Part shown: piece after piece, positions 1 through 24,000 of the stretch
How the letters are laid out: the number at the start of each line of letters is the position of its first letter
Position numbering within the stretch: the first letter of the stretch is position 1
From: Stenotrophomonas maltophilia ATCC 19867
Lineage (GTDB): Bacteria; Pseudomonadota; Gammaproteobacteria; Xanthomonadales; Xanthomonadaceae
Reading direction: 5' to 3'
Assembly (NCBI RefSeq): GCF_000382065.1
Contig: NZ_KB907503.1
Span: 98,682-122,681, forward strand
DNA length: 24,000 bases
Notes under the pieces: generated by a model
Database searches by the model: none
What the model was told of the DNA's origin: nothing
Seen by the model: only the letters and a program-made list of their open reading frames with translations
Position numbers and translations under genes: made by a program

Positions 1-86
1 CTCCCGCGCCACCGCGATTCATGCTGGATAGCTGAAGGGACCCACCGCTTCGCGGGAGGTCTTCATCTTGTTGATCGCGCAAGAAA

Positions 87-115
87 ATGGGCTCCGCCGG
101 TTCGGCGGAGCCCAT
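87..115 (-). terminator. Intrinsic terminator-like hairpin after the 158..364 minus-strand ORF
   Basis: Perfect 12-bp inverted repeat ATGGGCTCCGCC (87-98) / GGCGGAGCCCAT (104-115) with a 5-nt loop. Read on the minus strand, the stem is followed by TTTCTT (86-81). Confidence 0.6.
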
Positions 116-157
116 CTAAGATCATCACAATGCCAGCCCTACTGGCCGCTAGTGCGC

Positions 158-364
158 CTAATTTCGCTGCTCTTCGAGCTCTGCAATTTGGGCCTTCACC
201 AGCTTAAGTGCTTCCTGCACTTCTTCCTCTGTCCCGTTTTCGGCGGCTTTCTGCGCCTCAGCGCGAACTCGGTCGCATTCAGCCTTGAAAACCAGGTCGT
301 CCCAGCCAACCGATTCACTGTGCAATGTGCGAATTGCAGTCTGCAGTTGTCCAACGGCACTCAT
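158..364 (-). CDS. Hypothetical small helical/coiled-coil protein (68 aa from the internal ATG; ORF open to 385)
   Basis: Minus-strand ORF MSAVGQLQTAIRTLH...EEEVQEALKLVKAQIAELEEQRN has a charged, heptad-like C-terminus and is followed by the hairpin at 87-115. The overlapping plus-strand ORF 68..448 is Cys/Leu-rich and looks non-coding. No family recognised. Confidence 0.45.
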   Translation of the reverse strand: MSAVGQLQTAIRTLHSESVGWDDLVFKAECDRVRAEAQKAAENGTEEEVQEALKLVKAQIAELEEQRN

Positions 365-542
365 GAAACACCTATCTGCGAGCAATGGACCGCACCAGCA
401 CGCTGCTGGTACTACAACCCAGCCCTCGCGACTTTCACGCTACCTTAACTTGACCCAGAAAAGCAACTCGGCTTGTCAGCCATCTGGCTCGTAGGCTCCT
501 GATTCGATAGCCGGCGGCTCATTCAAACTTTCACATCGATAT

Positions 543-601
543 TGCGCGCATTTGCGCGCACTATAAGGGCTCCAGGCTCCTTGTGAGCGGAATTACGCGC
601 A
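543..601 (+). promoter_or_regulatory. Putative operator/promoter region of the XRE-family gene: three TGCGCGCA-type palindromes
   Basis: Self-complementary TGCGCGCA at 543-550 and 553-560, in 10-bp register. TACGCGCA at 594-601 abuts the ATG at 603. TATAAG at 562-567 lies between them. Confidence 0.35.
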
Positions 602-602
602 T

Positions 603-896
603 ATGAACGTCAGTCCAGTCCAGTCTCCCGACGAAATTGCCGAAGCTCTAGGAAAGCGATTGAGGTCCAAGAGGCTTGCCGCCAACATTTCTCAAGCAGC
701 ACTCGCCGACAAAGCTGGAATTTCGCGCAGGGCCCTGGTGCAGCTTGAGGGTGGGCAGGGCTCGACCGTTTACACGCTCGTCTGCGTTCTCAAAGCGCTG
801 GGTCTGGATGACCAACTGAGCGCAATCGCGATGGGCCCAACAGTTAGCCCAATGGCTATGCTCAAGATGAAGCGTCTTCGGCAAAGGGCGAGCTAA
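603..896 (+). CDS. XRE-family helix-turn-helix transcriptional regulator, HipB/Y4mF antitoxin-like
   Basis: 97 aa. LRSKRLAANISQAALADKAGISRRALVQLEGGQGSTVYTLVCVLKALGL matches the Cro/C1-type HTH pattern (S/TQ..LA...G.S...i...E.G) and the V..VL.ALGL tail typical of HipB/Y4mF-type antitoxins. No toxin gene follows. Confidence 0.8.
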   Translation: MNVSPVQSPDEIAEALGKRLRSKRLAANISQAALADKAGISRRALVQLEGGQGSTVYTLVCVLKALGLDDQLSAIAMGPTVSPMAMLKMKRLRQRAS

Positions 897-1097
897 CGGC
901 GTTTCTTCGGGGAACGGTTCAACCCCAGTTTTTCGGACACTTACAAGGCCGCGCCGAGGCGACGGCCATCCAAGCCCATGCACGCGAGCTTCAAGCGAAT
1001 AGCCCAACCCAAGGCCTGATAGCCGACCACCACTCTGCCGGCGACATGATCAGCCCGCCGAGCAGGCAAGCGCTCTAATGCAAGGACGCTCAGCCAT

Positions 1098-2051
1098 CTA
1101 GACTGCAGCTTCGACATACCTTGGGAGGTATCTGACCAACTCCGAGTAGGCGCGGAGATCAGGCTCCTTGAAACCGAGCAGCTCGAGCGTCTCATGCTCA
1201 GGCGACGCCTCGTCCCCGGTCACCGCTCTATCAAACAGCGCCCGCTCTCGCTCGGTGAGATGGAACGACCTAATCCTGTACATCGATCCTTGAGGAAGAA
1301 ACGGCAACGAAGAGCTCAGCGCCTTGCGCACCTTCTTCGCCTTGGCCACCGGCAGCAGCCCACCACCGACAGTCACCATCGGCATCGAGTCGGAGTACTC
1401 AACCTGAAGCAGGAACACGAACTCGTTTTCTGCATCACCAGGGAATGCATTCTTAAAAGCAGCAACCAGTATCTTGTGGACCGCTGTGGCAAAAGAGGAC
1501 TTCTCGGTGTCGGCAACCCTCACGCCCCCTGAAAAATCACCCAAATTCTCTTGCAGGTGAGTCAAACGATCCGCTGCGCTGGCACTCTCAATCACTCGCG
1601 GAGGATGACCGGAAACCGTGACAAAGCAGAAGTGACCCGGCTTGGCCCTGGTAGCAACAGATGCGATATCGGCCACCACCTCAGGGCCAATGCCTCCATC
1701 GTAGTCCAGCCACAGCAGCTCCCTCCTCGCCGACCGAACGTTCTGCAAGAAGCCGAGCACTGATTCATTTCTAACTTCGATGAAGCGATAGGGCACGTTG
1801 TACATCGCCCTCTCGTACATCTGGGCGTCATGCTCCAAGCTCACCATCGCCTTTACTCCCAGATGCTTGTGCAGCATCAGGAAGTCGTAAAAGCGATTTG
1901 CGCCCATGCCAATGTACTTGTAGTCACGAATGGGGATGCCGCAGTCACCCGCAACCTTCAACACATCTACCAGAAGGCCGCGCTCGGACTGCTTCGCCGG
2001 CCTAAGATCGTAAGCAATGAATCGCGCAGTAGACTTGGTTGGCCGAGGCAT
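1098..2051 (-). CDS. Hypothetical protein coupled to the GHKL ATPase; weak class-I methyltransferase-like (Rossmann) motif order
   Basis: 317-aa ORF. Its ATG (2049-2051) shares one base with the upstream ATPase stop (minus strand reads TGATG). Motif-like strings YIGMGANRFYDF, SLEHD, IEVRNESVLGFL and LWLDYDGG occur in the order of SAM-MTase motifs I/II/III/IV. This assignment is tentative. Confidence 0.7.
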   Translation of the reverse strand: MPRPTKSTARFIAYDLRPAKQSERGLLVDVLKVAGDCGIPIRDYKYIGMGANRFYDFLMLHKHLGVKAMVSLEHDAQMYERAMYNVPYRFIEVRNESVLGFLQNVRSARRELLWLDYDGGIGPEVVADIASVATRAKPGHFCFVTVSGHPPRVIESASAADRLTHLQENLGDFSGGVRVADTEKSSFATAVHKILVAAFKNAFPGDAENEFVFLLQVEYSDSMPMVTVGGGLLPVAKAKKVRKALSSSLPFLPQGSMYRIRSFHLTERERALFDRAVTGDEASPEHETLELLGFKEPDLRAYSELVRYLPRYVEAAV

Positions 2052-3427
2052 CAGGTCTCTCCGACCTCATTGCGCAGGAAGTAGTTGAACGTATGTCGCC
2101 CAACATCTGATCCCGACATACCCGGCTTCTTCAGATGCTTAGCGATCTTCTCAACCTCAGGCATCAGCGCGTCGTACTGAATCTTGACCGTTGGGATCAC
2201 CTTTCTCTTAGGCGTCTTGAAGGCCTTGGGCTTTGCTACCGCGGCAGCCAAGACGCTTACCCGTTCCGGACCGGAGGCGGTCTGTAGATCGTTGGCATCC
2301 ACCTCAGTTCCGACATCGGAGTAGCGAGAGTCCAAATAAGACACGACCTCGCGCCCGACGGCGGCCATCTCGCGCTTAGCCGTCTGCCAAGTCGAAGAGT
2401 CTTCATTGATTCCCGATTTGGTCGTCGTCCAAGGCAGCTTCTCCGGGTCCTCGGCGACAAAGAAGACCGTCCCCAAGAACGGTCGGTGCTTAGGCTGGAA
2501 GATGGGAATGGCGCCACCGCCCCAGCCGGTCAGTGCGGTCTTATCAGCCGAAACGACAGCTCGGCCATTGCAGAAGACGAACCAACCAGAAGACTTCTCG
2601 CGATACTTTCCCGCAACCGGCACACCCAAGCCCGCAGAGATTGTGCAGGTCACATCATTGATCTTCACCTGTTTGGTGGCGTGATTCTCGCTGAGATCGA
2701 TGCTGGTGCCTTCCACCTGCTCATCATTGAGGCTGATGGTGACCAGCTTACCCAAGTAATAGGAGTAGGTACGAGAGATGGCATCTCTCAGCTGCCCGTC
2801 AAAGACACCATCATTGACGCGCCGCTTTACTTCGTCGTACAGCTCAGTGACGGTAATGGTCGTACCTGTCTCGCCTGCAGGAACCGGATCTCGCTTGGTG
2901 ATCTTGAAGGTCCATTCACTGCCTTTGACTTTCGACCACTCCGACACGTTCAAGGCCAGGTCAAAGCCTCCATCAACGTGATCAGACCGCATATGGATAA
3001 CGTTGCCGAGCTTGAAGATCGCCCGCTTAAGGCCGATGCCATAGACTGACAAACGGTCTGTTACGCTTGCTGGCTCATCGCCCCGTCCAAATTTAAACAC
3101 GTGGTCCTTGGCGGTCTGAGCCGAGATGCCAGTTGCAGTGTCGACGATGACAACAGACTGATCAGAAATCTCCAAAGAGATTGAAGCCGATGGCTTTACC
3201 TTTGGGTCATCTTTGAGCTTCAGATAGTCATGCGCCGTCTTCAGCCGAGCCGCGTAGGGCTCGGCAGCCGCATTGATGGAGTTATCTACAAGATCAAGAA
3301 ACGCCGCGACCAGGGGGATGTCCCTGGTCAGCAGGGAGATAAATAGTCGCTTCTCCGGACTGGCGTCCGCTGCAAGAACTTCGTTCACCTCGGATCCCCC
3401 ATGACAGCCCGTTGCGAATGCACTCAT
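2051..3427 (-). CDS. GHKL-superfamily (MORC/HATPase_c_3-like) ATPase
   Basis: Bergerat-fold motifs in order: N-box-like FLDLVDNSINAA, G1-like VIVDTATGIS, G2-like SVYGIGLKRAIFKLG. Start set at the only ATG upstream of the conserved region (MSAFATG..., 3425-3427). The ORF is open to 3574, but that version would overlap the divergent gene. Confidence 0.8.
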   Translation of the reverse strand: MSAFATGCHGGSEVNEVLAADASPEKRLFISLLTRDIPLVAAFLDLVDNSINAAAEPYAARLKTAHDYLKLKDDPKVKPSASISLEISDQSVVIVDTATGISAQTAKDHVFKFGRGDEPASVTDRLSVYGIGLKRAIFKLGNVIHMRSDHVDGGFDLALNVSEWSKVKGSEWTFKITKRDPVPAGETGTTITVTELYDEVKRRVNDGVFDGQLRDAISRTYSYYLGKLVTISLNDEQVEGTSIDLSENHATKQVKINDVTCTISAGLGVPVAGKYREKSSGWFVFCNGRAVVSADKTALTGWGGGAIPIFQPKHRPFLGTVFFVAEDPEKLPWTTTKSGINEDSSTWQTAKREMAAVGREVVSYLDSRYSDVGTEVDANDLQTASGPERVSVLAAAVAKPKAFKTPKRKVIPTVKIQYDALMPEVEKIAKHLKKPGMSGSDVGRHTFNYFLRNEVGET

Positions 3428-3594
3428 TGAGTGTATCGCCGGGACGGCTCGTTCGCCATATGCCTGGGACAGCGTTAGAAATCCAGTGCCGCATGTAGGA
3501 ATTTCCCTACAGCAAGGACAGAGTTTACGTGTGCAACAATCGCGCTGCCCCGTTAAGGGGATCGATTCACGCACACACTCGACAGGGGAAGGCA

Positions 3595-4938
3595 GTGAGC
3601 ATCATTTTCAAGGTAATGGATCCCGAAGCCCGGACGGAGCTCATCAGGGATCTGACTGAAGAAGCTATCGCTAAGCGGCAGTACCAGAAAGAGTTCAAGT
3701 TCCGAGCCGGCATGGAGCTTCCTGTCATTGCCGTTCCGATCGAGTTGCCGGTCTATCGCCTGGAGAACTATCGCACTCGCGACCAGCAGCTGACGCTGAT
3801 CGCCAAGCGGGAGAAAGAGGACGGCCTGTTTGATGTAAGCAACACTGAGAATCCCGAGTCGCAGCTGGCGCAGCACGCCATCCTGCTGAAGCAGTCAAAG
3901 GACGGGAGTGGAGAGACCATCAAGCCCATCCATCAGGAGCTTGGCCGCGTCGGCCAACAGACGGAAAACCTGATCATCTCTGCCACCGGCATTGTAGTGA
4001 ATGGAAACCGCCGATTGGCGGCAATGCGAGACCTGCGCGGGCAGAGGTCTGAGGGCTCGGATCCGTTCAAGTACGTCAACTGCATGGTCTTACCAGCGTC
4101 GGCCACTCCGAGGGAAATTCGCGAGCTCGAGATTGCATTGCAGATGCAGCCTGAGACGAAGCTGCCCTACAACTGGACTGCTCTTGGCCGTGCGGTGCGA
4201 GACATGCTCGATGCGAACTACTCCTATGAAGAGATCGAGCGGCAAACGAACCGTAGCAGGAGCGAGCTGGACCGGGCTGCCGCAATGGTCACTGCCGCGG
4301 AGCTCTACCTGGCCTCCTGGCTGGAGAAGCCCCAGGACTTCAGCAAGCTTGACGATACCGAGCAGGCATTTGCCCAAGTAGTAGTGCGAAATTATGCCAA
4401 GCAGGACGACGCGCAGCTTCGGGAAGCCACGCGCAAGTTCGACTTCTTTGTGATTGAGCATCGCGACTTCATTAGTGATAGCGCTTACAAGCTCATCAAC
4501 GCAATTGAATCCAACCCCGAGATATTCCTGACCAACATGGCCAAGGAGTTGGACGTTGACCTCGCCCCACTTCAGGATGCGTCCGAAGAGGTGCTGGAGA
4601 TCGACTTCGGAGTTGGAGCTGATGGCGTAGCCCCTGTCAGCTACGACGCCCTGATCGATAGTCTGATGGTCGGCCGCGGTGATAAGGTCAGAGCGAAGCA
4701 ACTGATCAGTACCATCGAGGAAGTAGCCTTCGCAGCGGTTGAGCAAGGCAGGGCCCGAGACAAGGCCGCGCTCAAGTTGGTCCAGGCGGCCGAGCGAAAG
4801 CTCTCCCAGGTCGACATCAACTCAGCTGGCACCGATACCTATGCTGAAATTCTTGATCTGCTTGATCGCTGCGTAGCTCGCATTGAAAGCATCCGTAACG
4901 AGATCGGACTTCAGAATCGCGCCGGGGGCACCCATTGA
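3595..4938 (+). CDS. ParB/sulfiredoxin-like N-terminal-domain protein with a long helical C-terminal region
   Basis: LPVYRLENYRTRDQ and IVVNGNRRLAAMRDL (GNRR codons 4003-4014) match the ParB N-terminal GxRR box. GTG at 3595 is preceded by AGGGGAAGG; the alternative ATG is at 3616. The stop overlaps the next gene's start (TTGA at 4935-4938). Confidence 0.78.
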   Translation: MSIIFKVMDPEARTELIRDLTEEAIAKRQYQKEFKFRAGMELPVIAVPIELPVYRLENYRTRDQQLTLIAKREKEDGLFDVSNTENPESQLAQHAILLKQSKDGSGETIKPIHQELGRVGQQTENLIISATGIVVNGNRRLAAMRDLRGQRSEGSDPFKYVNCMVLPASATPREIRELEIALQMQPETKLPYNWTALGRAVRDMLDANYSYEEIERQTNRSRSELDRAAAMVTAAELYLASWLEKPQDFSKLDDTEQAFAQVVVRNYAKQDDAQLREATRKFDFFVIEHRDFISDSAYKLINAIESNPEIFLTNMAKELDVDLAPLQDASEEVLEIDFGVGADGVAPVSYDALIDSLMVGRGDKVRAKQLISTIEEVAFAAVEQGRARDKAALKLVQAAERKLSQVDINSAGTDTYAEILDLLDRCVARIESIRNEIGLQNRAGGTH

Positions 4939-6836
4939 GCCAACCAGCGATCGTTCTTTCGTACAACACGGTCGACCGAAGCGGCGTGTTCCGTCGAGGC
5001 ACCGGGGTCCCTAGCGATGCCTGGACCAGGCTTAAAGCTGTTGCGCAGGAAATGGATGCGGGAAGCAGAAGTGTCGGCGATGAGCTGGAAGTCCATTGGC
5101 CAGCAGCACTTAGTCTGCTGAGAGCGCTTCACACCTTGCAGAAGTCACACGGCTTTCGCTTCACCACCGACGACTCCTCCGGGGAGAGAGTCCAGCAGTT
5201 CATGCGGGACTTCCGCGCCACCCAGGAGGCGGGCGGCAGAAGCACTACCATTGATGCGCAAGAGCTCGCTGCAAGGCTTACCGCACTGGGATGGAACAAC
5301 CAGACGCATAAGCTCAAGCCCTACCAGTTGGACAATCTCGCAACGCTGCTGTCCATACGTAATGGAGCCAATTTCTCTGTCCCTGGCGCAGGCAAGACGA
5401 CCGTTACGTTCGCACTGCACTTGCTAGCCCGAAGCCCTGGCGACATCCTGATCGTTGCCGCCCCGAAGAACGCGTTTCCCGCCTGGGAGGGCATCGCAGA
5501 GGAGTGCTTGCTGCCGACGGCGGACGAGGAGCTGATGGAGGAATTCATCCCGCTGGTTGATGGCGAGGTGCGTATCCGTGCCGCCCTTGAAGGCGGCGGA
5601 CGTCGCTTCCTCATCTCCTATGATCAGCTGGTGCGGGTCGAGGCTACCTTTGCTCAGTTCATTGCCACCCACCCAGTGCACTTGGTCCTCGACGAATCGC
5701 ATCGCATGAAGGCCGGTTACAACTCACTTCGTGGCGCCAGCTTGCTGCGAATGGCCCACCTTGCTGTGAGGCGCGACATCTTGACAGGCACCCCGATGCC
5801 TCAGTCCAGCTCGGACATGCAATCTCAGCTGGATTTCCTGTGGCCGGGTGTCGGGTTGGGCTGGAAGGTGGCCGCAGGCACTGAGCCTCGAAAGGTGATG
5901 GATGGACTCTATGTCCGGACAACCAAGACACAGCTCGGCCTGCCTGAGAGGCGCCGTGAGTTTGTCCAAGCGACCCTCTCCGATGCCCACTGCGCGTTCT
6001 ACTCTGTCCTTAAGGATGACCTACGGTCTAGGGCGAGCTTGCTTCGGAAAGGGCGGACATCCCAGTCCCTCATCGCGGCCCGACGCTCTGTGGTAAGGCT
6101 TTTGCAGGCAGCTGTCGATCCCACCCTGGTCGCAGAGACGATCGATGACTTGGCAAGCCAAAACGCCAATGGGTTGCTGCGAGCAGTTCAGGCGGAAGCG
6201 CTCAATGGGCGAATTCGAGCCGCTGTGGATCTGGCCGAACGCTTGATCAGTGAGGGCAAGAAGGTGCTGATCTGGACCATCTTTACCTCTACGGTCCGCA
6301 AGCTGCGCGATGTTCTTGCCCACCACAACCCTGCCCTAATCTATGGCGAAATCGGCATGGGTGAGGCAGATGACCTGAGCACGCGCCAAGGCAACCTGGC
6401 CCGCTTCAAGAATGATCCCAATTGCCGCGTGATGATCGCCAACCCTGCGGCGGCCTCGGAGGGCATCAGCCTGCACATGCATTGCCACGATGCAATCTAC
6501 GTGGATCGTAGCTACAACGCGACCCACTTCCTCCAGTCCATCGACCGAATTCACCGACTGGGGCTGCCGGCCGATGTCGTCACTACGGTGTACGTCATCC
6601 AGAACCGGCTACCGGCTGGAATCGGCTCGATCGACGTGTCCGTTAGCCGGCGTCTGGGCCAGAAGATCCGAGCGATGGAGAAGCTTCTGGAGGATCCGGA
6701 CCTGAATGATCTTGCCCTGGACGAGGAAAACGCTCCGGCATCGCTGGCAGATGAGCTCGACGCCGAGGATATCGATGACATCATCGCCGAGCTCGAGGGC
6801 AATCCCCCTCCGGCAACTGACGAGGATCTGGTGTGA
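4935..6836 (+). CDS. SNF2-family (SF2) helicase/translocase
   Basis: Motif I VPGAGKTT (Lys codon 5394-5396), motif II LVLDESHRMK (DESH 5691-5702), motif V-like MIANPAAASEGISLH, motif VI QSIDRIHRLGL. TTG start overlaps the upstream stop. The C-terminal tail is acidic. Confidence 0.9.
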   Translation: MSQPAIVLSYNTVDRSGVFRRGTGVPSDAWTRLKAVAQEMDAGSRSVGDELEVHWPAALSLLRALHTLQKSHGFRFTTDDSSGERVQQFMRDFRATQEAGGRSTTIDAQELAARLTALGWNNQTHKLKPYQLDNLATLLSIRNGANFSVPGAGKTTVTFALHLLARSPGDILIVAAPKNAFPAWEGIAEECLLPTADEELMEEFIPLVDGEVRIRAALEGGGRRFLISYDQLVRVEATFAQFIATHPVHLVLDESHRMKAGYNSLRGASLLRMAHLAVRRDILTGTPMPQSSSDMQSQLDFLWPGVGLGWKVAAGTEPRKVMDGLYVRTTKTQLGLPERRREFVQATLSDAHCAFYSVLKDDLRSRASLLRKGRTSQSLIAARRSVVRLLQAAVDPTLVAETIDDLASQNANGLLRAVQAEALNGRIRAAVDLAERLISEGKKVLIWTIFTSTVRKLRDVLAHHNPALIYGEIGMGEADDLSTRQGNLARFKNDPNCRVMIANPAAASEGISLHMHCHDAIYVDRSYNATHFLQSIDRIHRLGLPADVVTTVYVIQNRLPAGIGSIDVSVSRRLGQKIRAMEKLLEDPDLNDLALDEENAPASLADELDAEDIDDIIAELEGNPPPATDEDLV

Positions 6837-7663
6837 ACCGGGAGGCCGCTGCGGCCTCCTTTCTAAAGCCCTCGGTGGTATCTGGGCTGGCGCTACTGCG
6901 CAAGCGGGCCGCTCAGGCGCCGGGTCAGCCATGGGAGGTCACCGTTCGCTTGGCCGCGGCAAGCCATCAGGGGCAAGGGGTTGATCTTGATCGCGCGTGC
7001 CAGCTGCATGAGCTGTTGCCTGCTGACCTGGTGGACAGTCCCGGCTTGTATCGAGCGGCCATACTGCTCACAGCCAAGCAGCTGCCTCCGTGGCTGGGGC
7101 AGCTCCGATCGGGGCGGGAGTTTCTCAGCGACGCCGGCGCGGATCTGCGCTCCTGTTTTGAGAGGGCGGGCGCGCTGGATGCGGCACCCGATCAGACGGT
7201 CATCAGCTGGTGGGACGACTTGGCAGGCCTGGCCTACGGTACGTTGAACCAGGCCAAGATGGACGTAGGCAGACGTGCGGAGCGCCTCAGCTTGGAAAGG
7301 GAGCAAAGGCGGCTGGAGTCTTTCCCCGGGCATCCTCCGATCCAGTGGACTGCCCTGGACTCCAACGCCGCCGGCTATGACATCCTTTCCTGGTCAAAGC
7401 GGGATGGCCATTGGTATCCGATGTACCTAGAGGTCAAAGGCTTTAGCACCTCCCCGGCCAAGCTCTACCTGACCCGAAACGAGTGGGAAACGGCCAAGCG
7501 CCTTGCCGATGACTTCCACTTTCAAGTGTGGGATGTGGGCTCGAACAGGATGGCCCAGCTATCCACAAGCCAAATGCTTCCCCATGTTCCATCGGACGAG
7601 GGCATGGGTCGGTGGGAGGTGCTCTGTGTCGAGGTTTCTGAGGACTTTTTCACCCCCGCGTAA
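6833..7663 (+). CDS. DUF3883 (NOV C-terminal)-like protein, restriction-endonuclease-fold PD-(D/E)xK candidate nuclease
   Basis: GRRAERLSLEREQRRL...AAGYDILSW...MYLEVKGF...LYLTRNEWETAKRLADDFHFQVWDV follows the DUF3883 pattern. Candidate catalytic residues are D183 (7379-7381), E200 (7430-7432) and K202 (7436-7438). GTG start overlaps the SNF2 stop (GTGA 6833-6836), with GAGGA 6 nt upstream. Confidence 0.75.
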   Translation: MNREAAAASFLKPSVVSGLALLRKRAAQAPGQPWEVTVRLAAASHQGQGVDLDRACQLHELLPADLVDSPGLYRAAILLTAKQLPPWLGQLRSGREFLSDAGADLRSCFERAGALDAAPDQTVISWWDDLAGLAYGTLNQAKMDVGRRAERLSLEREQRRLESFPGHPPIQWTALDSNAAGYDILSWSKRDGHWYPMYLEVKGFSTSPAKLYLTRNEWETAKRLADDFHFQVWDVGSNRMAQLSTSQMLPHVPSDEGMGRWEVLCVEVSEDFFTPA

Positions 7664-7700
7664 CCCTCCTCCTTGTCCCTCAAGGGCTTGACCGGGTAAC

Positions 7701-7746
7701 TTGCGCCCAAGACAGGGAGATCTATAATTCTGGCAGATCTTAGGAG
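7701..7746 (+). promoter_or_regulatory. Sigma70-like promoter and RBS of the methyltransferase gene, flanked by two AGATCT palindromes
   Basis: TTGCGC (7701-7706), 16-nt spacer, TATAAT (7723-7728). AGATCT at 7718-7723 overlaps the upstream edge of the -10, and AGATCT at 7735-7740 sits near the predicted +1. AGGAG (7742-7746) lies 6 nt before the ATG at 7753. Confidence 0.55.
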
Positions 7747-7752
7747 CAGAGC

Positions 7753-8670
7753 ATGCCATATCGTCGCGCTACCGCAGCATGGAGCCATTTGGACGCCAAG
7801 GAGGGCAGCTACGCGCTACTGAATGGCGACTGCGTTGACCTGCTCCGAGCCCTGCCTGACGAATCCGTTTCGTTGGTCGCGACCTCCCCCCCATATTGCA
7901 TGGGGAAAGAGTATGAGGCGGGGAACACCATCGATGACTTTATTCTCGCCCACGACAAGATCCTTCCGGAAATACTTCGGGTGGTGAAGCCCGGCGGAAG
8001 CATCTGCTGGCAGGTGGGTTATCACGTCGACAACAGTCAGGTCATGCCACTTGACTACCTTGTCATGGATGCGATGCGCAAGCTCGCCGATCCCCCGGTC
8101 CTACGCAATCGAATCATCTGGACGTTCGGCCATGGCTACCATTGCGAGCGCAGGTTCAGCGGCAGACACGAGACCATTCTTTGGTACACCAAGGGTGGCA
8201 GCTATCCCTTTGATCTGGACTCGGTGCGTGTCCCTCAGCTTTATCCAGGGAAGACTGCGAACAAGGGGCCGCTGAAGGGACTTCCAAGTGGCAACCCCCT
8301 GGGCAAGAATCCTGGCGACGTCTGGGACATTCCCAACGTCAAGTGGAATCACGTTGAGAAGCTGGATCATCCGTGTCAGTTCCCCGTCGCGCTGATCAGC
8401 AGACTGGTGAACTCCATGACGCTGCCCGGAGACATCGTGCTGGATCCGTTTGCAGGTGTTGCGACCACGGGCGTCGCCTCACTCCTTGCCGGCCGCCGAT
8501 TCATCGGGGCCGAGCTGGACAGCAAGTACGCCGACATTGCGGACAAGCGGCTGAGAGAGGCCGTCGAGGGAACGGTGCGCGTCCGGGAAGACAAGCCCGT
8601 TCAGCCCCCGAGCCCCCGCAGCAAGCTTGCGATCAGGCCCGACAACTTTAAGAACTTCGATGCGCTTTGA
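7753..8670 (+). CDS. Beta-class (motif IV before motif I) N4-cytosine/N6-adenine DNA methyltransferase
   Basis: Motif IV VATSPPY (SPPY codons 7885-7896) is N-terminal. Motif I VLDPFAGVATTGVASLLAGRRFIGAELD is C-terminal. This is the N6_N4_Mtase architecture of M.PvuII/M.RsrI type. SPPY rather than DPPY leans towards N4-cytosine, but specificity cannot be read from sequence. Confidence 0.9.
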   Translation: MPYRRATAAWSHLDAKEGSYALLNGDCVDLLRALPDESVSLVATSPPYCMGKEYEAGNTIDDFILAHDKILPEILRVVKPGGSICWQVGYHVDNSQVMPLDYLVMDAMRKLADPPVLRNRIIWTFGHGYHCERRFSGRHETILWYTKGGSYPFDLDSVRVPQLYPGKTANKGPLKGLPSGNPLGKNPGDVWDIPNVKWNHVEKLDHPCQFPVALISRLVNSMTLPGDIVLDPFAGVATTGVASLLAGRRFIGAELDSKYADIADKRLREAVEGTVRVREDKPVQPPSPRSKLAIRPDNFKNFDAL

Positions 8671-8858
8671 TCTGCTGCTGCTTTGCACGGTGGCCCTGCA
8701 GCGGCCATCCTGAGGCCCCTCCTGGAGCAGTAGGCTAAGCCAGATGCTTGTCACTCTGGCCGCGGGTACCGCAGCCCGTCCTCGGTCGGAGTTCCAACGC
8801 CAGCCGCCGATTCGAATTGGGGGTAGCATGGAGTTCTGCTTCCCAAGAGCCGAAGAAC

Positions 8859-9266
8859 ATGAGCAGACCAATTGCTGCGCCCGATGGCGAGCTTGCAGGA
8901 CCTGCCTTGCGAGCCTTCACTCAGATTGCCGAGGCCTGGTCCCTGACAGAGCTGGAGCAGTGGGCGATTCTCGGTCAACCAGTGGACGCCGCCTTCGCGG
9001 TGATCGACGCTGGCGATGTGGACGACCTCTGGCCGGACACTCTTGAAAGAGTGAGCTACGTGCTCGGCATCTATCGTGCGCTGCACACGATCTTTTCCGA
9101 TCCAGAGCAAGCAGATTCTTGGGTGCGCCGCCCCAACGCCGCCCCCGCGTTCAACGGTTCAACAGCGCTGGCGCTCATGTCTAGCGGCAGGCTCAGCGAC
9201 CTTGCGTCGGTGCGACAACACTTGGAGGCTGGCGGATGGATCAATCCTGAGGCACCAGCCACTTAG
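8859..9266 (+). CDS. DUF2384 / Xre-MbcA-ParS-type antitoxin-like protein (toxin-binding domain), orphan
   Basis: AEAWSLTELEQWAILGQP...LERVSYVLGIYRALHTIFSDPEQADSWVRRPNAAPAFNGSTALALMSSGRLSDLASVRQHLEAGG follows the DUF2384 pattern (eRl..l..i...l..lf.....a..Wl..pn..l.g.tPl.l......G...v...L). Start set at ATG 8859; the ORF is open from 8748. Confidence 0.72.
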   Translation: MSRPIAAPDGELAGPALRAFTQIAEAWSLTELEQWAILGQPVDAAFAVIDAGDVDDLWPDTLERVSYVLGIYRALHTIFSDPEQADSWVRRPNAAPAFNGSTALALMSSGRLSDLASVRQHLEAGGWINPEAPAT

Positions 9267-9323
9267 CGATATCGCGCGAAGCAAGAACCTGTGCTGGAGC
9301 CAGTTTGCCACCCTTCTTTGAAG

Positions 9324-9343
9324 TCGAGAGCTAGAGCTCTCGA
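9324..9343. terminator. Hairpin between convergent genes (possible bidirectional terminator)
   Basis: TCGAGAGCT (9324-9332) / AGCTCTCGA (9335-9343), a 9-bp inverted repeat. It lies in the 107-bp gap between the DUF2384 gene end (9266) and the HEPN gene end (9374). There is no clear U-tract on either strand. Confidence 0.4.
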
Positions 9344-9373
9344 TCCTCAAGTGCGGATTGGCCGAACTGCGAA

Positions 9374-10735
9374 CTATGCCCGCTGGTTCTTCGCCGGTAG
9401 CAGAGGCACACCCCGATCCAGCAATTCATCCAGGAAGGCATCGCGCACCAATGCCTGGTCGGACTGGTTGGCCAACACCAGGCTATCAACCACGCGCCTG
9501 GCAAGCGTACGGGCCCGAACTCGCAGAAGGGCCGGGATCGCCTGCATCGATCTACCGTGCAAGAACTCGCTGCGCAGCTCGAACAGCTCCCTGTAGTCGG
9601 AGGTGGCCTGCTCATCGAGCAGCGCCACCAAACGAGCGCACACTCTTTCAGTCGCCCCAAGCTTATCGTGAGTGCCGACGCCCGAGCTGGACTTACGCTT
9701 GTAGTCCAACGGCAGGCCGAGCGCCGCCTCGATGGCAAGAAGATGAGACATGAATTCGTCGATGCCATCAGTCAAGAAGGCACGGCAGAAAAAGTGGGCT
9801 ACAGGTGTCTGGAACAGCTGCAGCTGAGGCAACTGTGCGATCGCCTGGGCGCGGCCCGCGAAATGTTCGGTAAGAGCGTCCGCCGATCCATCTCTCAGCC
9901 ACATTGCAACGGGCTGAGAGATGTCGACCGATCGACCTTCCGCGTCATGGGCGATCCGATCCTCCCAAGTGAGGGTATCCGAGCTGGGCGGCCGCTTCAT
10001 GGTGGAGAACAGATCATGGTCCACCGAGTACAACCAGGGAATCTGCATCCCACGCCATTCAATGTGTGGCGCATCTGACCAAATTTCCCACGGTGCCAGC
10101 GCTAGCCAGAACAGTGCCGTCTCAACGGCCTCCGGATACTTTCCTCGATGAGGTTCGATGCGCCCATAGTCCTGTTTCGGATCGAACGAGAATCGGAACA
10201 GCTCTCGGCCTTCAGGGCCACGACGGATCGACACTTGTTCCCTCACGACCAGCCATTGAAACTGGGAGAACTCGTCAAGGTCAAAGCTCTTCCCTGGATG
10301 GACTCTCTCCATGCGATCAAGGTCAACAAGCTCGGCAAGCTCGTCCTTGGTCAATCTGCCAACCACCGCATTACCGAAACACGCCATTGGAAGGCCGTCT
10401 GCAAGATCCAGAGGCATCAGATGGACTCGCGTGAAGCAGGTTGCTTCCAGCGCGGCCTGTAGCCGTTCCGCAGCCTCCCTTGCCGTCATCGCCAAGTGCT
10501 TCTTGGATTCAGGCAACCCACACGGCAGACCAAGGCCGGCCAGCGCACAGGACATGGATATGCCACCGAAGAATCTCCGCGCGTCTGCAGAGTAGGGCTC
10601 AATCGCGTCCACCAGCTGTGCGTAGAGGGGGGTCTCTGTCAGATTCTTCCACGCGGAGTCGGGAAGCTGCCAGAGCGCCTCCATTGCACCTACGAGTTGT
10701 GAGGAGGGAGCCCCGGCCACCGAGCTGCTGATCAT
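9374..10735 (-). CDS. Protein with uncharacterised ~300-aa N-terminal region and C-terminal HEPN-like domain (R-x4-H)
   Basis: 453 aa. The C-terminal segment FFCRAFLTDGIDEFMSHLLAIEAALGL...YRELFELRSEFLHGR carries R388-x4-H393 (codons 9572-9574 and 9557-9559), the HEPN RNase signature, after an LE-A-L helix typical of Abi/Apea-like HEPN domains. The ATG overlaps the TIR gene stop (ATGA). Confidence 0.68.
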   Translation of the reverse strand: MISSSVAGAPSSQLVGAMEALWQLPDSAWKNLTETPLYAQLVDAIEPYSADARRFFGGISMSCALAGLGLPCGLPESKKHLAMTAREAAERLQAALEATCFTRVHLMPLDLADGLPMACFGNAVVGRLTKDELAELVDLDRMERVHPGKSFDLDEFSQFQWLVVREQVSIRRGPEGRELFRFSFDPKQDYGRIEPHRGKYPEAVETALFWLALAPWEIWSDAPHIEWRGMQIPWLYSVDHDLFSTMKRPPSSDTLTWEDRIAHDAEGRSVDISQPVAMWLRDGSADALTEHFAGRAQAIAQLPQLQLFQTPVAHFFCRAFLTDGIDEFMSHLLAIEAALGLPLDYKRKSSSGVGTHDKLGATERVCARLVALLDEQATSDYRELFELRSEFLHGRSMQAIPALLRVRARTLARRVVDSLVLANQSDQALVRDAFLDELLDRGVPLLPAKNQRA

Positions 10736-11841
10736 ATCTTCAGCCTCCGCAGCAACTTCTCCAGTCCTTCCTCATACTTCTCCGCGCTGGAGAAGTCGGC
10801 GTAGAGCTTCCCTTGCAAGAAAGCAGGGATATCGCAATCCTCGAAGAGCATGGGCAGGACAACGACTTCGCCGCTACTGATCTCGCGGTTCATGGCCACA
10901 TCAAGCTCTTTCTTGACCCAAGGCGCAGCGATCGACTTCTGCGACAGGACTACACCGACGTATCGGCTCATTACCATTCCCTCGTCAATCTTTGCGATCA
11001 GCGAGTCACCCACTTGTATCTCGGCTTCATCCAGCCAGACCTTTGGCACGCCTCTTTCCATCAGGTCACGCCTGAGCTTCCTGACGAACGGCTTGTCGGC
11101 ACTGGTATGGCTAAGGAATATCCCATGGTACCTGGGGGCTTCTGGCTCCGCCTTGCTCACGGCCAGAGCGCCCAAGATGAGACGGTTGGTCGCTTCCTGC
11201 GTCAACGGCGGAGTTATCAACCATCCTGTGGTTGCACCGATCTCAACTCTGGCTCCAATTTGGTAACCCTCCGGCGTCGCCGCAATCGTAGTCAAGCCCG
11301 GTTGATCGTTCTCCAGCGCGATCCTCCAGCCGCCGAGAGTGGCCAAGTCCCCGAAGTAGGAGGCGAAGGGCGTATCGGGATCTATGAAACCCACTCGCCT
11401 TCCCTTCTTGATTATCTGACCCCCACGCCGAATCGCGGCTGTCATCGCCGGCGCCAGATACCCCAGGCTCGTCTCTCGATAGCCGAAGAAGTTCATTCGC
11501 CGTGGCTCGGCCATGCACCAGACCACGGTCGCACCCACGGCCATGGCGGCCTCCAGCTCGTTCTGGCGGTCCACACTGTCAAAGACGTTGTCCAGATCAT
11601 GCTCTCTGTCGTCCGCTTTCAGCTCCAGAAGCTCCTGATCTGAGCCAGAGTGCACGCCCTCTTTGCCGAACAGGAAGTGGCTGTAGCTCTGTGGATTGAT
11701 AACGATGACGTCATACTCATAGAGCGGGTACGCAGCCCTGGCCTCATCGATGTCTGATCGGCAAAGTCCGAGTTGCTCGAACTCCACACCTTCAATCGGG
11801 GTGCCGGTGTATTGCATACCGACAGTCAGCACTCTCTTCAT
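10732..11841 (-). CDS. TIR-domain protein with an uncharacterised ~235-aa N-terminal alpha/beta domain
   Basis: 369 aa. Residues ~238-369 (approx. 10735-11130), YHGIFLSHTSADKPFVRKLRRDLMERGVPKVWLDEAEIQVGDSLIAKIDEGMVMSRYVGVVLSQKSIAAPWVKKELDVAM, match bacterial TIR_2. This includes the W...E glutamate (E312, 10906-10908). A strong SD (AAGGAGAG) lies 5 nt upstream of the ATG at 11841. Confidence 0.87.
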   Translation of the reverse strand: MKRVLTVGMQYTGTPIEGVEFEQLGLCRSDIDEARAAYPLYEYDVIVINPQSYSHFLFGKEGVHSGSDQELLELKADDREHDLDNVFDSVDRQNELEAAMAVGATVVWCMAEPRRMNFFGYRETSLGYLAPAMTAAIRRGGQIIKKGRRVGFIDPDTPFASYFGDLATLGGWRIALENDQPGLTTIAATPEGYQIGARVEIGATTGWLITPPLTQEATNRLILGALAVSKAEPEAPRYHGIFLSHTSADKPFVRKLRRDLMERGVPKVWLDEAEIQVGDSLIAKIDEGMVMSRYVGVVLSQKSIAAPWVKKELDVAMNREISSGEVVVLPMLFEDCDIPAFLQGKLYADFSSAEKYEEGLEKLLRRLKI

Positions 11842-12144
11842 GGGTTCTCTCCTTGCTCACCATTGTTCGTCGGTCACCGACGATCCACGCTGTTCCGCCC
11901 TACCCATCCGCACTGTTGCGAAGGGAACGTTGAAATTGCTGTTGCAGAGCAACTCTGGAACTGCCGCTTTCAGGGCCACCATGAATACAACAAGCTCCAT
12001 CGCAACCTAGAGGTCAGATCCCGATGCGGCGGCTGACCGGCGATCCGACTGAGGTGTGGACGATCTTGGCTGGAGGGTCATCTGCGTGGCAAGCGGCGCG
12101 ACACCCAGTCGCTCCAGGCGCCTCTCATGCGCCCAATGTGCCTT

Positions 12145-12194
12145 CCCCATCCCCATCCCCATGCTCCTTGCAACTTGCAACTTGCAACTTGCAG
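12145..12194. repeat. Adjacent short tandem repeats: (CCCCAT)x3 then (CTTGCAA)x3 plus CTTGCAG
   Basis: CCCCAT at 12145-12150, 12151-12156 and 12157-12162. CTTGCAA at 12167-12173, 12174-12180 and 12181-12187, followed by CTTGCAG at 12188-12194. Each heptamer contains the palindrome TTGCAA. Confidence 0.9.
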
Positions 12195-12543
12195 TTGAGG
12201 ATCATTCTCAAAGTTGCGCAATTGACACTTTTGCTCGCATCCGAGGGGCCTTGTCGGGGGAGCGAGCCGCTCGCGGGGATTGCCCCGCCCGGGGCGCTTG
12301 AATGCCAGGTTGTACGCCCCGCTCGGGACCCTTCACATTGGTCCTTTCACGTCCGATTGTGCTTGTAAATAGCATGCTTGCTTCATGTCCTACAGCCGTC
12401 CCGGCTGCCCTCCCCCCCTTCCCAGCCGGGGTAGACCGCCATGGCTGGCGACCTGCCACAGCCGGTCTCAGTCTGGGAGATGGGGGCATGTTGTACTTGC
12501 AATGAAAACCGGGTGCTACAATTTCCAAACGATGGGGACCGTC

Positions 12544-13071
12544 ATGACGACAATGTGGAAAGAACCTGAAGCACTGGGCTGGAACCGTGCCGAGGTGTCT
12601 GCGCTTGCCTCCGATGCGGTGAAGGAACTGGGCTTCTCCCCTGGGCAGCCCATTGAGCCAATCGTCCATCAGCTCGGCGGTAAGATCGTCTACGGCGAAC
12701 TCATCGAGGATGAGTCGGATTCTGGCTCGATTCGCATCGAGAACGGCAAGTTCACCATCAACATCCCCTTCAACACGAGTCCCCTGCGCGATCGATTCAC
12801 CATCGCCCATGAGATAGGTCACTTTGTTTTGCACTACCTGGTGCAGAACAAGATGAACAAGAAGAACATCACGCACCTGCGCGCTCAGCGGTATGGAAAG
12901 GACCAACCTGAGATCGAGGCCAACTGGTTCGCTGCTGCATTCCTGATGCCCAGCGATACCTTCCGCAGGGTCTACCAAGAACTTGGGAAGGACACGCTGA
13001 AGGTAGCGGAGTACTTCAAGGTTTCGCCCAGCGCAGCGAGCGTGAGGGCCCAGTCTCTCGGCCTTTCCTAA
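12544..13071 (+). CDS. ImmA/IrrE-family (M78, COG2856-like) zinc metallopeptidase
   Basis: FTIAHEIGHFVLH (HEIGH codons 12808-12822) is followed by PEIEANWFAAAFLMP, the HExxH...E.EAN.FA..fLmP signature of ImmA/IrrE peptidases. Start is uncertain: ATGs at 12502, 12532, 12544 and 12553. 12544 has GGGGA 5 nt upstream, and TACAAT lies at 12517-12522. Confidence 0.85.
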   Translation: MTTMWKEPEALGWNRAEVSALASDAVKELGFSPGQPIEPIVHQLGGKIVYGELIEDESDSGSIRIENGKFTINIPFNTSPLRDRFTIAHEIGHFVLHYLVQNKMNKKNITHLRAQRYGKDQPEIEANWFAAAFLMPSDTFRRVYQELGKDTLKVAEYFKVSPSAASVRAQSLGLS

Positions 13072-14436
13072 GTGCCGAGGTCTGGCCTGAGCAAAGGCGA
13101 CGTTCGCGAGTCGCTTGAGCCAAAACTGCGTCTATTCCTGAGCGCAGACATTGTGGGCTCCACCGCGTTCAAGCAGCGCTCTGGCGAAGGCTCTGAACAA
13201 TGGTTCCGCTTGGTACGCACCTTCTACATGATGGCGGAGCGCTACTTCGCGTTCCGCTGGTCTTTGGCCAAGGATAGGTATCAGGACGCAGAACGCCCGC
13301 TGCTCTTTGGCGACGCCGCTCCCGAGCTGTGGAAGACCGTGGGTGATGAAGTCCTCTTTACCAAAGAGATTGCCCATCCCTCGGAAGCCATGATGTGCAT
13401 GAGCATCTGGCTGCAGGTCCTGGAAGATTTGCGTCAGTTGCTCGATAAGAGCGGTTTGGACGTCAAGTCCTCGGCCTGGCTCGCTGACTTCCCGATTCGC
13501 AATCGGGAGATTTTCCTGCACACCGGCGCGCCGACCAAGACCGATGATGGCGCGAAGAACGACCCTCCGCCTCAGACTGATGTCGCCGACCGCTCCAACG
13601 ACCCGACGGAGGATCTGGAGTGGGAAAATGACAGTCTGTTCGACAGCTACAAGGCACGCTTGCCTGGGGTAACACGCGACTTCATTGGCCAGTCGATCGA
13701 CACCGGCTTCCGCGTCAGCACCGCGGCGTCGTCGCGTAAGCTCATGTTGTCGGTGGAACTTGCGCACATGCTCAGCATGGAGTGCGAACGTTTGGATCTT
13801 GATCCCTACCGAATCGGTGCCTTCCCTGTCCGCAGCTTCACCTTTCACTACGACGGACGCAATGCTCTCAAAGGCGTGCTCAACGGCACGCCCTATCCGC
13901 TAATCTGGCTCGATGTTGAGCCGGCAAAACGAATCCACGTCACCGAGGATGTCCTCAGCGCCAGGCCCAAGCCAACGCCGCGACAGATCCACGAGTTCAC
14001 CACGGCGCTGATCACCGAGTTCCCCACCCGGTTCTGCTCGATGCTGGAGTTCCTGGATGGCCCATGCCCGCCGGCATACGAAGAGTTTGAAAAGAGCCTC
14101 ACTGATTCGATCAAGAAGCTCCACCAGCAGTTCACCGACCGGGAAGCGAACATTGAGCTGAAGAAGTTGGCCGTTGGCATGCCTGAGGACGGTCCACGCA
14201 ATGTTTCTGCCGATTTCAAATCCCTTCTGCAGCCCGCCGATGCCGGCAAGCCGCCCAGTTCCTCCCGCAAATCTCGCCCGCAGAAAGCAGCTAAGGCCTC
14301 GTCGAAGTCGGCTCGGAAGGTGGTAACCAACGCTCCGGGTAAGACCAGCGGGACGCCCCCTGTTGCGGCGGCCAAGAAGGCTTCTGCGAAGAAGACCCGT
14401 GCGAAGAAGGCGGCGAAGGCCCCCCCTCAAGACTAG
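13072..14436 (+). CDS. Divergent class III nucleotidyl (adenylyl/guanylyl/pyrimidine) cyclase-like protein with a C-terminal Lys/Ala-rich histone-H1-like tail
   Basis: LFLSADIVGSTAF (Asp codon 13147-13149), LWKTVGDEVLF (Asp codon 13345-13347) and DFIGQSIDTGFRVSTAA parallel the class III cyclase motifs F.D..GST, K..GD and G..vN.A.R. The last ~60 aa are KAAKASSKSARK...AAAKKASAKKTRAKKAAKAPP. GTG start lies directly after the ImmA stop (TAAGTG, 13069-13074). The first metal-binding Asp requires a start at or near this position. Confidence 0.6.
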   Translation: MPRSGLSKGDVRESLEPKLRLFLSADIVGSTAFKQRSGEGSEQWFRLVRTFYMMAERYFAFRWSLAKDRYQDAERPLLFGDAAPELWKTVGDEVLFTKEIAHPSEAMMCMSIWLQVLEDLRQLLDKSGLDVKSSAWLADFPIRNREIFLHTGAPTKTDDGAKNDPPPQTDVADRSNDPTEDLEWENDSLFDSYKARLPGVTRDFIGQSIDTGFRVSTAASSRKLMLSVELAHMLSMECERLDLDPYRIGAFPVRSFTFHYDGRNALKGVLNGTPYPLIWLDVEPAKRIHVTEDVLSARPKPTPRQIHEFTTALITEFPTRFCSMLEFLDGPCPPAYEEFEKSLTDSIKKLHQQFTDREANIELKKLAVGMPEDGPRNVSADFKSLLQPADAGKPPSSSRKSRPQKAAKASSKSARKVVTNAPGKTSGTPPVAAAKKASAKKTRAKKAAKAPPQD

Positions 14437-15319
14437 ACTCCATCAGCCCAGATGTAGGCGAGCTAGTCGTAGGTGACAATGACGAGCGGATTGCTTGTGG
14501 CGCGCCGCTCACACTGACGTTGATCGTGGAGCCGCCGGCAGGCGCTGTGGGCTTGGATTCGCCCACACTCACGATCAACAAGATGATGACCCCGATTGCG
14601 CCGAAACATTTCAGAAAGCCCATCGCGCTGCGATAGTTCCGCTCGCCTTTCTTGATTCGATTCCACTCCGGCTTGATCACCAAGTTGCCCAGTAGCGTTG
14701 CATCGTCAATAGACCGCTTGATGAGCGCGTACTGCTCCTTGGTACCGACTTTCTCGTACGGACCGAGCATTGCACCGATCAGCCTTTCCAGTTCAGACAC
14801 CAGCAACGCTGCGGCACCTGACGGGCTACCGTTCTGGCTGGTCTGATGGATGTCACTTGGCTGCTGCGCCGGACTGAACTGGCTGTTGCGAATCAGAAGC
14901 TTCCACCTCTCCTCCACCTTCTGCTCAACTGAGATGTCTTGGGTAATGTAGGGCAGCCCCCAAGCTGTCTCCCCAAAGTTCAGATGTAGCAGCACCGTAC
15001 GATGAGCTTTCCTCAACGTGTTCCAGTGACTGGTCAGCTGTTCCTCGAGCACTTCAGTGTCAGCCTTGCCCAACAGCGGAGCGCCCACGGACTTTCCCGA
15101 GCGTTCCGCATCCACCTGGGCGTGCTGAACCCGAATCCAGATGCGGCCAGAGATGACATAGGCTTCGCCCAGGAGTTCAGCCAGGGCGCTTCGGAAGGAG
15201 CCAATCCAGTCCTTCCGGAAATCAGACGTGCGCGATTCCTTGTCTGCGATCAGCTTGGCGATAGCCAAGATCGCTGCGATGATCGCACCGCTGAGTGCAA
15301 CTAGTTCTTTGCCTTCCAT
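14291..15319 (-). CDS. Hypothetical two-TM membrane protein with a helical central region and a Ser/Pro-rich tail
   Basis: 342 aa. Strong SD GGAGGAG lies 6 nt upstream of the ATG at 15319. Hydrophobic helices are at ~6-24 (LVALSGAIIAAILAIAKLI) and ~233-252 (MGFLKCFGAIGVIILLIVSV). Residues ~295-342 are encoded antisense to the cyclase tail. No family recognised. Confidence 0.6.
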   Translation of the reverse strand: MEGKELVALSGAIIAAILAIAKLIADKESRTSDFRKDWIGSFRSALAELLGEAYVISGRIWIRVQHAQVDAERSGKSVGAPLLGKADTEVLEEQLTSHWNTLRKAHRTVLLHLNFGETAWGLPYITQDISVEQKVEERWKLLIRNSQFSPAQQPSDIHQTSQNGSPSGAAALLVSELERLIGAMLGPYEKVGTKEQYALIKRSIDDATLLGNLVIKPEWNRIKKGERNYRSAMGFLKCFGAIGVIILLIVSVGESKPTAPAGGSTINVSVSGAPQAIRSSLSPTTSSPTSGLMESSLEGGPSPPSSHGSSSQKPSWPPQQGASRWSYPERWLPPSEPTSTRP

Positions 15320-15644
15320 GGGTACTCCTCCGCCGCAACATCTCTAGCCCCATCTGGATCGATGGGGCGCCATTTCGCCTACTTTCGCATTGCGAGTTAT
15401 CGGCTGTCCGTCGCCGAACTTTACAGCTCTCCTCATGGCTTGGGCAGAGGGAAGATTCTCCTATTCGCGCCGCAGGCTGCGTACTCGCCCCTGTCGATTC
15501 AGCGCTGCTGGACTCGTACAGTTCTACTTTGACCTGGCCTGCGCTATGACTTACCGTCCGCATGGACCCACAGGGTCTACAGACCATGCTGAACCAAGCA
15601 TGGCAACGCAACACTCGATAGACTCAGAAGGGAGTGGACACGGA

Positions 15645-16577
15645 ATGTTTAAGCGTTTTGATGAGAGCTATGCACAGCTAGTCAACTTCTTTCCGGATTT
15701 GACGTTTGTTTCTCCTGAAGAGGCGCGCTCGGATGAGGTGCTCTCTACATCCGTTGCCATCGTCGATCAGCTTTGCCGCAGCTTTTTTGCCTATCGCTCG
15801 TCACAGGTTCACGGCGTGTGGGGGATTGAAAACTCCTACGACGAGAACGCCTTTGTGAGTACCCTCAATGGCTGTTCAAGCATCGTCATCACTCGTGGCG
15901 CTTGCGTTCGGCTCGCGCGCGTAGGAAATTTTTTTGCGACTCACGATTGGATAAGCAACAGTGAACGGATGCGTCCGTTCCACGACGCTATTGACGTACC
16001 GCGGAACAGATTGGGCGAGGCCACGCAGATGCTTGGTTTGGCGGCCCTGTTCGGTCATGAAGTGGGCCACGCAATGGACCGGCACAACGTGCACAGCATT
16101 GCCGGCCAAAAGCAGGAGGCGCAGCTCGGCGAGGAGATATCGGCCGATGGTCGAGCAATCCTTCATGGGCTTGATATCGTGGATGCGTGGGCCCACAGCT
16201 TGGCCACGGGGCATGAATCGGAGCAGGACGCGATCAAGCAGGCAGGTGCTGTCCTTCTTGTGATCGCAAATGCCGCCATCGACAGTATCCACCTCGACCG
16301 CAGCTGGGATGTTCCGGCCAATCAGACGCACCCACCTGGCGCCCAGCGTCTTCTTGCCACATGCATAATGCTCGATCAGTACTTTGACGGCGTCGCTGAA
16401 GAGGGATTTGGGCTCAAAGTGTTCTTGACCGCCCTCTCAGGGCTCAAGGAAATGGGCATTTACCATGGCCCGGTCGAGGAGGAGGCGCTGAGGCAACTGT
16501 TGGCGATCTACGATTCAGCAGCGGTCGTCGCGCAGTACAACGCCCTGCAAGCGACACTGATCGAGCGAGGGCTCTGA
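15645..16577 (+). CDS. Hypothetical HExxH zincin-like metallopeptidase
   Basis: LAALFGHEVGHAMDRH (HEVGH codons 16056-16070) is followed 17 aa later by GEEISADGRAIL, a possible third-ligand Glu as in ImmA/SprT-like zincins. Start set at ATG 15645, with AAGGGAG 9 nt upstream. The alternative ATG is 15600 and the ORF is open from 15390. Confidence 0.55.
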   Translation: MFKRFDESYAQLVNFFPDLTFVSPEEARSDEVLSTSVAIVDQLCRSFFAYRSSQVHGVWGIENSYDENAFVSTLNGCSSIVITRGACVRLARVGNFFATHDWISNSERMRPFHDAIDVPRNRLGEATQMLGLAALFGHEVGHAMDRHNVHSIAGQKQEAQLGEEISADGRAILHGLDIVDAWAHSLATGHESEQDAIKQAGAVLLVIANAAIDSIHLDRSWDVPANQTHPPGAQRLLATCIMLDQYFDGVAEEGFGLKVFLTALSGLKEMGIYHGPVEEEALRQLLAIYDSAAVVAQYNALQATLIERGL

Positions 16578-16604
16578 GCCACGGCCAAGCGCCCGACTTG
16601 AAGG

Positions 16605-16630
16605 CACTGGCGGCCTTGAGGCCGCCAGTG
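16605..16630 (+). terminator. Strong GC-rich hairpin downstream of the zincin gene
   Basis: CACTGGCGGCC (16605-16615) / GGCCGCCAGTG (16620-16630), an 11-bp perfect stem with a 4-nt loop, 28 nt after the stop at 16577. No U-tract follows. Confidence 0.5.
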
Positions 16631-16721
16631 TGCAATCGGTAGAAGTTGGAATTGCCACTCCGTCCGAAGCTATAGGCCGCCTAGGGCGTCGGAAGATTGG
16701 TGGCTGCTGCTTCACCTCTAC

Positions 16722-17261
16722 TTGCATCACCACGTAACTGCAGACGAGCAGGAACGCGGGCAAGAGCCGGTTGACCGGGGGCCCGACTTGGAGCGCGTGG
16801 TGGGAACGTGGCTCTTCGCCCTCAAGGTAGGCTGCATGTCCTTGTTGGCTCTGACGGCGGCAGTAATGGTCCAACGTGCCGGTCGACCCGGCGACCGTTT
16901 GGGAGCCGAGCTGCTGATCCCGGTAACTGCGCTCCTGCTTGTCGGCGTGATACTGGACGACTCTGGATATCCACTGCTTGGAACCTCGCATTGGTCGGTA
17001 GCACGCTGCGTAGGCACCATCGTGCTGGCGTCACTGCCGCCATTGGCAATCACCCTGGTCATCCTGCGCCAGGCGATTCCAACACGCCCCGCCTTGGCAG
17101 GCGCACTATGCGGCCTTCTCGCCGGTGCGCTTGGCGCACTTGGCTATACAGTCGCCTGTGTGAACGATGGCGCCGGATTTGTCGCTGTGTGGTACAGCTT
17201 GGCCGTGCTGCTGATAGCTGCGCTCGGCTCGGCCTTGGGCCGGCGCTTCCTGCGCTGGTAA
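16722..17261 (+). CDS. nrsF: NrsF/DUF1109-family membrane protein (anti-sigma-F type), apparently 5'-truncated
   Basis: RPGDRLGAELLIPVTALLLVGV...HWSVARCVGTIVLASLPPLAITLVILRQAIPTRPALAGALCGLLAGALGALGYTVACVNDGAGFVAVWYSLAVLLIAALGSALGRRFLRW follows the DUF1109 C-terminal two-thirds as I recall the family. The ORF opens with TTG, the first ATG is at codon 39, and the usual N-terminal segment is absent. No ECF sigma gene is adjacent. Confidence 0.6.
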   Translation: MHHHVTADEQERGQEPVDRGPDLERVVGTWLFALKVGCMSLLALTAAVMVQRAGRPGDRLGAELLIPVTALLLVGVILDDSGYPLLGTSHWSVARCVGTIVLASLPPLAITLVILRQAIPTRPALAGALCGLLAGALGALGYTVACVNDGAGFVAVWYSLAVLLIAALGSALGRRFLRW

Positions 17262-17286
17262 ATGAGTGCCGCGACCGTTACGTCGC

Positions 17287-18249
17287 CTAGATGTCAATCT
17301 CGACGTACTCGTGACGAACATGGCTGAGGAGTTTCGGAAGTAGCAGACGCATCCGGTCCAACGCGACTTCGATCTTCTGCCAGACGATCTCCTGATCTGG
17401 GGAAAGAGACGCATCTCCAGGATTGGAGAAGAAATATCGGCTTCCGTCCGGCGCGGGGCGATAGACCTGCCAGTAGCGCACGGTCTCGGCAAATTCCTCT
17501 TCGAACTGAATGAGAAGCTCATGAGCCGCTGCGTCATGGAGATGAAACGAGCTTGCCGCAAGCACGCCGCTGAAACACTCATACATATCGACCGTGTTTG
17601 ATGTGAGCACGCGAGGCGCCCACTGCATATGAACATCCAGAACATTCAAATCAAGCGTAGATATCACCCTTCTCAGCGCGGCCAGGTCGCGAGAGCGCCT
17701 CAGCTGCTCCGGCGACTTCTCCGCACCGGGCTTATCTGGTGCCAAGCTGATCAACGTATCAACAGCAACGCTCAATAGCGACAGGAGGCTATCCTTCTGA
17801 TTCTTGGTAACAGGCTCGCTCGCCTTGTAGCCAGAGGCGCGTTGCCGATCAATATCAAACGGCATATCTGAAAGCGGACCGAACTCCTCATTTACAAGCA
17901 GGATGATGCGCCCCCAGCCCAGCATGGCGACCGCATAGCCAAGCTCGAAAATCACGTTGGGGTTGGGCACCCTCCTGTCAGATGGTGCGGCGCTCTTGTT
18001 GATCGTAGATACGTCGCAGATGAAGTAATCTGCCTTGCGTATCTTCTCCAGAATCGTCAGCGGAACGTTCTGGCTACCAGAGGTCTCGCGAGTTGCCTCA
18101 TCCAACGTAATGGACAGGCCAGAGTGCTTTTCTTCGGCAGCATTGATGGCCAAGCGCAGCTGCTTCTTGATCAGCTGGCGATTGGTCGCATTGGGCAGAT
18201 CGCTCTGCCAAGAGTAGAAGATGGTCCTGGTGGTGGTTTCGCTGGTCAT
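17287..18249 (-). CDS. Nucleoside 2-deoxyribosyltransferase-like / TIR-like (Rossmannoid) N-terminal-domain protein with an uncharacterised C-terminal domain
   Basis: From ATG 18249: MTSETTTRTIFYSWQSDLPNATNRQLIKKQL...KADYFICDVSTIN...VPNPNVIFELGYAVAMLGWGRIILLVN. The aD..i.d......pN.nV.fElGyA...g...i.l block resembles the catalytic-Glu region of the NDT/DrHyd and TIR-like assemblage. The ORF is open to 18339. Confidence 0.6.
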   Translation of the reverse strand: MTSETTTRTIFYSWQSDLPNATNRQLIKKQLRLAINAAEEKHSGLSITLDEATRETSGSQNVPLTILEKIRKADYFICDVSTINKSAAPSDRRVPNPNVIFELGYAVAMLGWGRIILLVNEEFGPLSDMPFDIDRQRASGYKASEPVTKNQKDSLLSLLSVAVDTLISLAPDKPGAEKSPEQLRRSRDLAALRRVISTLDLNVLDVHMQWAPRVLTSNTVDMYECFSGVLAASSFHLHDAAAHELLIQFEEEFAETVRYWQVYRPAPDGSRYFFSNPGDASLSPDQEIVWQKIEVALDRMRLLLPKLLSHVRHEYVEIDI

Positions 18250-18479
18250 GCTGATGGCAATCGGGCTAAGGGTTGCGAGCATGGAGAGGTTCGCCGCGGC
18301 GGTCAACACAGAGTAGGCGCACGCGGCTCCACACAACATCCATCTTCTGGACCGGTCTCCGCCGATACCCTAAAGGCCGACAGCCGGAGTAGCCGCTCGC
18401 ACCCCGGCTATCGGCAACGGCAAGGCGTAGCGCGCACTCATAGGCAGCGATGAGAGCTTCCGCCTCCCGGCACCGACAC

Positions 18480-18722
18480 TCAGGCCTCGTCGAAGCCCGC
18501 TTGTGTCAAGATGTAGGACTGCCCCTGCGAGTGTTCAATCCATTCCTTCTCAAGTGCGTACTGCAAGCCGTCGTTGAAGTCTGATGCCTTGATGTCGTAG
18601 TCATAAATAACCGAGTTGAAGTTGCTCAGACGCAGGACCTTCCCCGCTCGAGCCTCGAAGTGCTCGACAAACAGCTTCAGAATCTTCCGTGCACTCTGCT
18701 CAGGACTTGGAACCGTAGCCAT
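18480..18722 (-). CDS. Hypothetical small protein (80 aa)
   Basis: ATG at 18722 is preceded by AGGGGGAAA. MATVPSPEQSARKILKLFVEHFEARAGKVLRL...GLQYALEKEWIEHSQGQSYILTQAGFDEA, possibly winged-helix-like. The ORF is open to 18872, but that extension is Arg/Ser-rich and overlaps the upstream ORF. Confidence 0.5.
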   Translation of the reverse strand: MATVPSPEQSARKILKLFVEHFEARAGKVLRLSNFNSVIYDYDIKASDFNDGLQYALEKEWIEHSQGQSYILTQAGFDEA

Positions 18723-18840
18723 GGCATTTCCCCCTGTGGCGGTGTTGGATTTGCTGTGGACACCAACGACTAGCACTGGTGACTGAAATTTCCTGCGCAG
18801 ACTGGGCCACCTGCCCGCGCAGAGGAGTTGACGAACGGGC

Positions 18841-19086
18841 TTACTGGCCGAGTTTCGCTGCCGCGCGCTCACGAGCCTGCGATAGCTCTTCGCCCAGTGC
18901 CTGACTCTCTGCGTTACTGATGATACCCAGGCGTAGCATCATCAAGAGCTCGCCTTCCACGCGGGCCTTGTACTTGAGGAACTCCTCCTTGCTCCCCATC
19001 TGCTCGAGCACGCTCAGTTCAGAGCGGATGTAGGAGAGCGCGTCCGCCTTCTTGATCCCTACAACGTCATCGTTCTTGAATTCCAC
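18841..19086 (-). CDS. Hypothetical small helical protein (81 aa)
   Basis: GTG start at 19086 with AAGGGAA 6 nt upstream. The sequence is helical and charged (EEFLKYKARVEGELLMMLRLGIISNAESQALGEELSQARERAAAKLGQ). No family recognised. Confidence 0.5.
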   Translation of the reverse strand: MEFKNDDVVGIKKADALSYIRSELSVLEQMGSKEEFLKYKARVEGELLMMLRLGIISNAESQALGEELSQARERAAAKLGQ

Positions 19087-19360
19087 AACGTGTTCCCTTT
19101 TTCGGTGTGTATGGCCGAGCCAGATGGCTCGCTGAGAATGACGCGCGTCTTAGATTTTCGGCGTCCTCTGGATCATAAATTTGCGGACCACGTTCAACAA
19201 GACGCAACATAGCCTTGAAGATAGCGGGGCCGGCAACCAGCAGCGCAAATGGATACGGCGTCAGGTTCTGTGCGGTGGCCAGTACTGCTGGAGCCCCGGG
19301 GCGCATCCAAGCCCCCCCATGCCGGTGGAGCGCAAGGCGTGTGCTGGATTCTGGACAGAG

Positions 19361-20605
19361 CTAGGCCGTCGAGTCGCTTTTCGACCTGGGTAAGTGCGGA
19401 GCCACCGTCTCTCGAGCTCGCTCGTGGCGGCGTAGAAGTACTCGATGATGCAGGCGTTCCACCGTCGCCGTAGGCAACACCAAATTCATGCCTGTGCCTC
19501 GTTCAAGATTACCGGCGTCCCATACTTGGAGGAACGCATCCCAAGCTTGTGGGTGGATATCCGATTCCGCAGCATGCTCGCGCATGACCCGCCTGACGTG
19601 TCCGGCAATGACATCGGCAATCATCAGCCCGGGAGTCTGGGCTGAGGACTCAAAGGCCAGGCCGGCATGCTCGACAAATGAGTAGTCGGCACCGGGGTGC
19701 TCATAGCCAGAGGTATCGACAAAGGTCTCTACCTTCGCCTTGGCAGCACGAAGGACCTCATCGTACTGCGTCTGCTCATCATGCACTAAGGTGACATCCG
19801 AAAGGCGACCTGCACAGCACTTGTTGATCCGAGCGTATAGATTGGTCAGCGACGAGTAGTTGGGAAGCAGCCAGTAGGTCGCGTGTTGCTTACCCTCATC
19901 TGGCAGTGGCAAGTAGGTGTGGTGCCCCTGCGGATCGTGCTTCATGGCGAAGTCGAATACCTCCAGGGAGTGACCCATGCTCTGGCGCAGCAGGTACAGG
20001 AGTTGACGGTCTTCTGGGTCGTCCTCCAGCGCCGCCTCTTCAGCCCATGCCTGCAAGGTGACAAGACTGGCGCGCACAGCTTCTGGAGAACTTAGCTTGC
20101 AGGCGTCGACATAGGCCCCTAGCACTGAATCGGGCAGGTTTGCGTAGAGGTAGTCTGCCAGACGGTTTCGCAGGTATACCTCGCCCTCGTCAAGCTCAGG
20201 ACCCGACCCTGGCGGAATGATCTGCGAGTTGATAATGGAGGCGATCAGATAGAACGCTTTATCCACCACCTCAATGAAAATGGGGATATCCAGCTCCCCC
20301 AATCCTCGTGCCAGATCGCGCGCGACTCCAGGGCGCCGGTGAAGCAGCTCTGATTTGAGCTCTCGCATTTGATGCAGACGGTGCTTGGCCACGATGTCAT
20401 CGAGCAATCGGGACGCCTGTTCGCTGCTCATGGGCCCAACGGCCGCCAGCACGAAGTGAGGCTGCTCACCGAACTCGAACGACCGACCGGTGTTGACCAA
20501 GTCGCCCGTGTGCCCGCTCTCGTCGATGTAGACGAACTTCATGCAGGCCGGTTCCGGCTCATCGCTCTGCCCAAGCGGGAGCGTATCGAACTGCGTCTCA
20601 TCCAT
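19361..20605 (-). CDS. DUF3800-domain protein
   Basis: MKFVYIDESGHTGD near the N-terminus is the DUF3800 signature (yiDESG). Start set at ATG 20605, with AGAGG 8 nt upstream. The ORF opens with TTG at 20626, and another ATG is at 20542. Confidence 0.7.
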   Translation of the reverse strand: MDETQFDTLPLGQSDEPEPACMKFVYIDESGHTGDLVNTGRSFEFGEQPHFVLAAVGPMSSEQASRLLDDIVAKHRLHQMRELKSELLHRRPGVARDLARGLGELDIPIFIEVVDKAFYLIASIINSQIIPPGSGPELDEGEVYLRNRLADYLYANLPDSVLGAYVDACKLSSPEAVRASLVTLQAWAEEAALEDDPEDRQLLYLLRQSMGHSLEVFDFAMKHDPQGHHTYLPLPDEGKQHATYWLLPNYSSLTNLYARINKCCAGRLSDVTLVHDEQTQYDEVLRAAKAKVETFVDTSGYEHPGADYSFVEHAGLAFESSAQTPGLMIADVIAGHVRRVMREHAAESDIHPQAWDAFLQVWDAGNLERGTGMNLVLPTATVERLHHRVLLRRHERARETVAPHLPRSKSDSTA

Positions 20606-20804
20606 GGATAAGCCTCTATCCTTCAACTGCTCTCAATGAGCAGAGATATCCAGCAGGTATCGGCGAGTGCGCCCCATCCTTTAGTAGGGCCACCGAATCC
20701 TGATGCCCCTGACGCTGGAAGGAGATGTCCACTCAAGCGCACGCAAGGGCCGCATAGCGCTGTACGGCCAAGGCACACCCAAAGCCGCTACTGGCGGCAC
20801 AGTC

Positions 20805-21179
20805 TCAGTCTGGGAAGTGCCAGCGAGCAATGCCCTTTTTGACAAGCGCCGCCGCCACCCCCTGTCCATCGGTAGTGAGATGGGCCCCGCTGTCAAGGGC
20901 GACCCCGACCCTGTTCTCAAACCATATGCCGGCACCAGTTTCCGACGCAAACTCCTTGATCAACGCTACGGAAAGGCCCTGTCCCTGATAACCCAAGATC
21001 ACCTCGATGCTGGTGACAAGGAACTCCTCGTTGTCAGCATCCAATGGCGTGAAAACTGCCTTTCCGACTTCAAGACCCTGATCGCTGAAAGCTGTGGATG
21101 ACCAATCAACATCGCAAGCTTCCAGATAGACCTCTCTTCCGTCCTTCAGGGTAGTGTTTGGTATGTACTTGGATGACAT
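20805..21179 (-). CDS. Hypothetical small protein, possibly GNAT-fold
   Basis: 124 aa. VTSIEVILGYQGQGLSVALIKEF resembles GNAT motif A (v.p.yqG.Glg..Ll). There is no clear SD. A competing plus-strand ORF (20703..21101) looks less protein-like. Confidence 0.4.
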   Translation of the reverse strand: MSSKYIPNTTLKDGREVYLEACDVDWSSTAFSDQGLEVGKAVFTPLDADNEEFLVTSIEVILGYQGQGLSVALIKEFASETGAGIWFENRVGVALDSGAHLTTDGQGVAAALVKKGIARWHFPD

Positions 21180-21299
21180 GGCTAACGCGACCAGGCAGCT
21201 CTGAGAGCGCGATTCTATGCCTTCGCAGCCCCATATCCTAGTTCGTCTTCAGTGAACACGCTCTGGGGCGACAACACGCGCAGCCGCGACTATCCAAGA

Positions 21300-22442
21300 T
21301 CAGTACAGCGCAATTCCATATCCTTGTGCCACATCGTTGCGCCACATCACCATCAGCGGGTCCTCAAGAAGGTTTGGTAGAAGGACTGAGAGTCTGTCCA
21401 GAGCACCGGACGGATCGCTGAGCCGACATGCGAATGATCCGATCAGACGAACAGCCTCGCGAGTCAGGCCCTGGGCGGACAGCTGGCGGCAGGCCATCTG
21501 CACTATCTCCTCCGAAATATCCTGATCATGGAAAAGCATCACATCTAGCGCCTGCCCCAGTCCGCCTCGCTGCCATTCCTCAACGTCTACAGAGGAAAGC
21601 AGATGCTTCAGCTCCTGCGCGCTGAAGCCCAATGCTCTGCTCAAGCGATCTCTAACATGAGCGGGCAGCCAGGTCTTGCTGTCGTAGTAGACGTCCGGAT
21701 TGCCTAGTGCGAGCGCCAGCAGCCAGATGGCGTTACGAGTCGCCGCCGGGGAAAGCTCGGTGATGAGCCGTCTGAGCAGTACCAGAGAATGCGGAGCGTG
21801 TCTGGCAAGCGCCCAAGACTCGGCAACGGCCGCGATCTGAGTAGCCTGGTCCTGGCTGAGCAGGCGTGCCCCCAGGTCCCTGGTGGGCTGCTGCGCGTGC
21901 CGCTTTACAGCATCCAGCATCCCCTGATACCCCAAGGCGCTGTCCAACCGCTGCACCTTTGAGACCTGAATCGCCGCTGGAAGCGTAGTAGTCTCCGTCA
22001 GCACACGCGTGATGTCGGCCCAGAACAGGCCACCACAGTCGGGGTCGAAGACGATCCCAAAGATGGGTACCGTGGAATCTCGCCATACACTGCTATGAGC
22101 GCCGACAGGTATGAAGTAGTCTCCGTCCGACCGTCGGTAGGAGGCCCCGGACTTGATCTGCAGTCCGATCGATAGGCCTGTCATCTCACCCTCATGGACA
22201 AAGTCGACGAGTGCATCTCGCCCAAAGTCGTGTTGCAGCGGCACTTCTTGGAAGACGTGATGACGCCGCTCAAATAGATCGGCCGCGGCCCGCAAGCCTT
22301 GGCGCTCCACCAGACGATTCTTTGGTATCTGAGGATGCTGACCCATGACCATACTTGACGATTTCCCCTGACCATTTGGAGGTGCTGACGTCGACGCGGC
22401 GTTGACCGGGCTTGTCTCCGTCGGCGCAAACATGCCATTCAC
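21300..22442 (-). CDS. DUF4365-domain protein (restriction-endonuclease-like fold) with a helical-repeat C-terminal region
   Basis: ERQGLRAAADLFERRHHVFQEVPLQHDFGRDALVDFVHEGEMTGLSIGLQIKSGASY matches the DUF4365 pattern (e.qg...v..if....w.....e.DyGiD..ve.......tG..i.vQiKsG.sy). Start is uncertain: ATGs at 22442, 22352 and 22346. Confidence 0.7.
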   Translation of the reverse strand: MNGMFAPTETSPVNAASTSAPPNGQGKSSSMVMGQHPQIPKNRLVERQGLRAAADLFERRHHVFQEVPLQHDFGRDALVDFVHEGEMTGLSIGLQIKSGASYRRSDGDYFIPVGAHSSVWRDSTVPIFGIVFDPDCGGLFWADITRVLTETTTLPAAIQVSKVQRLDSALGYQGMLDAVKRHAQQPTRDLGARLLSQDQATQIAAVAESWALARHAPHSLVLLRRLITELSPAATRNAIWLLALALGNPDVYYDSKTWLPAHVRDRLSRALGFSAQELKHLLSSVDVEEWQRGGLGQALDVMLFHDQDISEEIVQMACRQLSAQGLTREAVRLIGSFACRLSDPSGALDRLSVLLPNLLEDPLMVMWRNDVAQGYGIALY

Positions 22443-22456
22443 ACAACGAGCACGAC

Positions 22457-23071
22457 TCAGATCGCGCCCAAGTTGCGCACTGTGACCTCATCCTTGTTCA
22501 CGACCGCGCACAATAGGTCTCCCCCGGCCCACGCTGGCATTCCAGGCCTATTGAGAAACTTGGCCTGAAGCTTCCCCGCCTCTAGTACATCGGCAGGCGC
22601 CATGCTGGCGGGTCTGTGCCTTAAGGGGTCTCCAGGTGCCGCTAGTTGACCTGTGATGGGCTGGACGACCGTGGGGTTGTGGATGTCGCTTTTGGCATAG
22701 GCGGTGGCCATCATTCGACCATTTCGGGGAGACCAGCCCCCAAGTACCAGTTCGCATCCCAACTCGGCAGTGGGCAAACCAGCGCGCTCTGCGGCGCCTT
22801 GATAGTTCGGCCACAGTTGATCAATGACCAGGCCGAACTCGGCCATCAACTGCTCCATCGTAAAATCTGCGCGGAAGCTGGCCTGCAGAGATAGCTCGTA
22901 CATTCGCAGGAAGAACTGCGCGGAGCCCCGGCACGCGAGCACGAGATTGTAATGTGGGATCAGCAGAAGCTTTGCCCCCGCTGATGGAGCCCCTGTCAGC
23001 GCATCGTGGGCCAGGGTATCCACGGCAACCACGAGCTGTTCATGGCTTACAAGAACATTGAGGATGCTCAA
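22457..23071 (-). CDS. Hypothetical protein (204 aa), weakly Ntn-hydrolase/proteasome-subunit-like strand pattern
   Basis: TTG start at 23071 with a strong SD (AAGGAG) 8 nt upstream. It ends 14 nt before the DUF4365 ORF. N-terminus SILNVLVSHEQLVVAVDTLA...AKLLLIPHYNLVLACRGSAQ loosely recalls the proteasome beta-type pattern; this is a low-confidence fold guess. Confidence 0.5.
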   Translation of the reverse strand: MSILNVLVSHEQLVVAVDTLAHDALTGAPSAGAKLLLIPHYNLVLACRGSAQFFLRMYELSLQASFRADFTMEQLMAEFGLVIDQLWPNYQGAAERAGLPTAELGCELVLGGWSPRNGRMMATAYAKSDIHNPTVVQPITGQLAAPGDPLRHRPASMAPADVLEAGKLQAKFLNRPGMPAWAGGDLLCAVVNKDEVTVRNLGAI

Positions 23072-23142
23072 GTCACGCGCTCCTTTGATTGGACAAACTA
23101 TCCCGCCAATCTGGAGTGCTGTCCATCCAATGAGGACATGTC

Positions 23143-23418
23143 ATGCCTGATGATCCCAATACCCCGCCCCTGCCGAGTCCCCATTGCCAGACCGAACTTG
23201 CCGCCCATCGGGGCTACCTCAAGGCAATGGAGTACGGCCTACGGGCCCTGATAATTGCCCACCCTGCTCCGGACCGACTATCGCAGGTGTGGGAACGCAT
23301 GCTTCCTGGAATTGTGGACGCGCATGCATCAGAAGACGAATCCATGTTTTCCGCCGCCTTCCAGCAGCTATTGACTCTGCTCGGCGAGCAGATCCAACAG
23401 GGCAGTCAGCCACCCTAG
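23143..23418 (+). CDS. Hypothetical small protein (91 aa)
   Basis: ATG at 23143 with GAGGA 6 nt upstream. It is helical after a Pro-rich N-terminus. Its 3' end overlaps the convergent BLUF gene by 4 bp. No family recognised. Confidence 0.45.
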   Translation: MPDDPNTPPLPSPHCQTELAAHRGYLKAMEYGLRALIIAHPAPDRLSQVWERMLPGIVDAHASEDESMFSAAFQQLLTLLGEQIQQGSQPP

Positions 23419-23834
23419 GCAGCCTGGGGATCGCTGCCAGGCAGGTACGGGGGGACGATCTGCGTCCGTTGCTCCAACCCTGCACTCCTGGTCAAGCCAT
23501 ACCAGTCGCAATTTGCTGCGGCTTGCAGTTCATAGGCCTTTGCGGGAAGCATTCGCATCGACCAATAGGGGAAGTGGCGAGCGGTAATCCGGCCTCGACA
23601 CAACTCCACGATCTCGTGGTTGCTTCGCGCAGCCAGGACTCTGGCGTAGACAATGGCCATCCCATCTTCTGGACCTTCCAGATACTGGAAGAAGCGGCGT
23701 CCATCGTAGAGAAGGGCGCCGGTGACACCGGCCTGAAGATTGAAGCGGCAGGCGCTCTGAGCCAGGTCATGAATCTGCTCATTGGACAGGCCAGGGATCG
23801 CCTCGCTGGCATACACGATCGCTCGAAGATTCAT
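23415..23834 (-). CDS. Short BLUF-domain (blue-light FAD sensor) protein
   Basis: RAIVYAS (photoactive Tyr8), RFNLQAGVTGALLY, RRFFQYLEGPEDG (conserved Gln50) and ITARHFPYWSM (Trp/Met) match the BLUF signature. GGGAGA lies 5 nt upstream of the ATG at 23834. Confidence 0.85.
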   Translation of the reverse strand: MNLRAIVYASEAIPGLSNEQIHDLAQSACRFNLQAGVTGALLYDGRRFFQYLEGPEDGMAIVYARVLAARSNHEIVELCRGRITARHFPYWSMRMLPAKAYELQAAANCDWYGLTRSAGLEQRTQIVPPYLPGSDPQAA

Positions 23835-24000
23835 AACAATCTCCCGGCCTTTGGAACTCAGTACTTTACCAACGATGATCGTACGTACGCGTTACGCTGC
23901 TACCTGAACAGATGTCCGCCGCCCGATGCTCAGGGCGTTCAAGGTCCCAGTGCAGGATTCCAGCTGGTAGAAACCACAACTGTACCTTGGGCGTCCCTCT

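Follow-up and report, generated by a model that had tools for sequence, protein, structure and literature searches.

Introduction

Among the described systems closest to the locus studied here is HmaABC (Hma), also named a Type-1 BREX-related system (PMC11232893, PMC12839542), whose HmaA protein, a fusion of SNF2 and DUF3883, protects against phage T4 when expressed alone (PMC11232893). Restriction-modification systems of the paraMORC/MORC type were predicted by Iyer, Abhiman and Aravind in 2008 (PMC2292703), and in these, DNA methylases are linked with a GHKL ATPase whose ATP-binding motifs are intact, in some cases together with SWI2/SNF2 helicases and REase-fold nucleases. Class 1 DISARM, which is also restriction-modification-like, has an SNF2 helicase (DrmD) and a DNA methylase (DrmMI). 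ParB-superfamily domains enter DNA-modification-linked immunity in the DUF262-type sensors GmrSD, BrxU, SspE and DndB, with NTP binding suggested as the gate on the nuclease in systems of this type (PMC10853773, PMC12839542).

Region 1098-8670 of the window, the whole 24,000-nucleotide stretch of Stenotrophomonas maltophilia DNA that we analysed, shares with Hma an SNF2 motor, a DUF3883/REase-fold nuclease, a DNA methylase and an accessory ATPase, but the parts differ. HmaA is a single fused protein of ~1,180 aa, whereas here SNF2 (633 aa) and DUF3883 (276 aa) are encoded by separate, coupled genes, and the PADLOC HmaA model aligns with the helicase C-domain alone, over ~100 residues (E 9e-6). 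Where Hma has a DUF1156 methylase (HmaB) and a DUF499 ATPase (HmaC), the locus carries an N6_N4_Mtase with an SPPY motif and a GHKL protein. Taken together, the translationally coupled SNF2 and DUF3883 proteins look like the fused motor-nuclease HmaA divided in two. The likeness to paraMORC systems holds for the group as a whole, as the GHKL protein is assigned to no specific paraMORC family. In our locus the helicase-nuclease link is facultative and the link to the methylase and a Methyltransf_35 protein is obligate, and PMC2292703 describes neither a partner of this type nor a ParB-like component. Both proteins had been proposed as additions to the Hma and MORC schemes, and they are indeed absent from each. 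Of the PADLOC and NCBIfam models DrmD matches the SNF2 protein best, but only over the helicase C-domain; the NCBIfam score is 48 bits where the cut-off is 610, and the window lacks genes for DrmA, DrmB (DUF1998) and DrmC (PLD). A sequence-only reading had found no fit to canonical systems, and PADLOC agrees, returning only partial SNF2 matches (DrmD, ZorD, DpdE and HmaA). The ParB-like, GHKL and Methyltransf_35 components have no model in the PADLOC-DB version used (2023) and no paper in the open-access literature searched. With moderate confidence, we propose that the region constitutes a composite defence locus, restriction-modification-like and keyed to methylation, in which one methylase serves two separable modules.

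Results

Gene content and the divergent spacer

All six open reading frames were recovered where the sequence-only reading had placed them, at 1098-2051 and 2051-3427 on the minus strand and at 3595-4938, 4935-6836, 6833-7663 and 7753-8670 on the plus strand. The overlaps it described can be read directly from the DNA: a one-base stop/start overlap (TGATG at 2051) between the GHKL gene and its partner, TTGA at 4935-4938 between the ParB-like and SNF2 genes, and GTGA at 6833-6836 between the SNF2 and DUF3883 genes. The domain calls (GHKL, ParB-like, SNF2, DUF3883 and SPPY methylase) are also real, and homologues conserve every catalytic motif.

The minus-strand genes form module B (1098-3388). 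The GHKL (paraMORC-like) ATPase (HATPase_c_3, E 4e-8) lies in the frame 2051-3427, which opens with an ATG at 3427; the protein most likely starts at the GTG at 3388 and is then 445 aa long, as are its homologues. The family is highly conserved (954 matches, 56-78% identity, ~445 aa), as are the Bergerat motifs DLVDNSINA, DTATGI and YGIGLK in the homologue alignment, and no model in PADLOC or NCBIfam matches the protein. The 317-aa product of the neighbouring gene (1098-2051, minus strand), first described simply as a partner, is indeed a partner of the GHKL protein but not an anonymous one: it belongs to Pfam PF20553, Methyltransf_35 (E 2.7e-63), with a Rossmann SAM-methyltransferase fold. 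The AlphaFold model (pLDDT 85.5) has the class I Rossmann methyltransferase fold, Foldseek matches it (E ~3e-7) to class I methyltransferases in general, EgtD and Trm1 among them, and the motifs GxG, E73 and D116-Y-D are conserved in the homologue alignment. No recognisable nuclease was identified in module B.

With the GTG start the divergent spacer (3389-3594) measures 206 bp and not 167 bp as had been claimed. It contains a conserved CGTGTGCAACAATCG element (3528-3542), common to the window and to the related loci L171 and L172. The inverted repeat reported in the spacer as GTAGG-N6-CCTAC at 3493-3508 is actually TGTAGG-N6-CCTACA at 3494-3511, shifted by 1-2 nt. It is unconserved in related loci and its frequency is at chance level; inverted repeats of 5 bp with a spacer of at most 12 nt occur ~3.2 times per 167 bp in the window. 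A consensus scan of the divergent spacer found no sigma-70 consensus promoter.

A ParB-like protein, a translocase and a nuclease fold

Module A (3595-7663, plus strand) begins with a ParB/Noc/KorB-like protein of 447 aa (3595-4938). This protein has no match in Pfam (ParBc included), NCBIfam, PADLOC or PHROG, but because of its fold matches and an invariant NGNRR motif (87/87 homologues) we consider the ParB call to be right. Its top 29 PDB matches in Foldseek are all ParB, Noc, KorB or Spo0J (probability mostly >=0.94, one 0.82; E 3e-3 to 6e-2), and viral ParB/Spo0J HTH proteins likewise match. The AlphaFold model (pLDDT 85.5) shows a ParB N-domain, a helical HTH-like middle, a linker and a helical C-terminus. 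This recalls the three-part layout of the ParB/Noc/KorB CTP-dependent clamps, with an N-domain, a DNA-binding middle and a helical C-terminus; the N-domain and HTH folds match and the GxxRR box of the clamps is NGNRR here. Unlike the clamps, the protein has no ParA partner, partition context or Pfam ParBc sequence match, and its gene lies in one operon together with translocase and nuclease genes. It also differs from GmrSD, BrxU, SspE and DndB, which are DUF262-type proteins that either are fused to HNH/DUF1524 nucleases or act on phosphorothioate systems, in being a separate protein with a fold nearest to partition-type ParB with an HTH, encoded beside an SNF2-nuclease pair. The fold and this one motif suggest that it may have NTPase activity and act as a sensor. 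The family comprises 497 proteins at E<=1e-30 in a library of 50%-identity representatives.

The second gene (4935-6836, plus strand) encodes an SNF2-family SF2 ATPase/translocase of 633 aa (SNF2-rel_dom 1e-6, Helicase_C 5e-5). Its Walker A lysine is residue 154, encoded at 5394-5396 as previously claimed, and 84 homologues conserve the motifs GAGKT and DE(S/A)H. The third (6833-7663, plus strand) encodes a 276-aa DUF3883/NOV_C protein with a PD-(D/E)xK nuclease fold (NOV_C, E 2e-10), in which D183 is present in 80/81 homologues and E200-V-K202 in 81/81.

Resemblance to KorB, Noc and Spo0J could also be expected if the locus served mobile-element maintenance, epigenetic regulation or offensive anti-restriction instead of immunity. 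Such a role might take the form of ParB-like/KorB-like silencing or partition, of methylase-based addiction, or of anti-restriction akin to the methylase-SNF2 polyvalent proteins of phages and plasmids, which include methylase-SWI2/SNF2 dyads such as DarB (PMC5512222). In keeping with this, the best PHROG match of the SNF2 protein (phrog_62, E 2.6e-47) is annotated only as 'DNA helicase', several related loci are carried as Tn7-like cargo, and the GHKL pair is present in a Pf prophage. However, a ParA partner is absent from every locus gene table examined, and the PD-(D/E)xK nuclease is always there and conserved. Phages practically lack the ParB-like gene (no full-length match in 50,697 genomes), and it is rare on plasmids (one in 72,556). 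The locus has a patchy, chromosomal and island-borne distribution, as defence cargo typically does. We regard a non-immune role as quite improbable.

The methylase and its promoter

The last gene (7753-8670, plus strand) encodes a beta-class DNA methyltransferase of 305 aa (N6_N4_Mtase 4e-49; PADLOC MTase_II 2e-67) with the catalytic motif TSPPY at residues 44-48, the SPP being conserved in 129/132 homologues. Its best solved relative by sequence is M.RsrI (E 7e-34), an N6-adenine enzyme, which counts against the N4-cytosine type predicted below. The suggestion that the gene has its own promoter is strongly supported by conservation across a five-locus alignment, and a simple consensus scan did not recover this promoter. 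It occupies 7701-7746 on the plus strand, with a -35 element TTGCGC (7701-7706), a -10 element TATAAT (7723-7728) and the ribosome binding site AGGAG (7742-7746). One AGATCT site (7718-7723) overlaps the -10 and a second (7735-7740) lies near +1, and these are the sole AGATCT sites in 24 kb, where 6.8 +/- 2.8 would be expected. RGATCY is 4.8-fold enriched upstream of 128 methylase homologues; within the window's clade all 16 loci have at least one such site upstream of the methylase and 11 have two. The position of the AGATCT pair in the -10/start region predicts a BglII-type m4C target and methylation-sensitive autoregulation. On the SPPY motif and the promoter sites, the target is predicted to be AGATCT/RGATCY, modified at N4-cytosine, and with its target sites in its own -10/start region the methylase is probably tuned in expression by the methylation state of that promoter.

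In having a beta-class SPPY methylase with AGATCT/RGATCY/GGATCC sites in its promoter the locus resembles the BglII, BstYI and BamHI systems, and a BglII-fold gene adjoins the methylase in a sister clade, where it lies between the methylase and the ParB-like gene in 67/70 loci. Unlike these systems the window has no BglII-fold gene, and the sister-clade protein lacks the catalytic Glu, the position being Q, H or T in 66/66 sequences; for this reason it is probably not a conventional endonuclease. The earlier statement that no classical restriction endonuclease is present, which we checked by searching for the BglII-fold gene, stands for the window, and for the sister clade the BglII-fold gene qualifies it. 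RGATCY occurs in just 12/63 methylase upstream regions of that clade, which implies a different specificity or regulation there.

Two modules around one methylase

We compared a ParB-anchored set of 80 species-level loci, with 10 kb flanks, and a GHKL-anchored set of 76 metagenome loci. The 80 loci, which carry the module A cassette with the SPPY methylase, span at least six phyla and include Alpha-, Beta- and Gammaproteobacteria, Acidobacteriota, Bacillota, Verrucomicrobiota, Nitrospirota and Binatia. The SNF2 gene directly follows the ParB-like gene on the same strand in 79/80, the DUF3883 gene follows SNF2 on the same strand in 74-75/80, and the methylase adjoins the cassette in 77/80. In the GHKL-anchored set the Methyltransf_35 gene adjoins the GHKL homologue in 60/76 loci, the remainder being mostly truncated contigs, and an orthologous N6_N4 methylase adjoins the pair in 63/76. 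Most of these loci hold methylase, GHKL and Methyltransf_35 alone; in L169 the trio is cargo directly flanking Tn7-like transposition genes, and in the Pf phage PfAC20 the pair has a C5 methylase as its neighbour. By gene neighbourhood, ParB-like, SNF2 and DUF3883 are a unit, and GHKL and Methyltransf_35, which invariably adjoin or overlap each other, an obligate pair.

The six genes had been read as one machine. In such a machine the ParB-SNF2-DUF3883 nuclease would require the GHKL/Methyltransf_35 pair as its clamp or switch. The six are indeed syntenic elsewhere (L087, L088, L090/L091, L171 and L172, and with one extra gene in L093 and L105-L107), so that the modules are combined in S. maltophilia and at least nine other distinct loci, in four gene orders and with one methylase each. 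In metagenome assemblies, the three relatives outside Stenotrophomonas that come nearest to the ParB-like protein (61%, 57% and 55% identity) are likewise encoded with the GHKL pair. Against this, neither GHKL nor Methyltransf_35 lies within 10 kb of the ParB-like gene in any of the 80 species-level loci, Pseudoxanthomonas L007 (ParB-like protein 54% identical) among them. Even with full 10-kb flanks, the cassette is missing from most GHKL-anchored loci (e.g. L102, L111, L115, L148 and L169), and the Pf phage pair occurs with a methylase of another kind. The distribution in the two sets points to two separable modules that share one methylase, and a single integrated machine is rather unlikely.

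Separability would also be seen if two unrelated systems lay side by side and the methylase belonged to one only. Defence islands routinely place unrelated systems together, and the window is rich in defence-like genes (TIR, CAP12-TIR, DUF4365 and Xre/ParS), which place the locus in a defence island and support the earlier reading of it as restriction-modification-like. We nevertheless think this explanation unlikely, as either module alone is nearly always found with an orthologous methylase. Combined loci contain exactly one methylase of the window's family and never two, and the pairing recurs in four orders with ParB-like proteins divergent to phmmer E ~1e-20. The methylases are not sorted by context: those from loci with the cassette only, the GHKL pair only or both are intermixed and share 68-74% identity with the window's enzyme. 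As the modules occur apart or combined around a single methylase, synteny indicates that the methylase is a hub into which two modules plug.

Discussion

In the hub arrangement that we favour, the SPPY methylase, transcribed from its own promoter, would mark self DNA at AGATCT/RGATCY with N4-methylcytosine, as in M.BglII, whose product is AGAT(4mC)T (PMC4882945). The ParB-like protein may bind unmodified DNA as an NTP-gated loader or clamp that recruits or licenses the SNF2-nuclease pair, which would translocate and then cut. Module B, a GHKL ATPase with its obligate Rossmann methyltransferase-fold partner, would add a second, ATP-driven module, one able to read the same methylase mark or dependent on it, and it could be regulatory instead of a defence effector. 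We infer a defence function for the whole from the defence-like neighbours, the Tn7-like carriage of several related loci, the near absence of the ParB-like gene from phages and the precedent of HmaA, and the S. maltophilia locus probably belongs to a restriction-modification-like kind of immune locus that is uncharacterised.

The six genes and their domains

The six open reading frames of the locus and their junctions are as a sequence-only reading had given them, with a TGATG overlap at 2051, a TTGA overlap at 4935-4938 and a GTGA overlap at 6833-6836. The genes fall into two modules, and translational coupling is tight inside each. Module A, on the plus strand, encodes a ParB-like protein (3595-4938), an SNF2 protein (4935-6836) and a DUF3883 protein (6833-7663), and is followed on the same strand by a DNA methylase gene (7753-8670). 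Module B, on the minus strand, consists of a GHKL ATPase gene (2051-3427) and the gene of a 317-aa partner (1098-2051). Pfam profiles supported four of the domain assignments made from sequence: HATPase_c_3 in the GHKL ATPase (E 4e-8), SNF2-rel_dom (1e-6) and Helicase_C (5e-5) in the SNF2 protein, NOV_C in the DUF3883 protein (E 2e-10) and N6_N4_Mtase in the methylase (E 4e-49), which carries a TSPPY catalytic motif at residues 44-48. The 317-aa partner, until now anonymous, could be identified as a full-length Methyltransf_35 protein (PF20553, E 2.7e-63), scoring 214.6 bits against a Pfam cut-off of 27 and covering profile positions 3-308 of 309. Its structural model has the class I Rossmann fold of SAM-methyltransferases.

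Homologue alignments revealed that the catalytic motifs of all six proteins are intact and conserved. The SPP of the methylase is kept in 129 of 132 homologues, and the enzyme matches the PADLOC model MTase_II (2e-67). The GHKL ATPase probably starts at the GTG at 3388, which gives a protein of 445 aa, the same as its homologues. Sequence searches of the PDB returned no match for the GHKL family profile and nothing useful for the Methyltransf_35 protein. Identical copies of all six proteins are present in several S. maltophilia assemblies, for example GCA_004522395.1.

Two separable modules with a probable shared methylase

The sequence-only reading had proposed a single six-gene defence machine. 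We collected 80 species-level genome loci anchored on the ParB-like gene, with 10-kb flanks, and used the window proteins as queries against the ORFs in them. The SNF2 gene is contiguous with the ParB-like gene on one strand in 79 of these loci and the DUF3883 gene in 74, and in 77 there is an adjoining methylase closely homologous to that of the window. Neither GHKL nor Methyltransf_35 was found within the 10-kb flanks of any of the 80. The hosts span Alpha-, Beta- and Gammaproteobacteria, Acidobacteriota, Bacillota, Verrucomicrobiota, Nitrospirota and Binatia. In a second set of 76 metagenome loci anchored on the GHKL gene, GHKL and Methyltransf_35 are adjacent or overlapping in every case and an orthologous N6_N4 methylase (phmmer E ~1e-100) adjoins in 63; the ParB cassette is also present in only four. 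Co-localisation of the six genes across genomes holds for a set of combined loci, but the modules mostly occur apart (combined in 0/80 and 4/76), and their separation by synteny argues against one indivisible machine.

In the Pf filamentous phage PfAC20 of P. aeruginosa (locus L168, PP058144.1) the left end, 280-3711, encodes GHKL, Methyltransf_35 and a C5-cytosine methylase, with the GHKL protein 32.5% identical to that of the window, the Methyltransf_35 protein matching at E 8e-86 and the same one-base overlap between them. In some instances, then, a phage carries the GHKL pair, which works alongside another methylase class. At a further locus, L169, the methylase, GHKL and Methyltransf_35 genes lie directly beside Tn7-like transposition genes, in an element inserted among housekeeping genes.

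Chance juxtaposition of the modules is unlikely, since the combined arrangement recurs with its genes ordered in four ways. Loci L088, L090/L091, L171 and L172 share the divergent layout of the window, L087 has all genes in one direction, L093 is co-directional with the methylase first, and L105-L107 are convergent. A single methylase of the window family is present in each combined locus. Identity to the window enzyme is 74% in L007, 73% in L090, 70% in L102 and 68% in L088, and the methylases of cassette-only loci (Module A plus methylase), GHKL-only loci (the pair plus methylase) and combined loci intermix by similarity. With separable modules, a recurrent combination and intermixing methylases, the simplest reading is that the methylase is a hub with two plug-in modules.

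A ParB-type fold in Module A

Although no match to the ParB-like protein was found in Pfam, NCBIfam, PADLOC or PHROGs, its assignment from sequence was right, with fold, viral matches and a nucleotide-binding motif in agreement. In a Foldseek search of the PDB with an AlphaFold model built from 21 homologues (pLDDT 85.5), the best 29 matches were all ParB, Noc, KorB or Spo0J proteins, aligned over the N-domain and HTH region, and the best reached TM scores (target) of 0.5-0.6. Viral ParB/Spo0J HTH proteins in BFVD also matched the model, with E down to 1e-5. The sequence NGNRR, a GxxRR nucleotide-binding box, occupies residues 136-140 and is unchanged in all 87 homologues. The modelled protein thus has both the ParB N-domain fold and the HTH DNA-binding domain of ParB/Noc/KorB clamps, and it is laid out like CTP-dependent clamps, with an N-domain, HTH region, linker and helical C-terminus. 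No ParA-type gene was found in the tables for 10 related loci, and there is no partition context.

Relatives of the ParB-like protein were present in 180 stretches in a scan of 185,579 species genomes, and at E<=1e-30 it has matches in ~500 protein clusters (50% identity). The protein is essentially absent from the phage and plasmid databases.

The methylase promoter and a predicted target site

A simple consensus promoter and terminator scan of 900-9400 returned no promoter. The proposal that the methylase has its own promoter is nevertheless supported by alignment of the 89-bp gap between the DUF3883 and methylase genes across five loci with ParB-like proteins just 36-61% identical. The alignment revealed a -35-like TTGCGC (7701-7706), a conserved 16-nt spacer, a perfect TATAAT -10 element (7723-7728) and an AGGAG ribosome-binding site (7742-7746). 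Two AGATCT sites are embedded in this promoter, one at 7718-7723, overlapping the first base of the -10 element, and one at 7735-7740, near the transcription start. AGATCT is found nowhere else in the 24 kb, where shuffled sequences predict 6.8 +/- 2.8 sites.

RGATCY sites are also enriched more widely. Upstream of 128 methylase homologues RGATCY occurs 0.59 times per 152-nt window against a background of 0.12, and the two commonest palindromic hexamers there are AGATCT and GGATCC. All 16 loci of the window's clade have at least one RGATCY-type site and 11 have two. The two-site design also occurs in GHKL-only loci, such as L102, which reads GGATCT-ATAAT-N-GGATCC. The SPPY motif is a mark of N4-cytosine enzymes, M.BglII is itself a beta-class SPPY enzyme, and target sites within R-M promoters have precedent, for example in CfrBI. 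The product of M.BglII is AGAT(4mC)T (PMC4882945). From the promoter sites, the conserved SPP and the M.BglII mark, we predict that the window methylase targets AGATCT/RGATCY with m4C chemistry, and the arrangement suggests methylation-sensitive autoregulation of the promoter by its own enzyme.

A GGATCC, which also fits RGATCY, lies at 3392-3397, 4 nt upstream of the probable GHKL start at 3388; it may be there by chance, or may be a second methylation-sensitive control point. The spacer between the divergent GHKL and ParB-like genes does contain the inverted repeat noticed earlier, as TGTAGG-N6-CCTACA at 3494-3511. However, it was rejected as an operator because repeats of this kind are at chance frequency, with ~3.2 comparable ones per 167 bp in the window, and related loci do not conserve it. 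As a regulatory element of this spacer, CGTGTGCAACAATCG at 3528-3542 is the better candidate, being shared with L171 and L172 and not with L090.

A BglII-fold protein in the sister clade

Clustering of flanking ORFs identified a further gene, of ~153 aa. Of the 70 loci that have the methylase upstream, 67 carry it between the methylase gene and the ParB-like gene. It is found in a sister clade (L017-L086, e.g. L048 9462-9944) and also in L093, L105 and L106. The protein scores above the Pfam gathering threshold for Endonuc-BglII (E 5e-7) and aligns with the catalytic strands of BstYI and BamHI. At the position of the catalytic glutamate (BamHI E111, BstYI E128), the 66 sequences have Gln in 58, His in six and Thr in two, and never Glu or Asp, so the protein may be a non-catalytic site reader or recognition subunit rather than a nuclease. 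An HMM of this gene found no match in the window, and the gene is absent from the window's clade too. The window methylase has the type II R-M feature of a beta-class amino-methyltransferase with a catalytic (S/D)PP(Y/F) motif; a cognate BglII-fold endonuclease with D...E-x-(Q/E/K) was found neither in the window nor in the sister clade. That the locus holds no classical restriction endonuclease, as first read, is correct for the window but is not a property of the whole family.

Comparison with known defence systems

The six proteins gave no system-level match in PADLOC (PADLOC-DB v2, 2023), NCBIfam, Pfam or PHROGs, and PADLOC had no match whatever for the GHKL, Methyltransf_35 or ParB-like proteins. 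None of Hma, MADS, DISARM and Dpd, the systems singled out in the sequence-only reading, fits the locus. By parts list the nearest described system is Hma/BREX-related type 1, and the locus departs from it in every membership feature compared. HmaA is one SNF2, Helicase_C and DUF3883 polypeptide that protects against T4 by itself (PMC11232893), whereas the window has two ORFs (4935-6836 and 6833-7663). The HmaA model aligns only with residues 442-543 of the SNF2 protein (E 9.4e-6), and the PADLOC matches of the DUF3883 protein are PD-T4-1, PDC-S36 and TmtA, not HmaA. HmaB is a DUF1156 methylase and HmaC a DUF499 ATPase, unlike the N6_N4_Mtase methylase and the different ATPase family of the window, and Hma has no ParB-like component (PMC12839542).

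DISARM requires the helicase DrmA and DrmB (DUF1998), together with either DrmC (PLD) or DrmD with DrmMI. The window lacks DrmA, DrmB and DrmC, its DrmD match is partial (48 bits against an NCBIfam cut-off of 610) and the scanned ORFs contain no DUF1998 or PLD domain. BREX requires PglZ and BrxC and Dpd the TGT-like DpdA, whereas the window SNF2 protein gives only partial helicase-domain matches to BrxH and DpdE. MADS is a 22-kb, eight-gene mad1-8 operon with a kinase and a specificity subunit, and its content differs. Hma, DISARM, BREX, Dpd, Zorya and MADS are thus all ruled out by missing signature genes. The GHKL module does belong in broad terms with the paraMORC R-M systems that Iyer et al. 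(2008) predicted, with conserved ATP-binding motifs (DxxDNSxNA, DxxxGI and YGIGLK) and a methylase neighbourhood, N6_N4 in 63 of 76 loci and C5 in PfAC20. However, that paper describes no obligate Methyltransf_35 partner. Searches of the open-access literature on PF20553/Methyltransf_35, DUF3883 defence, ParB with SNF2 and methylase, and bacterial MORC defence found no description of Module A or Module B.

The surrounding defence island

Domain scans revealed that the window is a defence island around the six-gene locus. Directly downstream of the methylase is an Xre/MbcA/ParS-type antitoxin gene (8748-9266, plus strand; C-terminal toxin-binding domain E 4e-8), with no obvious RES or ParT toxin gene beside it. 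A two-gene operon on the minus strand (9374-11841) encodes an unannotated protein of 453 aa and one of 369 aa whose C-terminal domain is a TIR (TIR_2 6e-27; PADLOC PDC-S66 2e-26, ThsB 1.5e-12). Every S. maltophilia contig has this operon conserved beside the locus, and it is a candidate for a separate defence system. Further defence-like cargo comprises an IrrE/M78 peptidase (12385-13071, plus strand), a CAP12/Pycsar-type TIR protein (17287-18339, minus strand) and a DUF3800 protein (19361-20626, minus strand). A REase-like DUF4365 protein (21300-22442, minus strand) matches PADLOC Aga_REase (4e-9). The HTH_3 gene at 603-896 was considered as a controller protein and not retained, because outside S. 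maltophilia it is not conserved beside the locus.

Tn7-like genes (Mu-transposase C, TniB or TniQ) adjoin six- and three-gene loci (L088, L090, L169, L171 and L172), and both L172 and the S. maltophilia locus (L001 12238-13134) lie beside a short ChlI/Mg-chelatase (comM-like) gene. This hints at a Tn7-like element that targets comM and carries the island as cargo.

Proposed mechanism and implications

The description that fits the locus best is a novel variation on helicase-nuclease defence of the R-M-like type, in which two separable modules share a BglII-type methylase. We propose that the methylase would mark AGATCT/RGATCY on host DNA and that Module A would restrict unmarked DNA. Given its modelled architecture, the most plausible role for the ParB-like protein is that of a loader that binds DNA and is gated by NTP, and by analogy the SNF2 and DUF3883 pair would be the split counterpart of the fused HmaA. 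Module B, which has no recognisable nuclease, would read or depend on the same mark, and its output could be MORC-type DNA entrapment, a second covalent modification or regulation.

A more far-reaching reading, which we regard as speculative and rather unlikely, is that a partition-type ParB/KorB-like NTP-gated clamp has been recruited into an R-M-like system as a non-self sensor or loader that licenses a split SNF2-nuclease. The same mark would key a nuclease-free, methylation-guided prokaryotic module of the MORC-like GHKL ATPase and its methyltransferase-fold partner that entraps or modifies DNA, a possible functional forerunner of eukaryotic MORC silencing, with the methylase as an exchangeable 'epigenetic hub' that takes up effector modules.

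The Module A cassette is a widespread candidate immune system that has no model in PADLOC-DB v2 (2023). The predicted recognition site and the clear choice of point mutants make the locus a well-defined experimental target. If the proposal is true, the partition/CTP-clamp family would gain a role inside a restriction-like system, one that is directly testable. That one methylase can serve two mechanistically different modules, swapped around an orthologue, suggests how R-M-like systems diversify.

Follow-up and report, generated by a model that had tools for sequence, protein, structure and literature searches.

The stretch of DNA analysed here, referred to as the window, comprises 24,000 nucleotides of Stenotrophomonas maltophilia ATCC 19867 and harbors two adjacent genes on the reverse strand. 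Gene 1 (positions 10732..11841) is an open reading frame for a sensor-TIR protein of 369 amino acids (WP_019661568.1-type) that consists of an N-terminal domain and a TIR domain. Gene 2 (positions 9374..10735), hereafter G, encodes an unannotated protein of 453 amino acids that belongs to a large family. As read from the sequence, the stop codon of gene 1 overlaps the start codon of gene 2 within an ATGA on the reverse strand (10732..10735), where the letters ...CTG AAG ATA TGA run into ATG ATC AGC. Moreover, a Shine-Dalgarno-like GGAGG for gene 2 lies within gene 1 on the same strand (10744..10748), 8 nucleotides 5′ of the ATG. The ATGA at 10735..10732 together with this internal GGAGG bears out the translational coupling that had been proposed for the two genes, and overlapping TIR/G junctions are likewise present in distant relatives from alpha- and gamma-proteobacteria. 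Gene 1 itself is preceded by an AAGGAGA 6 nucleotides 5′ of its ATG. The intergenic region 5′ of gene 1, which separates it from a divergent M78-peptidase gene (11842..12384), is the presumed promoter region; it contains two short tandem repeats at 12144-12162 and 12167-12193, and no sigma-70 consensus was found in it.

A defence-island context of the gene pair is corroborated by its surroundings here and in other genomes. In addition to the M78 peptidase, the window encodes R-M-like genes, a U49/Lit-like peptidase, a CAP12-type TIR protein, DUF3800 and DUF4365, and the neighbours of the relatives include Hachiman, pPIWI-RE, Mrr, PD-T7-1, ABC-3C and Eco57I-type methylases. Relatives are also located on an Agrobacterium Ti plasmid, on 21 conjugative plasmids and in a Tn7-like transposon. 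No relatives of G were found on IMG/VR contigs, and carriage by phages was thus not borne out.

Gene 1 joins an unplaced N-terminal domain to a TIR domain

The C-terminal part of gene 1 (aa 236-369; 10735..11136, reverse strand) was assigned to TIR domains resembling AbTir, BtTir and TcpB by Pfam, Foldseek and alignment. The Pfam model TIR_2 matches aa 241-364 with an E-value of 6.4e-27, and Foldseek matches of the domain to BtTir, PdTIR, BtpA and AbTir range from 3.5e-7 to 1e-5, with target-normalised TM scores of 0.7-0.76 against 7uxr, 3h16 and 7uwg. These matches confirm the TIR domain predicted at this end of the protein. The placement of E312 (codon 10906..10908, reverse strand) as the catalytic glutamate holds as well, in that it aligns with the Glu of the W-T-N-Y-E motif of AbTir, which is the catalytic E208. 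Together with W308, G278 and S280, E312 is invariant in the family alignment of gene 1 (A2), in which the mean identity is 62%, and in the alignment with AbTir the residues W308, E312, G278 and S280 correspond to W204, E208, G174 and S176, respectively. The fold, the glutamate, the alphaC tryptophan and the BB-loop glycine and serine of the NADase TIRs of the AbTir/BtTir/TcpB group are all present. Judged by its residues, the domain is a bona fide TIR that has everything AbTir requires for NADase and cyclase activity. Since the cyclase-associated tryptophan is among these residues, a signalling product of the predicted enzyme is possible.

The N-terminal alpha/beta domain (aa 1-235; 11137..11841, reverse strand) is highly conserved and carries no family annotation, in agreement with the original prediction, which could not place it. 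None of 20 members yielded a Pfam match in this domain at E<=10. Its model has a pLDDT of ~85-90, and the structure comparison returned a weak Foldseek match to the GH42 protein 5xb7_E (226 columns, E = 5e-4). An assignment as a Cys-nucleophile amidotransferase-like enzyme was discarded, as a whole subclade has L or I in place of C109. In one Pelosinus protein the gene 1-type N-terminal domain is fused to a PNP_UDP_1 nucleosidase in place of the TIR domain, and this single fusion hints that the TIR may act as an effector. An effector swap as a general rule was rejected, given that 103 of the 105 relatives of the N-terminal domain carry the TIR and the nucleosidase fusion is the only one of its kind.

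The HEPN-like C-terminal domain of G

The G family comprises at least 817 clusters at 50% identity, and G has no match in Pfam, NCBIfam, PADLOC, PHROG or PDB. In an exhaustive profile search for transitive homology, the best 150 matches were all strong members of the family itself, and none of them formed a bridge to an annotated family; likewise, searches of the literature by keyword or accession returned no earlier description. The protein was modelled with a pLDDT of 88.4 and a pTM of 0.87. According to the AF2 secondary structure, the N-terminal region (aa 1-300; 9836..10735, reverse strand) begins with seven helices and continues as a mixed alpha/beta part, for which Foldseek against PDB and BFVD gave nothing significant. 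Residues D110, D189, W216, E217, W227, W234 and D241 are highly conserved in this region, and the conserved residues are identical in members with and without a TIR partner. A SLOG, Macro, CARF, SAVED or STING-like module was found in G neither by Pfam or PADLOC nor by Foldseek.

The C-terminal region (aa 301-453; 9377..9835, reverse strand) forms a helical domain in the AF2 model, with helices at 312-321, 324-339, 361-372, 375-392 and 402-425. Both stretches that had been singled out in gene 2, LLAIEAALG and RSEFLH, are present, the latter extended to RSEFLHG. Its R388-S-E-F-L-H393 codons (9557..9574, reverse strand) specify an Rx4H motif, of which R388 lies in helix 375-392 and H393 is the first loop residue after this helix. 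In all 208 G relatives R388, H393 and G394 are invariant, and the residue following R388 is S, C or N in 207 of the 208. The conserved acidic residue E336 (codon 9728..9730, reverse strand), located in helix 324-339, the putative HEPN helix 2, is E or D in 208/208. The loop 340-360 is variable and modelled with low confidence.

HEPN domains were defined by an Rx4-6H motif in which the R is followed by a polar residue (PMC3710099). The C-terminal domain of G has this motif including the polar residue, and its AF2 secondary structure fits the topology described in the same study, with the motif at the position that the active site takes in HEPN domains. Significant similarity to a known HEPN family was found neither with profiles nor with structures. 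There was no HEPN match in Pfam or NCBIfam for any of 23 members at E<=10, and a PDB profile search with the C-terminal domain found nothing. The Foldseek hits of G to Csm6 (E ~3, prob 0.2), to the HEPN protein AF_0298 (E 5.7) and to a phage HEPN protein (E 4.7) are non-significant, and faint similarities of this kind, to HEPN proteins and Csm6, came up in two structure libraries. In hhalign comparisons, the Rx4H motif of the domain paired with that of one TIGR02391 (Ymh-HEPN) sequence without significance, and the same was seen with the alternative partners.

Taken together, the HEPN-like domain proposed for gene 2 stands as a helical domain with an invariant Rx4H motif, but not at the level of profile or structure significance. 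A HEPN assignment from motif and modelled topology is plausible, although it fails every statistical test applied. The R-S-x3-H-G motif and the helix-2 glutamate most likely form a putative metal-independent RNase site.

Modular distribution of the two families

The check for co-occurrence of the two families outside this genome gave a positive result. The loci, up to 80 per scan, were retrieved by peptide patterns, with solo genes defined by the lack of a partner within ~1.2-1.5 kb, such that a partner located farther away would escape notice, and the following proportions among the matches listed are not unbiased. Among the 64 evaluable loci that were found with gene 1 as the seed, which come from different species, G immediately follows the TIR gene in 41 and is absent from the other 23. 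When it was seeded with G, 16 of 59 evaluable loci are TIR-paired and 43 are TIR-less. The two proteins thus travel together, yet each also occurs without the other, which points to a modular cassette and not to a Thoeris-style relay. In the tree of G, pairing with gene 1 is seen in two clades that are separate from each other. The closest relatives of the G protein in the window are TIR-less, and the closest relatives of its gene 1 lack G. In paired loci, gene 1 and G have diverged closely in step, with a correlation of r = 0.969 between their protein identity matrices (Mantel p = 0.001); such co-divergence is likewise expected for any two genes that are co-inherited on one cassette.

TIR-less G genes are translationally coupled to unrelated upstream genes or stand alone, the latter in Xanthomonas and Bradyrhizobium. 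Since G is closely coupled to a gene upstream of it in nearly every case, it seems to work with partners. In most alpha-proteobacterial versions a third gene is present that encodes protein X of 211 aa, and the arrangements X-TIR-G, X-G and TIR-G were all observed. The window lacks protein X, and BLAST detected no counterpart of its M78 block, its gene for a 454-aa protein or its U49 gene near the alpha-clade loci; the idea that the window holds a third conserved component was rejected on these grounds.

The alternative upstream partners were also considered as remote homologues of the N-terminal or TIR domain of gene 1, which was rejected by hhalign probabilities below 1%. Only the partner cluster L153, with a TIR-like NVLIELGWA, gave any TIR-family matches, and these were weak. 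Motifs seen by eye in the partners, namely RRNSLAHG in cluster B and D..E/QxK in X and cluster C, were not confirmed by Pfam, PADLOC, PHROGs or PDB. A RES toxin and an Xre/MbcA antitoxin were each a one-off neighbour and were dismissed as recurrent partners.

Candidate modes of action and known systems

We favour, with a probability of roughly 0.4, the interpretation that the locus is a horizontally mobile two-gene cassette of the abortive-infection type, in which two stand-alone modules act together, G being the hub and the sensor-TIR protein one of several add-on partners. Gene 1 would be a sensor-effector in which the conserved N-terminal domain controls a TIR NADase of the AbTir type; once active, the TIR would consume NAD+ and probably release a cADPR isomer as a by-product. 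G would contribute its novel region of ~300 aa and a C-terminal HEPN-like four-helix domain, a putative RNase, and would couple translationally to interchangeable upstream partners, be it the sensor-TIR protein, the 211-aa protein X or one of several further, unrelated small proteins, or would do without a partner. In the window, both proteins would be made from one mRNA and would most likely cooperate at the protein level, either in a complex or by mutual gating, such that infection may lead to both NAD+ depletion and RNA cleavage. Compared with such protein-level coupling, a coupling of G by a diffusible messenger made by the TIR is less likely. We infer the defence function, the NADase and RNase activities and the physical cooperation of the two proteins from these features. 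As its second choice, the original prediction had named a dual effector that combines an ApeA-like HEPN protein with a TIR that depletes NAD. The dual effector is closer to the evidence than a relay, but G is not a member of the ApeA family, as it has no match to the ApeA and HEPN_Apea models of PADLOC and Pfam at E<=1.

A broader version of the favoured interpretation, which we offer tentatively, regards G with its at least 817 clusters as a new and widespread hub immune family, in which a novel sensor region and a HEPN-type RNase would gate swappable upstream effector modules (the sensor-TIR protein, X and other unannotated proteins) by direct contact.

It is doubtful that the sensor-TIR protein and G, the latter as a HEPN-like Abi protein, are each a single-gene defence system in its own right and lie side by side, co-transcribed on a mobile island, without interacting. 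Both families do occur alone, defence genes cluster densely at these loci and shared inheritance alone would give the observed co-divergence. However, the overlap of stop and start codons is maintained in both alpha- and gamma-proteobacteria, the two families are paired in two distinct clades of G, and the tight coupling of G to some upstream gene is nearly universal.

A toxin-antitoxin-like pair, in which one protein (for example the sensor-TIR protein or the N-terminal region of G) restrains the toxicity of the other until infection occurs or the element is lost, and which would serve mainly as an addiction module for plasmids and transposons, is improbable. The Ti and conjugative plasmids, the Tn7-like transposon and the overlapping two-gene layout typical of type II systems would suit such a module, and many HEPN proteins are toxins of toxin-antitoxin systems (PMC3710099). 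Yet both proteins have toxin-type catalytic residues and neither is antitoxin-like, both occur alone with no obvious neutraliser, and the upstream partners are large and diverse and not small DNA-binding antitoxins. In line with this, the gene upstream of G encodes a TIR protein of 369 aa, and no MNT or HTH domain, as would be expected for HEPN-MNT or type II systems, was detected in gene 1 or G.

About as improbable, and not supported, is the Thoeris-like relay of the original prediction, according to which the TIR protein would detect infection and synthesise a messenger of the cADPR type that is bound by the N-terminal region of G and switches on the HEPN RNase: the glutamate and the tryptophan that marks cyclase-type TIRs, the conserved, co-diverging and translationally coupled pair and a G region large enough to house a pocket are outweighed by a G that is TIR-less in 43/59 evaluable loci (among the matches listed), with non-TIR partners or none, by X-G operons from which the TIR gene is simply missing, by a TIR protein that stands alone in 23/64 loci (among the matches listed) with a sensor-like domain of its own, by the failure of Pfam, PADLOC and Foldseek to find a SLOG, Macro, CARF, SAVED or STING-like module in G, and by conserved N-terminal residues that are the same whether or not a TIR partner is present.

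If functional, the cassette would add the combination of NAD+ depletion with a probable RNase to bacterial immunity. It exposes a large unannotated family with an absolutely conserved, active-site-like motif in defence and mobile settings, and gene 1 offers a very conserved, unplaced control domain for a predicted TIR NADase. Moreover, the series TIR-G, X-TIR-G, X-G, G alone and TIR alone amounts to a natural genetic dissection of the sensing and the killing module. Should the hub reading be true, a new multi-architecture defence class comparable to Lamassu or retrons would be carried by Ti plasmids and Tn7-like transposons.

Among known systems, Thoeris (ThsB TIR and ThsA) likewise lies in defence islands and places a TIR enzyme with a catalytic glutamate beside a partner that carries a toxic-type domain. 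Gene 1 has this glutamate, whereas it scores 13.6 bits with the Pfam ThsB_TIR model, below the cut-off of 21.2, its TIR belongs to the AbTir/BtTir/TcpB-like group and it has a large N-terminal domain of its own. In further contrast to Thoeris, no SLOG or Macro signal-binding domain was detected in G, and the pairing, despite co-diverging paired clades, is not obligate in either direction among the matches listed, G being also paired with non-TIR genes.

The single-protein HEPN Abi systems (ApeA, AbiD/F, AbiV and AbiJ-type; Anantharaman et al. 2013) resemble G in that a non-catalytic N-terminal region precedes a helical C-terminal domain with an invariant Rx4H motif, and in that lone genes in defence islands and mobile elements are variably combined with other effector genes. 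G differs from these families by the lack of detectable sequence similarity or significant structural similarity to them, by its novel N-terminal region and by its usual translational coupling to an upstream partner. Like the sensor-TIR NADases (TIR-SAVED, TIR-STING, SPARTA TIR-APAZ and AbTir), gene 1 combines a TIR that has all the catalytic residues of an NADase with a non-catalytic control domain in one protein. Its TIR is nearest to AbTir, BtTir, PdTIR and BtpA in sequence and structure, whereas its N-terminal domain is not a SAVED, STING, APAZ or coiled-coil domain and matches no family. Finally, the core G protein differs from modular systems such as Lamassu, retrons, CBASS and HerA-based systems in that it has no NTPase, reverse transcriptase or cyclase and carries an effector-looking HEPN-like domain, and its partners are mostly unannotated; what it has in common with them is a conserved protein that is combined with different, unrelated neighbours in each lineage.

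The gene pair and its two proteins

We tentatively favour, at a probability of roughly 0.4, a modular abortive-infection cassette in which a HEPN-like protein, G, would be a probable RNase hub co-expressed with interchangeable partners and is here joined to a predicted sensor-TIR NADase, the two proteins probably cooperating at the protein level. The sensor-TIR protein (369 residues) is encoded by gene 1 at 10732..11841 and G (453 residues, its family likewise called G) by gene 2 at 9374..10735, both on the minus strand. At their junction, ...CTG AAG ATA TGA overlaps ATG ATC AGC, and thus the stop codon of gene 1 and the start codon of gene 2 share ATGA (10735..10732), exactly matching the coordinates and overlap of the original prediction. 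The sequence GGAGG lies within gene 1, 8 nt ahead of the gene 2 ATG, and the AAGGAGA of gene 1 lies 6 nt ahead of its own ATG. Simple scans of 9100-12450 revealed neither a sigma-70 consensus nor an intrinsic terminator. In some RefSeq records (WP_134709226.1, WP_032955482.1) G starts at Met18 and comprises 436 residues, whereby the overlap with the TIR gene is lost. Since the residues ahead of Met18 are conserved across the family, with A17 being nearly invariant, the 453-residue start is preferable. Database names are limited to 'TIR domain-containing protein' for gene 1 and 'hypothetical protein' for gene 2. In addition, the interval separating gene 1 from the divergent M78-peptidase gene contains two adjacent short tandem repeats, both perfect: TCCCCA x3.2 (12144-12162) and CTTGCAA x3.9 (12167-12193). 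They could be an array of regulator binding sites or make this part of the shared promoter region prone to slippage.

The C-terminal 130 residues encoded by gene 1 are unambiguously a TIR domain (Pfam TIR_2, E = 6.4e-27), whose best solved relatives by sequence and fold are AbTir, BtTir, PdTIR and BtpA/TcpB (Foldseek, target-normalised TM 0.7-0.76). Residue-level alignment places its W-V-K-K-E-L-D on W-T-N-Y-E-L-D of AbTir. In the latter protein, E208 is the key catalytic residue, the E208A variant being inactive, W204 is more informative about cyclase activity than any other position, and G174 and S176 of the BB-loop are required (10.1101/2022.05.07.491051). The family alignment shows no variation at their equivalents E312, W308, G278 and S280, from which we predict an active TIR domain of the kind that produces 2'cADPR; E312, originally proposed as a catalytic-type glutamate, indeed occupies the E208 position.

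The N-terminal 235 residues are strongly conserved, and full-length identity within the gene 1 family is ~60% across alpha-, beta- and gamma-proteobacteria, with more distant relatives in Nitrospira and Pelosinus. No Pfam family matched the N-domain of 20 members, even at E<=10, and its structure model is mixed alpha/beta, the sole lead being a Foldseek alignment of 226 columns with a GH42 glycosidase. C109 was considered as a possible nucleophile and rejected, the residue not being conserved. In Pelosinus sp. (L075:6001-8010), a 669-residue protein carries the N-domain (~40% identity) fused to a PNP_UDP_1 nucleosidase (E = 1e-11) that replaces the TIR domain, as well as a C-terminal helical extension; since 103 of the 105 relatives of the N-domain carry TIR, this swap is a singleton. 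With its own conserved control domain and its occurrence alone, the sensor-TIR protein looks self-contained.

G matched nothing in Pfam, PADLOC, NCBIfam, PHROGs or the PDB sequences. A word-indexed search retrieved more than 175 relatives, and an exhaustive profile search defined a family of 817 clusters at 50% identity (E<=1e-3), 240 of which reach E<=1e-30. AlphaFold modelled G as a confident single body (pLDDT 88.4, pTM 0.87), and no relative of known fold was detected for its N-terminal 300 residues. HEPN proteins are described as having a polar residue after the R of the motif and, if present, a conserved acidic residue in helix-2 (PMC3710099). Model and family conservation fit this description in each point: helices span 324-339 (including E336), 375-392 (R388 near its end) and 402-425, the model is of low confidence in the variable loop 340-360, and H393 is the first residue of the loop following helix 375-392. 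All 208 members compared, 84 of them divergent cluster representatives, share R388, H393 and G394 and have E or D at position 336; in 207 of them, R388 is followed by S, C or N. However, the HEPN models of Pfam and NCBIfam gave zero matches at E<=10 among 23 members, a PDB profile search with the domain was empty, and Foldseek returned only non-significant matches (Csm6, E ~3; archaeal AF_0298, E 5.7; a phage HEPN protein, E 4.7). Because motif and topology fit, yet every statistical test is without support, we term the C-terminus 'HEPN-like', homology being putative; the predicted HEPN assignment stands for the residues and helix layout.

Pairing of gene 1 with G and exchange of partners

Loci for these scans were collected with peptide patterns, up to 80 per scan, and 'solo' denotes the lack of a partner within about 1.2-1.5 kb. 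In the gene 1-seeded scan, covering one genome per species, G follows directly with overlapping frames in at least 41 of the loci listed, whereas 23 listed loci with full-length gene 1 and downstream sequence of 1.5 kb or more lack G and have no other neighbour in common. In the G-seeded scan of metagenomes, only 16 listed loci carry gene 1 upstream of G, whereas 43 lack it although their upstream sequence extends over 1.2 kb or more; the proportions from both scans are indicative only. The predicted co-occurrence therefore recurs elsewhere, and the two genes belong together, though not exclusively. Where present together, gene 1 and G make up a stable unit, the pairwise identity matrices of their proteins correlating with r = 0.969 (Mantel p = 0.001, 35 unique pairs). 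In the G tree, the TIR-paired state forms one crown clade and, separately, the small clade of the window, whose nearest neighbours are TIR-less; every deep branch of the gene 1 tree is solo, and a solo gamma/beta clade forms the sister group of the window's clade. Both the solo loci and the matched divergence of the pairs would also fit the alternative that two independent systems adjoin here, which we consider less likely than the modular cassette.

In TIR-less loci, G is translationally coupled, with overlaps of 12-15 nt, to other upstream genes that belong to several unrelated clusters; these partners were compared with gene 1 as candidate remote homologues and proved not to be homologous. 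About ten TIR-less loci have no co-directional upstream gene. Further examples come from gene-called loci. In the Stenotrophomonas maltophilia group (L157/L158:1-6470), a 497-residue unknown gene and, after it, a G homologue (489 residues, 62% identical to the window's G) are cargo of a Tn7-like (Tn7/Mu-like) transposon with Mu-transposase-C, TniB and TniQ genes. Xanthomonas carries a lone G on a conjugative element, in Bradyrhizobium an AddAB-like pair follows G, and in Rhizobium and Mesorhizobium proteins of ~197 residues precede it. An alpha-proteobacterial clade possesses the operon X-TIR-G, with gene calls overlapping by 4 nt and 1 nt, in which X is an unannotated 211-residue protein; X-G operons without the TIR gene are found in L086, L087 and L162. 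A census of 167 loci comprised X-TIR-G (44), TIR-G (17), X-G (7), X-TIR (7, mostly truncated or decayed), G without X or TIR (64) and TIR alone (28). X is absent from the window and, given ample upstream sequence, truly absent from at least seven TIR-G loci; the Ti plasmid of A. tumefaciens Ach5 likewise has the two-gene form with a 4-nt overlap.

X also occurs at L165:4257-4892, L164 and L166, and its HPDGEH...D...AECKGG pattern is by eye reminiscent of PD-(D/E)xK nucleases, no profile match being found. In cluster B, one group of alternative partners, G is coupled to an upstream 248-residue protein with its own RRNSLAHG (Rx4H-like) motif, possibly a double-HEPN arrangement; in several loci of this cluster, L128:5344-6762 included, G is followed after 33 nt by PD-T7-1 (PADLOC 2.4e-87).

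The surrounding defence island

The window forms a dense island of defence genes. The block at 1098-8670 encodes a Methyltransf_35 protein, a GHKL ATPase (HATPase_c_3), a 469-residue unknown, an SNF2-type helicase, a NOV_C protein and an N6/N4 DNA methylase, the last four genes overlapping or abutting, and resembles an uncharacterised defence system of the restriction/modification type. Convergent with gene 2, an orphan gene for an Xre/MbcA/ParS-type antitoxin C-terminal domain (8748-9266, plus strand, Pfam 4.1e-8) lacks the RES toxin gene that usually follows; it is confined to the window's own clade and is possibly a relic that the inserting TIR-G cassette displaced. The M78/IrrE-like peptidase gene (7.7e-22) and the gene of an unannotated 454-residue protein (12385-14436, plus strand, boundary 13071/13072) possibly form their own two-gene unit; the latter protein has a Lys/Ala-rich C-terminal tail and matches phrog_18024 (function not known) at 6e-28. 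A few kb from TIR-G lies a U49 (Lit-like) peptidase homologue (15390-16577, plus strand; Pfam on the identical locus L160). U49 homologues also occur near alpha-clade X-TIR-G operons (L164:1520-2950, L165:293-1234), to which the window's copy has no BLAST similarity. A second, unrelated TIR-like protein of the CAP12/Pycsar-effector type (17287-18339, minus strand, 4.9e-7) adjoins an NrsF-like gene, and DUF3800 and DUF4365 genes are also present. The GC content is 55-63% throughout, below the ~66% of Stenotrophomonas chromosomes, a difference that would fit horizontal acquisition of the island.

Elsewhere, G relatives adjoin PD-T7-1, Hachiman, pPIWI-RE, Mrr, Eco57I-type methylases and U49, and on pTiAch5 an ABC-three-component system, a PIN protein and a TIGR02391 protein. 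G was absent from IMG/VR viral contigs and is carried by 28 plasmids, 21 of them conjugative, a location that would suit a toxin-antitoxin-like or addiction role; we regard this role as improbable.

Relation to known systems

The Thoeris-like relay of the original prediction, in which G receives a signal made by the TIR protein, is suggested mainly by the cyclase-type Trp of gene 1 and is the least probable reading, since most of the G family operates in the absence of a TIR, the conserved residues in the N-region of G do not differ between members with and without a TIR partner, and no known nucleotide-sensor fold was found in G. The distribution of G and TIR in particular disfavours a dedicated receptor. 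The prevalence of TIR-less G and the lack of a sensor fold, together with the self-contained TIR protein, favour the modular cassette.

Neither the pair nor the G family is described in PADLOC 2.0 or the literature searched, and the main value of these loci lies in a large unannotated family and a natural series of architectures. G is not a member of ApeA, as no ApeA model matches. In contrast to Thoeris, the cassette has no SLOG or Macro effector and its pairing is not obligate; hence, it is not a Thoeris member. It would work like the known TIR NADase effectors and the lone HEPN Abi proteins.

Follow-up and report, generated by a model that had tools for sequence, protein, structure and literature searches.

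A conserved protease-cyclase gene pair and a candidate Pycsar-like defence cassette in Stenotrophomonas maltophilia

Results

A protease gene abuts a divergent cyclase gene

We analysed 24,000 nucleotides of the Stenotrophomonas maltophilia ATCC 19867 genome, hereafter the window (contig NZ_KB907503.1, positions 98,682 to 122,681). An M78 protease gene is followed directly by a gene for a very divergent, apparently active protein of the class III cyclase fold. A third gene, convergent with these, encodes a membrane protein that we call U342. Tentatively, we interpret the three as a Pycsar-like cyclic nucleotide (cNMP) defence cassette, in which the protease would control the cyclase post-translationally. 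The cassette is conserved and unannotated, and on this reading an M78 protease would stand in for the usual Pycsar regulators. The features are listed in Table 1.

Table 1. Features of the putative cassette, with positions in the window
Feature	Position	Strand	Description
Promoter-proximal region	12514..12543	+	Extended -10-like TGCTACAAT (TG-n-TACAAT, 12514-12522) and Shine-Dalgarno-like (G)GGGGAC ahead of ATG 12544
M78 protease gene, 175 aa	12544..13071	+	ImmA/IrrE-type Zn metallopeptidase; single domain, without HTH or GAF
Divergent class III cyclase-homology-domain protein, 454 aa	13072..14436	+	Assigned from fold model and catalytic residues
U342, two-TM protein, 342 aa	14291..15319	-	Candidate membrane effector; convergent to cyclase gene

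The protease gene ends with TAA (13069-13071) and the very next codon, a GTG, opens the cyclase reading frame. This abutting layout, the HEIGH motif and the cyclase motifs had all been part of the original prediction, and each was confirmed. The 454-aa reading frame corrects the RefSeq gene models; in those models, with a 427-aa form, the first catalytic Asp of the cyclase is cut off. Aligned with the upstream regions of three other loci (L001, L002 and L005), the -10-like and Shine-Dalgarno-like elements were conserved, and ATG 12544 is supported as the probable protease start. Further upstream there is an inverted repeat, TCTCAG..GGGAGA, at about 12466-12482. Rfam and consensus promoter and terminator scans of positions 11700-15500 gave no result. 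Hence, the putative promoter is assigned from conservation only.

The protease contains HEIGH, a downstream Glu (in EIEAN) and EIEANWFAAAFLMP. It matched Pfam Peptidase_M78 (PF06114, 3.9e-22). The best PADLOC model was CapP (8.6e-26), with profile positions 4-152 of 242 covered.

The modelled fold of the second protein is that of class III cyclases, and its active site is conserved

Pfam Guanylate_cyc (PF00211) matched neither the cyclase nor any of 36 family members at E<=1. Likewise, Pfam as a whole, NCBIfam, PADLOC and PDB (phmmer and profile) gave no sequence-level match to the cyclase. The sole match in a sequence library was PHROG 18024 (6e-28), a family with no function assigned. The class III fold that had been proposed was nevertheless recovered from structure. 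Using an AF2 model (pLDDT 82), Foldseek matched CyaB, CyaC, Rv1900c and sGC in the PDB at E values of 2.6e-9 to 1e-6, with a target TM score of about 0.7. There were 144 matches at E<=1e-3, and the best 50 of the 144 were all class III cyclase catalytic domains.

Briefly, the modelled protein consists of three parts: a cyclase homology domain (CHD) core (residues about 15-285), a helical extension (287-372, ~85 aa) and a disordered tail rich in Lys, Ala and Pro (373-454, ~80 aa). The core has a long alpha1 (30 residues) and a disordered insert. The insert agrees with the earlier reading of the sequence: pLDDT is low at residues about 151-180, a stretch that most of the family lacks. An extra C-terminal domain of ~150 aa, also proposed, does not hold. 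Because the cyclase domain extends to about residue 285, that region comprises only the helical region and the tail.

The motifs are D26 in SADIVGST, D92 in WKTVGDE and G206-I209-D210-x-G212-x-R214. As had been noted, D26 and D92 are unusually far apart (66 residues). In the AF2 model their strand positions, one where beta1 ends and the other in the beta2-beta3 hairpin, fit metal-Asp sites. The catalytic set comprises D26/D92, K88/D203, R214 and K267, with D210 where Asn is usual. The intervals K88-D92 (4), D203-D210 (7) and D210-R214 (4) are those of canonical class III cyclases (Rv1264 and AC numbering). We assessed conservation in 138 representatives, independently retrieved by exhaustive HMMER search. 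D92, D210 and R214 were present in all 138, K88 in 137, D203 in 136 and K267 in 130, with Arg replacing K267 in 5. D26 was kept in 126 of the 127 representatives covering that position. Thus, in the transition-state Asn-Arg pair the Arg is invariant and the Asn is substituted, not lost. Since its replacement is an invariant Asp, the chemistry may differ. These residues predict an active cyclase, and the K88/D203 pair predicts ATP as its substrate.

The gene pair recurs across four phyla

The cyclase family is large: clustered at 50% identity, it forms about 2,000 groups. Of 80 species-level genomes, 56 had an M78 gene immediately upstream in the same orientation, and the two genes were typically spaced by -8 to +35 nt. 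In every paired locus the protease came first and the cyclase second. All partner proteases were about 175-200 aa and HExxH was retained in 48-50 of 55. Phage LE1 of Leptospira and two plasmids, one from Leptospira and one from Mycolicibacterium, carry the same pair, and integrases or transposases are near some copies. In total, pairing spans four phyla, three beyond that of the window, and includes mobile replicons with unrelated flanks. The linkage originally predicted is therefore a conserved module and not a local accident. Pairwise identities of the protease and cyclase partners are correlated (r = 0.50). Two apparent M78-cyclase fusions were also identified (L012 and P0104), one in a MAG and one in a probably contaminated eukaryotic transcriptome. 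In these, the cyclase occupies the place of GAF in CapP and IrrE. Only 2 relatives were found in IMG/VR. Hence, the module is not mainly phage-borne. A literature search found no description of an ImmA-cyclase pairing, in line with the statement that no described defence system is known to have one.

One clade of the cyclase family is protease-less. Its members are vertically inherited core genes beside spoT/rel and keep every catalytic residue.

Same-strand genes downstream of the pair (CobN, a transposase and several small unrelated ORFs) were rejected as a third component, being heterogeneous among loci.

An adjacent repressor, the usual substrate of such proteases, had been reported missing. 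Consistent with this, the window has no adjacent HTH repressor of CapH, DdrO or ImmR type. In 51 of 56 paired loci, no Xre-type HTH protein was encoded within 2.5 kb (local jackhmmer, three seeds) and HTH_31 occurred in only 2 of 103 upstream neighbours (Pfam). With no HTH partner, and neither the HTH-like linker nor the GAF domain in the protease, control must be post-translational or via an unlinked target.

Membrane protein genes converge on the cyclase gene

The original prediction overlooked the gene for U342. This protein has one TM segment at about residues 6-24, a cytoplasmic all-helical domain, a second TM segment at about 232-252 and a low-complexity tail. The tail-coding 3' end shares 146 nt with the 3' end of the cyclase gene. 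Being on the opposite strand, U342 is outside the protease-cyclase operon. An AF2 model was helical (pLDDT 74.6) and Foldseek found no fold match in the PDB (best E 0.06). Comparison with PycTM by hhalign found no homology (probability 0.2). U342 has 26 homologues, at least 15 of which are on contigs of the same size as that of a close cyclase relative; they occur only in the neighbourhood of the window's cyclase clade. The protease-cyclase-U342 trio was present in L001, L002, L004, L006 and two further look-ups, with differing flanks. In L005, U342 was displaced.

In four alphaproteobacterial relatives, the equivalent position is taken by a PycTM-family gene, convergent with and abutting the cyclase gene. 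Pfam PycTM scores were 29.0 (L023), 25.7 (L037), 31.4 (L041) and 39.9 bits (L064), against a threshold of 27.2. PADLOC was run on L064 and L041 only; its PycTM model matched both (1.4e-22 and 4.6e-14, respectively), and the L064 gene also matched the PADLOC CBASS 2TM effector (2.5e-36). At L041 and L064 there was no other cyclase among the genes checked beside PycTM. The flanks of these two loci differ and their cyclases are only 31% identical. Together, clade-exclusive U342 and PycTM at the same position in relatives are the strongest support for a signalling-defence function.

No linked effector gene was seen in about 46 of 56 paired loci. Hence, the two-gene core must work without an effector in most genomes. 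A search of limited sensitivity detected no CRP-type cNMP-binding domain in U342 or any ORF of the loci.

The cassette is in a defence island

The window also encodes a TIR protein, a CAP12-type TIR protein, a Lit-like peptidase, SNF2/HATPase, DUF4365, a methyltransferase (MTase) and an Xre_MbcA_ParS_C antitoxin-type domain. These support a defence island as the setting of the cassette. Several other copies are in defence or mobile contexts with DruA, MTases or integrases.

Two neighbours were dropped as candidate effectors. One is the TIR gene upstream (10732-11841) with its partner (9374-10735), which do not accompany the pair in other loci. The CAP12-type TIR protein (17287-18339) shares only the TIR domain with a homologue in the L041 region, and this in 2 loci only.

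Discussion

A proposed mechanism

The reading that we favour, though tentatively, is the Pycsar-like cassette. The cyclase, predicted to act on ATP, would make a diffusible cNMP. This would open or activate U342, damage the membrane and abort infection. The M78 protease, translationally coupled to the cyclase, would act on the cyclase itself, most likely at the C-terminal helical extension or tail. We suggest this target because the protease is a minimal M78 enzyme, without the HTH substrate and GAF sensor of CapP/IrrE. A stress or infection cue would thus reach signal synthesis through the protease, without a transcription factor. We infer which nucleotide is made, whether the protease activates or restrains the cyclase, that U342 is the effector and that there is a phage phenotype. 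That the cyclase is the protease substrate, with proteolysis switching synthesis on as first suggested, is pure inference.

Several observations weigh against a Pycsar-like cassette: U342 has no recognisable fold or family and is not part of the operon, many loci are among housekeeping genes (uvrA, uvrB, recQ, secA) and the clade beside spoT lacks the protease. Also unfavourable are the majority of loci without an effector, the lack of a cNMP-binding domain and the Asn to Asp change.

A broader claim is doubtful. It would make the pair a large, hitherto unannotated family of immune modules: an ImmA-type protease would gate a cNMP cyclase by cutting it directly, and no transcription factor would be involved. 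A purine cNMP, probably cAMP, would serve as messenger, and the effector in Stenotrophomonas and relatives would be a new two-TM helical-bundle protein.

Alternative explanations

The pair may instead be a Rosmerta-like toxin-antitoxin or abortive infection system, which we consider unlikely. Here, the cyclase would be toxic, by NTP depletion or a cNMP flood, and the M78 protein would be an antitoxin acting by binding or constant cleavage. Infection or module loss would free the cyclase, and membrane proteins would be optional. Proteins with an ImmA domain form a hub class of antitoxins whose toxins are very diverse, and RosmerTA has been validated as a defence system (PMC10440598). The protease also matched PADLOC RmrA models (1e-14) and the NCBIfam 'spr1629 family repressor/antitoxin' (1e-13). 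However, the RmrA match covers the C-terminal half only (profile positions about 150-295, with RmrA profiles matching only from about 140-200 onward), and the N-terminal HTH of RmrA is absent. What is conserved amounts to exactly two genes, tightly coupled and set among varying neighbours, and the module is mobile, with integrases and transposases nearby and copies on plasmids and a prophage. Conversely, a catalytically intact clade with no protease is hard to square with intrinsic toxicity, and dedicated PycTM or U342 partners suggest a signal, not a toxin.

Less likely still is that the pair is no dedicated immune system and signals DNA damage or stress, or acts as a switch of mobile elements. 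In such a module the IrrE/ImmA-like protease would sense damage and the cyclase would be either a sensor or regulatory subunit, substituting for GAF, or the output. Some members would be recruited to DNA or RNA polymerase, and the readout would be host physiology, or prophage or ICE induction via an unlinked repressor. All characterised M78 proteases (ImmA, IrrE, CapP) respond to DNA damage. The pair is directly downstream of uvrA (L010, L024), uvrB (L022, L034) and recQ (L020), but these represent about three independent events, not clearly above chance. PcrA/UvrD Tudor domains, and weaker SAP and CarD/TRCF-RID matches, were found in the tails of a few of the 36 members scanned. Of 258 members, only 19 have a basic tail. 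Nucleic-acid-binding tails are thus a minority feature, and DNA tethering by the tail, as the original prediction had it, is not a family trait. The LE1 pair adjoins a CI repressor in the phage immunity region; against this, 51 of 56 loci have no linked repressor. The position of the cyclase in the apparent fusions and the core gene next to spoT/rel fit a damage module. The defence or mobile contexts of the window copy and several others do not, and PycTM-type killers would be unexpected beside a repair regulator.

It is very improbable that the two genes are independent neighbours, with M78 serving an HTH repressor that is not linked to it and the cyclase being a physiological adenylate cyclase of the ordinary kind: the family does include a vertically inherited clade with no protease, but start and stop codons overlap or abut, pairing extends over four phyla and mobile replicons with unrelated flanks, apparent fusions exist and partner identities are correlated.

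Significance

If the cassette is as we propose, a large family joins the antiphage cyclic nucleotide systems, one wholly missed by Pfam, NCBIfam and PADLOC v2. Proteases of the ImmA/IrrE/CapP type would have a second wiring into immunity, on a signal-generating enzyme instead of a repressor, and U342 would found a new membrane effector family. The cassette also bears on whether purine signals similar to cAMP are immune messengers in their own right. With its two or three genes, it is a tractable system in which to ask how M78 proteases sense infection or DNA damage.

Comparison with known systems

The cyclase shares with CyaB, CyaC, Rv1900c and sGC the fold, metal Asp residues, Lys-Asp specificity pair, transition-state Arg and phosphate Lys, with canonical spacings. 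It differs in its low identity (13-16%), the metal-Asp spacing with the lengthened alpha1, the Asn to Asp change and the added helical C-terminal extension and tail.

Like RosmerTA, the pair is a defence-associated two-gene module of an ImmA-domain protein and a variable partner. Unlike RosmerTA, the window protease has no N-terminal HTH, and no cyclase-type RmrT is described in PMC10440598.

As in CapP/CapH, IrrE/DdrO and ImmA/ImmR, an M78 Zn-peptidase domain, nearest to CapP, heads a putative immune operon; in contrast to those systems, there is no HTH partner. CapP has a central HTH-like linker and carries a GAF domain at its C terminus (bioRxiv 10.1101/2022.04.27.489752), both missing from the shorter window protease. 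CapP-type proteases regulate CBASS, and CapP-like genes adjoin operons of a Pycsar-like cyclase and cNMPBD-TIR (bioRxiv 10.1101/2022.04.27.489752).

A recent survey described a family of 3TM effectors, as well as Pycsar subclades that prefer ATP or GTP (bioRxiv 10.64898/2026.08.12.744502). None of the subclades listed there has an M78 partner. The window cyclase is also set apart from Pycsar by its divergence from Pfam Guanylate_cyc and PADLOC models, its K/D pair and the Asp at the canonical Asn position. As K88/D203 is of the adenine type, the link to cCMP and cUMP that was originally drawn is doubtful. Unlike Pycsar effectors, U342 is unrelated to PycTM and convergent instead of co-transcribed, and most loci have no effector. 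The effector feature of Pycsar, an adjacent PycTM (3TM) or CNBD-TIR gene, is absent from the window and present in four relatives, where a bona fide PycTM-family gene takes the place of U342. Like Pycsar and Pucsar, the cassette places an enzyme of class III cyclase fold beside a small membrane protein within a defence island.

Protease gene and its upstream region

The original prediction placed an ImmA-like reading frame directly against the next one, and the sequence and ORF listing bear this out. The TAA closing the M78 protease gene (13069-13071) is followed at once by GTG 13072, the first codon of a 454-aa ORF. Read from ATG 12544, the protease contains both HEIGH and EIEANWFAAAFLMP. It matches Peptidase_M78 (Pfam, 3.9e-22). 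The best PADLOC model is CapP (8.6e-26), aligned over profile positions 4-152 of 242, and the RmrA models match through their C-terminal halves only. Taken with this partial coverage, the Pfam match makes it a single-domain ImmA/IrrE-type protease. It differs from RmrA in lacking the HTH. CapP has been described with linker and GAF domains (bioRxiv 10.1101/2022.04.27.489752), and the window protease has neither.

Support for a start at 12544 comes from an upstream Shine-Dalgarno-like GGGGAC and a TG-n-TACAAT element, both conserved in three relatives. The 700-bp intergenic region 5' of the gene also holds CCCCAT repeats and three to four copies of CTTGCAA. An inverted repeat, TCTCAG-N5-GGGAGA, is found nearer the promoter; at L001, L002 and L005, loci with relatives of the cyclase, it corresponds to TCGCAG-N5-TGCGAC. 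Both arms have thus changed with the palindrome preserved, and the repeat may be an operator.

Positions of features in the window
Feature	Position	Strand	Remarks
TIR two-gene unit	9374-11841	-	overlapping stop/start
Repeats region	12140-12195
CTTGCAA heptamers	12168-12195
Inverted repeat	about 12466-12482		putative operator
M78 protease gene	12544-13071	+	175 aa
Cyclase gene	13072-14436	+	454 aa
Region affected in RefSeq models	13072-13155
Overlap of cyclase and U342 3' ends	14291-14436		146 nt
U342, two-TM protein	14291-15319	-	342 aa
Lit/U49-like peptidase	15390-16577	+	weak Peptidase_M48/U49 match
CAP12/PycTIR-type TIR protein	17287-18339	-	350 aa; PF10137, 30.2 bits

A divergent class III cyclase-fold enzyme

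Neither the single cyclase sequence nor a 36-member profile matched Pfam, PADLOC, NCBIfam or PDB; PHROG 18024, with no function assigned, was the sole library match. A homologue search gave 219 relatives, nearly all named 'hypothetical' and two 'class 3 adenylate cyclase'. We used alignment A1 to build an AlphaFold2 model (mean pLDDT 82) and compared it with PDB using Foldseek. There were 144 matches at E<=1e-3, and all 50 of those listed were class III cyclase catalytic domains. The best was CyaB (3r5g, 2.6e-9), followed by CyaC, Rv1900c, sGC and mammalian AC C2, with a target TM of about 0.7. Hence, the cyclase fold that had been predicted was recovered, and the model indicates a cyclase-fold enzyme unseen by sequence libraries.

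Catalytic residues occupy the expected places in the model. Their spacings match those of canonical homodimeric class III cyclases (Rv1264, mammalian AC numbering). The sole departure is an invariant Asp, D210, where canonical enzymes have the transition-state Asn. By analogy, K88 and D203 would be an adenine-type specificity pair. Because the motif patterns used to retrieve 80 genome loci included some catalytic residues, an exhaustive HMMER search supplied 138 representatives on which conservation was re-checked. The family comprises 2,068 clusters (50% identity) at E<=1e-3 and 887 at E<=1e-30.

Catalytic residues of the window cyclase, with roles assigned by analogy, and their conservation among representatives
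Residue	Location	Putative role	Kept
D26	end of beta1	metal Asp	126/127 covering
K88	4 residues before D92	specificity	137/138
D92	beta2-beta3 hairpin	metal Asp	138/138
D203	7 residues before position 210	specificity	136/138
D210	position 210	stands for transition-state Asn	138/138
R214	4 residues after 210	transition-state Arg	138/138
K267	LKGV motif	phosphate Lys	130/138, plus 5 Arg

RefSeq proteins WP_154081356.1 and WP_134709227.1 (427 aa) begin at V28 (MGSTAFKQ...), so beta1 and the first metal Asp are removed. The GTG start is supported since LRLFLSADIVGST is conserved across the family. Correction of these models is a practical by-product of the analysis.

An extra C-terminal domain of about 150 aa had also been proposed. 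A region beyond the cyclase domain and the Lys/Ala tail exist; a domain of that size does not. In the AlphaFold2 model, the cyclase domain runs to about residue 285; residues 287-372 are helical, and residues 373-454 form a disordered Lys/Ala/Pro tail. Tails vary among family members (for example, proteins P0094 and P0102). Some have a PcrA/UvrD Tudor domain (9e-7) or weak SAP or CarD-TRCF-RID matches, and Lys/Arg-rich stretches occur in 19 of 258. A nucleic-acid- or RNAP-binding theme looks recurrent, but confined to a minority.

The protease-cyclase pair is a conserved module

A scan in which each species was represented by one genome found 79 loci, or 80 with the window. An M78 gene lies immediately upstream on the same strand in 56 of the 80 (window counted), usually spaced by -8 to +35 nt; overlaps of 1 or 4 nt are common. 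The same pair occurs on a Leptospira interrogans plasmid, Leptospira phage LE1 and a Mycolicibacterium plasmid. The pairing is thus a conserved module. HExxH is kept in 48-50 of 55 partner proteases, all of about 175-200 aa, and pairwise identities of the partners correlate (r = 0.50). Two apparent fusions, L012 (a MAG) and P0104 (a eukaryotic transcriptome, probably bacterial contamination), should be treated with caution. Among the 56 paired loci, only 5 have an Xre-type HTH within 2.5 kb, and Pfam HTH_31 was found in 2 of 103 upstream neighbours. Thus, the classical ImmA substrate, noted as missing from the window, is generally missing.

Flanking genes are heterogeneous. Elsewhere the pair adjoins Druantia genes, integrases, transposases and methyltransferases, and also uvrA, uvrB, recQ, secA and other housekeeping genes. 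In the temperate phage LE1 (gp81-gp80-gp79) it belongs to the immunity region, with the CI repressor gene about 0.5 kb away in the opposite orientation; the annotation of gp81 reads 'transcriptional regulator; immunity region protein'. Several alphaproteobacterial genomes place the pair immediately 3' of a co-oriented repair gene: the nucleotide-excision-repair genes uvrA (L010, L024) and uvrB (L022, L034), recQ (L020) or the RNA-repair gene Hen1-PNKP (L041). These adjacencies represent about three or four independent events and do not demonstrably exceed chance. A PilZ (c-di-GMP-binding) domain occurs in 2 of 105 downstream neighbour proteins (3.2e-12, alignment A3).

In a clade of 20-odd Caulobacterales genomes the cyclase stands without any protease in a conserved core neighbourhood. 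It lies beside spoT/rel (convergently), a POT (peptide) transporter or orotate phosphoribosyltransferase. These syntenic core genes fall among L027-L063 (Phenylobacterium/Caulobacteraceae; for example, L038, 5953-6948). The proteins, of about 331-357 aa, keep every catalytic residue and have no C-terminal tail.

Genes around the cassette in the window, which is Stenotrophomonas DNA (S. hibiscicola/S. maltophilia complex), form a defence island. Besides the tabulated members, it encodes HATPase_c_3, an SNF2-like helicase, NOV_C, an N6/N4 methyltransferase, a protein with an Xre_MbcA_ParS_C antitoxin-type domain, DUF3800 and DUF4365. The TIR unit encodes a 369-aa protein with C-terminal TIR_2 (6.4e-27; PADLOC PDC-S66), then a 453-aa protein that matches no family. 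Transcribed divergently from the M78 operon and not conserved alongside the pair, this unit probably forms a defence system of its own. At L041, a protein encoded some 2 kb 3' of the cyclase shares only the TIR domain with the 350-aa island protein (35% identity, 129 aa), possibly by coincidence.

A convergent membrane protein

U342 is a third component, absent from the original prediction. It comprises TM1, a cytoplasmic helical domain and TM2. The helical domain has invariant motifs DFRKDWI, HWN..R....LLHLNF and LLGNLV.KPEWNRIK. L001, L002, L004 and L006 also have a U342 gene immediately behind the cyclase, and L005 has one that is displaced; the flanks of these loci are unrelated. Across the whole protein database U342 has only 26 homologues, and at least 15 are encoded on contigs of the same length as the contig of a close cyclase relative. 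The trio was seen again in two further look-ups. The U342 model is all-helical and matches no PDB structure significantly; the protein shows no homology to PycTM. The overlapping parts of the cyclase and U342 genes both encode low-complexity, low-confidence tails; in relatives, spacing ranges from a 3-nt overlap to 58 nt apart.

Four alphaproteobacterial loci have a PycTM-family protein at the same convergent, abutting position. PF18967 scores (threshold 27.2 bits) were 29.0 for L023 (Sphingomonas), 25.7 for L037 (Asticcacaulis), and 31.4 and 39.9 for L041 and L064 (both Brevundimonas). PADLOC, run on the L041 and L064 proteins, identified PycTM in both (L041, 4.6e-14; L064, 1.4e-22, with CBASS 2TM effector at 2.5e-36). 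No canonical cyclase was found among the genes checked beside PycTM in these two loci, their flanks differ and their cyclases are only 31% identical. Thus, a known Pycsar-type killer protein is repeatedly coupled to the divergent cyclase. This coupling gives the strongest argument for the cyclase making a diffusible signal that serves in immunity. Its position also makes U342 the candidate effector in the window.

Possible mechanisms

We tentatively favour a Pycsar-like cassette, and put its chance just short of even. The cyclase would make a cNMP, predicted to be cAMP-like, and this messenger would switch on the convergent membrane protein so that infection is aborted. Since the minimal M78 protease has neither HTH substrate nor GAF, we propose that its control over the cyclase would be post-translational. 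CapP cuts the C-terminal dimerisation region of neighbour-encoded CapH, and the same results when IrrE cleaves DdrO (bioRxiv 10.1101/2022.04.27.489752). Paired cyclases carry a C-terminal tail and orphan cyclases do not. From both, our guess is that M78 might act on the C-terminal extension. We infer protease action on the cyclase, the direction of control, the cyclase product and the phenotype alike. What weakens this reading most is the lack of a recognisable effector at about 46 of the 56 paired loci.

Alternatively, the genes could be a Rosmerta-like toxin-antitoxin pair; the protease matches only the C-terminal half of RmrA models and lacks the HTH, and we consider this unlikely. A DNA-damage or mobile-element signalling module is slightly less probable again. 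Adjacency to repair genes, the Tudor, SAP and basic tails and the LE1 immunity region speak for it. That protease and cyclase are independent neighbours is very improbable.

Comparison with known systems

The nearest known kinds are Pycsar/Pucsar, CapP/CapH and RosmerTA, and the module belongs to none of them. Unlike Pycsar, the window cyclase has no sequence-level Guanylate_cyc match, its specificity pair would be adenine-type, and PycTM or CNBD-TIR is absent from the window. Unlike CapP systems, the module has no HTH partner and no GAF domain in its protease; unlike RosmerTA, it has no RmrA HTH domain. Five subclades related to Pycsar and one STAND-fused clade are listed in a survey of immune cNMP cyclases from 2026, and an M78 partner appears in none (bioRxiv 10.64898/2026.08.12.744502). 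We found no description of the M78-cyclase pairing in the literature; the nearest described arrangement is a CapP and CapH pair beside a cyclase/cNMPBD-TIR operon (bioRxiv 10.1101/2022.04.27.489752).
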